Positions 1 to 64,000 of a stretch of 64,000 nucleotides of DNA are shown here, one piece after another. The DNA is from a bacterium. GTDB taxonomy: Bacteria > Patescibacteriota > Minisyncoccia > Phycocordibacterales > UBA9973. Both the position numbers and the translations under genes were made by a program. How positions within the stretch are numbered: the stretch's first letter is position 1; each line of letters begins with the position of its first letter. Under the pieces are notes generated by a model. The model was not told where the DNA came from, made no database searches, and worked only from the letters and a program-made list of their open reading frames with translations. Location of the stretch: positions 78,607 to 142,606 of the forward strand of contig JBAXXQ010000001.1 of assembly GCA_037127795.1 (NCBI GenBank). Direction: 5' to 3'.

Positions 1-2
1 TG

Positions 3-173
3 ATACAAGGTGAACCTATTACAGTGTCTTGTAATCTTCGATATGTGCTCGATATGTTTCAATCTATTGCAAGTGATAGTGTAAGTCTCTCATTTACTGA
101 ACCTACACGACCTATTATTAGTCGTGGTACATCAGACAACTCTTTCTTGTATCTCTTGATGCCAACTCGCTAA
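3..173 (+). CDS. dnaN: DNA polymerase III beta sliding clamp, C-terminal fragment (5' end outside window)
   Basis: In-frame translation ...IQGEPITVSCNLRYVLDMFQSIASDSVSLSFTEPTRPIISRGTSDNSFLYLLMPTR* matches the conserved DnaN C-terminus (..LMPxR end). Confidence 0.75.
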   Translation: MQGEPITVSCNLRYVLDMFQSIASDSVSLSFTEPTRPIISRGTSDNSFLYLLMPTR

Positions 174-174
174 T

Positions 175-423
175 ATGAACAATCTTTTTTCTTCTCTTTT
201 AGAGCAGATAAAACAAAATTATAAAAATAAGGCTACTACCTCAACCGAAATAACATCACTCGTAAGTGATGTTATCGGGTTTCAACTACAAGAGAAAGAT
301 ATAAAAATTTCTCAAGGAGTTTTGTATATTACTGTTTCTCCAACTATCAAGTCTACTGTTATGCAACACAAAAAAGAATTACTTGAAAAGCTTGCTTCGT
401 GGGGTGTTAGTGCTATTCGGTAA
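175..423 (+). CDS. DUF721/DciA-like small protein, typical neighbour of dnaN
   Basis: 82 aa; ISQGVLYITVSPTIKSTVMQHKKELLEKL resembles the DUF721 core; sits immediately after dnaN. Confidence 0.45.
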   Translation: MNNLFSSLLEQIKQNYKNKATTSTEITSLVSDVIGFQLQEKDIKISQGVLYITVSPTIKSTVMQHKKELLEKLASWGVSAIR

Positions 424-2908
424 AAGTAACTGCCTGTGTTGCCTGAAGTGTGTTGAGGAGATTATCTGTTGCTAGTGCTTTGATAGTATAAGATCCTGCA
501 CTATAGCCATATTCTTTTGGTGTAAAAGAGAATTTGAATGGTGATTGTAATGTGGTGAGATAATTATCATTGATATAAATATCTGCCGCTGTTACAGGAT
601 GAGGACTATCTTTTGTTTGTAAGAATATTGTTTGTGTACTTGTAGTAGGGAAGCTGTTGGGAAGGTTTTGGAATGTGACAGCAGTAGTATTTATTCCTGT
701 GTGTACAGTATCGTATCCTTTCGGAATATCTGCGTATGATGTTGTTTGGTAGTTTCCTTTATGATTTTCCCACCATGTTTGTACTGCTGGTTCCCAAAGT
801 CTAAATTCTGGATCACTATTTGGATTTGTTGGTGCTGGTCCTGTTGGATCATCTTTGTTTACCCAATACAAAATATCATGCACGCTAGTAATTATTTTTT
901 CTATACGAGATTCTGTTGGTGTTGCGTCTGTTGCGCGTTGTCCACTTGTTTTATCAATCCATACAGATTCATTACCAAGCCAACTTCCACGAAGTACTGG
1001 TTTTAATGAATTGTAATTATCTGGTGGAATAGGTTTTTCAAACGTAGTATGAGGAGTGTTTGGAAGTATACTTGTCATAAAGGTTTTCCATATAGGACCA
1101 GATACCGCAGAACCTCCAGATTTCATTTTTGAGTTGTCATTATTTCCTGACCAAACACCAACAGTAATATCTGGTGTATAGCCAATAATCCACGCATCAT
1201 GATCATCATTTGTAGTACCTGTTTTTACTGCAACACCAGGGATAGTAATTCCTGTACCAAATGTAGGGACACGAGGCGCTGGATCACTAAGTACATCATT
1301 GAGTGTTTTTATTGCATTGGGATCATACACTTCAGTATGTTTATCGGTGAAGTTTTCTACAGTGTTTCCTTCGCTATCTTTTATAGAAAGTATTCCTGTT
1401 GCTTCATTTCTTGTACCATTATTTGCAAATACACTATAGGCACTAGTCATATCAAGAAGGGTGACTTCGCCTCCTCCAAGCACAAGAGAAAGTCCATAGT
1501 TTGCTGGATCGGTAAGGGTGGTAATACCGAGACTTTGTGCTGTTTGTAATGCAGTATTGAGCCCTACAAGATATAGTAATTTTACCGCTGGAACGTTTCG
1601 TGATTCTGCGAGCGCAGAGCGGAGATTGATAGGTCCTTTGAATTTATTATCAAAGTCATCAGGGTTGTAACATTCTGTTTGCGCGTGTCCTGGAAGAGGT
1701 TTTTCATCTGCGGTACAGTTGGTAGAAAATTCTGTTGGCACATCAAAAAGTACTGTGTCCGGGGTATACCCCTTTTCAAATGCAGAAAGATAAATAAATG
1801 GTTTGAATGATGAACCTGGTTGTCGCTTTGCTGTTGCTATGTTGTATGCACCATCTATTGTTTTATCAAAATAATTTTTTGATCCAACCATAGCAAGAAT
1901 TTGTCCAGTCTTTGGATCTATTGCTACAAGACCACTATTTGAAGCGTTATATTTTGTTTTGTTTTGATCTGCATATTGCGCAATAGTCTGTTCTGCTTGT
2001 TGCTGCATAGTATAATCAAGAGTTGTTTGGATAGTGTAGCCACCGTTTTCCATAACATCAGCACCGTATTTTTGTTCTAGATAATCAAGAATATAAAATA
2101 CAAAATGTGGTGCTTTGATACTGTTTGCTGCAGCAATATTGAATACCACTTTTTCTTTTTTTGCTTGATCATATTGTGCTTGAGTAATATATTTTTGCTC
2201 AAGCATTTTTTTCAATGTAAGATTTTTTCTATCTTCAAGTGCTTGTCTATTTTTTCCAAAAGGGGAGTAGTATGTTGGTGCATTTGGAATAGAAGCAAGA
2301 TATGCAGACTCTGCTATATCGAGATCTTTTGAATGTTTACTAAAGAATGCCTCACTAGCTTCTTCTATACCATATATAGTCCCTCCGTATGGTGCATCGT
2401 TGAGATATATGGTAAGAATTTGATCTTTACTCATTTGTCTTTCGAGACGTACAGCAAGTACCCATTCTTTTAATTTACGAACAACGTTTTTATTAGAGTT
2501 CAAGAGAGTATTTTTTACTACTTGTTGAGTAAGTGTAGAGCCACCTTGAGAAAAGCTTCCGTGAATTACATTACTGAGCATTGCTCGGATAATAGAAGTT
2601 ATTTTGATACCACCATGAGTATAGAATTGTGCATCTTCTATAGAAATAACTGCGTGTTTTACATTATCTCCCATTTGATCAAAAGGGATCTGGGTGCGAC
2701 GAACACTTTGATGAATATCGTACAACATCACTGTACCGGTACGGTCGGTGATTTTTGAAGAGTTTGCTATTTTGCGAGCTTCAAATGTAGACATATCGGG
2801 GAGTTGTATAGTACTTGCCCAAATAAACACTGTTCCTATAAAAAATAACCCTACAGCACCTATAATAATAAGTATTTTCTTGATAGTTTTGAATGAAATT
2901 TTCTTCAT
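413..2908 (-). CDS. class A penicillin-binding protein (PBP1A; glycosyltransferase + transpeptidase)
   Basis: N-terminal TM anchor; GT51 motifs EDxxFxxHxG (IEDAQFYTHGGI), GGSTLTQQ, RKLKE; transpeptidase SSFKP (SxxK), SRN, KTGTT. Confidence 0.9.
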   Translation of the reverse strand: MKKISFKTIKKILIIIGAVGLFFIGTVFIWASTIQLPDMSTFEARKIANSSKITDRTGTVMLYDIHQSVRRTQIPFDQMGDNVKHAVISIEDAQFYTHGGIKITSIIRAMLSNVIHGSFSQGGSTLTQQVVKNTLLNSNKNVVRKLKEWVLAVRLERQMSKDQILTIYLNDAPYGGTIYGIEEASEAFFSKHSKDLDIAESAYLASIPNAPTYYSPFGKNRQALEDRKNLTLKKMLEQKYITQAQYDQAKKEKVVFNIAAANSIKAPHFVFYILDYLEQKYGADVMENGGYTIQTTLDYTMQQQAEQTIAQYADQNKTKYNASNSGLVAIDPKTGQILAMVGSKNYFDKTIDGAYNIATAKRQPGSSFKPFIYLSAFEKGYTPDTVLFDVPTEFSTNCTADEKPLPGHAQTECYNPDDFDNKFKGPINLRSALAESRNVPAVKLLYLVGLNTALQTAQSLGITTLTDPANYGLSLVLGGGEVTLLDMTSAYSVFANNGTRNEATGILSIKDSEGNTVENFTDKHTEVYDPNAIKTLNDVLSDPAPRVPTFGTGITIPGVAVKTGTTNDDHDAWIIGYTPDITVGVWSGNNDNSKMKSGGSAVSGPIWKTFMTSILPNTPHTTFEKPIPPDNYNSLKPVLRGSWLGNESVWIDKTSGQRATDATPTESRIEKIITSVHDILYWVNKDDPTGPAPTNPNSDPEFRLWEPAVQTWWENHKGNYQTTSYADIPKGYDTVHTGINTTAVTFQNLPNSFPTTSTQTIFLQTKDSPHPVTAADIYINDNYLTTLQSPFKFSFTPKEYGYSAGSYTIKALATDNLLNTLQATQAVTFTE

Positions 2909-2968
2909 ACTAGTATCATAGAAGAAAAACTTTAAAAAACAAAGTGAAAATGCTATTATGCCAATATA

Positions 2969-4174
2969 ATGAATAACTCAAAAGATACCCAAGAGAAAAT
3001 CAGTACCCTAATAGAAAAAGGGGTTTCTGAAATTTTACCAAGTAAAAAATTCCTTGAATCACTTTTAATACAAGATAAAAAGCTTCGTATATATGCAGGA
3101 TTTGATCCGACAGGGCCAACACTTCACCTCGGACACACTATTCAGCTTCGCAAGTTGCGACATTTCCAAGATCTCGGTCATGAAATAATCTTTTTAATAG
3201 GAGATTTTACTGCACGCATTGGAGACCCTACAGACAAGACTGCCGCACGCAAACAACTCACTGAAAAAGAAATAAAAACAAATTTGAAATTGTACAAAAA
3301 ACAAGCAGAAAAATTTATTAGCTTTTCTGGAAGAAATGGTGCAAAAATAAAATTCAATAATGACTGGCTCGGTAAAATGAAGTTTGCAGATGTGCTCGAA
3401 CTTGCAAGTCATATGACTGTAGATCAAATGCTCAAGCGCGATATGTTTGCTCGTCGTATCGAAGAAGAAAAGCCAATTTATATTCACGAATTTATGTATC
3501 CACTCATGCAAGGATACGATAGTGTCTATATGCAAGTAGATGGAGAAGTAGGGGGGAATGACCAGCTTTTCAACATGCTCGCAGGACGCACACTTCTTAA
3601 ACAATTGAAAAATAAAGAGAAATTTGTTATCACTACAAAACTCCTCGAAGATGCGAATGGTAAAAAAATGGGAAAGACCGAAGGTAATATGGTGTCTCTC
3701 ATTGATACCCCAGAAGATATGTATGGCAAAATAATGTCTTGGACAGATGGGCTTATGGTTCCAGGTTTTGAGCTTTGTACTGATTTGAGTATGGGTGAAA
3801 TTGCTGATATTACAAAAGAATTAGAAAATGGTGCACATCCTCGCACTATCAAAATGTGTCTTGCATACGAAATTACAAAATCTATTCATGGGGAAAAAAG
3901 TGCACAGCAAGCACAAGATAATTTTGTAAGTATGTTTCAAAAAAAAGAAATTCCTACTGATGCGCAAAAGATAAATATACAAAACAAAACACTTGAAGAG
4001 ATTCTTATAGAAAACAACCTTCTTACTTCAAAAGGGGAAGTGCGACGTATGCTCGAAAGTGGTGCTATAAAAAATCTTTCAACAGACACAGTATTAAAAA
4101 ACGAAGATGCAAAAAGTATTCCAGGACAAGGAGTATATAAAATAGGAAAAGCAAAGTTTATAGAGTTTGTATAA
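2969..4174 (+). CDS. tyrS: tyrosine--tRNA ligase
   Basis: HLGH (HIGH variant) and KMGKT (KMSKS) class-I motifs; GFDPTGPTLHLGH; C-terminal S4-like tail. Confidence 0.9.
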   Translation: MNNSKDTQEKISTLIEKGVSEILPSKKFLESLLIQDKKLRIYAGFDPTGPTLHLGHTIQLRKLRHFQDLGHEIIFLIGDFTARIGDPTDKTAARKQLTEKEIKTNLKLYKKQAEKFISFSGRNGAKIKFNNDWLGKMKFADVLELASHMTVDQMLKRDMFARRIEEEKPIYIHEFMYPLMQGYDSVYMQVDGEVGGNDQLFNMLAGRTLLKQLKNKEKFVITTKLLEDANGKKMGKTEGNMVSLIDTPEDMYGKIMSWTDGLMVPGFELCTDLSMGEIADITKELENGAHPRTIKMCLAYEITKSIHGEKSAQQAQDNFVSMFQKKEIPTDAQKINIQNKTLEEILIENNLLTSKGEVRRMLESGAIKNLSTDTVLKNEDAKSIPGQGVYKIGKAKFIEFV

Positions 4175-4180
4175 ATAAAA

Positions 4181-4207
4181 AACCCCGAGAGTCTCGGGTT
4201 TTTTTTG
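4181..4207 (+). terminator. rho-independent terminator after tyrS
   Basis: aaccccgagagtctcgggtttttttt: GC stem, then T-run. Confidence 0.7.
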
Positions 4208-4214
4208 TATGGTT

Positions 4215-4580
4215 TTAAAAATTATTTATTTCTCTAAATAATCTTTCAGTAGATTTTGCTCCGGTATTGCATATAGCAAGATCAAAACCACTCGTGTTTG
4301 CTGGAGAAAAACCAGCAGAATAAAGAATTACTTTTGTTTCTGGGTGTTTTTCTTTTGCACCCTTTAAAAGTAGTAATGAGGCACTGGTTGGGTTGTCTGA
4401 TTCTCCACCAGCAACAATAGAACTTGTAATAACAAGACAGTTTTTACCGACTAAGCCTACTGCTTGTTTCCAGTTTTGTGCATATACAACTTCTAGGTGT
4501 GGACATGTATGCTCAATTCGGTCTTTTACTGCTTCAAAATATAAGAAGCTTTCTGCGCAAAGAATAACTAATTTTTTCAT
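4215..4580 (-). CDS. hypothetical protein (possible receiver-like fold, no clear phospho-acceptor Asp)
   Basis: 121-aa ORF with alternating beta/alpha-like pattern; no diagnostic motif. Confidence 0.3.
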   Translation of the reverse strand: MKKLVILCAESFLYFEAVKDRIEHTCPHLEVVYAQNWKQAVGLVGKNCLVITSSIVAGGESDNPTSASLLLLKGAKEKHPETKVILYSAGFSPANTSGFDLAICNTGAKSTERLFREINNF

Positions 4581-4859
4581 TGTATTTTTTTCTATACAAT
4601 ACTTTATTCAAAAATAAAGTCAAATTATTTCAACCCGAAAAGTTTGCCGAGGAGATCTGTCCAAGTCTTTTGAAATAAGGTTACAAAGAGAAAACCAGGG
4701 ACAAAAAAGACACTTACCAATATAAAAAGTATAAGGTCGAATATAAAAGCAATAATGTCTTCGGCTGATTTCACTACTCGTATACTACAAAAAATGACGA
4801 AATGGTCAAATTATGGTGGAAAACACATGTTACAAAAAGTCGTGGTATTATAGATATAT

Positions 4860-5786
4860 ATGACGATAGTAATTACTGGAGGATCGGGGTTCGTAGGGAC
4901 AAAGCTTTCAAAAAAGCTTTTAGATAAAGGCTATACAGTGATTGTGGTAGATTTGCATGCACCAACATTTACCAATGAAAAACTATTTTTTATTCCACTT
5001 GATCTTACCAAGTCTATTATTCCTTTTGGTGTTCTCGAACATGCAGATGCAGTAGTCAATCTTTCAGGTGCTCCTATTTCTCAAAAATGGAACGAAGAAG
5101 TACAAAAGGTTATTTATGATAGTCGCATCGAAAGTACTAAACATGTAGTACAAAGCTTTGAAGCAACACATGCTCGCCCAGGAGTACTAGTAAATGCTTC
5201 TGCTATAGGATTTTATGGGGAAACAGGAGAAAGTATTTCTGATGAAAAAACACCTGCAGGAAAAGGGTTTTTGGCAAAAGTAGTTACTGATTGGGAAAAC
5301 GAAGCAAATAAAGCAAGTGCATTTGGGGTACGAGTAGTATTGGTACGTACTGCGCCAGTGCTTGGTTTAGGGGGGATGCTTGCGCTCTATACACAGACAG
5401 CACGGTTTGGATTTTTGCTCGGTCTACAAAAAGATTTTATGCTTTCATGGATCCATGTAGATGATCTTGTAGATGCATATATTTTTGCAATTGAAACCTC
5501 AACCGTACAGGGAGTAATAAATGCTGCTGCTCCAGAGACAACAAGTTATAAAAAATTGATGCTCGCACTTTCACACACTATCCACCGTCGTGCGTTTTTC
5601 TTTATTCCAAAAAAGCTCGCGCTCTATGTATTTGGTGTTGATGGGTATGAAGAGTTGACTGTAAACCAGCTCGCCAAGCCAAGTAGATTGCTTGATAAGG
5701 GGTTCGTATTTACTTATCCGACACTACAAGGTGCTCTCACACAAATATATCCAGTAGTACAAAAAAACCATGAAAAGAGTAGATAG
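4860..5786 (+). CDS. NAD-dependent epimerase/dehydratase family protein (YfcH/TIGR01777-like)
   Basis: N-terminal Rossmann motif ITGGSGFVGTKL; length and C-terminal region fit the YfcH (DUF1731) family; extended -10 tgGTATTAT 8 nt before ATG (leaderless). Confidence 0.6.
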   Translation: MTIVITGGSGFVGTKLSKKLLDKGYTVIVVDLHAPTFTNEKLFFIPLDLTKSIIPFGVLEHADAVVNLSGAPISQKWNEEVQKVIYDSRIESTKHVVQSFEATHARPGVLVNASAIGFYGETGESISDEKTPAGKGFLAKVVTDWENEANKASAFGVRVVLVRTAPVLGLGGMLALYTQTARFGFLLGLQKDFMLSWIHVDDLVDAYIFAIETSTVQGVINAAAPETTSYKKLMLALSHTIHRRAFFFIPKKLALYVFGVDGYEELTVNQLAKPSRLLDKGFVFTYPTLQGALTQIYPVVQKNHEKSR

Positions 5787-6645
5787 TGTAGTACAACCAA
5801 GTGCCGGATACGAACTTATCGATTGTGGTAATGGACGCAAGTTAGAACAATTTGGCGAACTTGTTCTCGATAGACCAGATCCTCAGGCACTTTGGCAAAA
5901 AACAGACAAGTCTCTTTGGGTGCGCGCTGATGGGCAATTCCTTTGGAAAGAAAGTGGTGAACGGTGGAAAATGCAGCAAGGCATCGCAGACTCTTGGCAT
6001 ATGGCGTATGCAGATATGGTTTTTTCTCTTTCAACAAAAGGATTCAAACATGTAGGGATTTTTCCAGAACATATTGCGCAATGGGAAGAATTGTACACAC
6101 TCGGCAAAAAATATGCGAATACCAAGCAACCATTAAAAATGCTTAATTTGTTTGGCTATACTGGCGCCGCAAGTGTCGCAGGATCTCTCGCTGGTATGCA
6201 GGTGACTCACGTAGACGCATCAAAAACAACTATACTCACAGTCCGAGAAAATATGGAGCTCTCAGGACTCAAACAAGATGCAATGCGTATTATTTGTGAA
6301 GATGCATTTCTCTATGTGAAGCGTTTGGTGAAAAGAGGGGAGCAGTTTGATGTTATTGTGATGGATCCACCAGCTTTTGGTCGTGGACCAAAAGGCGAAG
6401 TATGGAAAATAGAAGAATCTCTCACCGAGTTTCTCGCACTTCTTCCATCTATTGTTTCACCTAGTGCAAAACTTGTTATTTTAAATGGATACGCAGCAGG
6501 GTACAGTGCTCGCACATTTGGTGAACTTCTCGGCGAATCTCTCAAAGATAAAAAAGGTGAAATAATATATGGCGATATTGGTATGCAACAAAAAAATACC
6601 GATCGTGTGCTCACAACCGGTATTTATGCGAAATGGGTTAAGTAA
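5770..6645 (+). CDS. class I SAM-dependent (rRNA-type) methyltransferase, RlmI/YccW-like catalytic domain
   Basis: LNLFGYTGAASVAG (SAM-binding), DVIVMDPPAFGRG (DPPxF motif). Confidence 0.6.
   Translation: MKRVDSVVQPSAGYELIDCGNGRKLEQFGELVLDRPDPQALWQKTDKSLWVRADGQFLWKESGERWKMQQGIADSWHMAYADMVFSLSTKGFKHVGIFPEHIAQWEELYTLGKKYANTKQPLKMLNLFGYTGAASVAGSLAGMQVTHVDASKTTILTVRENMELSGLKQDAMRIICEDAFLYVKRLVKRGEQFDVIVMDPPAFGRGPKGEVWKIEESLTEFLALLPSIVSPSAKLVILNGYAAGYSARTFGELLGESLKDKKGEIIYGDIGMQQKNTDRVLTTGIYAKWVK
6586..6645 (+). repeat. direct repeat copy 1 (3' end of methyltransferase ORF), 57/60 identical to 8235-8294
   Basis: caacaaaaaaataccgatcgtgtgctcacaaccggtatttatGcgaaatgggtTaaGtaa. Confidence 0.9.
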
Positions 6646-6664
6646 ATTTTTTATATATAAAAAA

Positions 6665-6688
6665 AACCACGATACGTTCGTGGTTTTT
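6665..6688. terminator. bidirectional rho-independent terminator
   Basis: aaaaaaaccacgatacgttcgtggttttt between convergent genes. Confidence 0.6.
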
Positions 6689-6693
6689 AGTTT

Positions 6694-7326
6694 TTAACTA
6701 GCAATACCTAAATAGGGTACATGGTTACCGAAATGGTCAATACAAAAAGTATCAATAGTGTCATTTTTTGGTATTTCACGATATGCAGGTATCGGACAAA
6801 TTCCAATACTTGAATCATTAGTTTTTAAATACCTGGTAACACCAGCACTACTAGTTGATCTTCCTTCGTTTTGTAATGCGCGTACGAGAACCCCATCAAC
6901 ACCATATTCTGTTAGTAATTTTGGTAAATCAATAACAGTAGACCCATCATCGACAACTGATATAACAATAGGAATATTCAAATCCTTTGCTTTTTGTATT
7001 GCATTTTTTGCCATATCATTAGTAAATTTATTTAAACTTATTTCAACCCTAGTAAGACCAGATCTTACGGATGCTTTGGTAGCGCATAAAACAGAAACAC
7101 GCTTACCTAGATTAAATATTTTTTCTAATAATTCATCAAAACCTACAAACAATCCAGTTTCTCCGTTGCTTGTTAGATACACCTCATCACAAGAGGGGAG
7201 CTCTTTCAAAACAGTAGCTATTACTTTTTCTGAATCTCCTTCGTTGTGTTTTGGTGTTCTACAAAAACTACAACCAAGTGGGCATGGTGCTGGCAGTTGT
7301 ACTGCCAAAATCTTTTGCTTTTTCAT
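6694..7326 (-). CDS. small radical SAM domain protein (unknown specificity)
   Basis: CPLGCSFC = CxxxCxxC 4Fe-4S/SAM cluster motif near N-terminus; 210 aa. Confidence 0.6.
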   Translation of the reverse strand: MKKQKILAVQLPAPCPLGCSFCRTPKHNEGDSEKVIATVLKELPSCDEVYLTSNGETGLFVGFDELLEKIFNLGKRVSVLCATKASVRSGLTRVEISLNKFTNDMAKNAIQKAKDLNIPIVISVVDDGSTVIDLPKLLTEYGVDGVLVRALQNEGRSTSSAGVTRYLKTNDSSIGICPIPAYREIPKNDTIDTFCIDHFGNHVPYLGIAS

Positions 7327-7374
7327 TTTTAATTATTTTTAATAGTACACAATATATTTATACTATATACTATA

Positions 7375-7399
7375 CTGTATTGTTATATTTGCAATACAG
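7375..7399. promoter_or_regulatory. inverted repeat CTGTATTG-N9-CAATACAG in divergent promoter region (candidate operator)
   Basis: Perfect 8-bp inverted repeat between the divergent radical-SAM and TrmB-like genes; TTGACA-N17/18-TATACT promoter follows at 7411-7440. Confidence 0.4.
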
Positions 7400-7466
7400 T
7401 TTTATATAATTTGACAAAAAGATATTATTTTATATATACTAAATACTGTTATTAACTATTAACAAC

Positions 7467-8228
7467 ATGATAGAAGAAACACTACAAAACATAGGGTTAA
7501 CTGATAAAGAAATTCAAGTTTTTTTAACAGTTTTTCAAAATAAAAGAATTTTACCAGCACGAATAAGTACACTGTCTGGTATTAATCGTTCTACGGTATA
7601 TGTAATTGGGGAAAAACTAGAAAAAGAAGGACTTATTACTATCGATTACGGAAATAGTAGTAGATATTTTGTTGCACCTGATATACAAGATTTGGAAAAA
7701 CAACTAAAACAAGAAGAAGAAAAACTTCAAAAAAAAGAGCAGTCTTATAAAAATTTACTCAAAGAGCTTAAAAATTTACCTGTTACTGGAAAATATTCAG
7801 TACCAAAAATTCGTTTTATAGCAGAACATCAATTAAAAGATTTTCTTATTAAAGAATCAGATAAATGGGCAAAAAGCGCTCTTTTATATGATAAAACATG
7901 GTGGGGGTATCAAGACCCTACACTACTCGAGCAATATGAATCTTGGCCTGATTATTTTTGGCCAAAATATAAGAACGACATCTTGATGAAAATTTTTACA
8001 AATAAAAAGATTATCGAAAAAAAGATTAGTAAAAAGAATTATTCAGGCAAGAGAATGATTAAATTCCTTGATCCTAAAAAACATGATTTTTCTGCAACAC
8101 AGGTAGTTGTTGGAGAATATATTCTTATGATAGTAACAAGAGAACATCCTCATTATTTAATAGAGATACACGATGCTGTTATGGCTCACAATCTTAGAGA
8201 ATCTTTTAAATTAATGTGGGGAGAATAG
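7467..8228 (+). CDS. TrmB-family (winged HTH) transcriptional regulator
   Basis: N-terminal LTDKEIQVFLTVFQNKRILPARISTLSGINRSTVYVIGEKLEKEGLI matches the TrmB-type HTH; 253 aa. Confidence 0.55.
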   Translation: MIEETLQNIGLTDKEIQVFLTVFQNKRILPARISTLSGINRSTVYVIGEKLEKEGLITIDYGNSSRYFVAPDIQDLEKQLKQEEEKLQKKEQSYKNLLKELKNLPVTGKYSVPKIRFIAEHQLKDFLIKESDKWAKSALLYDKTWWGYQDPTLLEQYESWPDYFWPKYKNDILMKIFTNKKIIEKKISKKNYSGKRMIKFLDPKKHDFSATQVVVGEYILMIVTREHPHYLIEIHDAVMAHNLRESFKLMWGE

Positions 8229-8234
8229 TGTGTA

Positions 8235-8294
8235 CAACAAAAAAATACCGATCGTGTGCTCACAACCGGTATTTATACGAAATGGGTAAAATAA
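8235..8294 (+). repeat. direct repeat copy 2 (relic of methyltransferase 3' end), 57/60 identical to 6586-6645
   Basis: caacaaaaaaataccgatcgtgtgctcacaaccggtatttatAcgaaatgggtAaaAtaa immediately after the TrmB stop. Confidence 0.9.
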
Positions 8295-8585
8295 TTAAAC
8301 TTCTTCAATTTGAAATTCAGAAAAGTAAGCACTCGGGTTTAATTCTAAAGCTTCCAAAACTGCAAAGATTAGAATTTTTACCGTAATTGCATAACTAAAA
8401 TGTATTTCTACAGATAGTTCTTTTTGATCAGAATGATCTATCTTTTTTAGTTCAGGAAGAATACGCATTCCTACTGTTTGTAAAAAAGAAGCTTGAATAC
8501 TATCAAATAGTAACCTTTCCTTATTTTTTGGAATAAGTTTTTCAAAACATCGAGTTGTTACTCGTACATTGTCAGTAAATCTCAT
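8295..8585 (-). CDS. hypothetical protein
   Basis: 96-aa ORF, no recognisable motif. Confidence 0.3.
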   Translation of the reverse strand: MRFTDNVRVTTRCFEKLIPKNKERLLFDSIQASFLQTVGMRILPELKKIDHSDQKELSVEIHFSYAITVKILIFAVLEALELNPSAYFSEFQIEEV

Positions 8586-8685
8586 ATATTATTTTTTTAT
8601 TAAAATACTCTTTATTAAAAATAAGTCAAGTTTTTTATACATGCTATAATTCATTCTGTTATAAGAATTAGAAAGTAATACAGAT

Positions 8686-9300
8686 ATGTCATTTTTAACA
8701 CAACTCAATTGGCGGTATGCCACAAAAAAGTTTGATACAGAAAAAAAGATATCAGACGAGCAATTACAAAAAATACAACAAGCTATCAAGATGGCGCCAA
8801 GCTCATTCGGATTGCAACCATTGCATGTATTGGTAATAACCAACTCAGAACTTCGTGAGCAATTGAAAGGTGCTTCATGGGGGCAGGGACAAGTAACTGA
8901 TGCGTCACATCTTTTTGTATTTTGCGCTCGTACAGACTTGCTTGCTCGTACCAATACTTTTTTTGAAGCAATATCTGGTGGCTCAGCAGAAGCTCGTGCA
9001 GGATTGAAAGGCTACGAAGAAATGATTACCAATACAGTAAATGCACTTTCTCCAGAAAAAGCACAACAATGGACTGCTCGCCAAGCATATATTGCGCTCG
9101 GTTTTGCTTTGGCTGCATGTGCAGAGCTCGAAATAGATTCTTGCCCAATGGAAGGATTTGATCCAGCACAATATCATCACATTCTCAATCTTCCAGAAGA
9201 TATGCAAGCAGTGCTTGTGCTCCCTGTAGGATTTCGTCACGCAGACGATGTTATTAGACCTAAATTTAGATTCAATGACATCTTCGAAACTCGCGCCTAA
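8686..9300 (+). CDS. nitroreductase family NAD(P)H oxidoreductase
   Basis: LNWRYATKKFD N-terminus and overall pattern typical of NfsB/NfnB-like nitroreductases. Confidence 0.75.
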   Translation: MSFLTQLNWRYATKKFDTEKKISDEQLQKIQQAIKMAPSSFGLQPLHVLVITNSELREQLKGASWGQGQVTDASHLFVFCARTDLLARTNTFFEAISGGSAEARAGLKGYEEMITNTVNALSPEKAQQWTARQAYIALGFALAACAELEIDSCPMEGFDPAQYHHILNLPEDMQAVLVLPVGFRHADDVIRPKFRFNDIFETRA

Positions 9301-9700
9301 GTATAGTGTTCCTGGAGACCTTGTTGTAAAAAAGGGGATTAATGGACTCGGCCTTTTTACCAAAGTATCTATCAAAAAAGGTGATTGTATTATTGAATAT
9401 GTCGGTGAAATAATCACTGAAGATGAAGCAAATATTCGTGGTGGCAAATATCTTTTTCAAACAGGAAAAAATCGCCATATAGATGGTACTGCTCGGACAA
9501 ATACTGCCCGCTATCTCAATCACTCATGTCGCCCCAACGCAGAGAGTGATATCAAAAAAGGACGCATATTTATCTTTGCAAAAAGAAATATCAAACCTGG
9601 CGAAGAGCTTTGTTATGATTATGGTAAAGAATACTTCAATGAATACATCAAACCAAAAGGGTGTCGGTGTGAGAAATGCGTAGTAAAACAAGAAGTGTAG
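9275..9700 (+). CDS. SET-domain protein (putative protein lysine methyltransferase)
   Basis: NHSCRPN and ELCYDYG SET signature motifs; C-terminal CRCEKC post-SET-like Cys cluster; ATG at 9275 overlaps the nitroreductase 3' end by 26 nt. Confidence 0.75.
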   Translation: MTSSKLAPKYSVPGDLVVKKGINGLGLFTKVSIKKGDCIIEYVGEIITEDEANIRGGKYLFQTGKNRHIDGTARTNTARYLNHSCRPNAESDIKKGRIFIFAKRNIKPGEELCYDYGKEYFNEYIKPKGCRCEKCVVKQEV

Positions 9701-9777
9701 ACGACTATGTTTTACTTAGTCCAGCAAGGTTTCATAATAAAAAACCGAGTCGGGCAGTGCTAAGTCAATAAAAGGTA

Positions 9778-10215
9778 ATGCAAAAGATTCAATTTAAAAA
9801 AACATATTTTTTAATTATTTCAGATAGGCTTGTTACAAGACTTGGTCGCTTAATATCTCTCGGTGATAATGCTATGGCTATCACATTCTGGCCGTTACTT
9901 ATAGTGCGACCCTCTACAAAAGACAATGCAGAGCTTATTCGCCATGAGACAATTCATATCAGACAACAAATAGAACTTCTTGTTATTGGTGCACACCTTT
10001 TATATCTTGTTGAATATTGTTATGCCAGATATATTAAAAAATTTGATAAACGCCAAGCGTATTACTATACAGCAATAGAACAAGAAGCTCACAGGAATGC
10101 AATGAAAGAGGATTATTTGAAAACAAGAAAACCATATGCGGTTTTGTATTACATACGAAACAAAAAATGGCTTGCTCGTGGTCCACAGGGTGAACTTATA
10201 GAAAAAGAGTACTAA
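9778..10215 (+). CDS. hypothetical protein with HExxH (HETIH) zincin-like motif
   Basis: HETIH within a 145-aa partly hydrophobic protein; family not assignable by eye. Confidence 0.35.
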   Translation: MQKIQFKKTYFLIISDRLVTRLGRLISLGDNAMAITFWPLLIVRPSTKDNAELIRHETIHIRQQIELLVIGAHLLYLVEYCYARYIKKFDKRQAYYYTAIEQEAHRNAMKEDYLKTRKPYAVLYYIRNKKWLARGPQGELIEKEY

Positions 10216-10220
10216 AATAA

Positions 10221-10250
10221 AAAGCCCCAGAATTTTCTGAGGCTTTTTAA
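10221..10250. terminator. bidirectional terminator
   Basis: aaaagccccagaattttctgaggcttttt between convergent genes. Confidence 0.6.
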
Positions 10251-10252
10251 TA

Positions 10253-10474
10253 TTACATTTCTTCGTAGCGATCGCCGAACATATATTCTTCGAATTCAGG
10301 ATCTGTATCATCATCTTCTGGTTCTTCTTTTTTCTTTCCGGTGATGGGGTCTATATCAGAATCTGCGAGAGGATCGATTATATCATCGTCGACGATAGGA
10401 TCTTCTATTTCGTCTTCTTCGATAATAACCGCACTTGGGTCGAGCTCGTCTTTGTTGAATTCAGTTTCATCCAT
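10253..10474 (-). CDS. highly acidic small protein (73 aa, ~45% D/E), downstream of ruvC on same strand
   Basis: MDETEFNKDELDPSAVIIEEDEIEDPIVDDDIIDPLADSDIDPITGKKKEEPEDDDTDPEFEEY... Confidence 0.4.
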   Translation of the reverse strand: MDETEFNKDELDPSAVIIEEDEIEDPIVDDDIIDPLADSDIDPITGKKKEEPEDDDTDPEFEEYMFGDRYEEM

Positions 10475-10556
10475 AAATCAAATATATGATAACAATTTTT
10501 TATTTTAATAATGCAATTATTTGTATCAAAATATAGTTTTCTTTGCAAGTCTTTTT

Positions 10557-11039
10557 CTACAATTCCCAGTTTTTTTGTTTTATAGCTCCCAATGAGGCTA
10601 TTCCGAGCGCGATAGCATCTATTTCGTCATCAAGTTTTTTGTCTGTATTTATGTGTAGTGTGAGCTGTACCATCTTTTGTACTTGCTCTTTATTGGCGTT
10701 TCCTATGCCCGTGAGGGCTAGTTTGACCTCTTGAGGGGAGAGTTCTATGAGTGGGATTTTGTGTAGCCCAGCGAGGAGTACAAATACACCGCGCGCTTGT
10801 GCAACATTGATTACTGTCTTTTTATTTACCGAAAAAAACAACGTTTCCAATGCAATATATGCAGGCTTTTCTTGCATGAGAATTTTTTCAGCCTCTGTAT
10901 AGATATATGCGAGGCGTTTTTCTATGGAATCTTTTTTGTCTGTGGTGATACACGCAGAATGTAATATCGCACCCTCTGTATCGAGAAGGGCAATACCACA
11001 TCTATCGTACCCAGGATCTATAGCGAGGATTTTTATCAT
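10557..11039 (-). CDS. ruvC: crossover junction endodeoxyribonuclease RuvC
   Basis: MIKILAIDPGYDRCGIALLD N-terminal catalytic Asp region; 160 aa. Confidence 0.9.
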   Translation of the reverse strand: MIKILAIDPGYDRCGIALLDTEGAILHSACITTDKKDSIEKRLAYIYTEAEKILMQEKPAYIALETLFFSVNKKTVINVAQARGVFVLLAGLHKIPLIELSPQEVKLALTGIGNANKEQVQKMVQLTLHINTDKKLDDEIDAIALGIASLGAIKQKNWEL

Positions 11040-12034
11040 GCAATATAATGTCTGCCTTTTTCTGTAATAACACGACCGCGTTGGGTGCGTTCGAGGAGGC
11101 CGAGCTGTATAAGGTATGGCTCGATGACGTCTTCTATAGTCCCTTCATCTTCGCCTGTTGCTGCGGCAATGTTTTTTACTCCCACAGGGCCACCACCAAA
11201 TTTATCTTGTATGGTGTGTAGTATTGCAATATCATTTTTTGATAAACCGAGCGCATCAAGTCCGAGGAGATCAAACGCTTCCATAACAGATGCAGTATCA
11301 ATATTTTTTTGTTGCATTTGTGCATAGTCTCGCACACGACGGAGAAGGTAGTTTGCTATACGAGGAGTTTTGCGACTGCGGCTTGCTATATGATCTGTCT
11401 CTTCTTGGGGGATAGGGATAGAAAGGATTTCTGCAGAGCGAGTGAGGATCTTTTTTATTTCTTCATCGGTATAAAATTCCAAACGAAATGTCCCTCCAGA
11501 GAATCGTGAACGCAATGGAGAAGATACCATACCAAAACGAGTCGTTGCAGCGAGTAGTGTAAACGGGGGAAGCTCAAGTTGGATTGCGCGAGCAGAAGGA
11601 CCTTTACCAATCATGATATCCATCTTGCCTGTTTCCATTACAGGGTACAAAATTTCTTCAATAGTTTTGTTGAGTCGATGAATTTCATCGATAAATAAAA
11701 TATCACCAGGTTTGAGGTTGGTAAGTATTGCAGCGAGATCACCAACACGCTCTATAGAAGGGCCTGAAGTAATTTTTATTTGTGCACCGACTTCGCGAGC
11801 GATCACATGGGCGAGTGTTGTCTTACCGAGACCTGGTGGTCCATAAAAAAGTATGTGTTCAGGGGCATGTCCGCGAGATTTTGCGGCTCCTATGAGGATA
11901 GAAAGGTTCTTTTTTATCTGGCTTTGGCCGATATATTCGTCAAAAGAATTTGGACGCAACACATTGTCGCTGAATTGGTCATCGAGGCTGGCAGATATAG
12001 GTGTTTTTGGTGTGTTGGTGGGGGTACTTGACAT
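11036..12034 (-). CDS. ruvB: Holliday junction branch-migration ATPase RuvB
   Basis: Walker A GPPGLGKTTLAHVIA, sensor and winged-helix regions; 4-nt overlap with ruvC. Confidence 0.95.
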   Translation of the reverse strand: MSSTPTNTPKTPISASLDDQFSDNVLRPNSFDEYIGQSQIKKNLSILIGAAKSRGHAPEHILFYGPPGLGKTTLAHVIAREVGAQIKITSGPSIERVGDLAAILTNLKPGDILFIDEIHRLNKTIEEILYPVMETGKMDIMIGKGPSARAIQLELPPFTLLAATTRFGMVSSPLRSRFSGGTFRLEFYTDEEIKKILTRSAEILSIPIPQEETDHIASRSRKTPRIANYLLRRVRDYAQMQQKNIDTASVMEAFDLLGLDALGLSKNDIAILHTIQDKFGGGPVGVKNIAAATGEDEGTIEDVIEPYLIQLGLLERTQRGRVITEKGRHYIA

Positions 12035-12295
12035 ATTTTTTGTAGTATGCTATGCTATCTCTAGAACGTACTTATCTAGTGTACTACAAAAAAGCAGCAA
12101 TCTCTAAGCAGTCAGCCTACGGTTCTAAGTTTAGGCCAAGGACGCTTTGGTTCCGACTGGTGCTATCCTCGAAATATTCTTTACTTATATTTTCTAATAT
12201 CTATAAGGACTGTTTAGAGATTAGTGCTTTTTTGTTCATATATAAAAATTTTTTATATATACAAAATATCTGTATGAAAATATAGACTTATAAAA

Positions 12296-12330
12296 TAAAA
12301 ACACCCAGTAGTTATATTGGGTGTTTTTAT
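12296..12330. terminator. bidirectional hairpin (A-run/stem/T-run)
   Basis: aaaataaaaacacccagtagttatattgggtgtttttatttt. Confidence 0.55.
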
Positions 12331-14324
12331 TTTATGCAGTATACTCATATATAGTGTATATACTTTTTTCTAATCATAAAAAAACTTTTTTTGCACTCGC
12401 ATTTGTATTGTGTTTCGGTGCATCTATTTCATACGCAGACAGAGTCGCGCCATATAGTGCAGGAGAAACACTCGATCCAGACTGTGCGCCAAATAGTGGG
12501 GTGAATTGCAGTGTGCATATCACAACCGGGGGAGGAAGTCAGACATTGCAACAAGTACTTACTGCAGGAAGTACGCTGACACAAGATATTACTATTGATG
12601 CGACAGGGCACAGTCTCACTATTAATACAGATAATCTAAACCTAAATGCACTTAATGGTAATACTATAATTCAAGGGGGTGGCGGAACAGAGTTTGATTT
12701 GTTAAATAATGGCAGTATTACTCTTGCTGCTGGTGCTGGTGATATATTATTTGATAATCCGGGTTCAAATTATTTTAAGCTTAAATATAATGGGTCTAAT
12801 GAATTTGTTTCAACCAATGGTACGAATATAACCGATAGTACATATGGAAATGCGTTATTTCTTGCTAATGATGGCTCAGCAAGTCTTACTTCAACAAACG
12901 GTAGTGATATATCTTTAAATGCTGATCACGATATTATATTAACCGCACCCAATGATGCTATTTCTATAGCATCACCGCAGGTAGATGTTATTAGTAGTAA
13001 TGGGGGGCAAGGTCTTCATATGGGGTTGTTTGGTTCAACAAAAATAACGGCAATTAATGGAGAGGATTTGCAATTGGTCAATGATAATAATAATAACTTT
13101 ATACACCTGAGTGGTAATGGTGCTACTTCTATTACTTCGCAAAATTCTCAAGATATAAATATTACTGGTGATGAGCGAGTAATTATTACTGCAAACGATA
13201 ATTTGAATAATAATTATGGTATTGAACTTCATGCAGGAACCGCACAAGCATATTTTAATAAAGATGCTGATATAAATTTTCAAACAGGAGATAGAAGTTT
13301 CTTTGATATGGGTGGTGGGGGAAATATTGATTTTGTAAACGGAAATCATTCAAACGAATTCACTCTTGATCAAGATGGTGGAATCACAGCAATAACTACA
13401 AACGGGTACCCTTTTAATGTTACTGCAAATAATGGTGATATATATCTACAAAGCACTACACATAATAATGGTTTATTTATTCAAAATGACGGATCTTCAT
13501 ATATAACAGCAAGTTTTGAGCTTGGTATTTCAAATACGACATCAAATGCTCGAATATATATGGAAAATAATGGCAACATGCAATTATTTGCTACAAATAG
13601 TGCCAATATGGATTTTGATGTACGTAGTGGAAAGTTTAGTTTTACTGCAGCCACCGGTAATAATACTCCTGTGGTTATAGGTACAAACTCTGGTAATACC
13701 TGTACTTTCTCTACTACCACCGGTACATTCGCATGTGCATCTGATGTACGCCTCAAGCATAATATAAACTCGCTCGATAGTACTGCATTATCAAAAATAC
13801 TTTCATTGAATCCTGTAACGTTTAATTACAACTGGCAATCACCAACAGATGCATCAGTACCAGGATTTATTGCGCAAGAATTTGAGACAGTATTTCCTGA
13901 TATGGTAAGTATTGATCCGACTACGGGGTATAAATCTCTCTCATACACTCCACTTATTCCATACACCATAAAAGCAATACAAGATATACATACTCAAACC
14001 ACAAACCTCGCAAGCCTTACAGGAGACACAGGGAATACACTCAAGGGTGCATTGATAGCTTGGTTTGCCGATATACATAACGGTATTACAAAATTATTTG
14101 CAGATGAGGTTGATACCAATAAATTGTGTGTTGGTGCAGTGTGTGTGACTAGTGATCAATTTTTACAGATGGTACAACAAATACAAACGCAAAATACTGT
14201 ACAAAATAATATTCCAAGTAGTACTCCTGTTGTAGATCCTGTAGTTCCTAGTACTACACAAACACCACCTAGTATAGATACTCCAACTACGCCACCTACA
14301 GATGCTCCAATAGTGACTCAATAA
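12321..14324 (+). CDS. secreted beta-helix/tail-fibre-like protein with C-terminal Peptidase_S74 intramolecular chaperone domain
   Basis: Signal peptide KKTFFALAFVLCFGASISYA (true start probably GTG ~12354); Gly/Asn/Thr-rich repeats; C-terminus SDVRLKHNINSLDSTALSKILSLNPVTFNYNW...GFIAQEFETVFPDMV...GYKSLSYTPLIPYTIKAIQDI matches the S74 endosialidase/tail-fibre chaperone domain; Pro/Thr-rich tail. Confidence 0.6.
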   Translation: MFLFYAVYSYIVYILFSNHKKTFFALAFVLCFGASISYADRVAPYSAGETLDPDCAPNSGVNCSVHITTGGGSQTLQQVLTAGSTLTQDITIDATGHSLTINTDNLNLNALNGNTIIQGGGGTEFDLLNNGSITLAAGAGDILFDNPGSNYFKLKYNGSNEFVSTNGTNITDSTYGNALFLANDGSASLTSTNGSDISLNADHDIILTAPNDAISIASPQVDVISSNGGQGLHMGLFGSTKITAINGEDLQLVNDNNNNFIHLSGNGATSITSQNSQDINITGDERVIITANDNLNNNYGIELHAGTAQAYFNKDADINFQTGDRSFFDMGGGGNIDFVNGNHSNEFTLDQDGGITAITTNGYPFNVTANNGDIYLQSTTHNNGLFIQNDGSSYITASFELGISNTTSNARIYMENNGNMQLFATNSANMDFDVRSGKFSFTAATGNNTPVVIGTNSGNTCTFSTTTGTFACASDVRLKHNINSLDSTALSKILSLNPVTFNYNWQSPTDASVPGFIAQEFETVFPDMVSIDPTTGYKSLSYTPLIPYTIKAIQDIHTQTTNLASLTGDTGNTLKGALIAWFADIHNGITKLFADEVDTNKLCVGAVCVTSDQFLQMVQQIQTQNTVQNNIPSSTPVVDPVVPSTTQTPPSIDTPTTPPTDAPIVTQ

Positions 14325-14332
14325 AAAAACCT

Positions 14333-14360
14333 TTCAATTAAGAAAGGTTTTTTTATTTAT
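14333..14360. terminator. bidirectional terminator
   Basis: aaaaaaacctttcaattaagaaaggtttttttattt between convergent genes. Confidence 0.7.
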
Positions 14361-16072
14361 TCCATATCGACGACACTTTGTACTTCTTCAAAATCTGTAA
14401 TACCTTGGAGGATTTTTACGAGGCCATCTTCGCGCATATCGAGAGTGCCTTGTTGGTCAGCAATTTTTTTGATATCGCGCTCAGTAGGGTTTTGCATAAT
14501 GATATGTTCAATATTTTCATCCATTTGTATTGCTTCAAAAACACCAAGCCGTCCTTTGTAGCCTGTGTGGTTGCAGTGAGTACAGCCTTTTGCTGCAACA
14601 AGTGTTTGTACGTCTCGTTGTACACCAAATTGTGCCATATCTTTTTTATTTGCTATAGCATTGTCCCAAATTTTTTGTATCAAAAGTGTTTCTTTTTCTG
14701 TGACAGGGCGATCATAGCGACATTCAGTACAAATTTTTCGTACAAGACGCTGCGCAATAGAAAGCGAAAGAGCGGATACGAGAATCTTTGGATTCACATC
14801 AAGATCGATAAGGCGGGGGATAACACCAGACGCATTGTTGGTGTGCAGTGTTGAAAATACCAAGTGTCCAGTAAGTGCACTTTCTACTGCGATTTTTGCT
14901 GTTTCACTGTCTCGGATTTCTCCCACCATGATTGTATCTGGATCTTGTCGAAGTGCCGATCGAAGCCCTTCGAGGAAGGTATAGCCAAGTTTGTGATCTA
15001 CTTGTGTCTGTGTGATACCAGGAAGGTGGTATTCGATAGGGTCTTCGATGGTAATAATTTTTATTTCAGGAGAAAATATTTTTTGCAAAAAGGCATACAA
15101 AGTGGTGGTCTTTCCAGATCCTGTCGGCCCAGTAAGGAGTATCATGCCGTGAGGTTTTTTGATCTCTTTCATAAAAAGCTCATACATGGGGGCAGAGATT
15201 CCCATTTGGTCGAGTTGTACACGAATAGATTTTGGATTCAAAATACGAAGCACAATACTTTCGCCATATGCGCCTGGGATAAGTGATGTACGAAAACTAA
15301 TTTCTATTTTTTCTTCGTCTTTTGTTCCACCAAGGAATGCACTAAATCGTCCGTCTTGGGCATTGGCTACTTGAGTGAGCTTGAGTCCTGAAATAAGTTT
15401 TACGCGAGTGTTGAGCTGGTGGTATGTTGCCGTATCAAACATAGTGATGACATGGAGTACGCCGTCGAGACGAAAACGCAATTCAGCGTTATTTTCCATA
15501 GGTTCTATGTGTACATCAGATGCACCAAGTCCAATACCGCATCCAAGAATAATTTCGAGGATACGAGAGAGGTGGTGCATTGAAGTGTCGTTTTTTGCGA
15601 GATCAATACGAGTAGTCGCATCATCAAGAGTTTTTACAGAGACTGCGAGCTCTTCGAGAACCTCAGGAGAAATATCGAGTCCACCACTACGAGAAGTAGT
15701 TGCAAAAGAAAGATCTTCGTAGTGAGTCCATACTTTCTTTATACTTTTTTCACTTGCCATATTAAATACAACTTCGAAACCATCTGCCTCAAGTTTTTCT
15801 TTTGCGCTTCGTGCGCCAGTTGCAATAGGGGATCGTACTGCGAGAAAGAGCTTCTTACCAATAAGTTTGTATGGGCCAACATCAAAATGTTTTGCTTCTT
15901 CTTCGGTGAGGAGGCGAATTGCGTCATTACTAATAGTTTGACTTTCAAGATTTACATAAGGAATTTGGTACTTTTCTTCGGCGAGTGTCTTAACAAGAGA
16001 TTCTTCTTCTTGCTCTCGAAGAGTTCTAAGTCGTTTGTTTTGTTGTGTTTCATCAAAGGTTACCATAATCAA
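14357..16072 (-). CDS. pilB: type IV pilus assembly / type II secretion ATPase (PilB/GspE family)
   Basis: Walker A LLTGPTGSGKTTTL, Asp box, His box; tetracysteine CTECRYD...CTHCNHTGYKGR; N-terminal GspII_E-N-like domain. Confidence 0.85.
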   Translation of the reverse strand: MIMVTFDETQQNKRLRTLREQEEESLVKTLAEEKYQIPYVNLESQTISNDAIRLLTEEEAKHFDVGPYKLIGKKLFLAVRSPIATGARSAKEKLEADGFEVVFNMASEKSIKKVWTHYEDLSFATTSRSGGLDISPEVLEELAVSVKTLDDATTRIDLAKNDTSMHHLSRILEIILGCGIGLGASDVHIEPMENNAELRFRLDGVLHVITMFDTATYHQLNTRVKLISGLKLTQVANAQDGRFSAFLGGTKDEEKIEISFRTSLIPGAYGESIVLRILNPKSIRVQLDQMGISAPMYELFMKEIKKPHGMILLTGPTGSGKTTTLYAFLQKIFSPEIKIITIEDPIEYHLPGITQTQVDHKLGYTFLEGLRSALRQDPDTIMVGEIRDSETAKIAVESALTGHLVFSTLHTNNASGVIPRLIDLDVNPKILVSALSLSIAQRLVRKICTECRYDRPVTEKETLLIQKIWDNAIANKKDMAQFGVQRDVQTLVAAKGCTHCNHTGYKGRLGVFEAIQMDENIEHIIMQNPTERDIKKIADQQGTLDMREDGLVKILQGITDFEEVQSVVDME

Positions 16073-16115
16073 AATAAGTATATATCAAAGCCTCAAAAAC
16101 CCCCAATACCACGAG

Positions 16116-16144
16116 CTTGACAAATAAGCACAAATCTGCTATAC
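16116..16144 (+). promoter_or_regulatory. sigma70-like promoter TTGACA-N17-TATACT (with TGc extended -10)
   Basis: cTTGACAaataagcacaaatcTGcTATACT upstream of 16187 ORF; near-identical copy at 17177-17205. Confidence 0.6.
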
Positions 16145-16186
16145 TAATATCAGAAAACAAATTAAATAATCTATAAATTAAGTTTT

Positions 16187-17110
16187 ATGAAAAAAATGTT
16201 CTTTGTCATTGCAATAATAACTATGAGTATATTTTCTGCGCAAGCAGGAGATAAAAAGGGTAATGGTGTATTACATGGAAAAGAGTATGGATTACATGCT
16301 CAAAATAATGAGTTGCAACAATTTTTGTTACACTACACTGAGCCAGACTACAAGAAAAAATATAAAAAAATTCTTGCGTTTGATGTAAATTCTGCAGGGG
16401 ATTCGTATAAACAATTTCTTGCAGAAGTATTTCCTGGTGAAAAATTTGAAGACATTCTTAGTGGATCAGAAGAGATTGATTTACCGGCAGATTTGTCTGG
16501 TGAATATTTTATCGGATATGTTCCATTAGATGCGACATCATTTGAATGGTTTTCAAGGAAGTCTCATATTGCTGAAAAAGGTTTAAGATATAAGGGTATT
16601 TTCTGGGCGTCAACGTATTGTTGGAATCCAATAAAGAAAAAACCTGCTGTTAAACAACAAACTGTTGCAACAGTGCCTGTAGCTCCTCCTCAACAACAAG
16701 TGGTAACAACACCAGCACCAGCGGTTGTATATCAACCTGCCCCTCAACAGCAAGTGGTAACACAACAACCAGTTACAGTACTGCCAATACAAACACAATA
16801 TGTTATGTATCAGCAGCCACAAGTCGTGTATGTACAACAACCTCAACAGATTGTGTACAATACTGGGTATTCTGGTTGTAATGGTTATGGTTACTATGGT
16901 GGAAATTACAGCTTTGGCGATCATGTATTAAGCTCAGCTGTTAATGTAGGCGCTTATTGGGCAAAAAGTGCAATACGAAATAGTTATCAAAATAACAATT
17001 CGTATCAGCAAAACAATTCCTACCAACATACGAATACTAATTATTCTAACAATAATAGTAATCAATCTGGTGGGGGGCCTCGTTCAGCGGCTACATACAG
17101 TCATCATTAA
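16187..17110 (+). CDS. secreted Gln/Pro/Val-rich repeat protein with N/Q/Y-rich C-terminus
   Basis: Signal peptide MKKMFFVIAIITMSIFSAQA; repeated QQQVVT units; low-complexity tail. Confidence 0.5.
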   Translation: MKKMFFVIAIITMSIFSAQAGDKKGNGVLHGKEYGLHAQNNELQQFLLHYTEPDYKKKYKKILAFDVNSAGDSYKQFLAEVFPGEKFEDILSGSEEIDLPADLSGEYFIGYVPLDATSFEWFSRKSHIAEKGLRYKGIFWASTYCWNPIKKKPAVKQQTVATVPVAPPQQQVVTTPAPAVVYQPAPQQQVVTQQPVTVLPIQTQYVMYQQPQVVYVQQPQQIVYNTGYSGCNGYGYYGGNYSFGDHVLSSAVNVGAYWAKSAIRNSYQNNNSYQQNNSYQHTNTNYSNNNSNQSGGGPRSAATYSHH

Positions 17111-17176
17111 TTGCAAAAAAGCTTTATTTAAAAGGACATCTTCGGATGTCCTTTTCTTATTTCTTATTATAAGTAC

Positions 17177-17205
17177 TTGACAAAATTATATAAATCTGCT
17201 ATACT
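17177..17205 (+). promoter_or_regulatory. sigma70-like promoter TTGACA-N17-TATACT (duplicate of 16116-16144 motif)
   Basis: cTTGACAaaattatataaatcTGcTATACT. Confidence 0.6.
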
Positions 17206-17247
17206 ATACTCAGAAACAAATTAAATCATATATAAACTTTTTGCAAC

Positions 17248-17835
17248 ATGAAAAAGATATATCAGTTCCTTGTCGTAGTAATTATAGTAGTTTTCTCGTC
17301 ATGTGCAGCTAGTAAGCCGCAGATGCCAGTTATCATCAGTACAACAAATCCTGTCAGCGCTACGCCTGCCGTAGTAAATCAGGCACCAATGGTGCAGCCA
17401 CAGCAAAATCAGTTGATGTATACGTTTATTCCAGGGGAAGTAGTAGTACCCATGAATGAATATATGAATACTGAAGGTACAGGATACATCGCTACACCAC
17501 CAGTAACAAATCCGTCTTGGAATACTTTTTATAATGAGTATACCAAGCAGTGGTACGATGATGCTCCTCAAGCTGTCGGTAGTGGCAAGTATGCTTCAGT
17601 AAAATTTCTATATCAAGACCAACAAGGTCATATATATGAAAAAATGCTTACTGCTGAGTTTGAAACAACTGTTGGATTAGGAGATTTTGCAAAAGAAATT
17701 TACCTAAAAACAACAAATGGTTACCTTGCAAAATATCAATACCCAAACGGAACCGTTCCTTATATTCCAGGAGCAGGCTTTCATAAGGTTGGATTACGAT
17801 TCTTTGGTGGAAAGTTGTGGATTACGAGCCATTAA
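17248..17835 (+). CDS. putative lipoprotein
   Basis: Signal peptide with lipobox-like VVFSSC; 195 aa. Confidence 0.5.
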   Translation: MKKIYQFLVVVIIVVFSSCAASKPQMPVIISTTNPVSATPAVVNQAPMVQPQQNQLMYTFIPGEVVVPMNEYMNTEGTGYIATPPVTNPSWNTFYNEYTKQWYDDAPQAVGSGKYASVKFLYQDQQGHIYEKMLTAEFETTVGLGDFAKEIYLKTTNGYLAKYQYPNGTVPYIPGAGFHKVGLRFFGGKLWITSH

Positions 17836-17893
17836 TTACTATTACTACATTTTTTACAAAAGTCACGATGATCTTCATTGTGGCTTTTTTATA

Positions 17894-17922
17894 TTGACAA
17901 ATATTTTTATATATGCTATATT
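17894..17922 (+). promoter_or_regulatory. sigma70-like promoter TTGACA-N17-TATATT
   Basis: aTTGACAaatatttttatatatgcTATATT upstream of ATG 17969. Confidence 0.5.
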
Positions 17923-17968
17923 CTACATAGTCGATTTACAGAGACAAAAATACTATACTTATATACAT

Positions 17969-19966
17969 ATGAACAAATTTATAAAAACAATTTTCGTACT
18001 AGCGTTTGCAATCTTGGCATTGCCTAGTTTTGCGCATGCGCAAGCATTTAATAATAATTCTCAAGACCTTGGAACAGTACTTGTAGCAAATGATACATCA
18101 AGTGGTTGTGGTATTTCTATGGGAACAGGTTGTTGGAAATCTTCAGTATCTGCAAATGCAGGGGATGTGATTTCTGTGCAGGTGTATTACCACAATACCG
18201 GCACTACTGCTGCAAATAATGTAGCGGTTACTCTTTCTCCACAAAATACAGCACTTTCTACAACAGCTACATTTTCTGGCGGCATCTTGTATAACGGTGG
18301 TACTGCGGCAAGTGGTTCAGCCTCTGTGTATTTTAATAATAGTTCACAAACTCTTACATATATTCCGGGAAGTATTCGTTGGTATCCAAACCAAGCTTCT
18401 AGTGGGCAAGGTGTTTCAAATGGAACAAACCTCTTTACTTCTGGCGGACTTTCAGTAGGTGATGTGAATCCTGGGTGGTCAAATCAAGGTATGGTAACAG
18501 CTGATTTTCAGGTATCAAATAATAATCAAAATAACAACAATAATACCGGTATAGGCTATTGTTCTCTTAATCTTACCTCAAACACATACTCTGTATATTC
18601 TGGAAACCCTGCAACACTTTCTTGGACATCAAGTAATTGTACAAACCTTGTTATAAACGGGGTAGGGAGTGGTTTGAATTCATCTGGATCTACAACAGTA
18701 TATCCATACAGTACCATGACCTATACTCTTACCGGACAAGGTAATAATGGTACAGTACAAAGCCAAGTAGTTATTTATACAAACAACTATAACAACAATA
18801 ACTACAATAATTACAATACAAGTTGTTCAATTTATAGTTTTTCTGCAGATAGAACAACTATAAATCGTAATGAAAATACAGGGCTTCATTGGAGTACCAA
18901 TGCTGATCATGTAGCAATAAGTCCACTTAGTATCAACTATGGCGCAGCTTCATCTTCAACGGTGGTAAGTCCTGCAACTTCAACTACATACCAGCTCACT
19001 GCGTATTGTTCAAATGGATATACACAATCTGCTAATGTAACAGTGAGTGTTGCAAATACTGCAACTTCAACTATGCAAGCAGATACAACACCCGCAACAT
19101 TGGTACATGCATCATATGCACAGCTCAATGGTATTGTGACACCAAACAATAATGGTAATGCAACAACATGGTTTGAATATGGTCTTACAGGAAGTTTTGG
19201 AAGTAGGACAAATGCGCAAAGTGTTTCTGCTGCAAGTAGTAGTTATGTAGATGACACTATTACAGGGCTTACTCCTGGTACTTGGTATTACTATCGTACT
19301 GTTTTGCAAAACCAAAGTGGTACTGTGTATGGTGATATTGTACGATTCCAAACCAAGGGTGGTGTTGTAGATACTGTAGTTCCTACACATACAGCAGCAG
19401 TGCACACTATTGTTAATAATACTGTTATTGCAAAAAGTGCTCCATCTTTGCTTGAGCTCAAGGTGAACAGTCAATATGATCGTATGTGTGTAAATGGTGA
19501 TATGCAATATACTGTGTCTTACCAAAATATCAGTACTACAACTCTCAAAGATGCAGTACTTCGTATTACACATCCAAAAGATCTTACATTTGAAGCAAGT
19601 ACTCTCGGTACTTATGAAGTACTCGACCGTGCAGTTACTATAAATGTAGGTAATCTCGCTCCAAACCAAAGTGGTATCGTAGTGCTTACTTTCAAAGTAA
19701 ATAGTGACGCAACACAAGGTGAGCTCACTGTAACTACTGCCTCAATGGTATATACAAATCCAGCAACAACAGCACAAGAAGATGCAACAGCATATTCATT
19801 GATAACCGTTTCAAATGATTGTCCTACTGCAAGTACTCTCGGTGCTAGTGCGTTTGGTACATCATTCCTTCCTCATACATTGCTCGAATGGTTGCTTCTT
19901 ATACTAGTTATCCTTGCATTGATTATTCTTGCAAGACAATTGTATAAGAAAAATCACCAAGCATAA
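17969..19966 (+). CDS. large cell-surface protein (CARDB/DUF11-like repeats) with C-terminal membrane anchor
   Basis: True start MNKFIKTIFVLAFAILALPSFAHA (signal peptide); Ig-like repeat segments; C-terminus LPHTLLEWLLLILVILALIILARQLYKKNHQA (motif + TM + basic tail). Confidence 0.55.
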   Translation: MNKFIKTIFVLAFAILALPSFAHAQAFNNNSQDLGTVLVANDTSSGCGISMGTGCWKSSVSANAGDVISVQVYYHNTGTTAANNVAVTLSPQNTALSTTATFSGGILYNGGTAASGSASVYFNNSSQTLTYIPGSIRWYPNQASSGQGVSNGTNLFTSGGLSVGDVNPGWSNQGMVTADFQVSNNNQNNNNNTGIGYCSLNLTSNTYSVYSGNPATLSWTSSNCTNLVINGVGSGLNSSGSTTVYPYSTMTYTLTGQGNNGTVQSQVVIYTNNYNNNNYNNYNTSCSIYSFSADRTTINRNENTGLHWSTNADHVAISPLSINYGAASSSTVVSPATSTTYQLTAYCSNGYTQSANVTVSVANTATSTMQADTTPATLVHASYAQLNGIVTPNNNGNATTWFEYGLTGSFGSRTNAQSVSAASSSYVDDTITGLTPGTWYYYRTVLQNQSGTVYGDIVRFQTKGGVVDTVVPTHTAAVHTIVNNTVIAKSAPSLLELKVNSQYDRMCVNGDMQYTVSYQNISTTTLKDAVLRITHPKDLTFEASTLGTYEVLDRAVTINVGNLAPNQSGIVVLTFKVNSDATQGELTVTTASMVYTNPATTAQEDATAYSLITVSNDCPTASTLGASAFGTSFLPHTLLEWLLLILVILALIILARQLYKKNHQA

Positions 19967-19989
19967 GGTATAAGGTGAGAAAAAATAAT

Positions 19990-20025
19990 ACCCCGCCCGT
20001 ACATCTTACGGGCGGGGTATTATGC
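19990..20025 (+). terminator. rho-independent terminator
   Basis: ccccgcccgtacatcttacgggcggggtattat. Confidence 0.7.
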
Positions 20026-20039
20026 TATAGTACTACTAT

Positions 20040-20480
20040 ATGGAGCGCATATATACACAAAATGATATACAAGCTATTGCCCGAGATATCCTTGCAAATA
20101 TTGAGCTACAAGAAAAACAGGGGCATATTATAGCGCTAGAGGGGGATCTAGGTGCCGGTAAAACAACCCTTACAAAAACCCTTGCTCGAGAGCTCGGTAT
20201 AGACCAAGAAATTACAAGTCCTACATTTGTCGTGGCAAAATCATATGAGACCAATGGTTCAGATTTTACCAAAGTAACACACATAGATGCGTATAGAATA
20301 GAAGACTTATCAGAACTTAAGGGTATTGGTTTTGCGGAATTATTACAAGACCCCAAGACGCTTATTATTGTTGAATGGCCAGAATTGATAGCTCCTGCAA
20401 TTACAGAACATCCACATCTGGATTGGTACACCATTTCTCATATTGACGAAACAACTCGTAAAATTACAAAAAAAATATGA
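20040..20480 (+). CDS. tsaE: tRNA threonylcarbamoyladenosine biosynthesis ATPase TsaE (YjeE)
   Basis: P-loop ALEGDLGAGKTTLTK, ITSPTFVV motif; 146 aa. Confidence 0.8.
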   Translation: MERIYTQNDIQAIARDILANIELQEKQGHIIALEGDLGAGKTTLTKTLARELGIDQEITSPTFVVAKSYETNGSDFTKVTHIDAYRIEDLSELKGIGFAELLQDPKTLIIVEWPELIAPAITEHPHLDWYTISHIDETTRKITKKI

Positions 20481-22837
20481 AACAAGAAAAAGCTTCCAAT
20501 ATAAAAACAATTGTTATTCTCGATGCGCATGCAATTATTCATCGCGCCTATCATGCACTTCCGTCATTTACCAAAAGTGATGGTACCCCTACTGGTGCAA
20601 TATATGGTACTGCCTCTATGGTGCTTCGTATGATCGAGCTTATCCGTCCAGATTATGTAGTAGCAGCATACGATCTCCCTAAGCCAACATTTCGTCATCA
20701 TGCATATGATGCATACAAAGCAGGTCGCGCAAAAACTGACGACAATCTTATTTTACAAATACAAGCAACACGGACCCTTATGGATGCATTTGGTATTGAA
20801 TGCATTGATGCGCCAGGATTTGAAGCTGATGATGTGATAGGTACTATCGTAGAGCAATACAAAGACGATGCATCTGTGCATATAGTTATCGCATCAGGGG
20901 ATATGGATACACTACAGCTCGTTTCTGGTATCAAGACACAAGTGTTCACATTGAAAAAAGGAATTCATGACAGTGTTTTTTATGATGAAAAAGCAGTACT
21001 CGCTCGCTATATGTTTTCTCCATTACAAATACCAGACTACAAAGGACTTCGTGGAGATCCATCAGACAATATTATAGGAGTACCTGGTATTGGGGAAAAA
21101 ACAGCAACAGAGCTTTTGGTACATTTCAAAACAATAGAAGGTATATATGAAGCATTAGAAAAAGATAAAGAGCTTTTGTATGCAAAAGGATTTTCAAAGC
21201 GTATTGTAGAGCTTCTCGATACACACAAAGACGATGCATTTTTCTCAAAAACACTTGCAACAATTCGTCGCGATGCACCAATACAATTTAGTATTCCGGA
21301 GCAATCTATTTACCATGTTGATTTTGAAAAGCTTACACAATTTTTTGATGCGTATGAGTTTAGAAGTTTATTGCCAAAAGTAAAAAGTGTTTTTGCTATA
21401 GAAGAAAAAAAGGAAGAAATTATTGCAGGGGATCCAGAGCTTGTACGCAAGGCTGCTATTGGGCTTTGGGTATTGTATTCAGAATATACCAATGCAGATG
21501 AAGCGACTATTTATGCGCGCACAAAAAAGAATTCACTTTCTGAAGCTATTAGTTTTATAGAGCAAGAATTACAAAAGCGAGGATTGTTTGATTTGTATGA
21601 AAAAATGGAGTTGCCACTAGTGCCCATTATTACAGAAATGGAGCAATATGGTATCGCCGTAGATCTTCCGTATTTGCAACAATGCGCAAAAGAGCTTCGT
21701 GTAAAGCTTGATAGTATAGAAAAAGAAATTGAAGATATTGCTGGTTCAAAAATAAATCTTAATTCACCAAAACAACTTTCTGCATTACTTTTTGAAACAC
21801 TTGAGATAAAACCAAAAGGGAAGCGCAAGGCAAGTGGCGCATATACTACCAATGCAGATGTGCTCGATGAACTCAGTGATAGTCATCCTATAATTCCACT
21901 TATTTTGAAATATCGAGAAATGCAAAAAGTTTTTTCTACGTATATAGAAGCATTGCCACACCATATTCGAGAAGATGGTCGTATCCATGCAACATTTCTC
22001 CAGCACGGTACTACAACAGGGAGATTTTCTTCTACCAATCCAAACATGCAAAATCTTCCTGCGTCTGAAGAGTTTGGTAAAGAAGTTCGTCGTGCGTTTG
22101 TTGCTAGTCCCGAGCATGTCTTTATTGGAAGCGACTACTCACAAATCGAGCTTCGCGTGCTCGCTATGCTTTCATTAGACAAAACACTACAAAAAAGTTT
22201 TGCTGACGGTATGGATATTCATACTGTGGTTGCGTCTCGAGTGTTTGGTGTTTCAGAAAGTGAGGTGACCAAGGATATGCGCCGCAAAGCAAAGGTGATC
22301 AATTTCGGTATTATCTATGGTATGGGTATTTCTGCATTGCAAAAAAATCTCGGCGTGAGTCGTGCAGAAGCAACAACATTTTATGAACAATATTTTGCTG
22401 CATTTCCAACTATCAAAGAATATCTTGATTCTATAAAAGGTGGTGCCACAGAAAAAGGGTACACAGAAACGGCATTCGGAAGAAGAAGATATTTCCCAAT
22501 GTTGCAATCAAATGCGCCATATATGAGAAGTTTTGCTGAGCGTATGGCAACCAATGCTCCTATACAGGGGACTGCGGCAGATATTATCAAGCTCGCTATT
22601 TTGGCTGTTGATGCAGAGCTCACAAAGCATAGCCTTAAAGAAAAGGTACATTTACTATTACAGATTCATGATGAATTGGTATATGAGGTACATACTTCTG
22701 TACAAGAACAAGCAGCTGCTATAATACAAAATACTATGGTAGAGGTGTTAAAAAATCCGCTTTTGCCGTATACTGGAGAAAACGTAGTACTTGCTGTTTC
22801 TGTTGCGACAGGTACTTCTCTTGATCAACTAAAATAA
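20477..22837 (+). CDS. polA: DNA polymerase I (5'-3' exonuclease + polymerase; apparently no 3'-5' proofreading domain)
   Basis: N-terminal FEN-like ILDAHAIIHRAYHALP; motif A DYSQIELR, motif B RRKAKVINFGIIYG, motif C HDEL; 786 aa. Confidence 0.9.
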   Translation: MKQEKASNIKTIVILDAHAIIHRAYHALPSFTKSDGTPTGAIYGTASMVLRMIELIRPDYVVAAYDLPKPTFRHHAYDAYKAGRAKTDDNLILQIQATRTLMDAFGIECIDAPGFEADDVIGTIVEQYKDDASVHIVIASGDMDTLQLVSGIKTQVFTLKKGIHDSVFYDEKAVLARYMFSPLQIPDYKGLRGDPSDNIIGVPGIGEKTATELLVHFKTIEGIYEALEKDKELLYAKGFSKRIVELLDTHKDDAFFSKTLATIRRDAPIQFSIPEQSIYHVDFEKLTQFFDAYEFRSLLPKVKSVFAIEEKKEEIIAGDPELVRKAAIGLWVLYSEYTNADEATIYARTKKNSLSEAISFIEQELQKRGLFDLYEKMELPLVPIITEMEQYGIAVDLPYLQQCAKELRVKLDSIEKEIEDIAGSKINLNSPKQLSALLFETLEIKPKGKRKASGAYTTNADVLDELSDSHPIIPLILKYREMQKVFSTYIEALPHHIREDGRIHATFLQHGTTTGRFSSTNPNMQNLPASEEFGKEVRRAFVASPEHVFIGSDYSQIELRVLAMLSLDKTLQKSFADGMDIHTVVASRVFGVSESEVTKDMRRKAKVINFGIIYGMGISALQKNLGVSRAEATTFYEQYFAAFPTIKEYLDSIKGGATEKGYTETAFGRRRYFPMLQSNAPYMRSFAERMATNAPIQGTAADIIKLAILAVDAELTKHSLKEKVHLLLQIHDELVYEVHTSVQEQAAAIIQNTMVEVLKNPLLPYTGENVVLAVSVATGTSLDQLK

Positions 22838-22845
22838 TTTTTTAT

Positions 22846-23307
22846 ATGAAAAAGCCCTATAAATTAACAACACATCACCTCCTTGCCATTTCATACTTGG
22901 TATATTTTTTCTGTATTGCAGGAGGTATTGGGCTTAGTATCTTTTTCCCATTGCGGGTGCGTATACCTGGAGATCAGATTTTTGCCGCTATTTGTTTTGT
23001 TGGTGGACCATTACTTATTTTATGGGCACAGTATTCTTCATATATGTTTGAGCGAGGCAAAAAAGATAAAGGAGAAATATCTTTTTATGTTGGCCCGTAC
23101 AAAATGCTTCGTAATCCTACACAACTCGGATTGTTTTTACTTATTTTTGGATATGTATTTATTTTGCATTCAGTAACACTACTTCTCGCTATTTTGTTTT
23201 CTTATGTAGTAGGGAATTATTTTTATAAAAAACAAGAAGCATTACTTGAACATAAGTATGGAAAAAAATATCAAGAATATGAAAAGGAAGTAGAAAAGGT
23301 TTTATAA
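22846..23307 (+). CDS. isoprenylcysteine carboxyl methyltransferase (ICMT/PEMT) family membrane protein
   Basis: 4 TM helices; GPYKMLRNPTQLG and EEALLEHKYGKKYQEY resemble ICMT C-terminal signature. Confidence 0.5.
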   Translation: MKKPYKLTTHHLLAISYLVYFFCIAGGIGLSIFFPLRVRIPGDQIFAAICFVGGPLLILWAQYSSYMFERGKKDKGEISFYVGPYKMLRNPTQLGLFLLIFGYVFILHSVTLLLAILFSYVVGNYFYKKQEALLEHKYGKKYQEYEKEVEKVL

Positions 23308-23308
23308 T

Positions 23309-23935
23309 ATGCTTATACTTGTTGTTGGGGGAGAGAAAACACAAAGACATACCGATATCAAACCATTCATACAAGAGAATGCTTTTTCAGTATTTGATGA
23401 CACAATGACATCTTTTGATGAACTTGAGTCTTTTGCATATCCATCACTATTTGAAACAGCTACACCAATTATTTGGGGAAAATTTTTACTTGATAAAGAA
23501 AAAGAAAATACTATTGCTGCTGATAAAATAAAAATCCTTGCAAAAAGTAATACTATTTTTATTATAGAAGAATTTACTATTACAGCAGATATAAAAAAAC
23601 TTTTTGAAAAACATGGTGCACAAGTTTTTGTACAAAAGAAAATACCAAAAGGAAAAGAAGGGGGTGCGATTTTTTCTATTGTAGAGACACTTATTGATGG
23701 AGACAAAAAAACTCGCTGGCTCGCATATCAAAAAGCTCTTGCGCAAGAATTTGTCCCTGAAGCATTGATAGGTATTATCTATTGGAAATTGCGACAATGT
23801 ATCGGATATGCGCGCGGAGAAAAACGTGATCACTATATACAGTTATATAGAAACTATATACAAGCGCATAGTACTGCGTGGAAGCAGGGTACTCCTATAG
23901 CGCTCGTTATAGAAAAATTAGTACTACAAGATTAA
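23309..23935 (+). CDS. hypothetical protein, possible short DNA polymerase III delta (HolA)-like
   Basis: N-terminal LILVVGGEK...PSLFETATPII resembles HolA N-domain (PSLF motif); weak. Confidence 0.3.
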   Translation: MLILVVGGEKTQRHTDIKPFIQENAFSVFDDTMTSFDELESFAYPSLFETATPIIWGKFLLDKEKENTIAADKIKILAKSNTIFIIEEFTITADIKKLFEKHGAQVFVQKKIPKGKEGGAIFSIVETLIDGDKKTRWLAYQKALAQEFVPEALIGIIYWKLRQCIGYARGEKRDHYIQLYRNYIQAHSTAWKQGTPIALVIEKLVLQD

Positions 23936-23942
23936 ACAAAAA

Positions 23943-23970
23943 AGCACCACGAGAGTGGGCTTTTTATATA
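23943..23970 (+). terminator. rho-independent terminator
   Basis: agcaccacGAGAgtgggcttttt (GNRA-looped stem + T-run). Confidence 0.5.
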
Positions 23971-24077
23971 TTAGAGTTTGTTTGTTATTTTTTATGTTTG
24001 TGAATGTGCTTCTGGGAAGAACTAAGATTTTGTTGACGAGACGAATGAACCGTTACTATAAGTATACTGGCTCGGTA

Positions 24078-24596
24078 TTATTCTGCAAGAGTAGTGTGTG
24101 GAAATCTTTTTGCAATGTATACCAATAGGAGACCAAGACTGAGCACGGTAAGCGCCATCATAGGGATAGTAATATAGCCAAATTCATATATATAACGAGC
24201 AAGGCATGATGGACCATTTGCACCACAAACATCTACTCCGGTAGGGAAAATATCTATAATATTGTGAAATAGGGCAAACAATAGTCCTCCCAATGCAAAA
24301 ATACTGATCTGTTTACGAAGTAGTGCAGACTTTTGTACGTTACCGGTCAGAGCGAGTATTGCTATACCAAAGATCGCAATACGCTGGTACCAGCACAACA
24401 TGCAGGGTGCGTAGAGGAATATGTATTCATATACAAGACTAATAAATGCACCACCGACAAACAATACACGGAGGCTGATAGTAGTCCATGGGGCGATACG
24501 AGGGAGGACTGGTGAGTCTGTCAAAATAGCAACAAAAAGAAATAGTATTACTAGTTGCAAAAATACAACACCAGAGGCAATGAGTGTATTAAACAT
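24078..24596 (-). CDS. disulfide bond formation protein B (DsbB/BdbC-like)
   Basis: Polytopic membrane protein with CMLC (CxxC) and second Cys pair CGANGPSC. Confidence 0.6.
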   Translation of the reverse strand: MFNTLIASGVVFLQLVILFLFVAILTDSPVLPRIAPWTTISLRVLFVGGAFISLVYEYIFLYAPCMLCWYQRIAIFGIAILALTGNVQKSALLRKQISIFALGGLLFALFHNIIDIFPTGVDVCGANGPSCLARYIYEFGYITIPMMALTVLSLGLLLVYIAKRFPHTTLAE

Positions 24597-24597
24597 A

Positions 24598-24999
24598 TTA
24601 TTGTAATGGACAATTTGTTTTATTTGCTAATGTTTCTAGAGGGATTTCTCCGGTAAGTCGTGAGCTATCTGCGAATACCCAGGTAGGGAAGCCTTCAATT
24701 TTTGCATCAATACAAATTTGTTTTTGTTTTTGATCTGGTGTTTGGCATTCTACATAGGGAAGGTATTTTACAGAATTACCGAACAATTTCTTTTGTGCTT
24801 GGCAGTGAGGACACCACCATGCGCCATAAAACTTCGCACCACTTTGATTTATACATTGTGCGAGCTTGTCGTATTGTCCTGGTTTGCGAGCTTGTACTAC
24901 AAGAAAGACAACCATACTAATTGCGACCACTCCTACAACGATCCACGGCATGTATTTTTTCATATAATTTAGCGTACCTTTTTGGTACATTTTTTGCAA
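24598..24999 (-). CDS. membrane-anchored thioredoxin-fold thiol-disulfide oxidoreductase (DsbA/BdbD-like)
   Basis: N-terminal TM helix; WCPHC active site. Confidence 0.55.
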   Translation of the reverse strand: MQKMYQKGTLNYMKKYMPWIVVGVVAISMVVFLVVQARKPGQYDKLAQCINQSGAKFYGAWWCPHCQAQKKLFGNSVKYLPYVECQTPDQKQKQICIDAKIEGFPTWVFADSSRLTGEIPLETLANKTNCPLQ

Positions 25000-25403
25000 G
25001 TTCCAAAAAACGATAAACTGTGACTTTGTATGGTTTTAAAAAGGCGAGATTTTTTGGTTGCAGAGACGCCTATATTTTTTATACAAAACGGTATTGATTC
25101 GATAATGCCACAATCGCCACACACTATATGGTGATGGTGGTGTTTATGCCAAATGAGCTCATATGAGTACACACCTTTGGTAATTGGTGTTGCTTGGGCA
25201 ATATGGTTTTCGACAAAAGCACTCAGTGCTCTATAGAGCGTAGTTGTGTTGCCGCCTTTTTTCTTAAGGATTTTTTGGAGCTCTTCTATAGTGAGCGGGG
25301 TTTTTGATTCATGTAATGTTTCTATAAGACGAAGTCTGATAGGGGTCGCTTTGAGTCCTTTGGTATGGAGAAGTTCTTGTGCATCAATAGGTGCTTTTTT
25401 CAT
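24969..25403 (-). CDS. Fur-family metalloregulator (Zur-like)
   Basis: HTH N-domain, HKHHHHH...CGDCG metal-binding region, C-terminal CKKC; divergent from ZIP transporter. Confidence 0.75.
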   Translation of the reverse strand: MKKAPIDAQELLHTKGLKATPIRLRLIETLHESKTPLTIEELQKILKKKGGNTTTLYRALSAFVENHIAQATPITKGVYSYELIWHKHHHHHIVCGDCGIIESIPFCIKNIGVSATKKSRLFKTIQSHSLSFFGTCKKCTKKVR

Positions 25404-25419
25404 ATACGATATATATCAC

Positions 25420-25440
25420 AATTGCAAATCATTTGCAATT
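25420..25440. promoter_or_regulatory. 21-bp perfect palindrome AATTGCAAATCATTTGCAATT (candidate Zur/Fur box)
   Basis: Seen directly in the zur-zupT divergent intergenic region. Confidence 0.5.
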
Positions 25441-25469
25441 AGACCCCTTCTCTAGTATAGTGCACCTAT

Positions 25470-26210
25470 ATGCATATGACACTTATGTATCTCGCATTTG
25501 CAACCACCCTCGCTACGTTTGTAGGGGGTATGTTTGCGCTTCGCCATAAAGACAAGTTTCATATTATTTTAGGTTTTAGTGCGGGGGCGGTGATAGGGCT
25601 TGCGTTTTTTGATCTTCTCCCAGAATCTATAACACTTGGTGGTATGTATTATCCGGTATCGTATATCGCATGGGCTATAGCAGGAGGATTTATATCGTAT
25701 ATGATTTTGGATCGTATTTTTATAAAAGATAGTCATGACCACCATGGACATACAGACCACGAAACACTTGAAAATCCTATGCGCGGCTCAGTACGAGCAA
25801 GTAGTCTTATTTTGCATAGTGTGCTCGACGGTATTTGTATTGGATTTGGGTTTCAACTTTCTCCGGCAATAGGGACACTCATTGCGATAGGGGTTTTGGG
25901 GCATGATTTTTCTGATGGTATAAATACTGTACAAGCAGTACTTCATTCAAATTTTTCAAAACGCCAAATACTATACTGGCTCATCGCAGATTCGCTTGCA
26001 CCACTACTCGGTATTGGTGTTACGCTTTGTTTTCATATTCCAGAAAAAATACTCGGCCTAATACTTGCAGTATTTTGTGGATTCTTTATATATATCGGCG
26101 CTAGTGATCTCGTCCCTGAGAGCTATCATAACCATCCCAAATGGCTCACCACTGCAATGACTGTCTTCGGTGCAGGATTTGTCTTTATATTGATACACCT
26201 GATAGGGTAG
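25470..26210 (+). CDS. zupT: ZIP family zinc transporter (ZupT-like)
   Basis: 8 TM segments, His-rich loop HDHHGHTDHE, HDFSDG motif. Confidence 0.8.
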   Translation: MHMTLMYLAFATTLATFVGGMFALRHKDKFHIILGFSAGAVIGLAFFDLLPESITLGGMYYPVSYIAWAIAGGFISYMILDRIFIKDSHDHHGHTDHETLENPMRGSVRASSLILHSVLDGICIGFGFQLSPAIGTLIAIGVLGHDFSDGINTVQAVLHSNFSKRQILYWLIADSLAPLLGIGVTLCFHIPEKILGLILAVFCGFFIYIGASDLVPESYHNHPKWLTTAMTVFGAGFVFILIHLIG

Positions 26211-26243
26211 TCCGATTTTCTCTCTAGATATCAAAAAACCTCA

Positions 26244-26275
26244 AAGCAAAAGCTTGAGGTTTTTTGATTGTGCCC
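26244..26275. terminator. bidirectional terminator (zupT / tRNA-Lys)
   Basis: aaaaaacctcaaagcaaaagcttgaggtttttt. Confidence 0.65.
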
Positions 26276-26343
26276 TTAGCAGGGCTCGAACCTGCGACCG
26301 TCTCCTTAAAAGGGAGCTGCTCTACCAGCTGAGCTATAAGGGC
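26271..26343 (-). tRNA. tRNA-Lys (anticodon UUU)
   Basis: Reverse complement GCCCTTATAGCTCAGCTGGTAGAGCAGCTCCCTTTTAAGGAGACGGTCGCAGGTTCGAGCCCTGCTAAGGGCA folds as cloverleaf; anticodon loop CUUUUAA. Confidence 0.85.
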
Positions 26344-26420
26344 AATTTCTGGTTATTTTGCAAAGGTTGCAAAATGTAAATAAAAATATACCATAGAGTG
26401 CGAACGAAATCAACATCATT

Positions 26421-26906
26421 ATGGAAAAAATTCCTCCCTACAAAAAAATACTTATTTTGCTTGATATCCGAAGTTCGCACAATGTCGGGTCTCTTTTTCG
26501 TACCGCAGACGCAATAGGGGTACAAAAAATATACCTCATAGGGACAACGCCGGACCCGATAGACAGATTTGGCCGCCCTAATCCAGATATTGCAAAGACT
26601 GCGCTTGGTGCAGAGCAAACCATACCGTACGAATATTACAAAACGTTTGTAGAAGTTTTTGCACTATTACAAAAAGAGCATGTTGCTATTGTTGGTCTCG
26701 AGCAATACAAAGACAGTGTTGATTACAAACAATATGTTGTACAAAATGACACTGCGTTGATAGTGGGGAATGAGGTCGATGGTATACTTGAATCTGTATT
26801 AGAAAAAATAGATGCAACTATAGAGATCCCTATGCGAGGCGAAAAAGAATCACTCAATGTCTCTGTTGCAGGAGGTATTGCGCTATTTAGAATTTTTGAT
26901 AATTAG
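26421..26906 (+). CDS. SpoU/TrmH-family RNA 2'-O-methyltransferase (TrmL-like size)
   Basis: SPOUT motifs RSSHNVGSLFRTADAIG, LIVGNE, ESLNVSVAGGIALF. Confidence 0.7.
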   Translation: MEKIPPYKKILILLDIRSSHNVGSLFRTADAIGVQKIYLIGTTPDPIDRFGRPNPDIAKTALGAEQTIPYEYYKTFVEVFALLQKEHVAIVGLEQYKDSVDYKQYVVQNDTALIVGNEVDGILESVLEKIDATIEIPMRGEKESLNVSVAGGIALFRIFDN

Positions 26907-27085
26907 TTTCCTAATTTCTTTTCCAATGTTTTTACATTGTATACCGGAGTTGCGCCGCCTGGCTCTTTGGGAGCTTCGATGAATTGATTGTGTTTGTTTT
27001 GGTAACGCTCTGGTCCACCGGTCATAAGCCAGAGTACCCAAAGTCCTATAAAAATAAGAATAAACCATCTAAATGTTCCTTGCAT
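26903..27085 (-). CDS. small membrane protein (hypothetical)
   Basis: 60 aa, single TM helix. Confidence 0.3.
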   Translation of the reverse strand: MQGTFRWFILIFIGLWVLWLMTGGPERYQNKHNQFIEAPKEPGGATPVYNVKTLEKKLGN

Positions 27086-27159
27086 ATATATCTAGTATAC
27101 CTGAGACCGTGTTTTTGACAAAAAATTGATAGTCTGTAATATGAAAGAAAAATATAATT

Positions 27160-27723
27160 ATGTATAGTACATTTCAGGTGTATATCGATCCATTTTTTAA
27201 AAAGATTGAAGATTCAGGAGATATTCCACCCTTTCTTAAAGAGCACTTTACGAAAGATTACTTTTTCTCTCCATTATTCTTATTAAAAGAAATTAGCGAC
27301 AAGAGGAGGTCATATTTGTTTCAGCATGGAATCTTTTTTTTAGGCCAAGTTGAACTCATGACAAAAGATTTTATTAAAACTTTTGTCTACGATGACTTAC
27401 AAAAAATTCTTGAAGAATTATCTTCAGATATTCCTAATGATAAGAAAAATCTGTTTATGCAGTATTCTCATGTATATCAACAAGTTCGTATTTTTGATTT
27501 TCTTTCAGAAGAAGAATTAATATTTTTAAAAACAAATATTTGGAATAAAATTAATCCAGATTTTGAATTTAGTAATTCTTATACTTTTGGGGAAATTAAA
27601 TATCGAAGATTGTTGAATAACATGTCTCTTGATTCTGAAATTTGTATTACTGTAATGCAGCATAGAAAATTTCACCTTCTTAAATTTTTTGAATGGATTA
27701 GTAAACAAAAAGTCCCGCAATAA
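27160..27723 (+). CDS. hypothetical protein
   Basis: 187-aa ORF followed by strong terminator; no motif recognised. Confidence 0.4.
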   Translation: MYSTFQVYIDPFFKKIEDSGDIPPFLKEHFTKDYFFSPLFLLKEISDKRRSYLFQHGIFFLGQVELMTKDFIKTFVYDDLQKILEELSSDIPNDKKNLFMQYSHVYQQVRIFDFLSEEELIFLKTNIWNKINPDFEFSNSYTFGEIKYRRLLNNMSLDSEICITVMQHRKFHLLKFFEWISKQKVPQ

Positions 27724-27741
27724 TGCGGGCTTTTTATTTTT
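27709..27741. terminator. bidirectional terminator
   Basis: aaaaagtcccgcaataatgcgggctttttattttt. Confidence 0.7.
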
Positions 27742-28279
27742 GTAACAATTGCAAAGCAATAGTGATTTGTTTTTGGATAGGGAGCGTATCGTCTATATTT
27801 TGTACGACGTCGCGTATTTGGGTATCTCTATATCCGAGACTCATGAGTGCTTCTACAAGATCGCTCTTCGGAGAGCTTGTAGAAAGTGCATAGAGTGCGA
27901 CTTTGTCTTTGAGATCGATCACTACTTTTTCTGCAGTCTTTTTTCCAATACCTGGGACAGATGAAATAGTTTTTGCATCACCTTGTTGTATAGCATGAGC
28001 AAGGGTACCGATAGGGTAGAGAGAAAGCATGGCAAATGCGCTACGTGGACCAATACCAGAAACACCCAACAAGAGCCCAAAGAAATTGCGCGCCTCTGTT
28101 GTCGCAAAACCAAAGAGCTCTTGCGAGTCTTCTTTGACTATAAAGTGTGTGTAGAGGGTTGCTTCAGAATCAAGTGGGAAGCTTTCTGTGGTATGGACAA
28201 AATAACCAAGCCCTCCACAATCGAGTACCACCCCTTTTTCTTCTACGGCGACTACGCGCCCTCTGATTTGATATATCAT
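27734..28279 (-). CDS. ruvA: Holliday junction DNA helicase subunit RuvA
   Basis: MIYQIRGRVV N-terminus (OB domain), HhH motifs GIGPRSAFAML and VPGIGKKTAEKV; ORF-track start at 28369 is probably an upstream over-extension. Confidence 0.85.
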   Translation of the reverse strand: MIYQIRGRVVAVEEKGVVLDCGGLGYFVHTTESFPLDSEATLYTHFIVKEDSQELFGFATTEARNFFGLLLGVSGIGPRSAFAMLSLYPIGTLAHAIQQGDAKTISSVPGIGKKTAEKVVIDLKDKVALYALSTSSPKSDLVEALMSLGYRDTQIRDVVQNIDDTLPIQKQITIALQLLQK

Positions 28280-28336
28280 GCCTATATCATACCAAGTCTT
28301 GCGTATTTGGCATACTTTTGGTACTATACAAGAACT

Positions 28337-28603
28337 ATGCCTATCACAAGAAATGCTAAAAAAGCACATCGAGTATCTGTTAAAAAAGCAGCAGCAAACA
28401 CTCGTACCAAAAAAGTATTAAAAGAAGGGGTTAAAAAGGTGCAAAAGCTTGCCCTAGATAAGAAATTTGCAGAAGCAAAACTCTCTCTATCTGCTGCATA
28501 CTCTGTTATCGACAAGGCCGCAAAAAACGGTGTTATCAAGAAAAACACCGCAAGTCGCCGCAAAGCAATGCTTTCACGAACTGCAAAAGAGAAAAAAGCA
28601 TAA
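28337..28603 (+). CDS. rpsT: 30S ribosomal protein S20
   Basis: MPITRNAKKAHRVSVKKAAANTRTKK...; 88 aa basic protein; ORF-track 27983 start is an over-extension. Confidence 0.85.
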   Translation: MPITRNAKKAHRVSVKKAAANTRTKKVLKEGVKKVQKLALDKKFAEAKLSLSAAYSVIDKAAKNGVIKKNTASRRKAMLSRTAKEKKA

Positions 28604-28621
28604 ACACTCTATACATAAACA

Positions 28622-28648
28622 AATCGTCTTCGGACGGTTTTTTTATTT
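28622..28648 (+). terminator. rho-independent terminator after rpsT
   Basis: cgtcTTCGgacggttttttt. Confidence 0.6.
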
Positions 28649-28669
28649 GGAATACGGTATACTGTAGAT

Positions 28670-28933
28670 ATGTTATACGAATTTTATGGAGAAGAATGTC
28701 CTCACTGCCAGCGCATGCTCAAGCTTACGGCAAAGCTTATGGAAGAATTTCCACAAGTGCATATAGAGCGCAAAGAAATTTGGCACAATAAAGAAAATAT
28801 GGAGCTTATCAAAAAGTGTGATGTTGATGATGCATGCGGGGGTATTCCTTTTTATTACAATGATCAAAATCCTAGTGTTTGGCTTTGCGGGGAAGTCACT
28901 TATGCTGAATTAAAAAAGTGGGCTGGGGTGTAG
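28670..28933 (+). CDS. thioredoxin/glutaredoxin-like small protein (CPHC)
   Basis: YGEECPHCQ active-site motif, 87 aa. Confidence 0.5.
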   Translation: MLYEFYGEECPHCQRMLKLTAKLMEEFPQVHIERKEIWHNKENMELIKKCDVDDACGGIPFYYNDQNPSVWLCGEVTYAELKKWAGV

Positions 28934-28934
28934 T

Positions 28935-29777
28935 ATGAGATATGTTTGGTATGCAATAGGTATTATATTTTTTTGTATGCCGGTATATGCGCAGGCAAAA
29001 GTGTCTCCACTTGTACTATCTGCGCGCGGTGTTGCTATCTATGGATACAAAAATAATATAGAAACAAGACTGTATCAAAAAAATCAGAACAACTTGTATC
29101 CAGTAGCAAGTATTACAAAGCTCGCTACTGCAAAGGTTGTAGAGGAAACTATTTCAGACTATACAAAAATATATACCAAGAGTCCTATCACTATATTACA
29201 CGCGACTCCAGTAGACACGCTCGCACAAACGAGCTTTTCTCGCGATGATTTGCTCCGCGCATTACTTATCAGCTCGAGTAATGATGCGGCAAATAGTTTT
29301 TGTACCTTTATAGGATATACCAAATGTATGCTACAGATAAATACTTTTTTGCATGATGGTGGCTATACCAAAACAGATTTTATAAATCCACACGGCCTCG
29401 ATCCAGCTCTGCCTACAGATCCACTCAATAGGATGACACCATACAATACTATACATCTTGTGCGCGACATATATACCCACGACCCATTCCTCGCTAGTAT
29501 TCTTTCAGAAAAAGAGTCCGATATCATAGATCAAAAAACTTTTTTGCAAACACATATAATCAGTAGTAATGAAATAAATGCAGACCCGCTATACAAAGAC
29601 AAAATTATTTTGAGCAAGACAGGGCGTACCAATAGGGCGGGGGAGAATATGGTTTTTGTCACTCAAGGAGGAAAGAAATTTGATTATATTGTGGTGGTAT
29701 TTTTTGGATCTCGCAGTCGTGTTGCTGATGGAGAAAAAATCCTTGATTGGTTGGATGTAAATGATGGGGAGTTTTAG
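28935..29777 (+). CDS. D-alanyl-D-alanine carboxypeptidase (peptidase S11, PBP5-like)
   Basis: Signal peptide; SITK (SxxK), SSSND (SxN), KTGRT (KTG). Confidence 0.75.
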   Translation: MRYVWYAIGIIFFCMPVYAQAKVSPLVLSARGVAIYGYKNNIETRLYQKNQNNLYPVASITKLATAKVVEETISDYTKIYTKSPITILHATPVDTLAQTSFSRDDLLRALLISSSNDAANSFCTFIGYTKCMLQINTFLHDGGYTKTDFINPHGLDPALPTDPLNRMTPYNTIHLVRDIYTHDPFLASILSEKESDIIDQKTFLQTHIISSNEINADPLYKDKIILSKTGRTNRAGENMVFVTQGGKKFDYIVVVFFGSRSRVADGEKILDWLDVNDGEF

Positions 29778-29917
29778 GTGTTGCAAAAAGTATTCAGAAG
29801 AGTATTATTCTCTGAAATGTTTTCTTAATTTTAACGATTAAAAAAGGAGGTGCATTATTATGAAAAAAAATAATTAACGAGTTTAGTTTTTTTAAGAGCC
29901 ATAGCTTTTAGCTATAG

Positions 29918-29950
29918 AAAGAGGGACCTTTTTAGGTTCCTCTTGTTTTT
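29918..29950 (+). terminator. hairpin + T-run
   Basis: agagggacctttttaggttcctcttgttttttt. Confidence 0.5.
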
Positions 29951-29952
29951 TT

Positions 29953-30095
29953 GGTAGGGTAGGAATCGCTTCTCGATTCGTTCGAAACAAATCTCTCGGT
30001 AGGAATCGCTTCTCGCCGCTGGTGCGGCTCGAAACAAAAATCTCTCATCGAGATTTTTGCCTACGGTTCGATTCCTACTATCGAAAAACATATAA
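29953..30095. repeat. tandem (2.5x) and inverted partial copies of the 3' end (T-arm/acceptor) of the adjacent tRNA-Arg(GCG)
   Basis: ggtaggaatcgcttctcg...tcgaaacaaa(a)tctctc repeated at 29958 and 30000, matching tctctcggtaggaatcg of the tRNA 3' end; inverted ggttcgattcctac at 30067-30080. Confidence 0.7.
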
Positions 30096-30133
30096 TAAAA
30101 AATACCCACGAACGTGAGTATTTTTTATTATTG

Positions 30134-30205
30134 TCCTCTCGGTAGGAATCGAACCTACATCGCATCTTCCGCAAAGATGCGTCCTATCCATTGAACGACG
30201 AGAGG
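30134..30205 (-). tRNA. tRNA-Arg (anticodon GCG; C1-G72 first pair)
   Basis: Reverse complement CCTCTCGTCGTTCAATGGATAGGACGCATCTTTGCGGAAGATGCGATGTAGGTTCGATTCCTACCGAGAGGA: 7-bp acceptor, D and T arms, anticodon loop UUGCGGA. Confidence 0.7.
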
Positions 30206-30224
30206 ATATGTATTTTTCAAAAGC

Positions 30225-30680
30225 TTAAAAACCGAGGCGTTCCATTATTTTCACCCCGAATGATTCTCGGAGGAAGCTTTCTTCTGCCTTTGTTTTTATA
30301 GCTTCTCGTACCTGGTCTACAGTGACCCCTTCTAGGTGCAAAACCCGGAGGGAAACAAAGCTTCCAGGGACGAGTAATAATAGCTTATCTGGTTTTTGAC
30401 TTTCGTCAAGCCAGAACTGCTTTATCCCTACAAAAGGGATCATTTCATCATTTACCAAAATACCTTTTTCTTCTATAGAAATAGTGAGCTCGCGAGGCTT
30501 ATGAAAAGACATAATAATCACCGTTGCTCCGGCAATAATGGCAAAAATACCAAAAAAGAGGTTTGAAAGAAGAAAAGATATTATAGCGACTGCGACTGCA
30601 ACAAGCCCTGCATACCAGATCCAGTCTGGATGGCGATCTTTTTCTTCGAATTCAAGTGTTTTCCATGTGAGTGGTTCCAT
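30225..30680 (-). CDS. hypothetical membrane protein
   Basis: Two TM helices then soluble domain; 151 aa. Confidence 0.35.
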   Translation of the reverse strand: MEPLTWKTLEFEEKDRHPDWIWYAGLVAVAVAIISFLLSNLFFGIFAIIAGATVIIMSFHKPRELTISIEEKGILVNDEMIPFVGIKQFWLDESQKPDKLLLLVPGSFVSLRVLHLEGVTVDQVREAIKTKAEESFLRESFGVKIMERLGF

Positions 30681-30747
30681 ATAAAAAGTATATCATCTAT
30701 TGATTTTTCCAGCACCCTCTATATACTCATACTATGAGTTATACAGT

Positions 30748-31761
30748 ATGAATATAGTTTTTTTTGAAACAACGAACGAAGAAAAAGAAATATTAAGTAA
30801 GACATTTGCAGGTTTTTCTGTTACCTGTACAGATAAAAAATTAACAAAAGAGACTGTCGATATGGCGAGTGGTGCAGATATTGTTTCTGTATTTGTGAAT
30901 TCTACTGTGAGTAGTGAAGTGATTGACGCATTACCAAATCTCAAACATATCTCTACTCGATCGACTGGGTACGACCATATAGATAGTGTATATGCAAAGA
31001 CAAAAAATATCAGTGTCTCTACGGTACCATCATATGGATCAGAGACTGTTGCAGAGTTTGCATTTTCATTATTGTTAAACCTTTCTCGCAAGACGAGTGA
31101 TGCGGTACGACAAATTCGCGAAGAAGGAAGTTTTGATATAAGTCATTTTAGAGGATTTGATCTCGCTGGTAAGACTATCGGTGTCCTCGGTACGGGGAGA
31201 ATAGGGAAGCATGTGATTACTATTGCACAAGGTTTTGGTATGAAGGTTGTTGCATTTGATGCGTTTCCAAATACTGCATATGCGACAGAGCAAAATTTCA
31301 CTTACGCACCATTGCACGAAGTACTTGCACAATCTGATGTGGTCACTATTCATACCCCATACAACAAAGATACATTTCATCTGCTCAATAAAGAATCTAT
31401 CGCAAGTATGAAAAAAGGAAGCTATCTTATCAATACTGCTCGCGGAGAGATTGTCGATACTGAAGCGCTCATCTGGGGATTACAAGAGGGTATTATTGCG
31501 GGTGCTGCGCTTGATGTGCTCGAAGGAGAGCGACCACTCAAAGAAGAAGCAGAATTTCTTTTTGCAAAAAGTACTAGCGATGTTTCAAAAGAACAAGAAT
31601 TCAAAATCCTTTTGGAAGATCATATGTTGATGAAAATGCCGCAAGTACTCATCACGCCACACATTGCATTTTCTTCTGTAGAAGCAGAAAACGAAATTCT
31701 CAAAACAACTATAGATAATATTGAAAGCTTTATTCATAACACACCAAAAAATACTATATGA
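30748..31761 (+). CDS. D-isomer-specific 2-hydroxyacid dehydrogenase (D-lactate/phosphoglycerate dehydrogenase family)
   Basis: NAD-binding GVLGTGRIGKHV, catalytic Arg/Glu/His region; start at ATG 30748 (MNIVFFETT). Confidence 0.75.
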   Translation: MNIVFFETTNEEKEILSKTFAGFSVTCTDKKLTKETVDMASGADIVSVFVNSTVSSEVIDALPNLKHISTRSTGYDHIDSVYAKTKNISVSTVPSYGSETVAEFAFSLLLNLSRKTSDAVRQIREEGSFDISHFRGFDLAGKTIGVLGTGRIGKHVITIAQGFGMKVVAFDAFPNTAYATEQNFTYAPLHEVLAQSDVVTIHTPYNKDTFHLLNKESIASMKKGSYLINTARGEIVDTEALIWGLQEGIIAGAALDVLEGERPLKEEAEFLFAKSTSDVSKEQEFKILLEDHMLMKMPQVLITPHIAFSSVEAENEILKTTIDNIESFIHNTPKNTI

Positions 31762-32969
31762 ACAACCTCATAACAAAAGTAAGTGCCGAAGAAATCCTTG
31801 ATTCACGAAATACTCCTACACTCAAAGTCTCTGTCTGGTGTGGCGATATAGAAGGAATTTTTTCTGTACCATCTGGTGCAAGTACTGGTGCGCATGAAGC
31901 ATACGAGCTCCGCGATGAAGGCAAGCATGTCTCTACAGCTATAGCTAATGTAAATACAAAAATACACGAAGCATTGCTTGGGCATGATGTCACAGATCAA
32001 AAAGGAGTTGACGATATATTGCTCGCACTCGACGGGACGCCAAACAAAAAAGTATTGGGAGGTAATGCTATTATCGGGGTGAGTATTGCGTGCGCAAAAG
32101 CTGCAGCACAAGTACAACATGAAGAATTGTTTGCATATTTGAGAACACTTGCAACTATTGCACCTTCTCAAAAAACACCTTTTATATATATGAATATTAT
32201 CAATGGGGGCAAGCATGCAAAAAATGGTTTAGCATTTCAGGAATACCATATCGTGCCACAAGTAGACAGTGTTGTAGAAGCAGTAGAAATGGGTGCTCGT
32301 ATTCAAGAAGTACTTCGTGAAGATATTGTTGCGCAATACGGAGAAGACTCTGTAATACTTGGAGATGAAGGAGGGTTTGCGCCAGCTATACAAAATGTCC
32401 GCGAGCCGCTTGTACTTCTCGTGCAAGCAATAGAAAAAGCAGGGTATACCGGCAAGGTACGACTTGCGCTCGATGTTGCAGCATCTTCATTTTTTGAAAA
32501 TGGTAGCTATGTAGTAGATGGAAAAAATCTCACTCCTGACGAATTGTATGAATTGTATGAATCACTCATTGCAGAATTTAATCTATTTTCAGTTGAGGAT
32601 CCTTTTGATGAAGAAGACTTTGCGTCATTTACCAAACTCCATGCACAATACCCAAATCTTTTTGTAGTAGGGGATGATCTCACGGTGACAAATACTGAGC
32701 GCCTTGGTCTCGCAATAGAAAGAAAGAGTATCAATGCAATGATTATCAAACCAAACCAAGTAGGTTCACTGTCTGAGACATTGGCGACTATGGCTATGGC
32801 GCGAGCACATGATGTGCACCTTATTGTCAGCCATCGTAGTGGAGAAACAGATGATACCTTTATCGCAGATCTTGCATATGCATTTGGTTGTTTCGGATTG
32901 AAGTCTGGTGCACCTCGCAAGACAGAGCGAAAGGTAAAGTACGATAGATTAGAAAAAATTTCACAATAA
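31758..32969 (+). CDS. eno: enolase (phosphopyruvate hydratase)
   Basis: SGASTGAHEAYELRD and downstream metal-binding/catalytic motifs; 403 aa. Confidence 0.9.
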   Translation: MNNLITKVSAEEILDSRNTPTLKVSVWCGDIEGIFSVPSGASTGAHEAYELRDEGKHVSTAIANVNTKIHEALLGHDVTDQKGVDDILLALDGTPNKKVLGGNAIIGVSIACAKAAAQVQHEELFAYLRTLATIAPSQKTPFIYMNIINGGKHAKNGLAFQEYHIVPQVDSVVEAVEMGARIQEVLREDIVAQYGEDSVILGDEGGFAPAIQNVREPLVLLVQAIEKAGYTGKVRLALDVAASSFFENGSYVVDGKNLTPDELYELYESLIAEFNLFSVEDPFDEEDFASFTKLHAQYPNLFVVGDDLTVTNTERLGLAIERKSINAMIIKPNQVGSLSETLATMAMARAHDVHLIVSHRSGETDDTFIADLAYAFGCFGLKSGAPRKTERKVKYDRLEKISQ

Positions 32970-32972
32970 TAT

Positions 32973-33776
32973 ATGAATAAAAAAGCACAAATTGTCGCAA
33001 CGGTAGGTCCTAGTAGTAAAAGTGTCGAAGTGCTTCGTGCAATGATTGCAGGAGGTATGAATGTTGTGCGGTTGAATTTTTCTTGGGGGAGCTATGAAGA
33101 GCATGCACAATATATTCATGATGTGCGCATACTCGCGCAAGAAATGGGCGTGCATATTCCTATTATCCAAGATCTCTCTGGTCCTCGTATCCAAGAAACA
33201 CATGGGCACGAATTTGATATACATGCCGTGACCGATATCACAGAAAAAGATATGAAAGATTTGTCTTTTGGTCTTTCTCAAAATGTAGATTATGTTGCAC
33301 TTTCTTTTGTAGGAAATGCGGGTGATATAGTGCAGTTGAAAAAGCTTATACAAGATGCAGGAAAGAGTACTCCTGTCATTGCAAAAATTGAGCGCGCTAT
33401 AGCATTGCAAAATATCGATGAGATTATTGCGGCGACAGATGCAGTAATGATTGCTCGTGGCGATCTCGGTAATGAAATGCCTTTAGAAAAAATTCCTTTT
33501 ATAGAAAAAACACTCATTGCAAAATGCAAAGCTGCTGGCAAGCCTGTAATCACAGCAACACAAATGATGCTCTCAATGACCAAGAGTCCTACTCCAACCC
33601 GTGCTGAAGTGACCGATGTTGCATATGCAATATTGAATGGCTCAGATGCAGTGATGCTTTCTGAAGAAAGTGCAAACGGCGAGCACCCTGTAGAAGCTGT
33701 GTCTATGATGAATCGTATTATCGCAGAAGCAGAGACACATATAGCTCCTGATACCGTTTTTCACCCGCTCGTGTAA
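32973..33776 (+). CDS. pyk: minimal pyruvate kinase-like protein (A/barrel domain only; B lid and C domain absent)
   Basis: IVATVGPSS, GMNVVRLNFSWG, MIARGDLGNE, TQMMLSM...PTRAEVTDVAYA...DAVMLSEESANGEHP conserved; only 267 aa. Confidence 0.65.
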   Translation: MNKKAQIVATVGPSSKSVEVLRAMIAGGMNVVRLNFSWGSYEEHAQYIHDVRILAQEMGVHIPIIQDLSGPRIQETHGHEFDIHAVTDITEKDMKDLSFGLSQNVDYVALSFVGNAGDIVQLKKLIQDAGKSTPVIAKIERAIALQNIDEIIAATDAVMIARGDLGNEMPLEKIPFIEKTLIAKCKAAGKPVITATQMMLSMTKSPTPTRAEVTDVAYAILNGSDAVMLSEESANGEHPVEAVSMMNRIIAEAETHIAPDTVFHPLV

Positions 33777-33788
33777 TAATATCCCTAT

Positions 33789-34898
33789 ATGATCAAGACC
33801 CGAAACAAAATATTGCATTTTTTGTACACAAAAGCTGCAAAACCGTTGTTTTTTAAGGTAGACCCTGAAACACTCCACGACCATATGGTCGTTTCTGGGG
33901 TGTTTTTGGGTAGATACCGCATAACTAGGGCACTTACAGGCTTATTGTTTGATTACGCGCATCCTATGCTCGCACAGGACATTTTAGGGGTGCATTTCTC
34001 AAATCCTATAGGCCTTTCTGCGGGATTTGATAAAAACGGAGAACTTACTAATATTTTACCCTTTGTTGGATTTGGGTTTGCTGAGCTTGGATCGGTGACA
34101 GGGTTTCGCTGTGCAGGGAATCCCAAGCCTCGTTTGTGGCGTCTCCCGCAGTCTCGGGGGCTCGTCGTGTATTACGGACTCAAAAATGATGGGGCAGAAA
34201 GTATTGCAAAAAAACTTTCAAATAAGAAATTCAAAAATCGTATCGGTATCAGTGTGGCGATGACCAACTGCAAAGAAAACAATGATATACCGACAGCGGT
34301 AGAGGATTACAAAAAAGCATTTGGGAGTTTTCTTGAAATTGGTGATTATATAACCATCAATATTAGTTGCCCCAATACTATGGGAGGGCAGCCATTTATA
34401 TTGCCAGAAAATTTGGAATTACTCCTCGCAGGTATCGATACTATTGCTACACAAAAACCAATTTTTATAAAACTATCTCCTGATATGAATCATGACCAGA
34501 TAGATATTGTCCTCGATATTGCAAAACATCATCGCGTGCACGGTATTATTTGTACCAATCTCACCAAAAAACGAGACAACCCACTCTTGCTCGATAGTGA
34601 TATTCCGACTGTTGGGGGGATTAGTGGGGTCCCTGTTGCAGGGCTTGCCGATGATATGATTGCGTATATTTATAAAAAAGAAAAAGATCGTTTTGTACTT
34701 ATAGGTGTCGGTGGGGTATTTTCTGCAGAAGATGCATACAAAAAAATCCGTAACGGGGCAAGTCTTATACAAATTATTACTGGAATGATTTTTGAAGGAC
34801 CGCAATTGATAAGTGAAATAAATCGCGGCCTTGTCGAATTACTAAAAAAAGACGGTTTTGCCAATATATCCGAAGCGGTGGGTGTTGATGTATACTAG
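33789..34898 (+). CDS. pyrD: dihydroorotate dehydrogenase (class 2, quinone-type)
   Basis: N-terminal extension, LSAGFDKNGE, GFGFAELGSVT, KLSPD, GGI/GG motifs. Confidence 0.85.
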   Translation: MIKTRNKILHFLYTKAAKPLFFKVDPETLHDHMVVSGVFLGRYRITRALTGLLFDYAHPMLAQDILGVHFSNPIGLSAGFDKNGELTNILPFVGFGFAELGSVTGFRCAGNPKPRLWRLPQSRGLVVYYGLKNDGAESIAKKLSNKKFKNRIGISVAMTNCKENNDIPTAVEDYKKAFGSFLEIGDYITINISCPNTMGGQPFILPENLELLLAGIDTIATQKPIFIKLSPDMNHDQIDIVLDIAKHHRVHGIICTNLTKKRDNPLLLDSDIPTVGGISGVPVAGLADDMIAYIYKKEKDRFVLIGVGGVFSAEDAYKKIRNGASLIQIITGMIFEGPQLISEINRGLVELLKKDGFANISEAVGVDVY

Positions 34899-34903
34899 TA
34901 CTT

Positions 34904-35557
34904 ATGGAAGAAACACACACAGGAAAACTCATCATTGTCCGCCACCAAGAATCTGAATGGAATAAGCTTGGGCTTTGGACTGGCGTACACGATACAAGTC
35001 TCACACCGTATGGATTCAAAGAATCAGAAGCTGCAGGGAAGTGTATTCGAGATGTTTCTTTTAATTACGCATTTGCGTCTATGTATGTGCGCACTATCGA
35101 GACACTCGCATCTATTTTGAATGTATGTCTCACTGATGCAGAAAAAAAGAAAGTACACATAGAGCATCGCGCCGAGCTCAATGAGCGCGACTATGGTGAC
35201 TATACTGGCAAAAACAAATGGGATATGGAGAAGCTCCTCGGAGAAGAAGCTTTTGTAGAGCTTCGTCGCGCATGGGATTATCCGGTACCCAATGGCGAAA
35301 CACTCAAGATGGTATATGAGCGCGTAGTACCTTTTTATACAGCAACTATCGTACCACTCCTTCAAGCAGGTAATAATGTCCTCATTGTATCTCATGGCAA
35401 TACTATCCGTGCCCTTACCAAATATATAGAACGTATTTCAGATACAGAGATTGCAAATGTAGAAATGCTTTTTGGGCAAGTGGTTATTTATACGACAGAT
35501 ACAGATGGGCACATGCTCACCAAACAAATTCGTATTATCGAAGGCGTGAAAGAATAA
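34904..35557 (+). CDS. gpmA: 2,3-bisphosphoglycerate-dependent phosphoglycerate mutase (histidine phosphatase family)
   Basis: LIIVRHQESEWN (RHGE-S-xWN), later VSHGNTIRAL. Confidence 0.75.
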   Translation: MEETHTGKLIIVRHQESEWNKLGLWTGVHDTSLTPYGFKESEAAGKCIRDVSFNYAFASMYVRTIETLASILNVCLTDAEKKKVHIEHRAELNERDYGDYTGKNKWDMEKLLGEEAFVELRRAWDYPVPNGETLKMVYERVVPFYTATIVPLLQAGNNVLIVSHGNTIRALTKYIERISDTEIANVEMLFGQVVIYTTDTDGHMLTKQIRIIEGVKE

Positions 35558-35761
35558 TTACTGTGTGAGGTTTTGAATATTGCCCACGTAGTTTGCCATA
35601 AAAGAGGGGATCGCAAATACGAGCCCAATGAGAGGAAGTACAAAAAGTGCGACAGTGATGATCATAGTCCATTTAAAATACTTTCGGGTCTTTTCTACTG
35701 ATGCATATACTGCATCTATTTTTTTACTAAGTTCTTCAATTTTTTGTTCAGTGTTTTCCAT
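35558..35761 (-). CDS. small membrane protein (hypothetical)
   Basis: 67 aa, coiled N-term + TM helix. Confidence 0.35.
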   Translation of the reverse strand: MENTEQKIEELSKKIDAVYASVEKTRKYFKWTMIITVALFVLPLIGLVFAIPSFMANYVGNIQNLTQ

Positions 35762-35785
35762 AGAGATAAGTATATAAGTAATAAA

Positions 35786-36061
35786 TTAAAATAACCAATT
35801 TAGACTAGGTACTGATTTAATTTTTTCATCATAAATATTTCGATTTTTTTTATTTAACCAAGGAGAATTTTTGTCGTTATATATGAAAAAGGTATCATTA
35901 TGTTCATTAGTTTTAATTAAGGTAATTTCTTTTTCTGTTATTGTTATATCATTTTGAATAGTTACGTAGTCTCTATTAAAACAAATATATTTATTTGATT
36001 CTATTTTTTTAAAACCATAGGGCATTTTTTCTCGGTAAAGCTTCTCGATAGATTTCTGCAT
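35786..36061 (-). CDS. hypothetical protein
   Basis: 91-aa ORF. Confidence 0.3.
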   Translation of the reverse strand: MQKSIEKLYREKMPYGFKKIESNKYICFNRDYVTIQNDITITEKEITLIKTNEHNDTFFIYNDKNSPWLNKKNRNIYDEKIKSVPSLNWLF

Positions 36062-36075
36062 ATTTTTATAAAAAA

Positions 36076-36273
36076 TTACTTTATACCTACGATTTTTTTA
36101 ACCTTATCGCTTTTTTTACCGTCTTTCCATAGGTGGGTTTTACCAAGACCGCTACTTACAGTTATTATAATAATAAGTGGAAACCAATAGTGACTATCAA
36201 TAGATCCCGCAAAAGATATATAGACTATAGTATATATTAAGACACAGGTTATTGTAATAGATATTTTGTTCAT
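36076..36273 (-). CDS. small membrane protein (hypothetical)
   Basis: 65 aa, two hydrophobic segments. Confidence 0.3.
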   Translation of the reverse strand: MNKISITITCVLIYTIVYISFAGSIDSHYWFPLIIIITVSSGLGKTHLWKDGKKSDKVKKIVGIK

Positions 36274-36386
36274 ATAATTTAGTATATTTCTTTATTATAT
36301 AAAAATCAATCAATACAACAATATTGGTGAGATTCGGTCACGAATCACTAAATATTTTTATTCATAAAATTCTAAAAATATAAAGT

Positions 36387-36466
36387 GTTCGCGACCCCGC
36401 CTCAGCGCTGTATCGCCTCCCAGGCGCGCGCTTCCGGTTTTCTCATATCGCACATTCCGAGTAGAT
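36387..36466 (+). ncRNA. candidate small structured RNA (unclassified), GC-rich core 36387-36437
   Basis: ~75% GC over 51 nt (gttcgcgaccccgcctcagcgctgtatcgcctcccaggcgcgcgcttccgg) in an AT-rich genome; alternative cgcc/ggcg pairings; followed by terminator. Confidence 0.25.
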
Positions 36467-36467
36467 A

Positions 36468-36505
36468 CTAAAAAACACTATCAGAAGATAGTGTTTTTTA
36501 GTATT
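36468..36505. terminator. bidirectional terminator (candidate sRNA / tRNA-Ser)
   Basis: aaaaaacactatcagaagatagtgtttttt perfect 9-bp stem. Confidence 0.75.
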
Positions 36506-36506
36506 G

Positions 36507-36593
36507 CGGAGGTGGTGAGATTCGAACTCACGGTACGGTTCCCCATACGACTGTTTTCAAGACAGTTGCCTTCAACCACTCAGCCACACCTCC
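36507..36593 (-). tRNA. tRNA-Ser (anticodon UGA), long variable arm
   Basis: Reverse complement GGAGGTGTGGCTGAGTGGTTGAAGGCAACTGTCTTGAAAACAGTCGTATGGGGAACCGTACCGTGAGTTCGAATCTCACCACCTCCG. Confidence 0.85.
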
Positions 36594-36674
36594 TTGTGTT
36601 TCTTCGTTGAGTGGAGTAATCCTATAGTATCATAATCACCAAATTTTTCAATCTTTGTGCTAGTATTGGTATAT

Positions 36675-37061
36675 ATGAGATATATTGGTGTGGATTATGG
36701 GTCAAAACGAGTAGGGGTGGCTGTTTCAGATAGTGAGGGGCTTTTGGCATTTCCTCGAGAAATAGTCCCTCAAAAAGAATCATTGCAATATATACTTACT
36801 TTGTGCAAAGAAATGCCGTGCGGGGGTATTGTTATAGGAAAATCGCTCGATAGTAATGGTAACCAAAATCGTATTATGGATGCGATCCATGATTTTGAGA
36901 CAGTACTCATGAAGCATACCAAGGTCCCTATTTATTTTGAACGAGAAGACTTTTCTTCTTTTGAGGCGCACCGGTTCCAATTGGAAAAGGGGAATAGAGA
37001 TGATAGTGCCGCCGCTATAATCCTCCAACGTTTCCTCGATAAGAAAAATATGAGAAACTAA
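36675..37061 (+). CDS. ruvX: Holliday-junction-resolvase-like putative pre-16S rRNA nuclease YqgF/RuvX
   Basis: MRYIGVDYGSKRVGVAVSD N-terminus. Confidence 0.8.
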   Translation: MRYIGVDYGSKRVGVAVSDSEGLLAFPREIVPQKESLQYILTLCKEMPCGGIVIGKSLDSNGNQNRIMDAIHDFETVLMKHTKVPIYFEREDFSSFEAHRFQLEKGNRDDSAAAIILQRFLDKKNMRN

Positions 37062-37065
37062 TACT

Positions 37066-37458
37066 ATGCAAACAGAAGACACACAGACAGAAATACAAAA
37101 AGAAGAAACAGTGGTAGAAGAAAAAACCTACATCACTATAGACGACTTTAAAAAAGTTGAAGCGCGTATTGGAAAAATCCTTACCGCAGAAGCAGTAGAA
37201 AATTCTGATAAGCTTATAAAATTTTCAATTGATTTTGGAGAAGAAAATCCTCGCCAAATATTGTCTGCAATTCGTGAATGGTATACAGACCCGAGTGCGC
37301 TTGTAGGGAAGAGTATGCTTTTTTGTACAAATCTCGCGCCGCGTCCTATCAGAGGGTATGAATCCAACGGTATGTTGATGGCAGTAGATGGTATAGATGG
37401 CAAACCAGTTTTTCTTGTTGCAGATGATGCAGTGCATCCTGGTAGTGCCGTGCGATAA
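37066..37458 (+). CDS. stand-alone tRNA-binding domain protein (Trbp111/CsaA/EMAP-like OB fold)
   Basis: ITIDDFKKVEARIGKILTAE...KLIKFSIDFGEE...MLFCTNLAPRPIRGYESNGMLMA matches the Myf/tRNA-binding domain found at PheT/MetG termini. Confidence 0.7.
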   Translation: MQTEDTQTEIQKEETVVEEKTYITIDDFKKVEARIGKILTAEAVENSDKLIKFSIDFGEENPRQILSAIREWYTDPSALVGKSMLFCTNLAPRPIRGYESNGMLMAVDGIDGKPVFLVADDAVHPGSAVR

Positions 37459-37486
37459 AAATAAAAATATCGTATACTACATACAC

Positions 37487-38551
37487 ATGAAATTTGCACA
37501 ATTGTTTCCGACACCAAAATTTATTATGCCGACTACGGTAGGTATAGATTTTTCTGACACAGCACTTCGTTTTCTTTCATTAGAAAAAAAGGGAGATATA
37601 TTGTTGCCTGCTAGCTTCAAAGAAATACCACTCAATCCAGGTGTTGTAGTAGGAGGGCGAGTAAAAGATACTGCGGCTTTTAGTGCAGTATTACAAAATG
37701 TAAAAGATACGCATGGTATAGAGTTTGTAAAAGTTTCTATACCTGAATCCCAACTCTATCTTTCTACTATCGCTATAGACAAAGCAGATGCGCACCATAT
37801 GTCGCAAGCAATAGAGCTAGTATTGGAAGACCATATCCCGCTTACGCTCAACGAAGCAGTATTTGATTTTAGTGTACTCAAAGAGGAGCAAGACAAAATA
37901 ATAGTACAAGTAGTCGCCGCACCAATTGCTATCATTCAGGAATTGCATGATATTTTGTCTGGGGTAGGGCTTATACCACTTGCATTTGAGCTCGAGGGGC
38001 AGGCTGTTGCTCGGGCAATATTTAGTAATCCAAATGAAGGAAGTCGTATGATTGTAGATTTTGGCGCAGCGCGTACTACTATCACGGTGGTAACAGGGGG
38101 AATTTCTGTATTTACCTCAACACTTGAATTCGGTGGTGCGCACCTTACTACTATGCTTGCAAAAGAGCTCAATGTATCTTTAGAAGACGCAGAGACGCTC
38201 AAGCGTACCTATGGGCTCCAAGCTATGGGTGAGCGCCAAGATATTTTTGAAGTTATATCAGGTGGGGTAGGGACATTGAAAGATGAAATAAATCGCCGCT
38301 ATGTATTTTGGCATGAACAAAATGATCAGAATTTTCATTTTCCCCGCATTCAAGATATTGTGATCTGTGGAGGGTACAGTAATTTGCCAGGTCTTGCAGA
38401 TTATTTGTCTGCATCATTGAAGTTGCAAGTATCGCAAGCATCTCCATGGAAGAATTGTTTTTCTACAGATGATACAATACCAAGTATAGATAAAGAGCGT
38501 GCAATGAGTTTTATTACCTGTATAGGACTTTGTTTGAGTGATTATGAATAA
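37487..38551 (+). CDS. pilM: type IV pilus assembly protein PilM (actin-like ATPase)
   Basis: TTVGIDFSDTALRF N-terminus, actin-fold segments; -10 TATACT at 37473-37478; start ATG 37487. Confidence 0.75.
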   Translation: MKFAQLFPTPKFIMPTTVGIDFSDTALRFLSLEKKGDILLPASFKEIPLNPGVVVGGRVKDTAAFSAVLQNVKDTHGIEFVKVSIPESQLYLSTIAIDKADAHHMSQAIELVLEDHIPLTLNEAVFDFSVLKEEQDKIIVQVVAAPIAIIQELHDILSGVGLIPLAFELEGQAVARAIFSNPNEGSRMIVDFGAARTTITVVTGGISVFTSTLEFGGAHLTTMLAKELNVSLEDAETLKRTYGLQAMGERQDIFEVISGGVGTLKDEINRRYVFWHEQNDQNFHFPRIQDIVICGGYSNLPGLADYLSASLKLQVSQASPWKNCFSTDDTIPSIDKERAMSFITCIGLCLSDYE

Positions 38552-39068
38552 TATTTTACCACAAGAAGAAAAGCGAGAAATAAAAAAAATGATGCGCATG
38601 CGTCTTTGGGTTGCTGTTTGTGGTGCATTGGTATTGATACTCGCTATGATGTGGGTATTACTGATCCCTACAGAGCTTTTGCTAAAATCACAGCTTGCTG
38701 TATTGCACACACAATCAGATAGTTTGCGTGCGCGGTCTGGTGCTGTCGCACTCGATCAATCTATCGGATCACTTACTACACAAACTGCAAGTCTTGAAAA
38801 AACCCTTGTATTACAAAAGGATAAGCCGTTTTATCAAACAGTAAAAACAGTACTTGGTAATACGTATACAGGTATTGCTATACAATCAGTCAGTATTTCT
38901 TCTGCACCAGGGGCAGTATCAGTAACGGGTGTTGCACAAGATCGAGAATCTCTCGAAGCATTTGATGCGCAGCTCCGAGCACTTCCTGGGGTGACTGATA
39001 TCGAGAGTCCGTTGTCGAACTTTATCAAAAGTAAGGGCGGGCAGTTTTCTGTCAGTATCATTTTTTAA
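38538..39068 (+). CDS. pilN: type IV pilus assembly protein PilN-like
   Basis: Short cytoplasmic N-term, single TM, periplasmic coiled region; operonic with pilM. Confidence 0.5.
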   Translation: MIMNNILPQEEKREIKKMMRMRLWVAVCGALVLILAMMWVLLIPTELLLKSQLAVLHTQSDSLRARSGAVALDQSIGSLTTQTASLEKTLVLQKDKPFYQTVKTVLGNTYTGIAIQSVSISSAPGAVSVTGVAQDRESLEAFDAQLRALPGVTDIESPLSNFIKSKGGQFSVSIIF

Positions 39069-39071
39069 TAT

Positions 39072-39632
39072 ATGCATCAATACATCAAAAAACAAAAAAC
39101 AACACTTAGCATACTTATTTGTTTGATCATAGTATGTGGATTTTTTGTATATCAAACAATACATACTATTGGAAATATGGAGCAGGGTATCACTGATGCA
39201 AAAAAAACTATTGCACAATTTACTACTACAGACACTGGGCAATCTGCCCACACTGCAGCGATTTCTGATTTGCAAAACGCCGTCAATAGTTTAAGTAAAA
39301 ATATTTTACACAAAGATGATGTACCAGGATTTCTTTCTCACATAGAAGATCTCGCGACAAAAAACGGAGTAGATTTTAGTGTGGTAAATGTTGATACAGG
39401 ATCTCAGGATACTACAAAAAAACTTTCTATAGCATTTTCTGTAAAGGGGACACAGGCTGCAATACAAACTTTTTTTGATGTAGTACAAGCACAACCACAA
39501 GCAGTTCGTCTTTCACAATTATTCTTTTCACTTACCGCAACAAATGTTGATATGTCTGGTACTAAAAAAGGTCACATAGCAATACCACAAGCAGGTGCAA
39601 CGGGAACATTAGAAGTATTGAGTATACAATAA
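39072..39632 (+). CDS. pilO: type IV pilus assembly protein PilO-like
   Basis: TM anchor + periplasmic domain, position after pilN. Confidence 0.45.
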   Translation: MHQYIKKQKTTLSILICLIIVCGFFVYQTIHTIGNMEQGITDAKKTIAQFTTTDTGQSAHTAAISDLQNAVNSLSKNILHKDDVPGFLSHIEDLATKNGVDFSVVNVDTGSQDTTKKLSIAFSVKGTQAAIQTFFDVVQAQPQAVRLSQLFFSLTATNVDMSGTKKGHIAIPQAGATGTLEVLSIQ

Positions 39633-39633
39633 T

Positions 39634-39924
39634 ATGAATATCCAACACATGTTACATATCAAACACGGACAAAATAAAAAACTTGACCCAAGAATCTTTT
39701 GGCAGTGGTGTGTTATTGGTTTTATTGGTGCATTTTGTGCGGTGACATTGTACGCAATCTTTCTTTTTAAAACGACACAGCAATTTATCGATGCGCCAAT
39801 GACTGTCGGTACAAGTAATACCGATGATGTAGTTGCTCGTCTTTCAAAGCGAGTAATTGCAGTACAAAATGCAGTCCAAACACGGACAGGAATCTCTACA
39901 ATAGAGGATACTTCACAAAATTAA
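39634..39924 (+). CDS. small membrane protein, possibly PilP-like
   Basis: 96 aa with one TM helix, last gene of pilMNO cluster. Confidence 0.3.
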   Translation: MNIQHMLHIKHGQNKKLDPRIFWQWCVIGFIGAFCAVTLYAIFLFKTTQQFIDAPMTVGTSNTDDVVARLSKRVIAVQNAVQTRTGISTIEDTSQN

Positions 39925-39963
39925 CGAGTAATGGTACACTCCTACTACCCTTTCTAGGGAGTC

Positions 39964-40035
39964 GCCCTTGTAGTTCAATGGATAGAACTGCGGACTTCTA
40001 AGCCGTTAATCTAGGTTCGATTCCTAGCGAGGGCA
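39964..40035 (+). tRNA. tRNA-Arg (anticodon UCU)
   Basis: GCCCTTGTAGTTCAATGGATAGAACTGCGGACTTCTAAGCCGTTAATCTAGGTTCGATTCCTAGCGAGGGCA; anticodon loop CUUCUAA. Confidence 0.85.
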
Positions 40036-40208
40036 CAAAGCATGTAGAGCAGGTGAACTGCTTCACCTGCGAATGCTTTGTGCGGGCGCAGGTATGCCGG
40101 TAGGCAACCGAGCCGGGGTCGCGAGTACTTAGTATAAATACGATCCACCAATAGGTGGAGAAGTATTTTACTTAGTAACTTGTGACCACAAATAATTTTA
40201 AAGAGCAT
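40036..40208 (+). other. 173-nt structured inter-tRNA spacer (candidate ncRNA or processing element)
   Basis: Nested 8+8-bp hairpin caaagcat..caggtgaa-ctgc-ttcacctg..atgctttg (40036-40080), GC-rich segment with GCC-GGUA-GGC hairpin, then ccacc-aata-ggtgg. Confidence 0.3.
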
Positions 40209-40280
40209 GCGCTCTTAGCTCAGTGGTAGAGCAGCGCTTTTACACAGCGAAGGTCGGGGGTTCAAATCCCTCAGGGCGCA
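40209..40280 (+). tRNA. tRNA-Val (anticodon UAC)
   Basis: GCGCTCTTAGCTCAGTGGTAGAGCAGCGCTTTTACACAGCGAAGGTCGGGGGTTCAAATCCCTCAGGGCGCA. Confidence 0.85.
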
Positions 40281-40286
40281 CAAAAT

Positions 40287-41015
40287 ATGAGCTTCGAAAC
40301 TATAAAACCTTTAGAAATACATAAAATAAAAAAGCTTATTGAATCTAAGCAAGTAGAAGAACTTGTTGAATGTTTGCAAAAATTAGAAATACATACTGAA
40401 TCTATTGGTGTTGGTGGAAATGCTGAAGTTTTTGGTATTAAAGAAGGTCCTTTTTCTAAGGTTTGTTTAAAAAAGGTTGCAAAAACACCCCAAATAAGAT
40501 GTAACGATATTGATACTGAAACAAAAATTCAATCAATGGCAAGAAGTGCTGGGGTTAGGATTCCTCTCGCTTTAGTTTCTTTTGAATCGGGCGGACAAGA
40601 ATATTTGATCATGGAACGAATAATCGGAAATACTGTTGGTGAAATATCTGCAAGCCCATCTAAACTTCCTGAAAATTTTGATCCTAAATTATTTATGCAA
40701 AAATTAATACAGATGGTTGAACGTATGCACAATGCCGATATTTATCATAGAGACCTGCATACCAATAATGTTATGGTGGATAGTGATGGGTTGCCGGTGA
40801 TTATTGATTTTGGGACGGCTATACATACCCCATACTCAGGTGGAGGGGATTATGCATATGAGCAGCTCGCCTGGAGTTATGATAATATCAAGAAAAACTA
40901 TATAGAAACACCTGGGATATTTAAGGATGATATGGTAATGGTTAATAATATGAAAGGTTCTATTGCTATTGCTCATACAAATAATATCTTGACAAAAAGA
41001 GATAATAGATTATAA
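40287..41015 (+). CDS. small eukaryotic-like protein kinase domain protein (ePK/Kdo-kinase/RIO-like)
   Basis: Gly-rich loop GVGGNAEVFG, VCLKK lysine, catalytic loop HRDLHTNNVMV, DFG motif; 242 aa; begins 7 nt after tRNA-Val. Confidence 0.6.
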   Translation: MSFETIKPLEIHKIKKLIESKQVEELVECLQKLEIHTESIGVGGNAEVFGIKEGPFSKVCLKKVAKTPQIRCNDIDTETKIQSMARSAGVRIPLALVSFESGGQEYLIMERIIGNTVGEISASPSKLPENFDPKLFMQKLIQMVERMHNADIYHRDLHTNNVMVDSDGLPVIIDFGTAIHTPYSGGGDYAYEQLAWSYDNIKKNYIETPGIFKDDMVMVNNMKGSIAIAHTNNILTKRDNRL

Positions 41016-41033
41016 TAGGTAAAAATAATAAAT

Positions 41034-41246
41034 ATGTATATAAATACAGAGTTTGAAGATTTAGTTGTAAGAAAATATGATGAAGCGGTTAGTCAATCGC
41101 TCGATTCTATTCTTTTAGAAGATAATACTCTTGGTGAGTTGACTCTTTTTATAAAAGAAAAACCAGATTCTGTGCTTCTTACTTTTGAAGTCAGAGGTGT
41201 TACTGTATACGTAGGTGCGAATGATACCAAAAAGGCCTCTTCTTAA
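41034..41246 (+). CDS. hypothetical small protein
   Basis: 70-aa ORF. Confidence 0.3.
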   Translation: MYINTEFEDLVVRKYDEAVSQSLDSILLEDNTLGELTLFIKEKPDSVLLTFEVRGVTVYVGANDTKKASS

Positions 41247-41274
41247 AGAAGATTAGGCCTTTTTATTTTTTTAT

Positions 41275-42000
41275 ATGGATACCCTTTTCGAAGATGAAAA
41301 CTATATAGTACTCAATAAACCTGCAGGGATTATGGTACATGGTGACGGAAAAACGAATGAACGAACATTGGTTAATTTTGTATTGGAAAAGTGTCCCGAA
41401 ATACAAGGAGTAGGGGATCCTGCACGACTCGGAGATACTCCTATAGAGCGCTCAGGGGTCGTACACCGTCTCGATCAAGAAACAAGTGGTGCTATTATTT
41501 TTGCAAAAAACCAAGACGCATTTCTTTTTTTAAAAAAACAGTTTCAGGATAGATTGGTACAAAAAGAATATCACGCATTTGTATGGGGGCACTTCAAAGA
41601 ATTGTCTGGATATGTCGATGAACCGATAGGGAGGAATAAGGGAGATTTTCGCCGGTGGACTGCAGGACGAGGAATTCGCGGAGAAGTACGCGAGGCATAT
41701 ACCCGATGGGAAGTGGTGCAGTCTTTTGAGGATACTGCTATGCAAAAATTCTCTTTTTTGAAGCTATATCCCAAAACTGGGCGAACACACCAGCTCCGTG
41801 TCCATATGAAGTACCTCCAACGGCCGATAGTGTCAGATCATCTATATGCGCCTAGTTTCCCAGACGCGCTCGGTTTTACTCGTGTTGCACTGCATGCCCG
41901 AAAAGTCACTTTTATGACCATTTCTGGCGAGAGTATGACCATAGAGGCGCCATATCCGGCTGATTTTACTTACGCCCTTGCTCAGAACTCCGTTTTATGA
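41275..42000 (+). CDS. RluA-family pseudouridine synthase
   Basis: HRLDQETSGAIIFAK catalytic Asp motif. Confidence 0.8.
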   Translation: MDTLFEDENYIVLNKPAGIMVHGDGKTNERTLVNFVLEKCPEIQGVGDPARLGDTPIERSGVVHRLDQETSGAIIFAKNQDAFLFLKKQFQDRLVQKEYHAFVWGHFKELSGYVDEPIGRNKGDFRRWTAGRGIRGEVREAYTRWEVVQSFEDTAMQKFSFLKLYPKTGRTHQLRVHMKYLQRPIVSDHLYAPSFPDALGFTRVALHARKVTFMTISGESMTIEAPYPADFTYALAQNSVL

Positions 42001-42006
42001 TACAGT

Positions 42007-42426
42007 GTGCCCACTATGGAAAACACAGAATTTAGCCCAGTAGCAATCGCAGAACGTAAAGCTCTCGCATTTCAATCTGGAGACACAGTACGTGTCTGGT
42101 CAAAAATTGAAGATAAAGGAAAGTATCGTTTGCAGGCTTTTGAAGGTCTCGTACTTGCTCGCAAGCACGGTACTACTCCATCTGCTACATTCACTGTTCG
42201 TAAGATCTCAAACAGTGTAGGAGTAGAAAGAGTGTTTCCTCTTTATTCTCCACTCGTAGACAAGATTGAAATCTTGAAAAAAGCAAAAACTCGCCGAAGT
42301 AAGCTTTACTACATCCGAGACAAGGCAGCAAAAGAAATTCGCCGCAAAATGAAAATGATTCTTACAGGCAAAATAAAAGACGAGCCAGTAGAAGAAGTTT
42401 CAGAAGAAACAGCAACTCAAGAATAA
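42007..42426 (+). CDS. rplS: 50S ribosomal protein L19 (with C-terminal Lys/Glu-rich extension)
   Basis: GDTVRVWSKIEDKGKYRLQAFEGLVLARKHG...FTVRKIS. Confidence 0.85.
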   Translation: MPTMENTEFSPVAIAERKALAFQSGDTVRVWSKIEDKGKYRLQAFEGLVLARKHGTTPSATFTVRKISNSVGVERVFPLYSPLVDKIEILKKAKTRRSKLYYIRDKAAKEIRRKMKMILTGKIKDEPVEEVSEETATQE

Positions 42427-42429
42427 AAC

Positions 42430-42461
42430 AAAAAGACCAGATATTACTATCTGGTCTTTTT
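42430..42461 (+). terminator. rho-independent terminator after rplS
   Basis: aaaaagaccagatattactatctggtcttttt. Confidence 0.75.
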
Positions 42462-42463
42462 AC

Positions 42464-42491
42464 TTGAAAAAAGTACGGTATCTGCTATAGT
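42464..42491 (+). promoter_or_regulatory. tRNA-Leu promoter TTGAAA-N16-TATAGT (TGc extended -10)
   Basis: cTTGAAAaaagtacggtatcTGcTATAGT, 9 nt before tRNA 5' end. Confidence 0.55.
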
Positions 42492-42500
42492 AGGGATGTT

Positions 42501-42584
42501 GCGCGGGTGGCGAAACTGGTAGACGCACTACCTTGAGGTGGTAGCGGGAGCAATCCCTTGGAGGTTCAAGTCCTCTCTCGCGCA
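42501..42584 (+). tRNA. tRNA-Leu (anticodon GAG), long variable arm
   Basis: GCGCGGGTGGCGAAACTGGTAGACGCACTACCTTGAGGTGGTAGCGGGAGCAATCCCTTGGAGGTTCAAGTCCTCTCTCGCGCA. Confidence 0.85.
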
Positions 42585-42591
42585 CAAATAC

Positions 42592-42625
42592 AAAAAAGCA
42601 CAGATTAAATTCTGTGCTTTTTTGT
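42592..42625 (+). terminator. rho-independent terminator after tRNA-Leu
   Basis: aaaaaagcacagattaaattctgtgcttttttg. Confidence 0.75.
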
Positions 42626-42732
42626 ATTAAGTTGCAGTATAAAAGTGACTTGAACCGTAGGCGAATATTTGTAAAACAAATATTCGTTTCGAACGAAGTG
42701 AGAGGCAAGTCCTCTCGTAAATAAATACCTCT

Positions 42733-43803
42733 CTATTTTGCGACTATGTCGTTTTGATTTACAGGAACTGAAGCATCAATGTCTTGGGTGATATACATAG
42801 GATTCTTTGGGTCACGATGCCATGCCTTACCAAGTAATTGTTTTATTTCTTCTGAATTTGCATGATATGTAAAGAACACGTCTTTTCTCATATTTGCAGT
42901 GAGTGTTCCGTATTGTTTTTGGTATTCCGCTGAAGAAAATGTTCCTGGTAATAGATCTTCTAGTTTTTGTAGGGTTGCAGCATCTTTTACTACATAGTAT
43001 GTACCTGCGTGATCATTTTCATCTCCACGAATATTTACATAAAAAGAGCTATCAAGTGCAGCGCGAGGAGTTTTTTCTATTGATGTTTTTATCTCAACAG
43101 TTTTTTCTGGTTTTGTTTCAGGTGTTAATTGAGAAATAGTGTTGAGTTGGTTCATAACAAAAGCAGTACGAGACCCTAGGATACCATCATCAAATGTTTC
43201 GGCATTTGTCTGACCATACGCTTCGTGCATTTTTTTCAAAATATCAGGACGGTGTTGTTCAAGATATGTATACATGTCTTTTTGTAAGCTAAGATTGTTT
43301 TCGGTATTAAAACCATATTCTTTTGCTACCTTATAGACATCTTCTGTAGTTACATGATAAGGGTTGTTTTCAAAAGAATTGTCTTGTCCGGTAGGGGTTT
43401 TTTCTGTACCACCTTTGTAGAAATGAAGTCCTTTCACAGATTCCATTTCTTTTGCAATCTTTATGCTCGCCTCCTTTTTAATATTTTTTGATTCTTCGTT
43501 AGAAGTGCCATTTTTTTCATTTTTTGCTGATGCAAAAAAACTACTAAGTCCAAAAAGACCAGTAAGGAGGGTTTTTCTCACTACTTTTGGTACCTCAATA
43601 CTAAACCCTTTTTTAGTATTTGACTCTTTTTGTACAGGAGGGATTTGTGCAATCTCTTCTTTAATGGTTTTTATTTGCTCTTGTTCTTTTTCAATTGCGT
43701 GTATTTTTTGTTCTTGTTCTACAGCTTTTTGAAGAGTATTTAATTGTTCATTATTAGTAGTAATATGTTCTTTATTTGAAAGTATGTCCTCTTGTTGTTC
43801 CAT
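42733..43803 (-). CDS. hypothetical protein with N-terminal coiled-coil and signal-anchor
   Basis: Glu/Gln/Lys-rich heptad-like N-term, hydrophobic TLLTGLFGLSSFFASA, 356 aa. Confidence 0.4.
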   Translation of the reverse strand: MEQQEDILSNKEHITTNNEQLNTLQKAVEQEQKIHAIEKEQEQIKTIKEEIAQIPPVQKESNTKKGFSIEVPKVVRKTLLTGLFGLSSFFASAKNEKNGTSNEESKNIKKEASIKIAKEMESVKGLHFYKGGTEKTPTGQDNSFENNPYHVTTEDVYKVAKEYGFNTENNLSLQKDMYTYLEQHRPDILKKMHEAYGQTNAETFDDGILGSRTAFVMNQLNTISQLTPETKPEKTVEIKTSIEKTPRAALDSSFYVNIRGDENDHAGTYYVVKDAATLQKLEDLLPGTFSSAEYQKQYGTLTANMRKDVFFTYHANSEEIKQLLGKAWHRDPKNPMYITQDIDASVPVNQNDIVAK

Positions 43804-43834
43804 GTTGCGATTATAGCATGATATACTAGATTGT

Positions 43835-44236
43835 ATGTATATATATCTTGGATTGATTTGTACGCTTGCAGGAGTTTGGATTTCTCATAAATTGTATATG
43901 GGGAAGCGTGGCAAAGTGAAGCTTGCCTGCCCACGAGAGGGTAGTTGCGATATTGTGCTCCATAGTACTCACTCAGAGCTTTTTGGAGTAGGAAATGAAA
44001 CCTGGGGGCTCTTGTATTTTTCTTTGGTTGGACTTGTTCTTGCGACACTCATACTTCGTATCAGTAGCACTATGGTACACCTTGCTTTGTTTTTTACTAC
44101 AGGTGGTATTTTGTATAGTTTGTATCTTATATATATACAAGCAGGGATTTTGAAAAAATGGTGCTGGTGGTGCGTGTCTGTTGCGGGGATAAATTTTATT
44201 TTATGGAGTAGTGTTATTTTGTGTAGTATTAGATAG
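43835..44236 (+). CDS. vitamin K epoxide reductase (VKOR)-family membrane thiol oxidoreductase
   Basis: Loop Cys pair (CPREGSCD) and TM CWWC (CxxC), 4 TM helices. Confidence 0.55.
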   Translation: MYIYLGLICTLAGVWISHKLYMGKRGKVKLACPREGSCDIVLHSTHSELFGVGNETWGLLYFSLVGLVLATLILRISSTMVHLALFFTTGGILYSLYLIYIQAGILKKWCWWCVSVAGINFILWSSVILCSIR

Positions 44237-44237
44237 T

Positions 44238-44786
44238 ATGTTGTATACAGGAAAGGGGGATAGTGGTACTACAAAATTATTTAACACGCCGTCTGGTGAG
44301 CGTATTTCAAAAACGAGCCCTGTATTTGATGCGCTCGGTACTACCGATGAACTTGTTGCACATGTAGGATATTTGAAAGTGCTTGTTTCTAATCATACAG
44401 AAAAAGTATTGGATAAAAATCTTGCGATAATACTGCACGAAGTACAAGAATCTCTTTTTGTTATCCAGGCACAGTTGGCGGGAGCGGCTATGCCGCTCCC
44501 GCCCCAAAAGGTGGCTGATCTCGAAGCACTCACCAATGCAATAGAAACCACCTTGCCACCTATTATCACCTTCTTTATCGCTGGTGGGACCCAAGAGGCA
44601 GCCTTCGCAGATATCTGTAGGACTATCGCAAGACGCATGGAACGTGATATATTACGTGCGCAGGCGCCTCTAGTAGAAGAATCTACCTACGCCTACACAA
44701 ATCGTCTTTCGAGCCTTTTTTACGCCCTCGCTAGACTTTTGAACCACATTTCTGGTATAAAGGAGGAACCCCCGACATATTCTTGA
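44238..44786 (+). CDS. ATP:cob(I)alamin adenosyltransferase, PduO-type
   Basis: MLYTGKGDSGTTKLF N-terminus typical of PduO/MMAB family. Confidence 0.7.
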   Translation: MLYTGKGDSGTTKLFNTPSGERISKTSPVFDALGTTDELVAHVGYLKVLVSNHTEKVLDKNLAIILHEVQESLFVIQAQLAGAAMPLPPQKVADLEALTNAIETTLPPIITFFIAGGTQEAAFADICRTIARRMERDILRAQAPLVEESTYAYTNRLSSLFYALARLLNHISGIKEEPPTYS

Positions 44787-44812
44787 TATACGGGGTAAAA
44801 AATCAAATACAT

Positions 44813-44884
44813 GGTGCCTATAGTTTAGTGGCAAAACTTCAGTTTGTGGAACTGATATCGAGGGTCCGATTCCCTCTAGGCACC
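44813..44884 (+). tRNA. tRNA-His (anticodon GUG) with encoded G-1
   Basis: G-GTGCCTATAGTTTAGTGGCAAAACTTCAGTTTGTGGAACTGATATCGAGGGTCCGATTCCCTCTAGGCAC-C; G-1 pairs with discriminator C73. Confidence 0.85.
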
Positions 44885-44959
44885 CCACGTTTTTAATCTT
44901 TATATAATAAAGGTTTAAAAAGACACCTTAGTGAAAATTAGGTCTAATACAATAAATAC

Positions 44960-45793
44960 TTATATTTTGGGTATATAAAAATACTTGTTAAATTTAATAC
45001 GCCATTTTTCGGCTTCCTTTTTTGAGCGTAATAGTGTTATTTTTGTTTGATCCTTTCTATTACAAAGCTTTTCAAGCTCTAAGTAATTTTCCTGGTTTAT
45101 AATAGTATATTTTTTGAAAAAGCTATCAATGTCATCGCTAAATCTTTTACTAACCGATATTTTAAAAATAAAGTCCCCCAGAACATTGATATATTCTGTA
45201 TTTTTTAAACCTAACTTAATTCCAAGTCCCACCTGAACAAAACTATTGGAATGATTTTGTTTAAACTGTTTATCTAATAGGGAGTTACTACCAAGAGCAA
45301 AAAATACAACTTTCTTATCATCTTTGAAGCGGCTAAGAAAAAATAGTTCTGATTGAGCTCGTGCGTATATCAACCATTCATGTGGGTGATATACAAGAAT
45401 AGGAGTTTTTGGATTGTGTTGGTTAAAAATAGGGTTATACGCATGTGTCCAAAATATTCCCATCAAAATAGGGTTTTTGAATTTATACGTTATTTTATCT
45501 CCATCTTCTAAAGACACAATGTCGTGCATAGCTTCGTTTGTTTCAGTGTATTTTTTACTAAAATGATATATACGTTGGAGCCACTGTCTGTTAATTTGAT
45601 ATATTTTCTTTTGCTTAGTAATAACCTCTTCTTCGAGCAATCTTCGTAGCGTTCTATAAAAAGTTTCTTTTGATATAGAAAAATCTCTCTCTAGGACATG
45701 TTTGAGAAGGGTAGGGCCAGTAATCTCTTTCTCATGGAGAAGTTCAACAATATATTCTTCTATTTTTTTATCACCATTTTGAGCCATTAACAT
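44960..45793 (-). CDS. winged-helix transcriptional regulator-like protein (divergent from CDPS gene)
   Basis: N-terminal IEEYIVELLHEKEITGPTLLKHVLERDFSISKETFYRTLRRLLEEEVI wHTH-like; rest unknown. Confidence 0.4.
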   Translation of the reverse strand: MLMAQNGDKKIEEYIVELLHEKEITGPTLLKHVLERDFSISKETFYRTLRRLLEEEVITKQKKIYQINRQWLQRIYHFSKKYTETNEAMHDIVSLEDGDKITYKFKNPILMGIFWTHAYNPIFNQHNPKTPILVYHPHEWLIYARAQSELFFLSRFKDDKKVVFFALGSNSLLDKQFKQNHSNSFVQVGLGIKLGLKNTEYINVLGDFIFKISVSKRFSDDIDSFFKKYTIINQENYLELEKLCNRKDQTKITLLRSKKEAEKWRIKFNKYFYIPKI

Positions 45794-45812
45794 ATACAGT
45801 AAGTATATCAAA

Positions 45813-45831
45813 AGTGTCAAAAAATGACACT
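45813..45831. promoter_or_regulatory. inverted repeat AGTGTCA-N5-TGACACT (candidate operator)
   Basis: Perfect 7-bp inverted repeat just upstream of the regulator start, between divergent genes. Confidence 0.35.
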
Positions 45832-45916
45832 AATATATTAAAAAACAATAAAAAATAGATTTGTCAAATAGGTGCTGTATATTCTTTTAAATATTCATTC
45901 ATTTAAAAAATATACT

Positions 45917-46558
45917 ATGCAAGTAAAAGAATGTTCACCTGTAGGGATAGATGTTATACAAAACAAAGGAGCAATTATTATCGGAGTAAGTATTAATAAT
46001 AGTTATTTTAAAGAATCTAATTTAACAAAAATAATTTCTTGGTCAGCGACAAGAGCAAGTAATGTTTATATTATGATTCCTGATACTCCGTCGGTAAGTA
46101 CATTAATTGCTTTAGGGTATGAGCAGAATAAGGCAGAAACACTAGCAAGACTGAAATCTAATAGTTTAGAAAATAAGTGTTTATTTATTATTAAAGAATT
46201 AAATCTTGATAATATAAAAATTATTAGATGGAGGGATTTGATAGGAAGGATAGAATATGTTCAAGCAATCGGGCATATTAAATATTTCTACGACAACGAC
46301 CTATCTTTTAAAGATGCATTGAGAAAAACAACTAGTGATGTTCTCAAACATAATATGTCGGATGTTCCTAGTGAATCTCAGATAGATATAGGTGTTGTTT
46401 TCTTACTTCAAGAGCTTGCCTTTATTTGTCATGCAGACTCTATTTTAAAAGAAGAGAAGTTGGGATATTTGTATCACAACACAATGGATGTTTTAAAAGG
46501 GATTATTGAAAATAGGTTTTCTTTCAAAACAAAAATTGGTTTTATCACCGCAGAATAA
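45917..46558 (+). CDS. tRNA-dependent cyclodipeptide synthase (CDPS, AlbC/YvmC family)
   Basis: AIIIGVSINNSYFKESNLTKIISWSA matches the CDPS hallmark GISxxNSxF..LIxWA; FLLQELAFICH...YLYH matches the ELP(F/Y)..YH C-terminal catalytic region; 213 aa. Confidence 0.65.
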   Translation: MQVKECSPVGIDVIQNKGAIIIGVSINNSYFKESNLTKIISWSATRASNVYIMIPDTPSVSTLIALGYEQNKAETLARLKSNSLENKCLFIIKELNLDNIKIIRWRDLIGRIEYVQAIGHIKYFYDNDLSFKDALRKTTSDVLKHNMSDVPSESQIDIGVVFLLQELAFICHADSILKEEKLGYLYHNTMDVLKGIIENRFSFKTKIGFITAE

Positions 46559-46704
46559 TCATTACCTTTAAAAGCCTATATGTGATTTATAGGCTTTTTT
46601 TGTTTATATATTAATTCCTTCTAATAGAGTTTCCTAAGCTCGTCGAGTATAGGACACCCTATTTAGACAAGCTTAGAACAGCTTTTCTGGTATACTTGTT
46701 ATAT

Positions 46705-47667
46705 ATGGATTTAATTAATTGTCTTGAAAATAATTGTTTTGGAGTTCCTGATTCTAAAATAGATACACTTTTATCAACATTGTATTTTTTTAACGAAAAG
46801 GTAATAAAGATTTATAAACATAAAAAAGCTTTTTATGGTGATTTGTCAGATAGTGATTTCAGAAGAGATTTTTATATTGAAGATTTTACTTGGAATAATA
46901 CATTGAGCCCTGATTTATATCTTCGTTTGGTCGGTGTTGTTATTGAAAACAATATTCCCGTAGAGGTCTCACATGGTAGTGCTACAGATTTTTATATAGA
47001 AATGAAGAAAATAGATAGTTCAAAAAATATAACAAATTTGTTAGATAAAAATAAGATAACATCTGAAGATTTGGAATCTATCACTTCTTACATGATTAAA
47101 AAAATAAGGGTCCTTACTTCTGAAAAAAAAGAAAAAATGAAGGATTTATTTTTAGGTAATTGGAAGGCTATTTTAACTCAAGATGTTGAAGATTTACGGG
47201 GGTGGATGTATATGGCTGATACCTATATATTTAAAGGTGATGTTGATGAAATAATTGATTTTTTAAAAACATCTATTAATAATGATGAATATATTTCAAG
47301 TTTTAAATCTATTGATCTTGCAGTTTCTATTGACAATCAAGGTGACAACATACTTATGATTGATAATAAACCTTTGTTTATAGATATAATGCCACCTAAA
47401 TACAATTGGCGGGTTTGTGATGAATTTTTTAATATTTCAAGAATTGCTGTTGATGCTTATGTTCTTGGTGATGAAAAAAAGTATGAATCAGTATATGAAG
47501 TTTTTAATAATTTTGGGATAGAACCACCAGAACGAACAAGAATTATTTATGAAATTAGAAGTGCTCTTATTTTATGGCCATATAGACATATTCTTGGGCA
47601 AAATGAAATGGCTGAAAAGTATAAAAAATTTACTCTTGATAAAATTAATATATTAAAATCTTTGTAA
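46705..47667 (+). CDS. hypothetical protein, possible kinase-like (APH/PKL) fold
   Basis: SIDNQGDNILMID (Dx4N Brenner-like) followed by FIDIM (DFG-like Asp); leaderless: TGgTATACT -10 ends 8 nt before ATG. Confidence 0.3.
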   Translation: MDLINCLENNCFGVPDSKIDTLLSTLYFFNEKVIKIYKHKKAFYGDLSDSDFRRDFYIEDFTWNNTLSPDLYLRLVGVVIENNIPVEVSHGSATDFYIEMKKIDSSKNITNLLDKNKITSEDLESITSYMIKKIRVLTSEKKEKMKDLFLGNWKAILTQDVEDLRGWMYMADTYIFKGDVDEIIDFLKTSINNDEYISSFKSIDLAVSIDNQGDNILMIDNKPLFIDIMPPKYNWRVCDEFFNISRIAVDAYVLGDEKKYESVYEVFNNFGIEPPERTRIIYEIRSALILWPYRHILGQNEMAEKYKKFTLDKINILKSL

Positions 47668-47668
47668 T

Positions 47669-48457
47669 ATGGAAAAAATAAATTTTGAAACAAAAGAGAA
47701 TATTCCTAAATATAATATAACAAAGGTTGATTTCATAAGACATGGATCTACAAAATATGAGGAGAATAACTTATCAAAAGAAGAAAAAGATTTATTAGGT
47801 GAAAATATTCCTTTAGATTTAACACCTGAAGGTGAAGAAGAGGTTAAAAAATCTGCTGAAGAAATAATTAAAAAAATAAATCCAGAAAAAGAGATTGTAG
47901 TACTTTGGAGCTCTCCTGCCTGGAGAGCTCAAGGGTCTGAATCTATTATTAATCAAATGCTTAATAATGCTGGTATCCTTGTCTATAAAGATTCTTCTAT
48001 TAATCAAATGAGAAGTTTTGATCAGTATGATAAGGATTATATGGATAGTGTTTGGAAAAAAATAGCACCTATTGGTACTTCCTCAGAATTATTATATGCA
48101 CGCGATCCTGAGTTTCAGAGTAGAAATGATAAATTTGAGAGTCAACCAGAGGTGAAGGAAAGAGCAGAGCAGGTATTTAATTGGATTAGATATTTAAATG
48201 AGCATATTAATTTAGAAGATAAAAATCTTCATATTATAGGTGCTAGTCATTTTGAATTTTTAAATCCTATCATGGAAGATATATTTGATTTTAGGGTTGA
48301 AAATGGTGACGCTTTTAAAAAGGGGGAGAATATCAGCATTCAGTTTAATTTTAACAAGGAAACAAAAGAAACGAGTATTACTGCAGACTTCCGTGGGGTA
48401 CATAAAGAGGGTATTATTTTTGACCCTATAAAAAGAAAGTTTTCACTATTACCCTAA
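47669..48457 (+). CDS. histidine phosphatase superfamily protein (branch 1)
   Basis: FIRHGST (RHG) and IIGASHFE (SH) catalytic signatures. Confidence 0.6.
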   Translation: MEKINFETKENIPKYNITKVDFIRHGSTKYEENNLSKEEKDLLGENIPLDLTPEGEEEVKKSAEEIIKKINPEKEIVVLWSSPAWRAQGSESIINQMLNNAGILVYKDSSINQMRSFDQYDKDYMDSVWKKIAPIGTSSELLYARDPEFQSRNDKFESQPEVKERAEQVFNWIRYLNEHINLEDKNLHIIGASHFEFLNPIMEDIFDFRVENGDAFKKGENISIQFNFNKETKETSITADFRGVHKEGIIFDPIKRKFSLLP

Positions 48458-48499
48458 GCTCATTGGGCATAGGATCTAATTAATGTAACACTACATATA

Positions 48500-48540
48500 T
48501 TGACACATATGCCGTTTATCTATAATGTAAAGAAAAAATA
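48500..48540 (+). promoter_or_regulatory. promoter TTGACA-N15-TATAAT plus conserved 5' UTR gtaaagaaaaaata
   Basis: 20-mer tataatgtaaagaaaaaata identical to 50180-50199. Confidence 0.5.
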
Positions 48541-48546
48541 TAGTAA

Positions 48547-49167
48547 ATGAAAAAACAAAATTTATTCTTTGATTTAGATGGTATGAAATTTGATACCTTA
48601 CCAGTGTTTGTTTCTTATATCAATAATAGATATGGAATACAGACTAAAACTTCTGATCATATTGGTAATAATGACCGTTTGGATGCTGTTATAAAAAAAC
48701 ACGCACCACATATTACTTTGAGTTGGGAAGAGATTTATAAAGATGTTGGTGAAAATTTTCACTCATCGATAGTATGGCATAAAGATGTAGAGCCAATGGA
48801 AGATATGTGTGAAGTTATTTCGTTACTTTCAAATAAATATAATCTTTATACGGTTACCGCACGTCAGAAGGTAGGTGTTCATGTTGTCCAATATTTATTG
48901 GATACTCATATTCCTGGATGTATAGATGATATACATTGTGTATGGGACTATATTGAAGGAAAAGGTTTTTTTGAAATATCTAAAAAAGATTTCATAAAAA
49001 ACACACAAGGTGATAATATTGGATTTTTTGATGATTCATTAAATGAGGTAATGAAGGTCAAGAACACAATCCCTTCCTATTTGTTTGATCCAATGGATTT
49101 GTATGCAGACGTTCAAGGAGTAACTCGTATACGTAGTTGGCAGCAAATTGGTCATTTATATTTATAA
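48547..49167 (+). CDS. HAD-superfamily phosphatase, 5'(3')-deoxyribonucleotidase (NT5C)-like
   Basis: N-terminal LFFDLDGM (DxDG nucleophile motif); ~200 aa. Confidence 0.55.
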   Translation: MKKQNLFFDLDGMKFDTLPVFVSYINNRYGIQTKTSDHIGNNDRLDAVIKKHAPHITLSWEEIYKDVGENFHSSIVWHKDVEPMEDMCEVISLLSNKYNLYTVTARQKVGVHVVQYLLDTHIPGCIDDIHCVWDYIEGKGFFEISKKDFIKNTQGDNIGFFDDSLNEVMKVKNTIPSYLFDPMDLYADVQGVTRIRSWQQIGHLYL

Positions 49168-49263
49168 AAGTACGAGACAAGAAGTTTTTGCAGTAATGTA
49201 AAAACTTCTTTTTTGTTTTATATAAATGAATTTAAAAAAATATTTTCTGGTATACTTGTCTAT

Positions 49264-49659
49264 ATGAAAGAACTTACTCAAGAAGAAAAGTGGGTGATTA
49301 TCGACAAGGGGACAGAAGCTCCATTTGTGGGTACGTATGTAAACAATAAAGAGACTGGTGTATATGTGTGCAAACAGTGTGGTGCGCCGTTGTATGATTC
49401 AAAAGATAAATTTGAGTCTAGTTGTGGATGGCCTAGTTTTGATGATGAGATCTCTGGTGCGATTCATAAAAGTATTGAGAGTCGCGCTTCAATGGACACT
49501 GCGCGACACGATTCTGCAGAATCGAATGTCCGCACAGAAATAACTTGTGCGCACTGTGGTGGACACCTGGGGCACATATTCAAAGGTGAGCATTTTACAG
49601 ACAAAGATATTCGACATTGTGTAAACTCAATTTCATTAGATTTTATTCCAGGAAAATAA
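49264..49659 (+). CDS. msrB: peptide methionine (R)-S-oxide reductase MsrB
   Basis: CKQCGAPL...[18 protein letters not shown] (Zn Cys pairs + catalytic Cys); leaderless behind TGgTATACT. Confidence 0.85.
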
Positions 49660-49660
49660 T

Positions 49661-50146
49661 ATGATCAAAAAAGCAGTATTTGCAGGTGGGTGTTTTTGGG
49701 GATTACAAGATCTGATACGAAAGCAGGTAGGTGTGATAGAAACACAGGTGGGGTACACAGGAGGTAGTATAGAAAATCCTACATACGAGCGACATACAGG
49801 GTACGCAGAAGCAGTCGAGATCACATATGATACAGAAAAAACATCATACAAAAACTTACTTGATTTTTTCTTTCAAATTCATAACCCTACTACACTAAAC
49901 CAACAAGGCAATGATCGGGGGACTTCGTATCGCTCAGCAATTTTTTATGGAAATGAAGAAGAGAAGAAAGAGGCTGAAGATTTTATAAAAATTGTAAATG
50001 ATTCAAAACGGTGGGACGGTCCTGTGGTTACGACGCTCGAGCCGCTTGGTATCTTTTGGAGGGCAGAGGAATATCACCAAGACTATTTGGTAAAAAACCC
50101 TGCTGGATATACTTGCCACGCCATTTGGTTCGATAGTTATTTATAA
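49661..50146 (+). CDS. msrA: peptide methionine (S)-S-oxide reductase MsrA
   Basis: FAGGCFWG active-site motif. Confidence 0.85.
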
Positions 50147-50158
50147 AATGCACGTTTA

Positions 50159-50199
50159 TTGACATATATATATTTTAGTTATAATGTAAAGAAAAAATA
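50159..50199 (+). promoter_or_regulatory. promoter TTGACA-N15-TATAAT plus conserved 5' UTR (twin of 48500-48540)
   Basis: tataatgtaaagaaaaaata. Confidence 0.5.
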
Positions 50200-50203
50200 A
50201 AAT

Positions 50204-50728
50204 ATGGAAAAAATAGTAATTACTCAGGATCCTTTTACTCTTAGTAAGGAAATTATTGATGAGTATGGTGAATTTTTATTAGCACCAGAATATCAATTAC
50301 GTAGTTTTAGTGTTGGTGTATCATTTACGGTAAATGATTTAGAAATTATCGGTATGTATGGTCCAAATAGGTATCTCACCGGTTTGGAATTCAGAAATCA
50401 AATTGTTGCAAAAAAGTATGTACCACTTGATGCATATTGTGCTCAGGCTATTTTGCAAAATGAAGAAGCTTGTTATGAATTGAAATCAAAATGGTATCAA
50501 GAATTTTCTCATAAAGACAATACCGACCTAGACACGATAAGCTTTTTTGGATCTATGTTAGTTGATTGTAATAAAGCATTACAGGTACTTTCTTTTAAGT
50601 ATGATAATTGGACTGATTTTTATCAGCGACCAATTCTTACTCCTTTTGAAGCACGGGATCCATGGTTTAAAGATGATGATTTTGCTCTTGTTTTCAAAGA
50701 AGATTTTATAAAAAAGAATTTTGAATAA
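50204..50728 (+). CDS. hypothetical protein
   Basis: 174-aa ORF. Confidence 0.35.
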   Translation: MEKIVITQDPFTLSKEIIDEYGEFLLAPEYQLRSFSVGVSFTVNDLEIIGMYGPNRYLTGLEFRNQIVAKKYVPLDAYCAQAILQNEEACYELKSKWYQEFSHKDNTDLDTISFFGSMLVDCNKALQVLSFKYDNWTDFYQRPILTPFEARDPWFKDDDFALVFKEDFIKKNFE

Positions 50729-50741
50729 AATTTTACAACAC

Positions 50742-50778
50742 ACACAAATATCCTCTATGTCTCTGGAATAGAGGGTAT
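50742..50778 (+). terminator. rho-independent terminator
   Basis: tcctctatgtctctggaatagagggtattttttt. Confidence 0.65.
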
Positions 50779-50821
50779 TTTTTTATTAATTAATAAAAAA
50801 TATTTCTGATATACTCTGTGT

Positions 50822-52198
50822 ATGGAAAATGAATATAAAAATGACGGGGTAAATGAAATTTCGAAAACAAAAACGAATTGGAAATTTTTAGGTATTATGC
50901 TCGTTATTTTAATTGTTCAGATGGTTGGTATCTTTTTTTCTGGTGTATTGATGTTTATCAATGGTATAGATACGTTTAGTTTAGGTCTTTTTATAGGGGG
51001 ATTTATCGTTGCTACTGGTGTCATCTTGCTCCCTTTACCTTTTTGGATTACAGCGAAAAAGCAAAATAAAGGTTCAATTTTTACAATAAATATCCTTATC
51101 AGTGGTATTGTCTGTATCGAATTGGTATTTGTTTTAATAAGCTCAATTATTGGTGGTATACACAATCACTATCAACAAAAAGCATTTCAGGCACAGCTGA
51201 CACAAGAGACTGCTCGTGATAAAACAGAGTATCAAAAAATAATTAGCGGACCACAAACTGTTTTGATTAAGGGGTGGAAAGATAATAATAGTGGAACAAA
51301 TTTACTTGAAACAAATCTTGATTTCTACATATTACTTAATACATCATTTACTCCAGCTATAATAGATTACATTAATAAAAATATTGTTGGAAAACAGTTT
51401 GATCTTATTGTGCCTGAATATGCACCAGGAGAAATTAGTAATTCTGGGTCTAATGAGTATCCTATATGGTCTTGTAGATGTGATCTTGGTCAGAATGGAC
51501 AAGGATTTGAATCGATACTTAGTAAAATTTATAGAAATACACAACCACAATTTAATTCTAGTAATCAAATTATTAGTGAACAAAAAGCAACATATTCTCC
51601 TGGAGATGAATATGTTGATAAATTTATACATGGCACATTTAAAATTTTAAAGACAAATCAGGTTTTTGATTACAAATCTGCGTATGGGACTAATCCAGTA
51701 GGAAGTATCGCTGATTATAATCAATATGCAGTAAGTGATTGTATAACTAAAAATTGTAAAATAGTTTATTTTATAGATAATACATATAGTAATGTTGGGC
51801 CTGCGAATACATTAGCTGTTTTTAATGATATAGATAATCCTGCAATTGGTAAGGTTGTTGATACTACTTTTTATTCTGATGTGAAAAAAGTTGCAAAATT
51901 TTCTACCCCATATAAACCAGAAGACAAGGTTGTGTATACCATTTCATACACGCAAGGTGTAAAACAGGGACAGGTCACATATACAGACAACCTATGTACA
52001 GGTACTAAAGGGGGAGGGTTTAGTTGTCATGAGCCAAGCCTGTATAAAAATGCATTTGCTATATTTTCTCATACCGACAGCCAAGAAGAATATCAAAGTA
52101 TGAACTTCACAGGAAAAATAATAGAGACTGAATTGACCAGCTATCAGTATGCAACTCAGCCAGATACAGGTGAGCAGTTTCCTTTGGTAAAAAGATAA
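50822..52198 (+). CDS. hypothetical membrane protein (3 N-terminal TM helices + large Cys-containing extracytoplasmic domain)
   Basis: 458 aa; leaderless behind TGaTATACT. Confidence 0.4.
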   Translation: MENEYKNDGVNEISKTKTNWKFLGIMLVILIVQMVGIFFSGVLMFINGIDTFSLGLFIGGFIVATGVILLPLPFWITAKKQNKGSIFTINILISGIVCIELVFVLISSIIGGIHNHYQQKAFQAQLTQETARDKTEYQKIISGPQTVLIKGWKDNNSGTNLLETNLDFYILLNTSFTPAIIDYINKNIVGKQFDLIVPEYAPGEISNSGSNEYPIWSCRCDLGQNGQGFESILSKIYRNTQPQFNSSNQIISEQKATYSPGDEYVDKFIHGTFKILKTNQVFDYKSAYGTNPVGSIADYNQYAVSDCITKNCKIVYFIDNTYSNVGPANTLAVFNDIDNPAIGKVVDTTFYSDVKKVAKFSTPYKPEDKVVYTISYTQGVKQGQVTYTDNLCTGTKGGGFSCHEPSLYKNAFAIFSHTDSQEEYQSMNFTGKIIETELTSYQYATQPDTGEQFPLVKR

Positions 52199-52252
52199 GT
52201 TAAAAATTCTTGGGTGGGATATGTGATGTGTTATTTCTGATATACTTTGCGT

Positions 52253-52984
52253 ATGTTGAGGTTTAAAAAACAACCACTATTTTATTTTGTAATTATTTCT
52301 TTAGTAATACCGAGTTTTTGTTTTGCTACAGTAGATAGGGATATTCGCGTACAAGATATTAGAAATAAACAATTTGAATTATTGAGTCTCGATACGCCCA
52401 CTAGTTTTGGCGAAGCGTATGATATGGCAAAAATAGTTGCACAAAAAACAAAAATTCGCCCTGCATTTTTGTTGGCGATTTTTCAGCAAGAGCTTTCTTT
52501 AGAAAAAACAGATATGTGCTATCTCACTGATTTGCAAACAGGTGCTGGGGTGCGGATTATAGATGGAAAACAATTACAAAAAGTAATGAAACCAGAAAGA
52601 GATATTCCAGATTTTTTGCGTATTACAAAAGCGTTGCATAAAGATCCATACAAAACCGCTATTACGTGTCCAATGAGTTTCGGTTGGGGCGGGGCAATGG
52701 GGCCGGCAGATTTTATTCCATCTACATGGGCACAATATGAAAAGCGTATAGAGGATATAACGGGTGCACCAGCAAATCCGTGGAACACACAAGATGCATT
52801 TTGGGCTGCGGGATTATTTTTGTCAGATTCTGGTGCGAGATCAAAAAACACAAAAGGTGAATTTGATGCAGCAATGATTTATTTTTCTGGCTCTGCGAAA
52901 TCGCCATATACTTTTTATGCAAAAGGCGCACTAGCAAAAGAAGCTGTATTTGCTTCGTATATAAAAACCTTGGAAGGGAAGTAG
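52253..52984 (+). CDS. lytic murein transglycosylase (MltB/SLT_2 family-like)
   Basis: Signal peptide; RPAFLLAIFQQELS and GAMGPADFIPSTW match the MltB (GAMGQ.QFMPSTW) signature; probable ATG at 52253. Confidence 0.6.
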   Translation: MLRFKKQPLFYFVIISLVIPSFCFATVDRDIRVQDIRNKQFELLSLDTPTSFGEAYDMAKIVAQKTKIRPAFLLAIFQQELSLEKTDMCYLTDLQTGAGVRIIDGKQLQKVMKPERDIPDFLRITKALHKDPYKTAITCPMSFGWGGAMGPADFIPSTWAQYEKRIEDITGAPANPWNTQDAFWAAGLFLSDSGARSKNTKGEFDAAMIYFSGSAKSPYTFYAKGALAKEAVFASYIKTLEGK

Positions 52985-53042
52985 GCAGAGATAAAAAATG
53001 TATCTTTGACTTTATTTTATAATATGCTATTATAGATGTGCT

Positions 53043-53159
53043 ATGAAGCAAAATAACACAACAAAGCAATACCAAAAGACTGCAGCGAATATTCGTATGT
53101 CTGCCGTTCTCTTTTTTGGCACACAAAAAAATGCTTGTGTTAAGCTTCCGGTTTCTTAA
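53043..53159 (+). CDS. candidate 38-aa small protein with own extended -10 promoter and terminator
   Basis: TGcTATTAT at 53025-53033, ATG 9 nt later; MKQNNTTKQYQKTAANIRMSAVLFFGTQKNACVKLPVS; hairpin caagctgaacaaaagcttgg + T-run at 53195-53225. Confidence 0.3.
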   Translation: MKQNNTTKQYQKTAANIRMSAVLFFGTQKNACVKLPVS

Positions 53160-53256
53160 ACCAAATAAAATCTTTTTAAGGAATTCAAGCTGAACAAAAG
53201 CTTGGCTTTTATTTCAGCACATAACTATGTTCTTTTAACAATTAAATAAATAAAGT

Positions 53257-55011
53257 ATGAGTACAAAAACACGTACCCAAGTTTTCGCTACAGTGTGGCG
53301 ACATTGGAAACCATCTTTCGTAACACATAGATGGGCAGTATTTTTAACATTTTTATTCTATACGCTCGGAGCGTCTTGTGAATTAATGTTACGACCAAGA
53401 CAGTGGAAACAAGTCTTTGATGCACTTGTTTCCCATCACAACCCATGGTCTGCATTTTATGCAATCATTGGATTATCTGTAGGGATGTGGATAGCACATC
53501 GCCTCGGAGAGTTTTTTATTGTGAATGCTGAGGCAAAAATCATTCGACAACTCAAAGATTATGCATTGCATAGCTTGATGGGGAAGAGTATGGAATTTTT
53601 TTCAGCGCACGCATCTGGAGGACTTGTTGCAAAAGTAAAACGATTTGCGTCTGTTTCTGAAACAGTCATGGATGAATCTGTTTTTTCAATTAGCAGGTCT
53701 GTATTTTTTGTGATATACCTTGTTATTTTTACAGCGTTTACTATTCCAAAACTTTCAATTATTTTTGGAATTTGGATAGTCGTATTTGTAATTATTACTA
53801 TGTATATATCAAGAATTCGGATGAGGTTCGATTTAGAAAGCTCTGAAGCTGACTCTATCACCACGGGTCATATAGCTGATATTTTGATATCACTTATGAC
53901 ACTACGAGTATTTGCTAGAACAAAAGAAGAATATGAATCTTTTACCATAGCAACAAAAGAGGAGCAGAGACGGAGACTGAAAGCGTGGTTTCTGGGGAAC
54001 ATACAAAGAGCAACACAAGGATTTTTGATGGTAATATTGGAAATTGTTTGTATGTACTCTATTGTAAAAAATGTTACCATGGGGACCGAAACTATCGGTA
54101 CTGCTGTTATGATACAGGCGTATATTGCATCCTTATCTTCATATATGTGGGGATTTGGGCATGGTTTGGTAAAAATTAGAATTGCATTTGCTGACGCATA
54201 TGAAATGTCTACATTACTTGATCATAGTAATACAGAGCCAGTACAACATCAATTAACGGAAACAATTTTAACAAAAAATTCATTAGAATTTGAAAATGTT
54301 TCTTTTGGGTATTCTAAAGAATCTACTGCTCTCGATACCATACACTTCTCTTTTAGGGAGGGGGTACGGTACGGTATTGTAGGAGAATCTGGTTCAGGAA
54401 AAACAACGTTGATAAAGTTGTTGTTACGATTGTATGAAAACGATCATGGGATAATACGTATTGGTGATAGTGATATAAAACATATCAACAAGCACACACT
54501 ACGTTCCTGGATCGCATACGTTCCGCAACAACCATTATTTCCAAGTAGGACAGTCAGAGAGATTATCATGCTTGGAAAAAATGATGCATCAGAAGACGAT
54601 GTCATAATTGCTGCAAAAAAAGCATGTTGTGATTTTGTTTTCAAGTTACCGCGAGGTCTCGATACGCAAGTAGGAGAGCGAGGTATAAAGCTTTCTGGTG
54701 GCGAGTGTCAAAGACTTGCAATAGCAGCCGCTATTTTAAAAGATGCGCCTATTGTAATAATGGACGAACCTACTAGTGCACTTGATGCAGAAACAGAACG
54801 AGTAATTCAGGAATCTATCAAAAAACATTTTTCCGGAAAAACACTGATTGTTATTGCACACCGTCTCTCGACTGTTGCAATATTAGATGAAGTGGTTCTC
54901 ATGAAAAACGGAAAGATTGTGGTAAGTGCTCCACACAAAGAACTACTTGCTATTTCTAGGGAGTACGGTCATATGTGGGAATTACAAACCAATCCTCAAC
55001 AATTTATTTAA
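53257..55011 (+). CDS. ABC transporter, fused permease/ATP-binding exporter (MsbA/ABCB-like)
   Basis: 6 TM N-domain; Walker A GESGSGKTTL, signature LSGGECQRLAIA, Walker B IVIMDEPTSALD. Confidence 0.85.
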   Translation: MSTKTRTQVFATVWRHWKPSFVTHRWAVFLTFLFYTLGASCELMLRPRQWKQVFDALVSHHNPWSAFYAIIGLSVGMWIAHRLGEFFIVNAEAKIIRQLKDYALHSLMGKSMEFFSAHASGGLVAKVKRFASVSETVMDESVFSISRSVFFVIYLVIFTAFTIPKLSIIFGIWIVVFVIITMYISRIRMRFDLESSEADSITTGHIADILISLMTLRVFARTKEEYESFTIATKEEQRRRLKAWFLGNIQRATQGFLMVILEIVCMYSIVKNVTMGTETIGTAVMIQAYIASLSSYMWGFGHGLVKIRIAFADAYEMSTLLDHSNTEPVQHQLTETILTKNSLEFENVSFGYSKESTALDTIHFSFREGVRYGIVGESGSGKTTLIKLLLRLYENDHGIIRIGDSDIKHINKHTLRSWIAYVPQQPLFPSRTVREIIMLGKNDASEDDVIIAAKKACCDFVFKLPRGLDTQVGERGIKLSGGECQRLAIAAAILKDAPIVIMDEPTSALDAETERVIQESIKKHFSGKTLIVIAHRLSTVAILDEVVLMKNGKIVVSAPHKELLAISREYGHMWELQTNPQQFI

Positions 55012-55015
55012 TAAA

Positions 55016-55048
55016 AAACCAAAACCGCCCCCGTGGCGGTTTTTTTAT
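55016..55048 (+). terminator. rho-independent terminator
   Basis: aaaaccgcccccgtggcggtttttttattt. Confidence 0.75.
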
Positions 55049-55074
55049 TTGTATTTTTGCTATACTCAGTCACG

Positions 55075-56433
55075 ATGACTCAAGCACAGGTATTGGATAT
55101 TTTGAAAACAGGTGCAAATGTATTTGTAACAGGAGAGCCTGGTGCTGGTAAAACACATACTATACATGCATATATTGAATATCTGCGAAAACACAAAATA
55201 GAGCCAGCGATCACCGCGAGTACTGGTATTGCCGCGACGCATATAGGTGGGATGACTATACATTCTTGGAGTGGTATAGGTATCAAGCAAGATATGAGTG
55301 CGTATGAGCTCGATGCGCTTGCGACCAAAGAGTATGTAGTAAAACGTATTATGAAAACAAAAGTGCTCATCATAGATGAGATATCTATGCTTACACCAAA
55401 AATGTTTTCTCTTGTTGATACAGTCTGTCGTATGGTCAAACAAAACCCGGAACCGTTTGGTGGTATACAAGTTGTTTGTGTGGGAGATTTTTTTCAACTT
55501 CCACCAATAAAAAAAGCTGCACCTGTATTACAGAGTATGGAGCTTTTTGCAGAAAAGCCTGCGACATTCGTATACGAAAGTGATACATGGGAAAAGCTTG
55601 GTATGCTTGTTTGTTATATCACCGAGCAACACCGCCAAAGCGATACTGATTTTCTCGATCTATTGTCTGCGATACGAAGCAATACTATAGAAGAAGGGCA
55701 CTACACGACACTACAAGATAGACTTATCACTCCTGCAGAAATTCCTGAAGAAACAACAAAACTTTTTTCACTCAATGCCGATGTTGATATGATAAATACT
55801 CGTGCACTTGCAGAGCTTCCAGGCGATATGCGCACATATACTATGAGCACCTATGGTAATGATCTGATAGCAGCAAGTTTACAAAAAAGTTGTTTATCTC
55901 CCGAAGTGCTGCAATTAAAAAAAGATGCCGTAGTTTTGTTTACAAAAAATAATCCTGCAAAAGGGTTTGCAAATGGGACACAAGGAGTGGTGATAGATTT
56001 CAATCCGCTTGGGTACCCTATAGTAGAAACAAAATCTGGAAAAATAATTCATCTCGAACCGATGGATTGGAGTATTGAAGATCAAGGAAAAATAAAAGCA
56101 ACAATCTCTCAAATACCATTGCGTCTCGCATGGGCTATCACGGTACACAAAAGTCAGGGTATGTCGCTCGATAGGGCAGTCATGGATCTTTCGAGTGTGT
56201 TTGAATACGGGCAAGGGTATGTTGCACTTTCTCGAGTACGCTCACTCAAAGGACTTTTTATCTTAGGAATAAATAATCGAGCACTAGAAGTTCACCCGCA
56301 GATATTGCATATTGATCAAGTGTTTAGAAAACAAAGCGATGCTATAGCAGACGCATTTGCAAAAATGAAAAAAACAGAGCTTACCAAAATGCACAAAAAT
56401 TTTGTTGTTGCAGTCCAAGGTGAGTGGAAATAA
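55075..56433 (+). CDS. PIF1/RecD-family (SF1B) 5'-3' DNA helicase
   Basis: Walker A VTGEPGAGKTH, DEISML, GDFFQLPPI, C-terminal HKSQGMSLD; leaderless behind TGcTATACT (55058-55066). Confidence 0.75.
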   Translation: MTQAQVLDILKTGANVFVTGEPGAGKTHTIHAYIEYLRKHKIEPAITASTGIAATHIGGMTIHSWSGIGIKQDMSAYELDALATKEYVVKRIMKTKVLIIDEISMLTPKMFSLVDTVCRMVKQNPEPFGGIQVVCVGDFFQLPPIKKAAPVLQSMELFAEKPATFVYESDTWEKLGMLVCYITEQHRQSDTDFLDLLSAIRSNTIEEGHYTTLQDRLITPAEIPEETTKLFSLNADVDMINTRALAELPGDMRTYTMSTYGNDLIAASLQKSCLSPEVLQLKKDAVVLFTKNNPAKGFANGTQGVVIDFNPLGYPIVETKSGKIIHLEPMDWSIEDQGKIKATISQIPLRLAWAITVHKSQGMSLDRAVMDLSSVFEYGQGYVALSRVRSLKGLFILGINNRALEVHPQILHIDQVFRKQSDAIADAFAKMKKTELTKMHKNFVVAVQGEWK

Positions 56434-56459
56434 AACTTTTTTGCTATACTATTTTTACT

Positions 56460-56843
56460 ATGGAAAAAGATTTTGATTCTTGGAATAGTATCAAGCAAGA
56501 TATAGAAAAAAATAAAAAATCTTTATATGCAAACCAGCGAGAAGTTTGGTGGTGTTCTATTGGTATTAATGTCGGCTCTGAGTCTTGTGGAAAAAATGAA
56601 TTATTTGAACGACCAGTATTAATACTAAAAGTTATTCAAAAAGAGCTTTTACTTGTGGTACCACTTTCAACAAAAGACAAAGATAGTAAGTATCATATAG
56701 ATATATCTTTTTCTGATACAAAATCTTTTGCTCAACTTGAACATATAAAAACAATAAGTTCAAAAAGACTTTCTAGGAAAGTAGGGAGAATACCAAAACC
56801 TATGTTTGAAAAGGTTTGGTTGTTATATAAAGAGTTGCTATAA
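56460..56843 (+). CDS. MazF/PemK-family mRNA interferase-like toxin (no adjacent antitoxin ORF)
   Basis: REVWWCSIGINVGSE..FERPVLILK...LLVVPLSTK parallels EndoA/MazF GDVYFADLSPVVGSE..VRPVLVIQ..AIVAAITA; TGcTATACT -10 9 nt upstream. Confidence 0.55.
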   Translation: MEKDFDSWNSIKQDIEKNKKSLYANQREVWWCSIGINVGSESCGKNELFERPVLILKVIQKELLLVVPLSTKDKDSKYHIDISFSDTKSFAQLEHIKTISSKRLSRKVGRIPKPMFEKVWLLYKELL

Positions 56844-56847
56844 AATC

Positions 56848-56875
56848 GAAAATCCCCCGAATGGGGGATTTTCTC
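56848..56875 (+). terminator. rho-independent terminator
   Basis: aaaatcccccgaatgggggattttctc. Confidence 0.7.
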
Positions 56876-56992
56876 GGAGCCCGAAGGCCATGTAATACAA
56901 GTATATATGTATTACTATATAAGTCAAATATGGATAATATATAAAACTATTGACATTTCATACTCATATATGATAATGTTTATTTAAATAAA

Positions 56993-57538
56993 TTGGCTAA
57001 AAGCCGTCAAATTAAAAATTATATAGAAATGGAGGAATCTTTATTTTTACAAGATATGGGTACAGTATCACTTGGTGCCTGTAGGACATTTATCACAAAG
57101 GATTTTTTTACAGAATGTAATGAAGACTATATAGAGAGATTTATATTTTGTCGTGCATTTAAGAAAAAAATAATACCTGTTGCGTCTACTACGATAAAAG
57201 CTAAAGCTATACTTCTAAAAAGGAGGAAGCTTATCGGTCCTGCGTATGATAGTATTATTTTAGCTAAGTTTAGTGATCCACCAGTTTTAAGTGTAGATAG
57301 TTTTTTAGCATACCTTAAAAAACTTATTAGTAATCAACCTAAAATTAAAGAAGGAAATCTTCTTACTAATGGTTACCCTAATATATTTTTTGTACAATTA
57401 GATGGTCGGATTGTTATTGTTGATGCAGTATGGAGTACTAGTCTACTTATATGGTCTCTTCGCTGTTTTGAAATTGATGAATTTTCTGAGAATTTAAAAG
57501 GTGCTTTTGTTTTCTTTCCTATTACTACTAAAACTTAA
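56993..57538 (+). CDS. hypothetical protein
   Basis: 181-aa ORF; TTGACA-N17-TATGAT-like promoter ~56950; start uncertain. Confidence 0.3.
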   Translation: MAKSRQIKNYIEMEESLFLQDMGTVSLGACRTFITKDFFTECNEDYIERFIFCRAFKKKIIPVASTTIKAKAILLKRRKLIGPAYDSIILAKFSDPPVLSVDSFLAYLKKLISNQPKIKEGNLLTNGYPNIFFVQLDGRIVIVDAVWSTSLLIWSLRCFEIDEFSENLKGAFVFFPITTKT

Positions 57539-57548
57539 CCTTTTTTCT

Positions 57549-57577
57549 TAAATGGTAAAAGGCTCACACTTGTGAGC
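57549..57577 (+). terminator. rho-independent terminator
   Basis: aaaggctcacacttgtgagccttttttgtt. Confidence 0.7.
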
Positions 57578-57598
57578 CTTTTTTGTTATACTATGCGC

Positions 57599-58978
57599 AT
57601 GAAAGAAGTGCATACAGAAGGAACGTTAGAAAAAATTGTTACAGAATCAGCGGAAGTGTTTGATGAGGGGGTGCAAGAAGTGTCTCACTTGGAGCATGAA
57701 TTTATTAGTAAAAAACCTTTTCGTTTTGCAAAAGAGTATTGGGATATATTAGGGCCAGGGCTCACTACAGGGGCCGCAGATGATGATGCTTCTGGTATTG
57801 TGACGTATTCTCAAACAGGTGCCCAATACGGTACACGATTTTTGTGGCTTTCTTGGTTTTCATTCCCGCTTATGGCTTTTGTACAAGAGATGTGTGCACG
57901 TCTCGGTATTGTAAAAGGGAAGGGGCTTGCTGGTGTAATGCGTGAACACCTATCAGTGCGTGTTTTGTATTTTGTGACCGCATTACTATTTCTTGCCAAT
58001 ACATTTAACATAGGCGCAGATCTTGGTGCTATGGCAGAAAGTACTCAGCTCATCCTGCCTCATATTCCTTTTGCAGTTTTGGTATTTGGTTTTGGTTTAC
58101 TCATAGTACTACTTCAGTTGTATACGACATATGCGCGATATGCAAAATATCTCAAATATACAGGACTTGTATTGTTTGCATATATTATTTCTGCATTTTT
58201 GGTACACCTCCCGTGGCGTAGTGTGTTGATACATACCGCAGTACCACATATGGCATTCAATAAAGATGAAGTACTTTTGGTTTGTGGAATTTTGGGAACA
58301 ACAATTTCTCCATATCTGTTCTTCTGGCAAACATCTCAAGAAGTAGAAGAAAAACATTTGGAAAAAGTACAAAATCATACAGGACACACGCTTTCATTAA
58401 AGAAACAAATTTCTCGTATGCGTATAGATGTATGGAGTGGGATGTTTTTCTCAAACGCAGTAATGTTCTTCATTATTGCTGCTTGTGCCGGAGCATTGTT
58501 CACTCATGGTATCAATGATATTACGACAGCACGAGAAGCTGCAGAAGCGCTTCGCCCATTCGCAGGAAATTTTGCTTCAACTATTTTTGCAGTGGGAATT
58601 ATTGGTATAGGATTTCTTGCAATACCTGTACTTGCTGGGTCTAGCGCATATGCATTGTCTGAGAGTATGGGCTGGCGCGAAGGATTGTATAAAAAGGTAA
58701 AACAGGCTCGTGCGTTTTATGGAGTAATTCTCATGTCTGTGATTATCGGTATCGCATTGAACTTCACTCATATTAGCTCAATGAAGTTGTTGTTATACTC
58801 TGCAATCGCAAATGGTATCGTTGCGCCAGTTATTATTTTCTTTATTGTAAAATTGAGTGCGCAAAAAAGTATTATGGGGGAGCATACTAATTCAAAAACA
58901 CTTACATTCATAGGGTACGCTTTGGTAGTCGCTATGGCGACATGTGCGCTTGCTACTATCTATTTCCTCTTTGTATAA
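57599..58978 (+). CDS. mntH: NRAMP-family divalent metal (Mn2+/Fe2+) transporter
   Basis: GPGLTTGAADDDASGIVTYSQTGAQYG consensus Nramp motif; ~11 TM helices; -10 TGtTATACT at 57584-57592 implies leaderless ATG 57599. Confidence 0.85.
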   Translation: MKEVHTEGTLEKIVTESAEVFDEGVQEVSHLEHEFISKKPFRFAKEYWDILGPGLTTGAADDDASGIVTYSQTGAQYGTRFLWLSWFSFPLMAFVQEMCARLGIVKGKGLAGVMREHLSVRVLYFVTALLFLANTFNIGADLGAMAESTQLILPHIPFAVLVFGFGLLIVLLQLYTTYARYAKYLKYTGLVLFAYIISAFLVHLPWRSVLIHTAVPHMAFNKDEVLLVCGILGTTISPYLFFWQTSQEVEEKHLEKVQNHTGHTLSLKKQISRMRIDVWSGMFFSNAVMFFIIAACAGALFTHGINDITTAREAAEALRPFAGNFASTIFAVGIIGIGFLAIPVLAGSSAYALSESMGWREGLYKKVKQARAFYGVILMSVIIGIALNFTHISSMKLLLYSAIANGIVAPVIIFFIVKLSAQKSIMGEHTNSKTLTFIGYALVVAMATCALATIYFLFV

Positions 58979-59007
58979 AAGCCTTTTTTGTGATACCTTG
59001 GTACTAT

Positions 59008-59691
59008 ATGCATCCGCTTACACAGATAACGAATGAAATTGTTGAGATCTTTGCAGATCTTGGTTTCCAAGTAGTGCTTGGTCCCGAGCTTGAGAGTGAA
59101 GAATACAATTTTGATCGTCTCAACTTTCCAAAAGATCACCCAGCTCGTGATATGCAAGACACATTCTTTATCAAAGATCGTCCTGGGTACGTACTTCGTA
59201 CTCATACCTCAAATGTGCAAACTCGTTTTATGGAAGCACTTGTACAAAGTGGTGGTAAGCCGCCATTTGCAATTATTGCACCAGGAAAAGTATTTCGTAA
59301 TGAAGCAACAGACGCAACACACGAAATGCAATTTCACCAAGTAGAAGGATTGATGATTGGAGAGCAGGTAAATATGTCTCATCTCAAAGGGGTACTTCTT
59401 GATTTCTTCAAAAAGTTTCTCGGTCCTGATTCAGAGATTCGCCTTCGTCCAAGTTTCTTTCCATTCGTGGAGCCTGGAGTAGAAGTTGATGTAAGGGTGG
59501 GGGATAGATGGATCGAAGTCCTCGGTGCCGGTATGGTGCATCCGCACGTACTCGAAGCTGCAGGAATAGATTCAAAAAAATACCAAGGATTTGCATTTGG
59601 TATGGGTGCAGATAGATTTTTGGTAATGAAATATGGTGTGACAGATATCAGATTGTCATATCAAGGCGATCTCAGATTTAATCAATTTTAA
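59008..59691 (+). CDS. pheS: phenylalanine--tRNA ligase alpha subunit, short form (catalytic core only)
   Basis: Class II motifs: FPKDHPARDMQDTFF (motif 1), FRNEATDATHEMQFHQVEGL (motif 2), GFAFGMGADR (motif 3); 227 aa. Confidence 0.85.
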   Translation: MHPLTQITNEIVEIFADLGFQVVLGPELESEEYNFDRLNFPKDHPARDMQDTFFIKDRPGYVLRTHTSNVQTRFMEALVQSGGKPPFAIIAPGKVFRNEATDATHEMQFHQVEGLMIGEQVNMSHLKGVLLDFFKKFLGPDSEIRLRPSFFPFVEPGVEVDVRVGDRWIEVLGAGMVHPHVLEAAGIDSKKYQGFAFGMGADRFLVMKYGVTDIRLSYQGDLRFNQF

Positions 59692-59694
59692 TAT

Positions 59695-61599
59695 ATGAAA
59701 ATTTCTTACAACTGGCTACAATCATATATACAAGAACCACTTCCAAGCTTTGCGCAGCTTGAGGAAAAAATTATTTTTCACATGTTTGAAGTGGAAGAGG
59801 TAGAGCATGTTGGTGCTGATATAGTATTTGATATAAAAACACTTCCTGATAGAAATCATGATTGTTTGTCGCACCAAGGTGTTGCAAAAGAAATTGCTGG
59901 TTTGCTCGGATGTACCTTTAAAGATCCAACTGAGTTTTATAAAATCCCAGAATCGAGCCCTACAAAGCTTGTTATAGATATGCATCCAGATACTGCACGA
60001 AGATATATGTCTCGTATTGTGCGTACTGTTACTGTTGCGCCAAGTCCTACATGGGTACAAGATCATTTAAAATCTATCGGACAGCGATCAATAAATAATA
60101 TTGTTGATGCAACAAATATTGTGATGTATGATTGCGGGCAACCATGCCATGCATTTGATCTCGATAAGATCGTTGGCAATATTACTATCCGTCATGCGGT
60201 AGCAGGGGAGGCTATGACTACACTTGATAATAAAGATGTGGTACTTACAGAGTCTGATATTGTGGTTGCTGATGATGAGGGAGTCCTTGCGCTTGCTGGG
60301 GTAAAGGGTGGCAAAAAAGCAGAAGTTGATACTAATACAAAAAACATTGTTGTAGAGGTTGCAAATTTTTATCCAAACTTTGTACGCAAGACTCGTAGTC
60401 GTGTAGGGATTTTTACTGATTCTGCAAAACGTTTTGAAAATGATCTTTCTCCTGAATTGTGTGCATTTGCTATGCGAGAATTATCAGGACTTTTTGTAGA
60501 ATATGGTTTTACAGATTTTGAAGATATCGTAGATATATATCCACACAAGCAAGAAAAAAGAGAGGTAGTATTTTCTACAGGTTTTATAAATAAAAAACTT
60601 GGTACAAATATATCTGATGATGAAGTAGAAACTATTTTGAAAAATTATGGGTATGTATATGAAAAAGTTTCTCCAAAATCTCTCTTAGAAAAGTCCTCGG
60701 ATCTCCTCGCTTTGCTCGGCCAGACATTTTCTAATAGTGATTTTGTATATATTCTCACCGTGCCTGAATTGCGTTTTGATATTGCAATACCTGAAGACAT
60801 GGTAGATGAGATTGGGCGTGTGTATGGCTATGACAAAGTGGTCCCCGTAGTACCACAGCTTGATTTTGTTCCGCAAAAAAACCCTGTGTATGAAAGTATG
60901 AAAAATGCTCGTGATATATTACTTGCTCGTGAGTATAAAGAAGTCATGACGTATGGTTTTGCTGATAAAGGGGAGGTGCGAGTACTCAATAGTGCAAGTA
61001 ATAAAACCGCTCTTCGAGCAAATCTTACTGATGGGGTAAAACGAGCATACGAACTCAATAAGGGAAATGTTGCATTACTCGGTCTCAATGAAATTAAAAT
61101 TTTTGAAATAGGAACAGTCTTTACTAAAGAAAAAGAAGAGATTCATATTTGTTTTAATCTTAAAAAAGAAATTAAAGAAATGAGTCTTGAAGAATTTAAT
61201 ACAATGTTTTCTTCAGAAGAAAGTATTCTTCAGGTCTTCGGATCTCCTCGCTTTGCTCGGCCAGACCATTCAGAATATCTTTCTTCTTTTGAAAAGATAG
61301 AAGGTGTTAAAAAATTCAAAATGTGGAGTGTGTATCCATTTATAGTTCGTGATATTGCATTTTGGGCTGATGAAAAATCATACGAAGCATTTATTGCGGT
61401 GGGGGATAGTTTTGCGTCAAAGTATTGCGTGGTTCCTATGAAGATGTTCGATAGTTTTTCAAAAGAAGACAAGACTTCTTATGCATTTCGCTTTATTTTT
61501 CAATCATTTGAAAAAACCCTTACCGACGCAGAAGTAGAGGTGTGGTGGCAAGAACTACTCGCTGATATCGCTCATATATCAGGTATTACAGTACGATAA
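59695..61599 (+). CDS. pheT: phenylalanine--tRNA ligase beta subunit lacking the N-terminal tRNA-binding (EMAP) domain
   Basis: MKISYNWLQSYI start, B3/4 and B5 (VPELRFDIAIPEDMVDEIGRVYGYDKV) and C-terminal FDX-ACB regions; 634 aa vs ~800 typical. Confidence 0.85.
   Translation: MKISYNWLQSYIQEPLPSFAQLEEKIIFHMFEVEEVEHVGADIVFDIKTLPDRNHDCLSHQGVAKEIAGLLGCTFKDPTEFYKIPESSPTKLVIDMHPDTARRYMSRIVRTVTVAPSPTWVQDHLKSIGQRSINNIVDATNIVMYDCGQPCHAFDLDKIVGNITIRHAVAGEAMTTLDNKDVVLTESDIVVADDEGVLALAGVKGGKKAEVDTNTKNIVVEVANFYPNFVRKTRSRVGIFTDSAKRFENDLSPELCAFAMRELSGLFVEYGFTDFEDIVDIYPHKQEKREVVFSTGFINKKLGTNISDDEVETILKNYGYVYEKVSPKSLLEKSSDLLALLGQTFSNSDFVYILTVPELRFDIAIPEDMVDEIGRVYGYDKVVPVVPQLDFVPQKNPVYESMKNARDILLAREYKEVMTYGFADKGEVRVLNSASNKTALRANLTDGVKRAYELNKGNVALLGLNEIKIFEIGTVFTKEKEEIHICFNLKKEIKEMSLEEFNTMFSSEESILQVFGSPRFARPDHSEYLSSFEKIEGVKKFKMWSVYPFIVRDIAFWADEKSYEAFIAVGDSFASKYCVVPMKMFDSFSKEDKTSYAFRFIFQSFEKTLTDAEVEVWWQELLADIAHISGITVR
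60693..60725 (+). repeat. 29-nt exact (33-nt, 1 mismatch) GC-rich repeat copy 1 inside pheT
   Basis: gtcCtcggatctcctcgctttgctcggccagac encodes SSDLLALLGQ (frame 0). Confidence 0.9.
61234..61266 (+). repeat. 29-nt exact GC-rich repeat copy 2 inside pheT (different reading frame)
   Basis: gtcTtcggatctcctcgctttgctcggccagac encodes FGSPRFARPD (frame +1). Confidence 0.9.
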
Positions 61600-61640
61600 T
61601 TTTTTCAGCTCCCTCTATAAATATGCTATAGTATAGGGAT

Positions 61641-62174
61641 ATGAAGTATATAGGAATTATTGTCATTGTTTGTATTATAGGTGGGTTGGTATTTGCATGG
61701 ATAAAGACTGCGCCGCAAGAGCCGGCAGAGCAGACAGCTACAGTCTCACAAGTTGTAGATACTACTCCTGAAAAAACCGATACTACTACTGACACACAAA
61801 AAACTGATAGTTCAAAAAATATTACAAATAAAAAAATAATAAAAACAAAAGACGGTATGACAATAGAAATTTTGAAAGAAGGAACAGGGGAGGCTATTAC
61901 AAACGGAAAAACAGCTAATATGCTTTATACAGGTACTCTTGCAGATGGTACAGTTTTTGATAGTACTGATAAACACGGGGGTAAACCGTATCCATTTATT
62001 CTTGGTGTTGGCCATGTTATTAAGGGGTGGGATGAAGGTGTACTTGGTATGAAAGTAGGAGAACAAAGAAAGCTTACTATTCCTTATCAGCTCGCATATG
62101 GTGAAAATGATTATGGTCCTATTCCTGGAAAATCAACACTTATATTCACTGTAGAGCTTGTATCATTTGAGTAA
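61641..62174 (+). CDS. membrane-anchored FKBP-type peptidyl-prolyl cis-trans isomerase
   Basis: N-terminal TM helix, Thr/Lys-rich linker, FKBP domain LYTGTLADGTVFDST...HVIKGWDEGVLGMKVGE. Confidence 0.8.
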   Translation: MKYIGIIVIVCIIGGLVFAWIKTAPQEPAEQTATVSQVVDTTPEKTDTTTDTQKTDSSKNITNKKIIKTKDGMTIEILKEGTGEAITNGKTANMLYTGTLADGTVFDSTDKHGGKPYPFILGVGHVIKGWDEGVLGMKVGEQRKLTIPYQLAYGENDYGPIPGKSTLIFTVELVSFE

Positions 62175-62179
62175 ATTAT

Positions 62180-63724
62180 ATGAAAGAAAAACTTATCGCT
62201 ACAATACAATCTATAAAAGACTTTTGGAAAAATCTTTCTAAAACAAAAAAATGGACCTTGGGTATCATTATTCTTATTGTTGCTGTTATTATTATCAAAA
62301 ATGACCCATCAGATGTCGGTGTTACTATCGAAGCGGTATCTCGCCGAGATTTGCAGCAGACAGTGCGTGCAAGTGCGACAGTGGTGAGTGCGACAGATGT
62401 GTCTTTGGGGTTTGATAGCGCAGGTACTATACAGTCTATGTATGTTGTGGTAGGTGATAAGGTAAAAAAGGGTGATATCCTTGCTCGTCTTGATGCTGCA
62501 AATGCAAAAGCTGCAGTAACTAGTGCAAAAGGTTCTCTTCTTCTTGCGCAAGCAAAATACAAAAAAGTTCTCGATGGTTCTAGTAATGAAGAGATAGCTG
62601 TTGCAAAAGCAGATTTGCAGAGTGCACAAAACGATCTCGTGCAAACAACAAAAACACAAGAAGGGCTTGTTGCAAATGCACGTAAGGCTTTGTTTTCTGA
62701 TGGACTCACCGCAGAGCTCGTAGGGGATATAGCGGGAAGTAATAATCCTATTGTGTCTGGTACTTATACTGGTGATGAAGGGCAATATACGATAAATGCA
62801 CAAAGCACTGATTATGTATCTGTAAGTGGTATTGAAACAGGTATAACAAAAATAAGTACTACTTCTCCACAACCACTCGGTACAAAAGGGCTTATGATTG
62901 TATTTCCTGGTATGCAAGGTGTTGCTGGAAGTAGTTGGAAAATAAAAATTCCTAATACAGCAAATACAAAATATACTGCAGACAATAATGCATATATTGC
63001 AGCGATGAATACTAAAGATCAGGCAATATCAAATGCGCAATCTCTCGTTGCACAAAAACAAGCCTCTCTTGCACTCAAGCAGGCAACAGCTCGTCAGGCG
63101 GATGTAGACAGTGCACTTGCAGAGGTGCTCACCGCACAAGCAGGGCTTGAGTCTGCGCAAGCAAATCTTGAGCACACTATTCTCCGCGCCCCAGCAGATG
63201 GTACTATTACTAGTGTTGAGCAAAAGCTTGGTGAAGCAGTACAGCAACAAAAAGAAGTTGTTGTTTTGCAGGATATAAAAAATCTCTATCTTGAAGCAAA
63301 AATAAGTGAAAGTAATATCGGTAGTATTGCAGTAGGACAGGCTGTTACTATAAATTATGATGCATTGCCAGGACAAAATTTCTCAGCTACTGTTTCTTCT
63401 ATAGATCCTGCCGCAATATCTTCAACAGACGGGACTATTAGTTATAAGGTAAAAATTCTTCTTGCTGATACTACAAATATCAAGCCAGGTATGAGTGCAA
63501 ATATTTCTATTCTTACTAAACAAGTACAAAACGGACTTTCAATACCAAAAAACTTTATTCAGAAAAAAGGAAATGAATCTGGGGTAATGCTTGTGACTGA
63601 TACAAAAGGAGAAAAAACTGTGTATAGAAAAGTAGAGACTGGTATAGATGCTGATGGAGGTTTTGTAGAAATACTCAATGGTCTTTCTGAGGGTGATAAG
63701 GTGTACTGGAAAGCGGCTAATTAA
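62180..63724 (+). CDS. HlyD/MacA-like membrane fusion (periplasmic adaptor) protein
   Basis: N-terminal TM anchor, biotin-lipoyl-like halves flanking long coiled-coil, beta-barrel C-domain. Confidence 0.7.
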   Translation: MKEKLIATIQSIKDFWKNLSKTKKWTLGIIILIVAVIIIKNDPSDVGVTIEAVSRRDLQQTVRASATVVSATDVSLGFDSAGTIQSMYVVVGDKVKKGDILARLDAANAKAAVTSAKGSLLLAQAKYKKVLDGSSNEEIAVAKADLQSAQNDLVQTTKTQEGLVANARKALFSDGLTAELVGDIAGSNNPIVSGTYTGDEGQYTINAQSTDYVSVSGIETGITKISTTSPQPLGTKGLMIVFPGMQGVAGSSWKIKIPNTANTKYTADNNAYIAAMNTKDQAISNAQSLVAQKQASLALKQATARQADVDSALAEVLTAQAGLESAQANLEHTILRAPADGTITSVEQKLGEAVQQQKEVVVLQDIKNLYLEAKISESNIGSIAVGQAVTINYDALPGQNFSATVSSIDPAAISSTDGTISYKVKILLADTTNIKPGMSANISILTKQVQNGLSIPKNFIQKKGNESGVMLVTDTKGEKTVYRKVETGIDADGGFVEILNGLSEGDKVYWKAAN

Positions 63725-63738
63725 TATATTTATAATAC

Positions 63739-64000
63739 ATGCCTAAAAAAACATCATGGTTTCATAGATTCGAAACAGACCTTGCCGTAGGAGGATTTCT
63801 TGCAAAGCGTGATTTGAAGCGTGCTAGTAAATGGACTACATTTCTCATTAGTTTTGTAATGCTTTTTACATTTCTCAATCTTGTTGTAGTGAGTGGTATT
63901 TTGGTAGGGCTTATCCAAGGGTCATTTGATCAAAATAGAAAGTTTGATACTGGAGATGTGATCATTAGTCCGTTTCAAAATACTGATGTGGTCAACCAAA
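63739..64000 (+). CDS. ABC transporter permease (MacB/FtsX-like), N-terminal fragment (3' end outside window)
   Basis: MPKKTSWFHRFETDLAVGGFLAKRDLKRASKWTTFLISFVMLF typical MacB/LolE N-terminus + first TM; follows MFP gene. Confidence 0.55.
   Translation, partial: MPKKTSWFHRFETDLAVGGFLAKRDLKRASKWTTFLISFVMLFTFLNLVVVSGILVGLIQGSFDQNRKFDTGDVIISPFQNTDVVNQ

Follow-up and report, generated by a model that had tools for sequence, protein, structure and literature searches.

Gain of a radical SAM and TrmB-like regulator module between a methyltransferase gene and its convergent neighbour in a Patescibacteria genome

In the 64-kb stretch of DNA analysed here (the window), from an ultra-small member of the Patescibacteria, a compact module encoding a minimal radical SAM (rSAM) enzyme and a divergently transcribed TrmB-like regulator lies between a SAM-dependent methyltransferase gene (MT) and a rare convergent gene, ORF96, and is bracketed by two copies of the last 60 bp of MT (Table 1). 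All sampled relatives lack the module at this position, and we regard the locus as a gene gain without a visible integrase and not as a proven mobile element. Our preferred account, to which we give about even credence, is a homology-assisted insertion between MT and ORF96 that would have required no integrase. As the Patescibacteria (CPR) have tiny genomes with few recognisable mobile elements, gene gain is poorly documented in them, and the present case is a clean one, resolved to the base, in which one can identify the gene end that was displaced, the neighbour that was there before and the sites that are empty.

Table 1. Features of the locus, in window coordinates
Feature	Position	Strand	Evidence or remark
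MT, class I SAM-dependent (RlmI/RlmK-like) RNA methyltransferase, intact target gene	5770..6645	+	Pfam PF10672, PF03602
Left repeat copy, last 20 MT codons, currently functional	6586..6645	+	
Exact part of the repeat (first 42 nt)	6586..6627 = 8235..8276		
32-nt near-palindrome AAATACCGATCGTGTG-CTCACAACCGGTATTT in left copy	6594..6625		Minus-strand hairpin then T7; terminator scan, RNA fold
Repeat difference 1	6628/8277		GCG>ACG, Ala>Thr in right copy
Repeat difference 2	6639/8288		GTT/GTA, synonymous
Repeat difference 3	6642/8291		AAG/AAA, synonymous
Inserted module (1,589 bp)	6646..8234		
Predicted bidirectional intrinsic terminator of canonical form, MT stop to rSAM stop, within inserted DNA	6662..6688		Fold z-score -3.5
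Minimal radical SAM enzyme, 210 aa	6694..7326	-	CxxxCxxC
Perfect 9-bp inverted repeat with 9-nt spacer in divergent promoter region; candidate operator	7374..7400		Arms 7374-7382 and 7392-7400
Promoter-like site of TrmB-like gene	7411..7440	+	TTGACA-18-TATACT, 11/12 match
TrmB-like regulator, 253 aa: wHTH, coiled coil, uncharacterised C-terminal domain of ~145 aa	7467..8228	+	PF01978
Right repeat copy, displaced (orphan) MT 3' end, non-coding here	8235..8294	+	
Right-copy hairpin	8243..8274		Minus-strand T7 at 8236-8242, 21 nt downstream of ORF96 stop
ORF96, rare 96-aa protein	8295..8585	-	
Promoter-like site of ORF96	8602..8629	-	TTGACT-16-TATTTT, weak 9/12 match
Nitroreductase promoter and gene, from which homology to the closest relative picks up again	8642..9300	+	L004 8911-9946 aligns to window 8642-9678

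A lineage-specific insertion and its bracketing repeat

The first-pass annotation had noted that the last 60 nt of MT recur immediately past the TrmB-like gene with 57/60 identity, and alignment together with shuffled controls bore this out: the perfectly matching 42-mer occurs twice in the 64 kb, against a chance expectation of 0 (100 shuffles). These 42 nt cover the T-tract and the hairpin described below, and all three differences between the copies sit in the 18-nt tail, two of them synonymous in the coding copy and one non-synonymous in the orphan copy. Translated in frame, either copy gives QQKNTDRVLTTGIY[A/T]KWVK-stop. The right copy begins 6 nt past the stop codon of the TrmB-like gene (8226-8228) and reaches precisely to where the minus-strand ORF96 has its stop codon. 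A larger segmental duplication, which had been named as one finding that would undo the interpretation, is ruled out, as the similarity stops at the repeat: the 26 nt upstream match at only ~15 positions, in in-phase coding DNA, and at the right copy they code for the TrmB-like protein's own C-terminal end (FKLMWGE), a stretch that its homologues conserve. An assembly artefact is ruled out by independent contigs spanning each junction, since two other public assemblies each cross one of them with unique sequence on both sides and 100% identity (L001, matching window positions 6130-8071, and L096, matching 7909-11530); L001 opens with 47 unmatched nt of Illumina adapter. In SRR12676973 the k=31 unitigs end within the repeat, which is compatible with either an inserted or an excised state. 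The two copies have five changes in common relative to the closest relative, L004, which places the origin of both in this lineage or in one very near to it. No other 3'-end duplication occurs in the 64-kb window, where the remaining repeat families are promoter-like.

Comparison of syntenic loci, a check proposed in the first-pass annotation, revealed the empty sites. In L004 (~89% nucleotide identity) only 14 nt separate the MT stop from the nitroreductase promoter, and across 32 related loci either nitroreductase or SET follows within 100 nt of MT, the exception being L018, where an ORF96-like gene comes next. Neither the cassette nor a second MT end is present at any of these 32 loci, which marks the insertion as lineage-specific, and a second copy of the gene's own MT end is found at none of 85 MT loci. 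The worry that all relatives might share the arrangement is thereby removed, and the proposal stands that the inter-repeat segment was inserted, as judged against every relative sampled, with the duplicated 3' end keeping MT intact. No close relative was found to have the exact pre-insertion order MT-ORF96-nitroreductase with the cassette absent, L004 also being without ORF96. In Patescibacteria relatives MT belongs to a conserved TyrRS-epimerase-MT-(NTR)-SET block (its NCBIfam matches are distant RlmK/RlmI ones only), and the content of the MT-SET interval varies among them: nothing, nitroreductase, ORF96 or rSAM-TrmB. The locus is situated close to dnaA, away from the replication terminus.

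These comparisons also bear on the converse history, in which the cassette would be ancestral and the relatives would have lost it through recombination between the repeats, leaving the window as the old state with no gain at all. A 42-bp perfect repeat would indeed permit RecA-mediated deletion restoring MT, but many independent and precise losses would be demanded by the absence of the cassette from 32/32 syntenic loci whose MT identities range from 94% to 51%; with a GC content of 0.30 in the cassette versus 0.42 in the flanking genes, and with relatives of the module residing at unrelated loci in other phyla-level groups, we consider this history exceedingly improbable.

ORF96 and a hairpin within the MT end

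A word-indexed search with ORF96 returned ORF96 itself as the sole match, while an exhaustive search recovered two homologues (P0161 and P0162), and a 91-aa ORF in L018 is the fourth member of the family. All three detectable homologues (in L018, L094 and L098) are convergent on the MT 3' end and abut or overlap it. An apparent 2.0-kb insertion relative to L004 (6646-8641) had first suggested that ORF96 was cargo, with the right repeat inside the insert; this reading is ruled out because every ORF96 homologue is a convergent partner of MT. Judged from these arrangements, ORF96 is a pre-existing convergent neighbour of MT that lies outside the cassette. The first-pass annotation had overlooked this partnership as well as the terminator-like hairpin embedded in the gene end.

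Both repeat copies score in a terminator scan as a minus-strand hairpin followed by T7. Two ORF96-like loci, L098 and L018, are sequenced far enough to be examined, and in both an antisense hairpin with T7 likewise occurs inside the MT 3' end, just past the stop of the ORF96-like gene; the L098 hairpin carries a compensatory change from ACC/GGT to TCC/GGA. In the family alignment of 30 relatives 67.9% of cells are paired, compared to 33-51% when the partners are slid, a difference that is suggestive only, and a covariation statistic lends weak support, its observed values being reached in 9-15 of 500 shuffles. Since ORF96-like genes abut or overlap real MT ends, and since the hairpin recurs there, the right copy is best explained as the displaced original MT end. 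Its hairpin is predicted to terminate transcription of ORF96 and, read on the plus strand, that of the TrmB-like gene as well, a role that plausibly accounts for the retention of the right copy. A coding 3' end can thus hold a terminator-like hairpin placed to serve a convergent neighbour, and an insertion between two such genes would be tolerated once the 60-bp piece is duplicated.

In the account that we prefer, MT and ORF96 would have stood tail-to-tail in the ancestor, the last 20 MT codons holding an A7-hairpin that on the minus strand is a hairpin plus T7 and that, just past the ORF96 stop, would have served as the ORF96 terminator. A horizontally acquired module, comprising the radical SAM gene, the divergent regulator gene, their shared promoter with its candidate operator and a single terminator belonging to the module, would then have entered between the two genes, the second 60-bp MT end being either brought by the incoming DNA or made by the event itself. 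The left copy would now complete MT, and the right copy would be the orphaned original end, kept because it would still terminate ORF96 and now the TrmB-like gene too. Following uptake of DNA from a related donor, recombination could have used the MT end as homology, making an integrase unnecessary, by one of two routes: (i) '3'-end displacement', or homology-facilitated illegitimate recombination, in which one-sided homologous recombination is combined with an illegitimate join; (ii) a single crossover of the Campbell type, involving a fragment that had circularised. The order expected of 3'-end displacement, an intact gene, foreign DNA and then the orphaned old 3' end, is the one present in the window. 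At the joint itself (8229-8235) at most 2-3 nt can be in common with the MT context. Several points count against the account: a donor arrangement with the module beside an MT gene was not found, nor was the exact pre-insertion order in a close relative; no donor-derived tract is evident in MT, whose sliding identity profile against L004 is free of steps, a dip at 6475-6600 corresponding to a 21-nt indel; and the att sites of tyrosine integrases also look like a 60-bp segment of identity with an internal dyad.

The order of events could also have been reversed, the terminator-bearing last 60 bp of MT being tandemly duplicated by slippage or unequal exchange and the module arriving later between the copies. 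Such a duplication would have been neutral because its first copy ends in a stop codon, and as the only spot sparing both genes and their terminators lay between the copies, only an insertion there would have survived. The repeat spans the interval between the T-tract's end and the shared stop codons, which are the limits of the predicted ORF96 3' region, and its boundaries match no recombinase-like feature. That simple insertion between convergent genes does happen in the window is evident from RR121 (4215-4580), a lineage-specific insertion exactly between abutting convergent stops that has its own terminator and no flanking repeat. We nevertheless judge this order unlikely: two independent events would have had to hit the same few bases, no flanking microhomology to drive slippage is evident, and no tandem MT-end duplicate without an insert is seen among the relatives (85 MT loci).

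The module and the search for a mobilising agent

The divergent pair recognised in the first-pass annotation, a CxxxCxxC radical SAM enzyme on the minus strand and a TrmB-family regulator on the plus strand, was upheld. The regulator has an N-terminal winged helix, scoring 40.1 bits with PF01978 (cut-off 25.6), while no Pfam match at E ≤ 0.01 was obtained for a C-terminal sugar-binding effector domain; its PDB matches to TrmBL2 cover the N-terminal part only, and a single-sequence structure model (pLDDT 41) was too poor for use. The 210-aa enzyme has the CxxxCxxC cluster motif and the partial TIM-barrel fold of the radical SAM superfamily. It fits none of the subfamilies proposed for it, QueE/NrdG-like or RiPP maturase, scoring 19 bits for QueE (cut-off 300), 15 for NrdG (131) and 12 for SkfB (300), and at this length a SPASM domain would not fit. 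An inverted repeat had been reported in the shared promoter and is indeed present, with arms of 9 bp instead of the 8 first given (ACTGTATTG-N9-CAATACAGT), and from its position it may act as an operator. An operator motif shared across loci was rejected, for most of the intergenic regions have some inverted repeat and no sequence is common to them.

The module is a conserved unit at no fewer than 10 other Patescibacteria loci with differing neighbourhoods, and in every other locus examined the TrmB-like gene is divergently paired with an rSAM homologue; at none of them does it adjoin MT or is it bracketed by the window's repeat sequence. The nearest sampled relatives of the cassette proteins are 55% (rSAM) and 70% (TrmB-like) identical, and no near-identical copy was found among 5.8 billion proteins, where the best is 55% identical. 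Non-coding space in the cassette amounts to ~190 nt (48 nt between the MT and rSAM stops, 140 nt of shared promoter and 6 nt from the TrmB-like stop to the repeat). A search of the cassette for known RNA elements yielded none, the sub-threshold Rfam matches being tandem hairpins only. As defined here, this conserved and uncharacterised module of a minimal radical SAM enzyme and a TrmB-like regulator is a candidate for functional study.

Neither the cassette nor the 30 other window ORFs gave a Pfam match to an integrase or transposase, in agreement with the earlier remark that no integrase is present. No terminal inverted repeats join the cassette ends, and a transposon, IS or MITE is not indicated, given the absence of a transposase and of such repeats and a duplication of 60 bp, not 2-15 bp. 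An origin from phage, plasmid or virus was rejected, as tblastn gave no matches to phage or plasmid records and none in IMG/VR; PHROGs and PADLOC returned nothing beyond wHTH noise. An integron cassette is not indicated by two repeat copies in 64 kb, the lack of paired core sites and of an integrase match, and a GTTAAGT core-like site that occurs once only, in the left copy. Among the window's Pfam matches are PilM, PilO and RuvA, and the RuvB and RuvC ORFs align to annotated L004 genes, as does the ORF at 14357-16072 to the L004 T2SSE ATPase (PilB-like) gene.

Site-specific integration had been put forward in the first-pass annotation, the repeats being seen as attL/attR of an integrase-less cassette that was mobilised in trans or had decayed. 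In such a case the cassette would be akin to a CIME, an integron cassette or a dif module; a tyrosine or serine recombinase supplied by the genome or a helper would act on the 32-nt dyad as core site, and excision would be possible. Several features are consistent with this: the direct repeats of a gene 3' end leave MT intact, a 42-nt identity block encloses a 13/16 dyad with the copy differences limited to one arm, relatives have empty sites, and CIMEs by definition retain attL and attR without integration genes (PMC5704250). The proposal has gained no positive evidence, however, and we regard it as rather unlikely. A scan of the cassette and of 30 further window ORFs brought up no recombinase; none of the 85 MT loci has another insertion or a duplicated MT end; the module elsewhere never lies beside MT or between copies of this repeat; near-identical copies of it were found nowhere among 5.8 billion proteins, and no phage, plasmid or viral link emerged; and the dyad is accounted for by the hairpin that recurs in relatives without the insertion. 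The 'decayed element' option is unlikely because the three gaps leave too little room for gene remnants. By comparison, the integrase-free, homology-assisted route fits the data at least as well.

A further possibility is that the hairpin itself directed the insertion, TrmB-like plus cargo modules entering palindromic terminators between convergent genes and duplicating the hairpin as a long target duplication, either by the cutting of an extruded cruciform or by some enzyme specific for hairpins. Significant locus-specific direct repeats bracket the module in three further lineages (L013, 39-41 nt with ~88% identity; L105, a 29-nt perfect palindrome whose copies differ by a compensatory pair; L010, 32 nt), with scores of 22-26.5 against a null maximum of 12.5-15.5, and two of them are bidirectional terminator hairpins; tandem arrays of TrmB-like plus cargo modules are present in L102 and L105. 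Six other loci have no flanking repeat, though, and the L010 repeat is not a hairpin and is a piece of a rearranged tRNA-flank segment. An ExoIII...CCA-enzyme neighbourhood is common to L009, L013 and L105, so the module is probably old there and the brackets may not date from insertion. In the window the duplication is asymmetric round the hairpin (8 nt left, 20 nt right), and with no candidate enzyme found this possibility seems very unlikely. A broader claim is that the TrmB-like plus cargo pairs of Patescibacteria form a class of integrase-less cassettes at palindromic bidirectional terminators, with a 29-60 bp hairpin duplicated and the cassettes lost or moved again via the repeats, whether directed by the hairpin or a cruciform or carried out by a host recombinase in trans; the bracket is present in four lineages (the window, L013, L105 and L010), and the arrays in L102 and L105 would be products of the process. 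We hold this claim to be quite unlikely; if the hairpin brackets did reflect a mechanism and not coincidence, they would represent a new route of cassette insertion.

Comparison with known systems

Integron cassettes and Xer-dependent dif modules (IMEX) are bounded by consensus sites, R''/R' and dif 11-6-11, respectively. Like them, the window's module is small cargo without a recombinase of its own, between structured or palindromic bounds, that could be moved in trans. Unlike integron cassettes it comes with no IntI, attI, array or paired R''/R' core sites, and unlike dif modules its bounds have no 11-6-11 resemblance, the locus moreover being near dnaA.

Campbell-type single crossover of circular DNA with short homology predicts the layout homology-insert-homology and is reversible by recombination between the repeats. 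The window matches this layout, the insert and one copy of the homology making a 1,649-bp circle, but a circular intermediate with this lineage's MT end would be needed, and neither a molecule of this kind nor a donor was seen.

The exchange of minimal mobile elements takes place through double crossover within conserved flanks, and no duplicated gene end is left behind. They are elements of Neisseria (Saunders & Snyder 2002, cited in PMC1538595). The MT-SET interval is like them in that whole-gene cassettes vary at one position without mobility genes, presumably by DNA uptake and recombination; the duplicated gene end at the window locus sets it apart.

CIMEs (cis-mobilizable elements) derive from ICEs or IMEs by decay: the integrase has been lost, and attL and attR persist within the 3' end of a target gene (PMC5704250). 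The window shares with them the 3'-end repeats round cargo, the missing integrase and the completed, intact target gene. It differs in having neither remnants of integration or transfer genes nor room for them, in a site that is empty in all relatives and not reused, in the lack of a known related integrase-bearing element for the site, and in the occurrence of the module elsewhere without these repeats.

Orphaned 3' ends, left by 3'-end (C-terminal) displacement, are also known from Rhs and T6SS effector-immunity loci, for which homology-facilitated illegitimate recombination was proposed (Kirchberger et al. 2017, PMC5361080, citing Jackson 2009, de Vries & Wackernagel 2002 and Prudhomme 2002). 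Unlike at those loci, the orphan here is 60 bp long instead of a whole toxin tip plus immunity gene, is nearly identical to the functional copy and not a divergent allele, and is apparently retained for a regulatory role as a predicted terminator, the new DNA being an unrelated regulator-enzyme module and not a variant of the same gene. Akin to them, the window displays an intact gene, acquired DNA and an old orphaned 3' end in the absence of an integrase; competence-related pilus genes and recombination genes also occur in the window.

Position and fixation of the cassette

The window comes from a Patescibacteria bacterium (Paceibacteria-like); dnaA is a few kb away from the locus, which is part of a gene block (TyrRS-epimerase-MT-(nitroreductase)-SET-...-RuvC, where MT is a SAM-dependent, RlmI/RlmK-like methyltransferase) that is kept across relatives. 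Nitroreductase or SET follows fewer than 100 nt after MT in the loci of 32 relatives, the sole exception being L018, and in the closest relative found (L004; ~89% nucleotide identity, with MT 94% identical in amino acids) 14 nt lead from the MT stop to the nitroreductase promoter (L004 8896 = window 6644, L004 8911 = window 8642). The window carries at this point a cassette with a divergent radical SAM enzyme (rSAM) and TrmB-like gene pair, with a GC content of 0.30 versus 0.42 for MT and nitroreductase. The first-pass annotation had described this cassette as the segment between two copies of a 60-nt direct repeat, and both its placement of the repeat (57/60 matching) and the extent of the cassette (1,589 bp) were borne out. 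It had also proposed comparison with empty sites, and these exist: L004 and the other relatives lack the cassette, as neither the rSAM gene, nor the TrmB-like gene, nor a second MT end of its own was found at any of 85 MT loci. Sequence comparison thus establishes the cassette as an insertion in this lineage, a lineage-specific gain being much the more parsimonious alternative to numerous precise losses. Independent contigs from other public assemblies cross each junction at 100% identity (L001 spanning 6130-8071 and L096 spanning 7909-11530), which rules out an assembly artefact; nt 1-47 of L001 (GCA_964516085.1, contig CAZEYQ010000102.1) are Illumina adapter, GTGACTGGAGTTCAGACGTGTGCTCTTCCGATCT, and not genomic.

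Gene turnover in the origin-proximal region around the locus is high between the window and the 89%-identical L004. In the latter, ORF145 and a 73-aa ORF are separated by a ClpP gene, which is absent from the window (10216-10252 versus L004 10448-11008), and the TyrRS 3' end is seemingly missing (window 3950-4745 versus L004 6876-6975).

Features of the locus, of compared loci and of the remaining window (window positions unless a locus is named)
Feature	Position	Strand	Remarks
RR121	4215-4580 (region 4175-4624)	minus	121-aa ORF; no Pfam match
RR121 terminator	~4181-4206		strong
MT	5770-6645
Left repeat copy	6586-6645
Bidirectional terminator	6662-6688	both	strong, predicted (terminator scan)
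rSAM gene	6694-7326	minus	210 aa, CxxxCxxC
Divergent promoter region	7374-7400 (inverted repeat)		140 nt, with perfect 9-bp inverted repeat
TrmB-like gene	7467-8228	plus	253 aa; stop 6 nt ahead of right copy
Right repeat copy	8235-8294
ORF96	8295-8585	minus	96 aa
L013 repeat	4574-4606 / 6643-6675		39-41 nt; bidirectional terminator hairpin
L105 repeat	~3059-3087 / 4663-4692		29-nt perfect palindromic bidirectional terminator; one compensatory pair distinguishes the copies
L010 repeat	4775-4806 / 6691-6722		32 nt; part of tRNA-flank segment, arranged otherwise in relative L103
ATPase ORF	14357-16072		aligns to T2SSE/PilB-like ATPase gene of L004
PilM and PilO	37397-39632
Promoter-like segment pairs	16116-16165/17176-17225; 48493-48554/50152-50213		TTGACA...TATAAT type, 74-76% identity; upstream of neighbouring genes
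Cyclodipeptide synthase	45872-46558	plus	PF16715, E = 2.9e-24; secondary-metabolism enzyme, uncommon in a reduced genome
GC-rich direct repeat	60693-60736 + 61234-61277		44 nt, 86% identity, 541 nt apart; within 634-aa ORF 59695-61599

The displaced methyltransferase end

Both repeat copies correspond, in frame, to the final 20 codons of MT. Their leading 42 nt are identical (this 42-mer occurs twice in the window versus 0 occurrences expected), and all 3 differences are confined to the final 18 nt, the coding copy on the left carrying two synonymous ones (GTT versus GTA, AAG versus AAA) and the copy on the right a non-synonymous one (GCG to ACG). Since five substitutions relative to L004 are common to both, the two copies stem from this lineage or from one very near to it.

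The DNA that the window has in excess of L004 measures 2.0 kb (6646-8641) and includes ORF96, outside the repeats. ORF96 has no match in Pfam, NCBIfam or PHROGs and a word-indexed protein search returns only itself; an exhaustive HMMER search recovered two 96-aa homologues (32-34% identity), both of which face the 3' end of an MT homologue in convergent orientation. The L098 homologue (112-402) shares 8 nt of overlap with an MT whose identity to that of the window is 66%, with an epimerase beyond, and in L094 the 22 nt that follow the ORF96-like stop encode TGIYAKWV on the opposite strand, with SET as the divergent neighbour. A fourth member, of 91 aa, resides in the 357-nt gap that follows MT in L018, the only relative with such a gap. 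As the homologues all lie tail-to-tail with MT, this arrangement is recurrent and native, and ORF96 a native neighbour; that ORF96 is cargo, with the right repeat then inside the insert, is ruled out by these convergent partnerships. ORF96 abuts the right copy as its homologues abut or overlap a genuine MT end, which identifies the right copy, on gene order, as the displaced original MT end.

Within the repeat, A7 precedes a 32-nt near-palindrome (AAATACCGATCGTGTG / CTCACAACCGGTATTT; arms matching at 13/16), which on the minus strand reads as a hairpin and then T7, and the terminator scan reports both copies, that of the right copy starting 21 nt past the ORF96 stop. L098 and L018 have the same antisense hairpin and T7 inside the MT coding end, just beyond the ORF96-like stop, and the L098 hairpin shows a compensatory ACC/GGT to TCC/GGA change. 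Among 30 distinct MT ends, 67.9% of cells were paired versus 65.0 ± 1.3 after shuffling (9 of 500 shuffles reached this value, and 9-15 over all the observed values), sliding the partners lowered pairing to 33-51%, and one pair was AU in 9 ends and UA in 7. Because the region is coding, this covariation is suggestive of the hairpin and not decisive. An A-run, hairpin and T-rich structure, seemingly a terminator-like hairpin within coding sequence, lies inside the final 20 MT codons (window 6594-6625) and recurs among relatives (MT 3' ends of ~30 aligned), in which Thr-ACC/Gly-GGT covaries with Ser-TCC/Gly-GGA.

By our inference, the MT end has a second role as a predicted terminator, which it shares with the gene convergent to it. 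With the cassette in place, the left copy completes MT and would, jointly with the terminator inside the cassette, end the rSAM transcript; the right copy would terminate the ORF96 and TrmB-like transcripts. This predicted role offers a reason for the orphan's retention and fits the substitution pattern, in which T-tract and hairpin are unchanged and the tail alone has drifted.

The module and its bracketing repeats in other lineages

The rSAM family is small (39 matches at 45-55% identity, all of ~210 aa, from Patescibacteria, Saccharibacteria and Kaiserbacteria among them), and at every other locus examined the rSAM homologue has a TrmB-like homologue as its divergent partner. This constancy marks the pair as a functional unit, presumably a repressor and its regulated enzyme, the rSAM probably acting on a small molecule. 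The other loci examined sit amid housekeeping genes, never beside MT and never with integrase-like neighbours. L102 (515-5624) holds three tandem modules of TrmB-like gene and divergent cargo (128 + 169 aa, 252 aa and a 207-aa rSAM), and L105 (3088-6997) two (rSAM213 and a 450-aa radical SAM protein), which points to regulator-cargo pairs as a modular class among Patescibacteria; the module of the cassette is conserved and uncharacterised.

Flank-against-flank alignment detected significant direct repeats, particular to each locus, on both sides of the module in three further lineages (L013, L105 and L010) and none at six other module loci. Such repeats could reflect (i) terminator repeat families, (ii) selection that favours a terminator on each side of a divergent gene pair or (iii) a hairpin-directed insertion process. 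Their recurrence is what underlies a reading of TrmB-like and cargo pairs as integrase-less cassettes that insert at terminator hairpins and duplicate them, which we consider improbable. An ExoIII...CCA-enzyme neighbourhood is common to L009, L013 and L105, so that the module is probably old there, and the repeats may have arisen otherwise than by its insertion. L010 and L103 are 87%-identical relatives rearranged around the module (L010 4775-5028 versus L103 4693-4839 and 2580-2692): a 147-nt segment by a tRNA gene is found to the left of the module in one genome and on its right side in the other, and L010 additionally has a 1.3-kb insertion.

Routes of insertion

The cassette contains no integrase, as the first-pass annotation had noted, and neither a transposase nor a terminal inverted repeat; the decayed element offered there as an option is unlikely, since decayed genes would not fit into the cassette. 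Among 30 further ORFs of the window there was no recombinase match, and a search for a phage, plasmid or viral link of the cassette found none. The att sites of tyrosine integrases have an identity block with an internal dyad. The 42-60-bp identity block of the repeat, with its own dyad, is att-like. The earlier attL/attR interpretation is borne out only in part; it has no positive support, and the site is unused elsewhere in the sample. That a trans-acting recombinase integrated the cassette site-specifically, leaving a CIME-like state (PMC5704250), is regarded as rather unlikely.

It is possible that the MT end was doubled before the module landed between the copies, and RR121, a second lineage-specific insertion nearby, lends this some weight, having entered between abutting convergent stops with its own terminator and without a repeat. 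RR121 is absent from L005-L008, in which the TyrRS stop directly abuts that of a convergent 49-aa ORF; it sits exactly between these stops, with no flanking direct repeat.

The simplest route is homology-assisted: incoming DNA with an MT end and then the module would recombine through MT-end homology, followed by illegitimate joining 60 nt upstream of the resident MT stop codon. Alternatively, a circularised fragment would integrate by this homology through a single crossover; either variant would displace the resident MT end. This reading is weakened on two counts, as a search for the donor arrangement found none and MT shows no sign of a donor tract. The window ORFs include RuvA, PilM and PilO, and alignment to annotated L004 genes identified RuvB, RuvC and a pilus ATPase; such pilus and Ruv genes are relevant to gene gain by DNA uptake and recombination.

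The terminator-like end of the target gene, displaced by the insertion, thus accounts for the repeat. Akin to T6SS and Rhs loci, where orphaned 3' ends led to the proposal of homology-facilitated illegitimate recombination (PMC5361080), the window locus has an orphaned gene 3' end, and would represent, for a phylum that has received little study, a variant of 3'-end displacement or of insertion-duplication.

Follow-up and report, generated by a model that had tools for sequence, protein, structure and literature searches.

Genes and features at the SET locus

The window considered here is a 64-kb stretch of DNA from an ultra-small bacterium of the Patescibacteria (CPR), and it carries an intact and strongly conserved gene for a SET-domain protein. 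The gene and its surroundings are as follows:

5770..6645, + strand: RlmI/RlmK-like class-I SAM methyltransferase, ancestral immediate upstream neighbor of SET (PF10672, E 5e-10)
6662..6688, unstranded: bidirectional terminator-like hairpin from the hairpin scan, now between the ancestral upstream operon and SET
6694..8585, unstranded: block of inserted variable genes, none of them found in any of 80 related loci
6694-7326, - strand: inserted radical-SAM-like gene (Radical_SAM E 2.7e-4, below cut-off)
7467-8228, + strand: inserted TrmB-like regulator (TrmB E 3.4e-10)
8295-8585, - strand: inserted 96-aa open reading frame
8642..8650, + strand: TGcTATAAT, an extended -10-like element and candidate promoter, 36 nt ahead of the nitroreductase start codon
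8686..9300, + strand: NfsB-like nitroreductase gene, lineage-specific upstream neighbor of SET (PF00881, E 1.3e-27)
9275..9300, + strand: overlap in which the end of the nitroreductase gene and the beginning of SET are both encoded
9275..9700, + strand: gene for a SET-domain protein-lysine methyltransferase of 141 aa, the coordinates including the stop codon (Pfam SET, homologues, public gene calls)
9778..10215, + strand: gene for a 145-aa HExxH protein whose family is small, uncharacterised and restricted to CPR (55 clusters of homologues, every one named hypothetical)
10218..10249, unstranded: hairpin with a 14-bp stem and flanking A/T runs (hairpin scan), a likely bidirectional terminator of the nitroreductase-SET-HExxH unit
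10557..12034, - strand: ruvC-ruvB, conserved downstream anchor (Pfam RuvC E 2e-33, RuvB_N E 4e-72)

The SET frame is open from 9248 to 9700 (+). Its start was assigned to the ATG at 9275 because the homologues start at MTSSK, matching this codon, the identical protein is called at 141 aa on two public contigs, and the longer start at ATG 9248, which was rejected, reads ATA in the closest relative (locus L001).

The upstream gene belongs to the nitroreductase family, with 97.4 bits against PF00881 (gathering score 23.5), and scores 114 bits with the NfsB-like model NF008275, below the equivalog cut-off of 227. As the earlier note had it, the SET start overlaps the nitroreductase stop by exactly 26 nt, the SET frame being +1 relative to that of the nitroreductase. 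Judged from the DNA, translational coupling of the two genes is plausible, because the junction is free of terminators and L001 has the identical overlap sequence (26/26 bases). The length of the overlap speaks against coupling, since it exceeds the classic 1- or 4-nt geometry and the well-documented cases of termination-reinitiation. There is no Shine-Dalgarno sequence before SET, which is uninformative because nearly all genes in the window are without one.

The HExxH protein that the same note placed downstream is also there, 77 nt beyond SET. Its HETIH motif lies at residues 56-60 (nt 9943-9957) and is invariant in the family, in which H56, E57, H60, Q63, E66, E101 and E103 never vary. Pfam, NCBIfam and PADLOC give it no identity above threshold, and its match to eCIS_core/DUF4157 (PF13699) reaches 15 bits where 22 are required (E 0.029), over the HExxH segment only. 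The candidate promoter ahead of the three genes is inferred by eye from the -10-like element; the consensus promoter scan did not report it, as it has no -35 hexamer. On the + strand from 8686 to 10215 the single terminator-like site is a weak stem of 5 bp within the nitroreductase coding sequence.

Motifs and predicted fold of the SET protein

SET is the sole Pfam domain above cut-off in the protein. The Pfam profile (PF00856) matches with 91.3 bits and E 6.1e-26 against a gathering score of 22.4, spanning all 105 of its positions over residues 24-117, so that the whole domain is present and the match is far beyond chance; the PR domain of PRDM proteins (PF21549) reaches 16.9 bits where 27 are needed. 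All four signature motifs of SET lysine methyltransferases (GxG, YxG, NHSxxPN, and ELxF/YDY with the catalytic Tyr) are found, followed by a cysteine cluster, with invariance judged across 66 homologues:

9341..9355, + strand: motif I NGLGL, residues 23-27, GxG SAM-binding turn; G24 and G26 invariant, aligned with GLGL of KMT2C
9395..9409, + strand: motif II EYVGE, residues 41-45; I40, E41, Y42 and G44 invariant, aligned with IEYIG of KMT2C
9518..9538, + strand: motif III NHSCRPN, residues 82-88, SAM-binding/pseudoknot segment; N82, H83 and C85 invariant, aligned with NHSCAPN of KMT2C
9605..9625, + strand: motif IV ELCYDYG, residues 111-117; E111, Y114 and Y116 invariant, aligned with EELCYDY of KMT2C
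9662..9679, + strand: post-SET cysteine cluster CRCEKC, spacing CxCxxC; C130, C132 and C135 invariant

The motifs NHSCRPN and ELCYDYG and the cysteine cluster after them, all singled out in the earlier note, thus hold up, and the catalytic Tyr and the NHSC segment are retained in the alignment with KMT2C. From SET enzymology (DIM-5 F281/Y283, MLL1 Y3942) we take Y114 to be the Phe/Tyr-switch position and Y116 the catalytic Tyr. C85 would be the first ligand of a predicted post-SET zinc site, and together with C130, C132 and C135 it would supply the four ligands expected there, all of them invariant. MLL-type enzymes have a post-SET spacing of CxCx4C, and the CxCxxC of the window protein counts against the explanation that we favor below.

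The AlphaFold2 model has a mean pLDDT of 84.7 and a pTM of 0.75, and Foldseek relates this predicted structure to 375 PDB chains at E<=1e-3, consistent with the SET beta-fold. The top matches of the model are the SET domains of MLL1, MLL3, EZH2, G9a and NSD1 (TM normalized to the query 0.60-0.72), and the best solved relatives by sequence are those of KMT2C, KMT2A, EZH2 and NSD enzymes, at E 6e-18 and weaker. The closest solved group is KMT2 (MLL/Trithorax; KMT2C 5f59, MLL1 2w5y), with about 34-39% identity and a TM of about 0.6-0.7, sharing NHSCxPN, EELxYDY with Tyr at the switch, and the post-SET cysteine cluster. However, only the catalytic core is similar: domains flanking SET are missing from the window protein, and its motif II-III region is shorter by about 8-12 residues. 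At 141 aa with SET only, it is not a member of the multidomain KMT2/Trithorax family built around the WDR5-RbBP5-ASH2L core complex, and to our knowledge these three partners are absent from bacteria. The Chlorella virus protein vSET (PBCV-1 A612L, PDB 1n3j) is likewise a minimal SET protein (119 aa, 30% identical over 108 residues), but in the alignment it lacks both the NHSC cysteine and the post-SET cysteine cluster.

A large and widespread bacterial family

The gene belongs to a very large bacterial family that was annotated before now. The name "SET domain-containing protein-lysine N-methyltransferase" is already in use at NCBI for the family and is carried by some members, including P0054, P0111 and the plasmid matches. 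Homologue search with the SET protein returned 1,727 clusters when sequences were grouped at 90% identity, and 11,650 at the 50% level (E<=1e-3); homologues occur in at least 567 species genomes, mostly of Paceibacteria/Nomurabacteria. In a published survey, COG2940 SET proteins were found in 39% of 105 bacterial species (PMC9018016). The statement of the earlier note that bacterial SET proteins are rare is contradicted by these numbers. Relatives 53-62% identical are found in Caulobacterales/Hyphomonadaceae, on high-GC contigs, and in Bdellovibrionales and Chitinophagales.

The stand-alone COG2940 SET proteins in MAGs of Candidatus Nomurabacteria/Paceibacterota fall into the same length class (135-165 aa), are 60-97% identical, and have motifs and a CxCxxC tail identical in kind. 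There is no substantive difference between them and the window protein, whose gene is distinct only in its lineage-specific order, with an inserted nitroreductase upstream that overlaps its start. A literature search for SET proteins of CPR/Patescibacteria turned up no paper addressing them. As for a mobile origin, no phage matches were found, so that a phage origin is without support, and a plasmid origin was rejected since plasmids matched only through distantly related SET genes of the Burkholderia type, 34-47% identical.

Conserved context and evolutionary origin of the SET gene

A block consisting of PBP1, TyrRS, YfcH, the RlmI-like methyltransferase, SET, RuvC-RuvB and PilB is common to 24 of the 80 related loci. 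In 23 of these 24 syntenic loci the distance from the stop of the RlmI-like gene to the start of SET is about -18 to +97 nt; the copy in the window has NCBIfam matches to RlmK/L and RlmI, all below cut-off. RuvC is found downstream of SET in 22 of the 80 loci and RuvB in 20, and the interval between SET and RuvC varies from 372 to 3,221 nt. The SET gene is under very strong purifying selection, with a dN/dS against L001 of 0.039 compared with 0.23 for the adjacent nitroreductase, and its GC content (0.378) is close to that of the window (0.367).

The earlier note also raised a horizontal, eukaryote-like origin. In its favor are the solved homologues, which at the top are all eukaryotic KMT2/EZH/NSD enzymes, and an early view in the literature (Aravind and Iyer, 2003), as relayed by a citation in PMC3980110. 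On the other hand, KMT2C is about 35-40% identical, whereas bacterial clusters, more than 1,700 of them, are 53-97% identical, and published phylogenies keep bacterial and eukaryotic SET proteins apart (PMC3980110). In our neighbor-joining tree, which carries no support values, the bacterial sequences cluster tightly together, a long branch separates them from KMT2C, and the syntenic clade of the window is monophyletic. Because the gene has host-like GC, a dN/dS of 0.04 and a place in a core-genome block kept in 24 loci, a recent transfer from a eukaryote to a bacterium is unsupported, and we regard it as extremely unlikely.

Upstream, the order in the window departs from the ancestral one. 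The inserted genes would have cut SET off from the upstream operon of TyrRS, YfcH and RlmI-like methyltransferase, and SET now probably shares a transcript with the nitroreductase, itself inserted, and with the HExxH gene, its translation presumably starting from the ATG 26 nt inside the nitroreductase reading frame. With PADLOC the inserted genes gave nothing except a weak Csa3-like helix-turn-helix match in the TrmB-like protein, and a reading of them as a defence island was dropped.

Whether the nitroreductase, SET and HExxH products act together as a dedicated operon is a separate matter. The common strand, the overlap, the 77-nt gap, the shared terminator at 10218-10249 with none internal, and the preservation of the overlap in L001 would all suit such a module. 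Yet among the 80 related loci the nitroreductase is directly next to SET once, in L001; in L076 a nitroreductase homologue stands about 1.8 kb upstream of SET. The HExxH gene is not a direct neighbor of SET in any of the 80, and a related MAG has its HExxH homologue and SET on separate contigs (L083 and L020). Moreover, SET directly follows the RlmI-like methyltransferase in the 23 syntenic loci, and the interval down to RuvC varies as given above. A functional operon was therefore rejected as highly unlikely, and the link of SET to both neighbors is a local accident of gene order.

Proposed function and competing explanations

Taken together, the evidence is best explained if the protein is a vertically inherited, cytoplasmic, SAM-dependent lysine methyltransferase producing mono- or dimethylated lysine on an endogenous protein, an account that we consider probable. 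It would be a stand-alone minimal SET and post-SET enzyme, in which SAM is bound through the GxG, NHSC and ELxYDY segments, the zinc cluster of C85 with C130, C132 and C135 closes the lysine channel, and the methyl group is moved to the epsilon-amino group of a lysine in the protein substrate. The Tyr at the Phe/Tyr switch (Y114) would favor mono- or di-methylation and not trimethylation. As a putative housekeeping component of a Paceibacteria-type CPR bacterium, it would most probably act in the cytoplasm on a protein of the cell itself.

Prokaryotic SET proteins with endogenous substrates are documented (PMC3980110). Go1-SET of Methanosarcina mazei and cpnSET of Chlamydia pneumoniae, small prokaryotic SET proteins that we liken to the window protein by their described function, methylate the endogenous chromatin proteins MC1-alpha and Hc1/Hc2 (PMC3980110). 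Nucleoid-associated proteins of the kind of MC1-alpha (Go1-SET) and Hc1 (cpnSET) would thus be the precedent for a substrate; MC1 and Hc1 are lineage-specific. None of the conserved neighbors of SET among the 80 loci indicates a substrate.

CPR bacteria live attached to hosts, and the protein might instead be an effector exported by an episymbiotic cell that methylates host proteins, histones among them if the host is eukaryotic or archaeal. Most of the bacterial SET proteins studied by experiment are secreted and act as effectors on host histones (PMC3980110), which favors export and counts against an endogenous role. Parallels are seen in Chlamydia NUE, Legionella RomA/LegAS4, Burkholderia BtSET and Bacillus anthracis BaSET, which share the SET catalytic core; the closest matches in sequence and fold are eukaryotic histone methyltransferases, and the gene for the type IV pilus ATPase PilB is nearby. 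There is also a weak NCBIfam match to LegAS4/AnkI (E 7e-8), but this model (NF043024) gives 31.6 bits against an equivalog cut-off of 550 and covers the SET part only. Unlike those effectors, the window protein is a SET core of 141 aa in which no ankyrin or other extra domain, no secretion or nuclear-targeting segment and no NLS-type basic extension was seen, and at its N-terminus (MTSSKLAPKYSVPGD...) there is no hydrophobic stretch of the signal type. The housekeeping syntenic block, the low dN/dS and the close relatives in free-living Caulobacterales and Chitinophagales also argue against export, and we consider an effector role improbable.

A different proposal pairs SET with the vasohibin-like cysteine protease CPR-C4, the two acting on a common substrate. 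A CPR-C4 homologue (PDB 7ob6, E 7e-57) lies within 4.5 kb of SET in 16 of the 80 SET-centered loci, about 10 of these 16 being divergently transcribed, the two starts roughly 70-100 nt apart; the remaining neighbors in those loci are not conserved. Against this, SET adjoins CPR-C4 in 4 of 80 CPR-C4-centered metagenome loci, so that the pairing appears lineage-limited and was downgraded; no CPR-C4 gene lies within the 64-kb window, and the entire syntenic clade of the window is without the pairing. A shared substrate is thus very unlikely. It is conceivable, if still unlikely, that SET has a housekeeping role, modifying a single conserved endogenous protein of the nucleoid or of the translation apparatus, and is paired with CPR-C4 in some CPR lineages, where both would act on that target; the housekeeping role is suggested by the very strong purifying selection, the syntenic core position and the existence of copies 53-62% identical to SET in free-living Alphaproteobacteria, in Bdellovibrionales and in Chitinophagales. 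If true, it would amount to a bacterial lysine-methylation system not described before.

Implications for SET proteins in reduced genomes

As one further uncharacterised member of a large bacterial SET family, the gene in the window is of limited practical importance. It is nevertheless clear evidence against the notion that a bacterial SET protein signals host-histone targeting or a eukaryotic origin. Because a core SET gene has been retained in ultra-small bacteria with reduced genomes, an important endogenous substrate is suggested, and its identity would bear on the role of SET proteins in bacteria without a eukaryotic host. With 141 aa and thousands of natural variants, the enzyme may offer a convenient entry point for work on the substrate.

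Identification of the SET-domain gene

The product of the gene at 9275-9700 carries the motifs of a SET-domain protein, as the earlier note had read: NHSCRPN (9518-9538), ELCYDYG (9605-9625) and a following cysteine cluster, CRCEKC (9662-9679). The Pfam SET model matches over its full profile (E 6.1e-26; 91.3 bits vs a gathering score of 22.4), and the assignment is secure. Every detail that the earlier note took directly from the sequence is confirmed, the overlap with the nitroreductase gene and the HExxH protein downstream included. The plus-strand reading frame extends from 9248 to 9700, and the start is placed at ATG 9275, giving 141 aa, because homologues begin at an equivalent MTSSK or MSxxK and because gene calls on two public contigs with an identical protein also give 141 aa. 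The longer start at ATG 9248, which is ATA in the closest relative (L001), was rejected on these grounds. The same SET locus has also been assembled from SRR12676973 and ERZ4224321 (L081 and L082).

Across 66 aligned homologues G24, G26, I40, E41, Y42, G44, Y59, F61, R79, Y80, N82, H83, C85, E111, Y114, Y116, C130, C132 and C135 are invariant, and among them are residues of the SAM-binding turn and of the pseudoknot segment at NHSC, the two tyrosines of ELxYDY and four cysteines. These four, the NHSC cysteine and three near the C-terminus, are what the predicted post-SET zinc site requires; their post-SET spacing is CxCxxC, whereas MLL-type enzymes have CxCx4C. A tyrosine at the Phe/Tyr-switch position of SET enzymes goes with mono- or di-methylation, the activity predicted here from Y114. 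With a pI of 9.3 the protein is basic, and only about 15 residues precede the SET core.

Among solved structures, those closest in sequence are SET domains from KMT2C, KMT2D, KMT2A, EZH2 and NSD1-3, which align motif by motif from E 6e-18. An AlphaFold2 model built on the homologue alignment is confident (pLDDT 84.7, pTM 0.75), and Foldseek matched it to 375 PDB chains at E<=1e-3, headed by the SET domains of MLL1, MLL3, EZH2, G9a and NSD1 (TM 0.60-0.72). vSET, a minimal SET enzyme from a virus, shares 30% identity and lacks the cysteine cluster. Plasmid matches are distant Burkholderia-type SET genes (34-47% identity), and searches of phages and with PADLOC gave no matches.

Distribution and origin

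The earlier note took bacterial SET proteins to be rare, a premise that is outdated in view of the counts, of a published survey and of a review. A word-indexed search matched the SET protein to 1,727 clusters at 90% identity; for the best 120, identity to it is 60-97% and length 134-166 aa. Members with a named source come from Candidatus Nomurabacteria, Paceibacterota and the Parcubacteria group, and the name "SET domain-containing protein-lysine N-methyltransferase" is already attached to some. A one-genome-per-species scan gave at least 567 SET loci, most in Patescibacteria (CPR). In an exhaustive HMMER search the number of representative clusters was 11,650 at E<=1e-3, falling to 1,582 at E<=1e-10 and to 38 at E<=1e-30. 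The top representative match, P0176 (264 aa), is a duplicated version of this small bacterial protein, with two tandem SET-like stretches and 55% identity to the query. Relatives outside CPR, at 53-62% identity, include Hyphomonadaceae, Caulobacterales, Terricaulis, Bdellovibrionales and Chitinophagales among the matches listed; their contigs keep their own composition (GC 0.61-0.71 in the alphaproteobacterial ones) and are therefore not mis-binned CPR DNA. COG2940 SET proteins occur in 39% of 105 bacterial species surveyed (PMC9018016), and a review had concluded that SET genes are native to bacteria, free-living ones included (PMC3980110). The family is thus bacterial, very large and already annotated, and the gene is an ordinary member of it.

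The gene shows no sign of the eukaryotic origin for which a phylogenetic check had been proposed. In a neighbour-joining tree (121 columns, without support values) all bacterial sequences form a tight group separated from KMT2C by a long branch; the sequences from loci syntenic with the window make up a monophyletic clade, and those of Caulobacterales type cluster with one another among deep CPR branches. This separation, the agreement in GC content (0.378 vs 0.367 for the window) and a dN/dS against L001 of 0.039 at dS of about 1.25 (0.23 for the adjacent nitroreductase) argue against a recent transfer from a eukaryote.

Gene order and neighbours

The window shares a gene block with 24 of the 80 related loci compared: PBP1, tyrosyl-tRNA synthetase, YfcH, the RlmI/RlmK-like methyltransferase, SET, a variable slot, ruvC-ruvB and PilB. 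The list gives these genes in the window together with the other features that lie between them there:

413-2908 (-), PBP1-type penicillin-binding protein
2969-4174, tyrosyl-tRNA synthetase
4860-5786, YfcH-type epimerase-family protein
5770-6645, RlmI/RlmK-like class-I methyltransferase
6662-6688, terminator-like hairpin after the RlmI-like gene
6694-8585, extra insert: radical-SAM-like gene (CPLGCSFC), TrmB-like HTH regulator and 96-aa ORF
8243-8274, terminator-like hairpin after the TrmB-like gene
8642-8650, TGcTATAAT element read from the sequence, upstream of the nitroreductase gene
8686-9300, nitroreductase (PF00881, E 1.3e-27; NfsB-like, below the NCBIfam equivalog cut-off)
9275-9700 (+), SET
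9778-10215 (+), HExxH protein, in the variable slot
10218-10249, terminator-like hairpin after the HExxH gene
10557-12034 (-), ruvC-ruvB
14357-16072 (-), PilB-type ATPase

In 23 of the 24 block-sharing loci SET begins about -18 to +97 nt after the methyltransferase stop. In L001 a nitroreductase sits between the two genes, the only one of the 80 loci where it adjoins SET (L076 has a homologue about 1.8 kb upstream), and the three genes of the insert, which occupies the methyltransferase-nitroreductase interval and is delimited by the hairpins at 6662-6688 and 8243-8274, are found in none. On the other side the SET-ruvC interval ranges from 372 to 3,221 nt among relatives and in the window is occupied by the HExxH gene and an acidic ORF of 73 aa. 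With both intervals variable, SET is a stable core gene between two slots of gene turnover.

The downstream protein, the HExxH protein of the earlier note, has HETIH at residues 56-60. It is 145 aa long, and its family is small and restricted to CPR, with 55 clusters that are each named hypothetical. HETIHxxQxxE and EQEA are invariant motifs, and the HExxH is followed by a hydrophobic stretch. No Pfam or NCBIfam model scores above threshold, and likeness to eCIS_core/DUF4157 is sub-threshold and limited to the HExxH segment (E 0.029); judged by its motifs, this may be a small uncharacterised metallopeptidase-like family. NCBI has the protein, at 100% identity, as 'WCQ32_00510 [bacterium]' (P0121). 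In a related MAG the HExxH homologue (L083) and SET (L020) lie on different contigs. Neither the nitroreductase nor the HExxH gene is informative on SET function, and there is no sign of functional linkage of SET to its neighbours.

A protein of about 210 aa, homologous to the vasohibin-like cysteine protease CPR-C4 (E 7e-57 to PDB 7ob6), lies near SET in 16 of the 80 SET-centred loci and is divergent from it in about ten, with 70-100 nt between starts. Loci with the pair are:

Opposite-strand CPR-C4, upstream of SET by about 70-100 nt: L034, L035, L039, L041, L059, L069, L073, L079
Further SET loci with CPR-C4: L026, L028, L045, L060, L038, L080, L025, L066
CPR-C4-centred loci with SET: L089, L128, L130, L139

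In the reciprocal scan of CPR-C4-centred metagenome contigs SET adjoins in only 4 of 80 loci, and no CPR-C4 gene was found in the window. The authors of its solved structures (7ob6 and 7pjo) found no functional clue in gene context (PMC9108980). The pairing is real but lineage-limited, with no bearing on the window locus.

Two further features were seen elsewhere in the window. Between ruvB and pilB (12321-14324, +) lies a gene for a 667-aa Gly/Asn/Thr-rich repetitive protein with a C-terminal Peptidase_S74 domain (E 1.4e-13), an intramolecular chaperone of endosialidase/tail-fibre type; the product is a predicted phage-tail-fibre-like autoprocessing fibre protein, absent from this position in the 80 related loci. 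A cyclodipeptide synthase gene (45872-46558, +; Pfam CDPS, E 2.9e-24) stands at the edge of the stretch from 46 to 52 kb; after the gene come unannotated ORFs, a gene of the histidine-phosphatase family and msrB-msrA. GC in this stretch (0.28-0.33) is lower than anywhere else in the window, its GC skew is high, and it may be an acquired island.

Expression

No terminator-like hairpin was found between the nitroreductase, SET and HExxH genes. From the hairpin layout and the TGcTATAAT element, it appears that SET was separated from its ancestral operon by the insertions and is now driven by the promoter of the nitroreductase gene. SET, in the +1 frame, and the nitroreductase gene overlap by 26 nt, which the earlier note had taken to imply translational coupling. 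Coupling is plausible, but the overlap exceeds the 1 or 4 nt of the classic cases. The overlap is base-for-base identical in L001, while 17% of SET nucleotides differ between the two genomes; this fits a dual-coding constraint. No Shine-Dalgarno sequence precedes 9275; this is uninformative since genes in the window generally lack one (almost none in about 20 upstream regions listed). TATAAT-like elements lie about 5-15 nt from the ATG of several genes, e.g., 2969, 4860 and 413(-). These features suggest that translation in this organism starts on leaderless mRNAs or independently of an SD sequence.

Function

The protein is very probably an active SET methyltransferase, and its substrate is rather likely to be endogenous; small prokaryotic SET proteins have such substrates in MC1-alpha for Go1-SET and Hc1/Hc2 for cpnSET (PMC3980110). 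Export as an effector acting in a host would suit the host-attached life of CPR bacteria, but it is disfavoured by the housekeeping synteny and strong purifying selection of the gene, by its relatives in free-living bacteria and by a protein without extra domains or signal segment, which also fails the LegAS4 equivalog model (31.6 vs 550 bits). The best-supported reading, which we consider likely, is that the protein would be an active, cytoplasmic, SAM-dependent protein-lysine methyltransferase acting on an endogenous substrate. The residual interest of the locus lies in that endogenous substrate, for a strongly conserved SET enzyme kept in reduced CPR genomes.

What the first reader, a model, noticed from the sequence alone, without database searches (positions are those of the whole stretch)
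12321..14324. Secreted beta-helical protein ending in a phage tail-fibre-type S74 intramolecular chaperone (auto-cleaving) domain
The C-terminal ~85 residues (nt ~13735-13990: SDVRLKHNINSLDSTALSKILSLNPVTFNYNW...GFIAQEFETVFPDMVSIDPTTGYKSLSYTPLIPYTIKAIQDI) match the Peptidase_S74 chaperone-of-endosialidase domain, which trimerises phage tail spikes/fibres and then self-excises at the Ser of the (S)DxRLK motif. The body is Gly/Asn/Thr-repeat rich, consistent with a beta-helix, and has a signal peptide. The gene sits among other surface proteins (a Q/P-rich protein, a lipoprotein and a DUF11/CARDB-like giant with a sorting-signal-like C-terminus) and is convergent with pilB. It could be a domesticated tail-fibre used for host or episymbiont attachment, or a prophage remnant.
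Basis: partly seen in the sequence, partly recalled or inferred. Interest (0 to 1): 0.6.

Follow-up and report, generated by a model that had tools for sequence, protein, structure and literature searches.

The report
Self-cleaving surface fibre of a Patescibacterium
A tiny-genome (Patescibacteria/CPR) bacterium carries, among ordinary housekeeping genes, an exported fibre protein with the self-cleaving folding domain of phage tail fibres; it belongs to a large lineage-specific variant of a known kind and is a candidate host-attachment protein.

Summary
ORF 12321-14324 (+) has a Peptidase_S74 / intramolecular-chaperone (IMC) domain (PF13884, 51.4 bits against a cutoff of 22). The Ser-Lys dyad is intact (SDVRLK; Ser at nt 13740-13742), and the predicted fold matches solved IMC structures.

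Three corrections:
- The true start is probably GTG 12354 (656 aa).
- The protein does not end with the quoted peptide. A further 111 residues follow: helix, Cys hairpin, helix, then a Pro/Thr tail.
- The beta-helix body rests only on a significant 9/27-residue repeat. The AlphaFold model of the body is uninformative.

It is not a prophage remnant. No phage structural genes were found among the window ORFs scanned, and the gene sits between ruvB and pilB in the same synteny in a related genome. The organism is a Paceibacteria-type Patescibacterium.

The protein belongs to a very large modular family: signal peptide, "TLDPxCAP..C" cap, swappable body, Cys loop, S74, Cys hairpin, acidic/PT tail. 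The long post-cleavage fragment (190 aa or more) and the Cys staples are nearly confined to Patescibacteria, and are absent from the 79 most similar viral loci (87-110 aa).

The closest characterised cellular analogue is the Bdellovibrio MAT fibres. NCBI already labels this protein "tail fiber domain-containing protein". Verdict: new variant of a known kind, moderate interest.

The parts
12028..12056 (+). Sigma-70-like promoter match (TTGACA-17-TATGCT, TG-extended) in the ruvB / fibre-gene divergent intergenic region
   Evidence: Consensus scan only. The region had fewer promoter-like sites than its shuffles, so this is a lead and not proof.
12087..12235 (+). Conserved 149-nt structured element in the 5' leader: a ~25-bp closing stem around a GC-rich three-way core
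   Evidence: One substitution between the window and the orthologous locus L002, while flanking coding DNA is 85-89% identical. MFE -49.6 kcal/mol, z=-6.1. No Rfam family.
12286..12338 (+). Strong intrinsic-terminator-like hairpin plus U-run, ending about 16-18 nt before the likely start codon
   Evidence: dG -27.9 kcal/mol, z=-9.6. It is retained (-26.1 kcal/mol) in L002 although the leader's substitutions cluster there. The simple terminator scan missed it because the stem is AT-rich.
12354..14324 (+). Fibre gene, likely true CDS (656 aa plus stop); the ORF listing gives an upstream GTG at 12321
   Evidence: 100% identical to NCBI MEI6022318.1, 'tail fiber domain-containing protein'.
12354..12437 (+). 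Sec-type signal peptide (MYILFSNHKK-TFFALAFVLCFGA-SISYA|D)
   Evidence: The only hydrophobic segment in the protein. The AF2 model puts a helix at residues 2-28. AxA-type cleavage sites are conserved in relatives. 93 of 116 full-length family members have a hydrophobic N-terminus. Heuristic; no SignalP was available.
12438..12578 (+). Conserved N-terminal cap (APYSAGETLDPDCAPNSGVNCSV...), Cys44-Cys52 pair
   Evidence: The motif DPxCxP...C occurs in 83 of 116 full-length family members. It is present in the consensus of alignment A5. Identity to the orthologue over residues 1-80 is 89%.
12579..13688 (+). Asn/Gly/Thr-rich repeat body with a 9-residue unit (NG-x-x-Phi-x-Phi-x-x) and a 27-residue super-period; inferred beta-helix
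   Evidence: Autocorrelation z=5.5 at 27, 4.2 at 18 and 3.9 at 9. There is an 81-aa indel and lower identity against the orthologue. AF2 is uninformative here. No PDB sequence match.
13689..13739 (+). Cys450-Cys461 loop (NTCTFSTTTGTFACA) directly before the cleavage site; becomes the C-terminal tip of the mature fibre
   Evidence: At least 2 Cys within the 25 aa before the Ser in 134 of 143 family representatives, and in 0 of 79 viral loci.
13740..14003 (+). S74 / intramolecular chaperone core. Catalytic Ser463 at nt 13740-13742, Lys468 at nt 13755-13757, GFIAQE motif, long helix. The Pfam match covers 13740-13907.
   Evidence: PF13884 at 51.4 bits. S, D, K, G, F, A and Q are invariant in the alignments. 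pLDDT above 90. Foldseek hits: MyRF ICA 7dc3 (prob 1.00, TMt 0.66) and GA-1 IMC 3gud (prob 0.99). 253 viral IMC/tail-fibre fold hits. Profile hits to 8jov, 6f45, 7dc3 and 3gud.
14004..14192 (+). Lineage-typical extension: helix, Cys592-x4-Cys597 beta-hairpin (KLCVGAVCVT), helix
   Evidence: The hairpin and following helix are modelled at pLDDT 85-90. A Cys hairpin about 129 aa after the Ser occurs in 134 of 143 family representatives and in 0 of 79 viral loci.
14193..14321 (+). Pro/Thr-rich disordered tail with no membrane anchor or sorting motif
   Evidence: Composition T 23%, P 21%. Low pLDDT. Family tails are T/P/S/E/D-rich, median 73 aa, and 0 of 134 have a TM-like segment.
14357..16072 (-). 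pilB (type IV pilus / T2SS ATPase), convergent neighbour; context only
   Evidence: PF00437 at 377.6 bits. The adjacency is conserved in L002 but seen in only 1 of 80 related loci.
16187..19966 (+). Three exported or surface proteins (Q/P-rich; lipobox-like; DUF11-like with an LPHTL sorting-like C-terminus) forming a fast-evolving surface-protein cluster together with the fibre gene
   Evidence: aa identity to the orthologous locus is 36.8%, 31.9% and 78.7%, against 97-99% for PilB and RuvB. Domain and motif evidence.
24078..24999 (-). DsbB-family and thioredoxin-like genes; possible oxidative-folding system for the three Cys pairs (context)
   Evidence: PF02600 DsbB at E=5.3e-11. Thioredoxin hits are weak, E about 5e-4 and below cutoff. 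The link to the fibre is inferred.

Best explanation
The gene encodes a chromosomal, vertically inherited, Sec-exported homotrimeric surface fibre of a Paceibacteria-type Patescibacterium.

Proposed mechanism:
1. The pre-protein is exported through an N-terminal signal peptide.
2. Outside the membrane, where there is no ATP, the C-terminal S74/IMC domains of three chains associate. They template C-to-N folding of the 9/27-residue-repeat beta-helical body. Three local disulfides (Cys44-52, 450-461, 592-597) staple the cap, the tip and the post-IMC hairpin.
3. The Ser463-Lys468 dyad then cuts the chain before Ser463. This releases a 194-aa fragment (IMC + Cys hairpin + P/T tail) and leaves a mature fibre of about 434 aa.
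4. The mature fibre binds a ligand on a partner or host cell surface.

Shown here: the domain identity, dyad conservation, IMC fold, repeat periodicity, non-phage chromosomal context, family architecture and its taxonomic restriction, and faster divergence than the housekeeping neighbours.

Inferred: export and signal-peptide cleavage, trimerisation, disulfides, autoproteolysis, the beta-helix fold and the adhesin role.
For: Domain and dyad:
- PF13884 at 51.4 bits against a cutoff of 22.
- S/D/K and GFxAQ are invariant across the alignments.
- A profile of the C-terminal module hits the solved IMC proteins 8jov, 6f45, 7dc3 and 3gud.

Fold:
- AF2 C-terminal model with core pLDDT above 90.
- It matches MyRF ICA 7dc3 (prob 1.00, TMt 0.66) and 3gud (prob 0.99), plus 253 viral IMC/tail-fibre models.

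Precedent for cleavage:
- Bdellovibrio Bd3182 self-cleaves at the SDxxxK serine, and S782A blocks it (PMC10769870).

Cellular, not phage:
- Flanks are PBP1a, an aaRS, RuvC, RuvB, PilB, TsaE, PolA, RuvA, enolase and similar.
- No phage modules in the PHROG scan.
- The same synteny in an 82%-identical orthologue.
- The paralogue sits beside IMPDH, PK and S30AE.

Family:
- 12,115 cluster representatives at E<=1e-3.
- 134 of 143 top representatives share the Cys loop and the Cys hairpin. Bodies range from 163 to 1862 aa.
- Bodies include YadA_head (7 of 56), collagen, and SASA and GDSL esterases. These are trimeric adhesin and glycan-acting modules.

Diversification:
- 81.9% identity plus an 81-aa repeat indel, against 97-99% for PilB and RuvB.

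Extracytoplasmic location:
- The signal peptide, paired cysteines, and DsbB nearby.
Against: - No experiment or multimer model supports trimerisation or cleavage here.
- The full-length AF2 model is uninformative for the body, with pLDDT below 50.
- The body has no PDB or Pfam match. DUF2345 scores only E=0.007, below cutoff.
- The 27-residue period is stronger than the 9-residue period. That would fit a single-chain three-faced helix at least as well as an intertwined triple helix.
- It is unknown how a signal-peptide-cleaved, self-cleaved fibre would stay on the cell. No anchor, LPXTG or lipobox was found.
- The adhesin role rests on analogy only.
- Why a 'disposable' chaperone fragment carries a conserved Cys hairpin and a long tail is unexplained.
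Confidence: 0.65

Rival explanations
1. Prophage or phage-remnant tail fibre. The gene is a leftover receptor-binding protein of an integrated phage and has no cellular role.
For: PHROG tail-fibre families hit the protein: phrog_1980 at E=2.5e-16 over aa 247-564, and phrog_5481. The S74 core is 40-44% identical to Streptococcus phage PblB and hyaluronidase proteins and to cyanophage fibre proteins.
Against: - No capsid, portal, terminase, tail-tube, integrase or lysis genes among the main ORFs scanned.
- The gene lies between ruvB and pilB with identical synteny in a related genome.
- It has a Sec signal peptide, which cytoplasmically assembled phage fibres lack.
- The Cys loop, Cys hairpin and long tail are absent from all 79 most similar IMG/VR loci.
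- INPHARED hits cover only the core.
Confidence: 0.04
2. Secreted tailspike-like enzyme. The beta-helical body is a glycan depolymerase or esterase, as in endosialidase and P22 tailspike. After S74-assisted folding it degrades host-cell or biofilm polysaccharide to feed or expose the episymbiont, rather than merely adhering.
For: S74 domains classically mature enzymatic tailspikes (established knowledge: K1F endosialidase, Schulz 2010, cited). Some family members carry SASA or GDSL/SGNH carbohydrate-esterase domains. One viral fold hit is annotated pectate-lyase superfamily.
Against: This protein's body has no match to any catalytic family in Pfam, NCBIfam or PDB. It is a simple 9-residue repeat with no obvious insertion that could form an active-site groove.
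Confidence: 0.12
3. Structural envelope component. The protein is an S-layer-like or cell-surface coat or spacer fibre with no specific partner recognition. Its rapid divergence reflects evasion of phages or predators rather than host recognition.
For: It sits in a cluster of fast-evolving surface proteins. The family is extremely abundant, and some loci carry 2-3 tandem copies. No ligand-binding domain was identified in this member.
Against: Relatives carry recognisable adhesin heads (YadA_head) and glycan-acting domains. The characterised cellular S74 fibres (Bdellovibrio MATs) act in prey recognition and handling. There is no SLH or other wall-binding domain.
Confidence: 0.15
4. Release-switch (MyRF-like) logic. 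The C-terminal fragment (IMC + Cys hairpin + P/T tail) is the cell-associated part. S74 cleavage then serves to release the trimeric N-terminal fibre into the medium or onto the host. The extended fragment has its own function and is not a disposable chaperone.
For: The post-cleavage fragment is about twice as long as in the 79 most similar viral loci. It also carries a conserved Cys hairpin and a long tail found almost only in Patescibacteria. In some relatives a folded Ig-like domain (PF16403) follows the S74 domain. MyRF uses the same domain to release a trimer from a tethered C-terminal part (7dc3; established knowledge).
Against: None of 134 family tails has a TM-like segment, and no wall-sorting motif was found. 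The tail is low-complexity and poorly conserved in sequence.
Confidence: 0.15

Closest known systems
Phage tailspike / tail-fibre C-terminal intramolecular chaperone domains (K1F endosialidase 3GW6, GA-1 neck appendage 3GUD, T5 pb1, S16 gp37 6F45; Pfam PF13884 Peptidase_S74)
   Same: An S74 HMM match above threshold, the SDxxxK Ser-Lys dyad, the GFIAQE motif and the predicted fold. The domain sits C-terminal to a repeat-rich fibre body.
   Different: The gene is on a cellular chromosome with no phage genes nearby and has a Sec signal peptide. Cys pairs lie before the cleavage site and after the IMC. The post-Ser fragment is 194 aa, against 87-110 aa in the 79 most similar viral loci, and none of those has either Cys feature. 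From my own knowledge, K1F and T5 IMCs are about 130-155 aa, which is still shorter and lacks this hairpin and tail.
Bdellovibrio bacteriovorus MAT (mosaic adhesive trimer) fibres, S74 subgroup (e.g. Bd3182; Caulton et al. 2024, PMC10769870)
   Same: Cellular, signal-peptide-bearing, long modular fibres with a conserved N-terminal module, swappable bodies or tips, and a C-terminal S74 domain with SDxxxK. They are used by a bacterium that lives on other bacteria. The S74 core is 42% identical over 86 aa.
   Different: The MAT-defining ~130-aa N-terminal beta-rich domain is not detectably homologous (BLASTP E=0.45). The MAT capping-loop motif V-G-G/N-x-x-x-P-x-x-x-L is absent. Bdellovibrio S74 tails are 130-147 aa, coiled-coil-like, without the family-typical Cys hairpin or a P/T tail. 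The host is a diderm predator, whereas this organism is a Patescibacterium.
MyRF (myelin regulatory factor) ICA domain, 7DC3
   Same: It is the best structural match to the predicted C-terminal module (prob 1.00, TMt 0.66) and has a profile sequence match at E=8.3e-6. The dyad spacing is the same.
   Different: MyRF is a eukaryotic membrane-tethered transcription factor in which cleavage releases a DNA-binding trimer. There is no DNA-binding or TM region here.
Trimeric autotransporter adhesins (YadA family)
   Same: Functional analogy: obligately trimeric, modular, repeat-rich surface fibres whose C-terminal module drives trimer assembly. Relatives in this family even carry YadA_head repeats (7 of 56).
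   Different: There is no YadA anchor beta-barrel, and from established knowledge there is no outer membrane to insert it into. Trimerisation here is attributed to a self-excising S74 domain.

Membership tests
Peptidase_S74 / intramolecular chaperone (IMC, ICA) domain family | Match to the PF13884 HMM above the gathering threshold | tested here: met
   51.4 bits against 22, E=1.4e-13, profile positions 1-57 of 58.
Peptidase_S74 / intramolecular chaperone (IMC, ICA) domain family | Catalytic Ser-Lys dyad in an S-D-x-x-x-K motif | tested here: met
   S463-D-V-R-L-K468. S, D and K are invariant in alignments A1, A4 and A5.
Peptidase_S74 / intramolecular chaperone (IMC, ICA) domain family | IMC fold (beta-rich N-part plus a long trimerising helix) | tested here: met
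   AF2 core pLDDT above 90. Foldseek hits 7dc3 (prob 1.00) and 3gud (prob 0.99). 253 viral IMC hits.
Peptidase_S74 / intramolecular chaperone (IMC, ICA) domain family | Homotrimerisation and autoproteolytic release of the domain | not testable with these tools
   No multimer prediction or experiment was available. Inferred from dyad conservation and from Bd3182 and endoNF precedents.
Peptidase_S74 / intramolecular chaperone (IMC, ICA) domain family | Lies C-terminal to a trimeric beta-helix or fibre that it helps fold | tested here: inconclusive
   The body shows a 9/27-aa periodicity, but the AF2 body model has pLDDT below 50 and there is no PDB match.
Phage / prophage tail fibre (virion receptor-binding protein) | Encoded within a phage genome or prophage next to other virion and morphogenesis genes | tested here: not met
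   Pfam/PHROG scans of the main ORFs across the window show housekeeping genes only. Chromosomal synteny is conserved.
Phage / prophage tail fibre (virion receptor-binding protein) | Sequence similarity to phage tail-fibre families beyond the S74 domain | tested here: inconclusive
   phrog_1980 aligns aa 247-564 (E=2.5e-16) and phrog_5481 aligns aa 256-564. INPHARED tblastn with the C-terminal module covers only the core at 44% identity or less. The body similarity may be repeat or compositional.
Bdellovibrio MAT fibre family | Conserved ~130-aa beta-rich domain immediately after the signal peptide | tested here: not met
   BLASTP of the N-terminal 182 aa against a Bdellovibrio S74 fibre N-terminus gives E=0.45. 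This is a sequence-level test only.
Bdellovibrio MAT fibre family | Capping-loop motif V-G-G/N-pi-x-x-P-x-x-x-L on the beta-helix | tested here: not met
   No strict or relaxed regex match in the protein.
Bdellovibrio MAT fibre family | Signal peptide plus a terminal S74 domain with SDxxxK | tested here: met
   The signal peptide was judged by heuristic.
Patescibacteria long-form, Cys-stapled S74 fibres (grouping defined here) | SP + DPxCxP..C cap; Cys pair within 25 aa before the Ser; Cys hairpin ~104-156 aa after the Ser; 190 aa or more from Ser to stop, with a T/P/S/E/D-rich tail | tested here: met
   All features are present in the window protein. Frequencies among 143 representatives are. 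The taxonomic restriction is shown.
Trimeric autotransporter adhesins | C-terminal YadA-type membrane anchor | tested here: not met
   No YadA_anchor or any beta-barrel family hit in Pfam.

The most novel reading that the evidence does not exclude
Patescibacteria have evolved their own version of the phage fibre-maturation module, adapted to folding outside the cell. It has disulfide staples around the cleavage site, and the released fragment is twice the size of the one in the most similar phage genes. That fragment (IMC + Cys hairpin + acidic/PT tail) is itself functional, for example as a cell-wall tether that makes S74 cleavage a release switch (MyRF-like), or as a secreted product. The resulting mosaic fibres would be the long-sought host-recognition determinants of CPR episymbionts. 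In this lineage, expression would be gated by a novel structured leader RNA that ends in a terminator immediately before the start codon.
Probability: 0.15. Interest if true: 0.75.

Novelty: new variant of a known kind. Interest (0 to 1): 0.45.

Why it matters
How ultra-small Patescibacteria (CPR) recognise and hold on to their host cells is largely unknown beyond type IV pili and a few unnamed adhesins. This gene is one member of a huge mosaic family of exported fibres with swappable bodies, including YadA heads, collagen and glycan esterases. That is the same design phages and Bdellovibrio use to recognise prey surfaces.

Members also occur in Saccharibacteria, a group for which genetic tools exist. 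The host-recognition idea is therefore testable.

The lineage-specific additions (Cys staples and the long post-cleavage fragment) also offer a natural case of an intramolecular chaperone working outside the cytoplasm.

The basic fact is not new. Bacterial chromosomes are already known to encode S74 'tail fiber domain' proteins, and NCBI already annotates this one that way.

Tried and rejected
1. Prophage hypothesis. Pfam on about 47 ORFs and PHROGs on the ORFs without Pfam hits found no phage modules. Rejected.
2. Functional linkage to pilB. Only 1 of 80 related genome loci has a PilB homologue within 6 kb. The adjacency is treated as incidental.
3. Membership of the Bdellovibrio MAT family. 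Neither the N-terminal domain nor the capping-loop motif was found. It is kept as an analogue only.
4. Full-length AlphaFold2 monomer to test the beta-helix. The body has pLDDT below 50, so it is uninformative. No multimer option was available.
5. Direct PDB sequence search with the full protein and with the body gave no hits. Only the profile of the C-terminal module found IMC structures.
6. NCBIfam gave no hit.
7. Leader RNA. No Rfam family at gathering threshold or at E<=1 (only terminator look-alike sRNA hits). nhmmer over all held loci found only the orthologue. A metagenome pattern scan returned 13 matches that all belong to an unrelated coding motif. No covariation test was therefore possible.
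8. The look-up of encoding contigs for the exact protein is not on record. The source was identified through cluster membership and RuvB relatives instead.
9. The afdb50 fold library was unavailable.
10. Literature. No paper in the library links S74 or 'chaperone of endosialidase' with CPR or Patescibacteria.
Full report

The ORF listing returns a 667-aa ORF at exactly 12321..14324 on the + strand. Pfam reports PF13884 Peptidase_S74 at E=1.4e-13, 51.4 bits (gathering cutoff 22), over residues 474-529 and nearly the whole model. PHROGs returns tail-fibre, PblB-type and hyaluronidase families. NCBIfam returns nothing.

The lysine lies five residues later (SDVRLK). The body is Asn/Gly/Thr-rich: 14.5%, 12.0% and 11.8%.

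Three details need correcting.
- **Start codon.** The GTG at 12321 lies inside a very stable terminator-like hairpin. NCBI's model of the identical protein (MEI6022318.1, 656 aa) and the N-termini of the orthologue and paralogue point to GTG 12354. I use 656-numbering below, so the dyad is Ser463 and Lys468.
- **C-terminus.** The protein does not end with the S74 peptide. A further 111 residues follow '...AIQDI'.
- **Beta-helix.** This is an inference, not a demonstrated fold (see section 4).

**2. Genomic context and organism**

Pfam scans of the main ORFs across the window (about 47) show ordinary chromosomal genes:
- PBP1a, Tyr/Trp-tRNA synthetase, an epimerase, methyltransferases, nitroreductase and a SET-domain protein
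- RuvC and RuvB, then the fibre gene, then PilB
- three exported proteins, TsaE, PolA, DsbB/thioredoxin-like, Fur, a ZIP transporter, SpoU and RuvA
- enolase, pyruvate kinase, DHODH, PilM, PheT and others, plus seven tRNAs

A PHROG scan of the ORFs with no Pfam hit and of the immediate neighbours found no capsid, portal, terminase, tail or integrase family.

An 82%-identical orthologue (P0002) lies on an independent metagenome contig in the same RuvC-RuvB | fibre | PilB ... TsaE arrangement. A 1024-aa paralogue from the same 580,599-bp NCBI contig sits beside IMPDH, pyruvate kinase and a ribosome hibernation factor.

All named close relatives of the window's RuvB (75-80% identity) are Candidatus Paceibacterota, Pacebacteria or Nomurabacteria. 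The window therefore comes from a small-genome Patescibacterium (CPR). The 'prophage remnant' alternative is not supported.

**3. The C-terminal module**

A profile built from six homologous C-termini (A1) hits solved IMC-containing proteins:
- a tail fibre, 8jov (E=1.8e-11)
- the phage S16 long-tail-fibre tip, 6f45 (2.2e-8)
- the MyRF ICA domain, 7dc3 (8.3e-6)
- the GA-1 neck-appendage IMC, 3gud (0.055)

An AlphaFold2 model of residues 420-667 with a 59-sequence alignment has mean pLDDT 77.6, and above 90 across the S74 core. Foldseek ranks MyRF ICA first (7dc3_B: E=3.7e-4, prob 1.00, TMt 0.66, rmsd 3.0 A), followed by 3gud (prob 0.99) and the K1F IMC 3gw6. The viral predicted-structure library gives 253 hits at E<=1e-3, headed by 'intramolecular chaperone auto-processing domain' and tail-fibre proteins. 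S, D, K and the GFxAQ motif are invariant in every alignment made. Domain membership is therefore secure. Trimerisation and self-cleavage remain inferred.

The model continues beyond the core: a long helix, a second helix, a beta-hairpin formed by KLC592VGAVC597VT (pLDDT 85-90), another helix, and then a disordered Pro/Thr tail.

**4. The body**

BLOSUM and hydrophobic autocorrelation against shuffles show a 9-residue unit (NG-x-x-Phi-x-Phi-x-x) with a 27-residue super-period. The z-scores are 3.9 at 9, 4.2 at 18 and 5.5 at 27, and the hydrophobic z at 27 is 5.0. This fits a three-faced beta-helix.

It does not decide between a single-chain helix (27 residues per turn) and an intertwined triple helix (one 9-mer per face per chain). 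The latter is what IMC domains are known to fold, according to the Schulz 2010 reference cited.

The full-length AF2 monomer is uninformative, with pLDDT below 50 for residues 29-416. The body has no PDB sequence match. The only Pfam hint is a sub-threshold DUF2345 (VgrG beta-helix) hit at E=0.007.

**5. The family**

An exhaustive phmmer search of 1.84 billion cluster representatives found 12,115 proteins at E<=1e-3, 1,290 at E<=1e-10 and 56 at E<=1e-30. Nearly all of the top 150 align to query residues ~430-650, placed at the extreme C-terminus of proteins of 200-2052 aa.

Among 148 such representatives:
- 143 carry SDxxxK...GFIAQ.
- 134 have at least 2 Cys in the 25 residues before the Ser.
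- 134 have a Cys hairpin about 129 residues after it.
- The tail beyond the hairpin has a median length of 73 aa, is T/P/S/E/D-rich, and in 0 of 134 cases contains a TM-like segment.
- Of 116 apparently full-length proteins, 83 have the N-terminal DPxCxP...C cap and 93 have a hydrophobic N-terminus.
- Bodies range from 163 to 1862 aa.

A Pfam scan of 56 members shows S74 in all 56, YadA_head repeats in 7, GDSL/SGNH esterases in 2-3, and one each of SASA sialate-O-acetylesterase, collagen and an Ig-like domain. This is a mosaic fibre family built from trimeric-adhesin and glycan-acting modules.

**6. What is lineage-specific**

I compared the distance from the catalytic Ser to the stop codon.
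- **Viral loci.** In the 79 most similar IMG/VR loci the distance is 87-110 aa (median 97). None has the Cys hairpin or the pre-Ser Cys pair.
- **Cultured phages.** INPHARED phages match only the core, at 44% identity or less.
- **Cellular genomes.** In GTDB species genomes the distribution is bimodal.
  - The short class (97-147 aa) consists of Bacteroidota, Bdellovibrio, Verrucomicrobiota, Lysobacterales and Calothrix.
  - The long class (190-458 aa) is almost entirely Patescibacteria lineages: Saccharibacteria, Paceibacterota/Parcubacteria, Nomura-, Campbell-, Kaiser-, Buchanan-, Zambryski-, Moran- and Dojkabacteria, and Microgenomates.
  - The long class also includes unnamed MAGs and a few oddly binned ones. 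Most of its members have the pre-Ser Cys pair.

The window protein, at 194 aa with both Cys features, belongs to the long class. One caveat: the viral sample is the top 80 by similarity. From my own knowledge, the K1F and T5 IMCs are about 130-155 aa. They are still shorter and lack this hairpin and tail.

**7. Evolutionary behaviour**

Against the orthologous locus, RuvB is 99.1% identical at the protein level, PilB 96.8%, and the other housekeeping neighbours 88-96%. The fibre protein is 81.9% identical and has an 81-aa indel in the repeats. Its N-cap (about 89%) and IMC (about 94%) are better conserved than its body.

The three downstream exported proteins are 36.8%, 31.9% and 78.7% identical. 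The fibre gene is thus part of a fast-evolving surface-protein cluster, as expected for proteins under diversifying or arms-race selection.

Linkage to pilB is not a family trait. Only 1 of 80 related loci has a PilB homologue within 6 kb.

**8. Most likely mechanism**

Steps are marked shown or inferred.
- **Export (inferred).** Sec export through the signal peptide, judged by heuristic rules, the AxA site and family conservation.
- **Folding (inferred).** Folding takes place outside the membrane. The IMC trimerises and templates the beta-helical body from C to N. The IMC domain identity is shown here; its role follows from the family's established function.
- **Disulfides (inferred).** Three local disulfides form (44-52, 450-461, 592-597). 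The evidence is strict pairing, conservation and a nearby DsbB gene.
- **Cleavage (inferred).** The Ser463/Lys468 dyad cuts the chain. The dyad itself is shown. Cleavage is inferred from the endoNF and Bd3182 S782A precedents.
- **Products (inferred).** A mature fibre of about 434 aa and a 194-aa C-terminal fragment.
- **Function (inferred).** Binding to a partner or host surface. The evidence is the family's adhesin and esterase modules, the fast divergence, and analogy to phage receptor-binding proteins and Bdellovibrio MATs.

Two points remain unexplained. First, it is unclear how the mature fibre stays attached, although the conserved N-cap is the obvious candidate docking module. Second, it is unclear why the 'disposable' fragment is long and conserved.

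**9. Comparison with known systems and novelty**

The domain is a bona fide S74/IMC domain. The closest characterised cellular analogue is the S74 subgroup of Bdellovibrio MAT fibres. These have a signal peptide, a conserved N-domain, a trimeric fibre and SDxxxK self-cleavage (PMC10769870).

The window protein is not a MAT family member by the tests run here. The N-domain is not homologous (E=0.45), the capping-loop motif is absent, and only the S74 core is shared (42% over 86 aa).

NCBI already labels the protein 'tail fiber domain-containing protein', so the basic domain call is not new. I found no paper in the library connecting S74 domains with Patescibacteria.

I therefore rate it a new variant of a known kind: the Patescibacteria long-form, Cys-stapled, Sec-exported S74 fibre. 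Interest is moderate (0.45). It is not surprising in principle. It does provide concrete, testable candidates for CPR host recognition, including in tractable Saccharibacteria.

**10. Side finding: the 5' leader**

The 320-nt ruvB-fibre intergenic region is 97% identical between the two genomes, while flanking coding DNA is 85-89% identical. It contains:
- a sigma-70-like promoter match
- a 149-nt element with a long closing stem and a GC-rich three-way core, with one substitution between the genomes and z about -6
- a terminator-like hairpin of -27.9/-26.1 kcal/mol that is preserved even though the few substitutions cluster there, and that ends about 16-18 nt before the start codon

No Rfam family matches, and no further homologues were found. 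It could be a small RNA gene or a riboswitch-like attenuator of the fibre gene. With only two near-identical copies, covariation cannot be tested.

Noticed in passing
window 12035-12353 (+); orthologous L002:5510-5831: The intergenic leader upstream of the fibre gene is 97% identical between two genomes whose flanking coding DNA is only 85-89% identical. It holds a 149-nt strongly structured element (12087-12235) and a very stable terminator-like hairpin (12286-12338) that ends just before the start codon. No Rfam family matches. It is a candidate novel sRNA or a riboswitch-like attenuator.
   Followed up: partly
window 12321 vs 12354: The longest-ORF start (GTG 12321) lies inside the terminator-like hairpin. 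The NCBI model and the orthologue and paralogue N-termini support GTG 12354, giving 656 aa rather than 667. No obvious Shine-Dalgarno sequence precedes either start.
   Followed up: yes
window 16187-17110, 17248-17835, 17984-19966 (+): Three exported proteins next to pilB diverge very fast between close relatives: 36.8%, 31.9% and 78.7% aa identity, against 97-99% for PilB and RuvB. The third has a sub-threshold DUF11 hit and a C-terminus that resembles a sortase sorting signal with a variant motif (LPHTL + hydrophobic stretch + KKNHQA). No sortase gene was looked for.
   Followed up: partly
window 45872-46558 (+) and the surrounding ~46000-52000: A cyclodipeptide synthase (PF16715, E=2.9e-24) sits at the edge of a low-GC region (28-33%) with strongly positive GC skew. 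That region is full of ORFs with no Pfam hit and could be an island or secondary-metabolite locus, which is unusual for a reduced genome.
   Followed up: no
window 24078-24999 (-): Adjacent DsbB-family and thioredoxin-like genes suggest an extracytoplasmic disulfide-forming system. That fits the strictly paired cysteines in the fibre protein.
   Followed up: no
window 9778-10215 (+): A conserved 145-aa protein with a HExxH-like motif (HETIH) has no Pfam hit but matches a PHROG 'protease' family (phrog_15610, E=1.5e-17). It is 95.9% identical in the orthologous locus.
   Followed up: no
window 10215-10557 vs L002:3052-3927: The orthologous locus carries a ClpP gene and a 73-aa ORF between the 145-aa protein and ruvC. 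The window has only about 340 nt there, so there is a gene-content difference between close relatives.
   Followed up: no
window 32973-33776 (+): A pyruvate-kinase ORF of only 267 aa covers just part of the PK barrel domain. A full-length 470-aa PK lies next to the paralogous fibre gene on contig L001. This may be a truncated or split second copy.
   Followed up: no
loci L010, L022, L025, L040 (3 copies), L051, L069, L070 and others: Several genomes carry two or three S74-domain genes within a ~12-kb stretch, which suggests tandem expansion of fibre genes in both Patescibacteria and Bacteroidota/Bdellovibrio.
   Followed up: no
P0013, P0023, P0024: Some family members have a folded Ig-like domain (PF16403) after the S74 domain, Cys hairpin and linker. 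This argues that the post-cleavage fragment is not always a mere disposable chaperone.
   Followed up: partly
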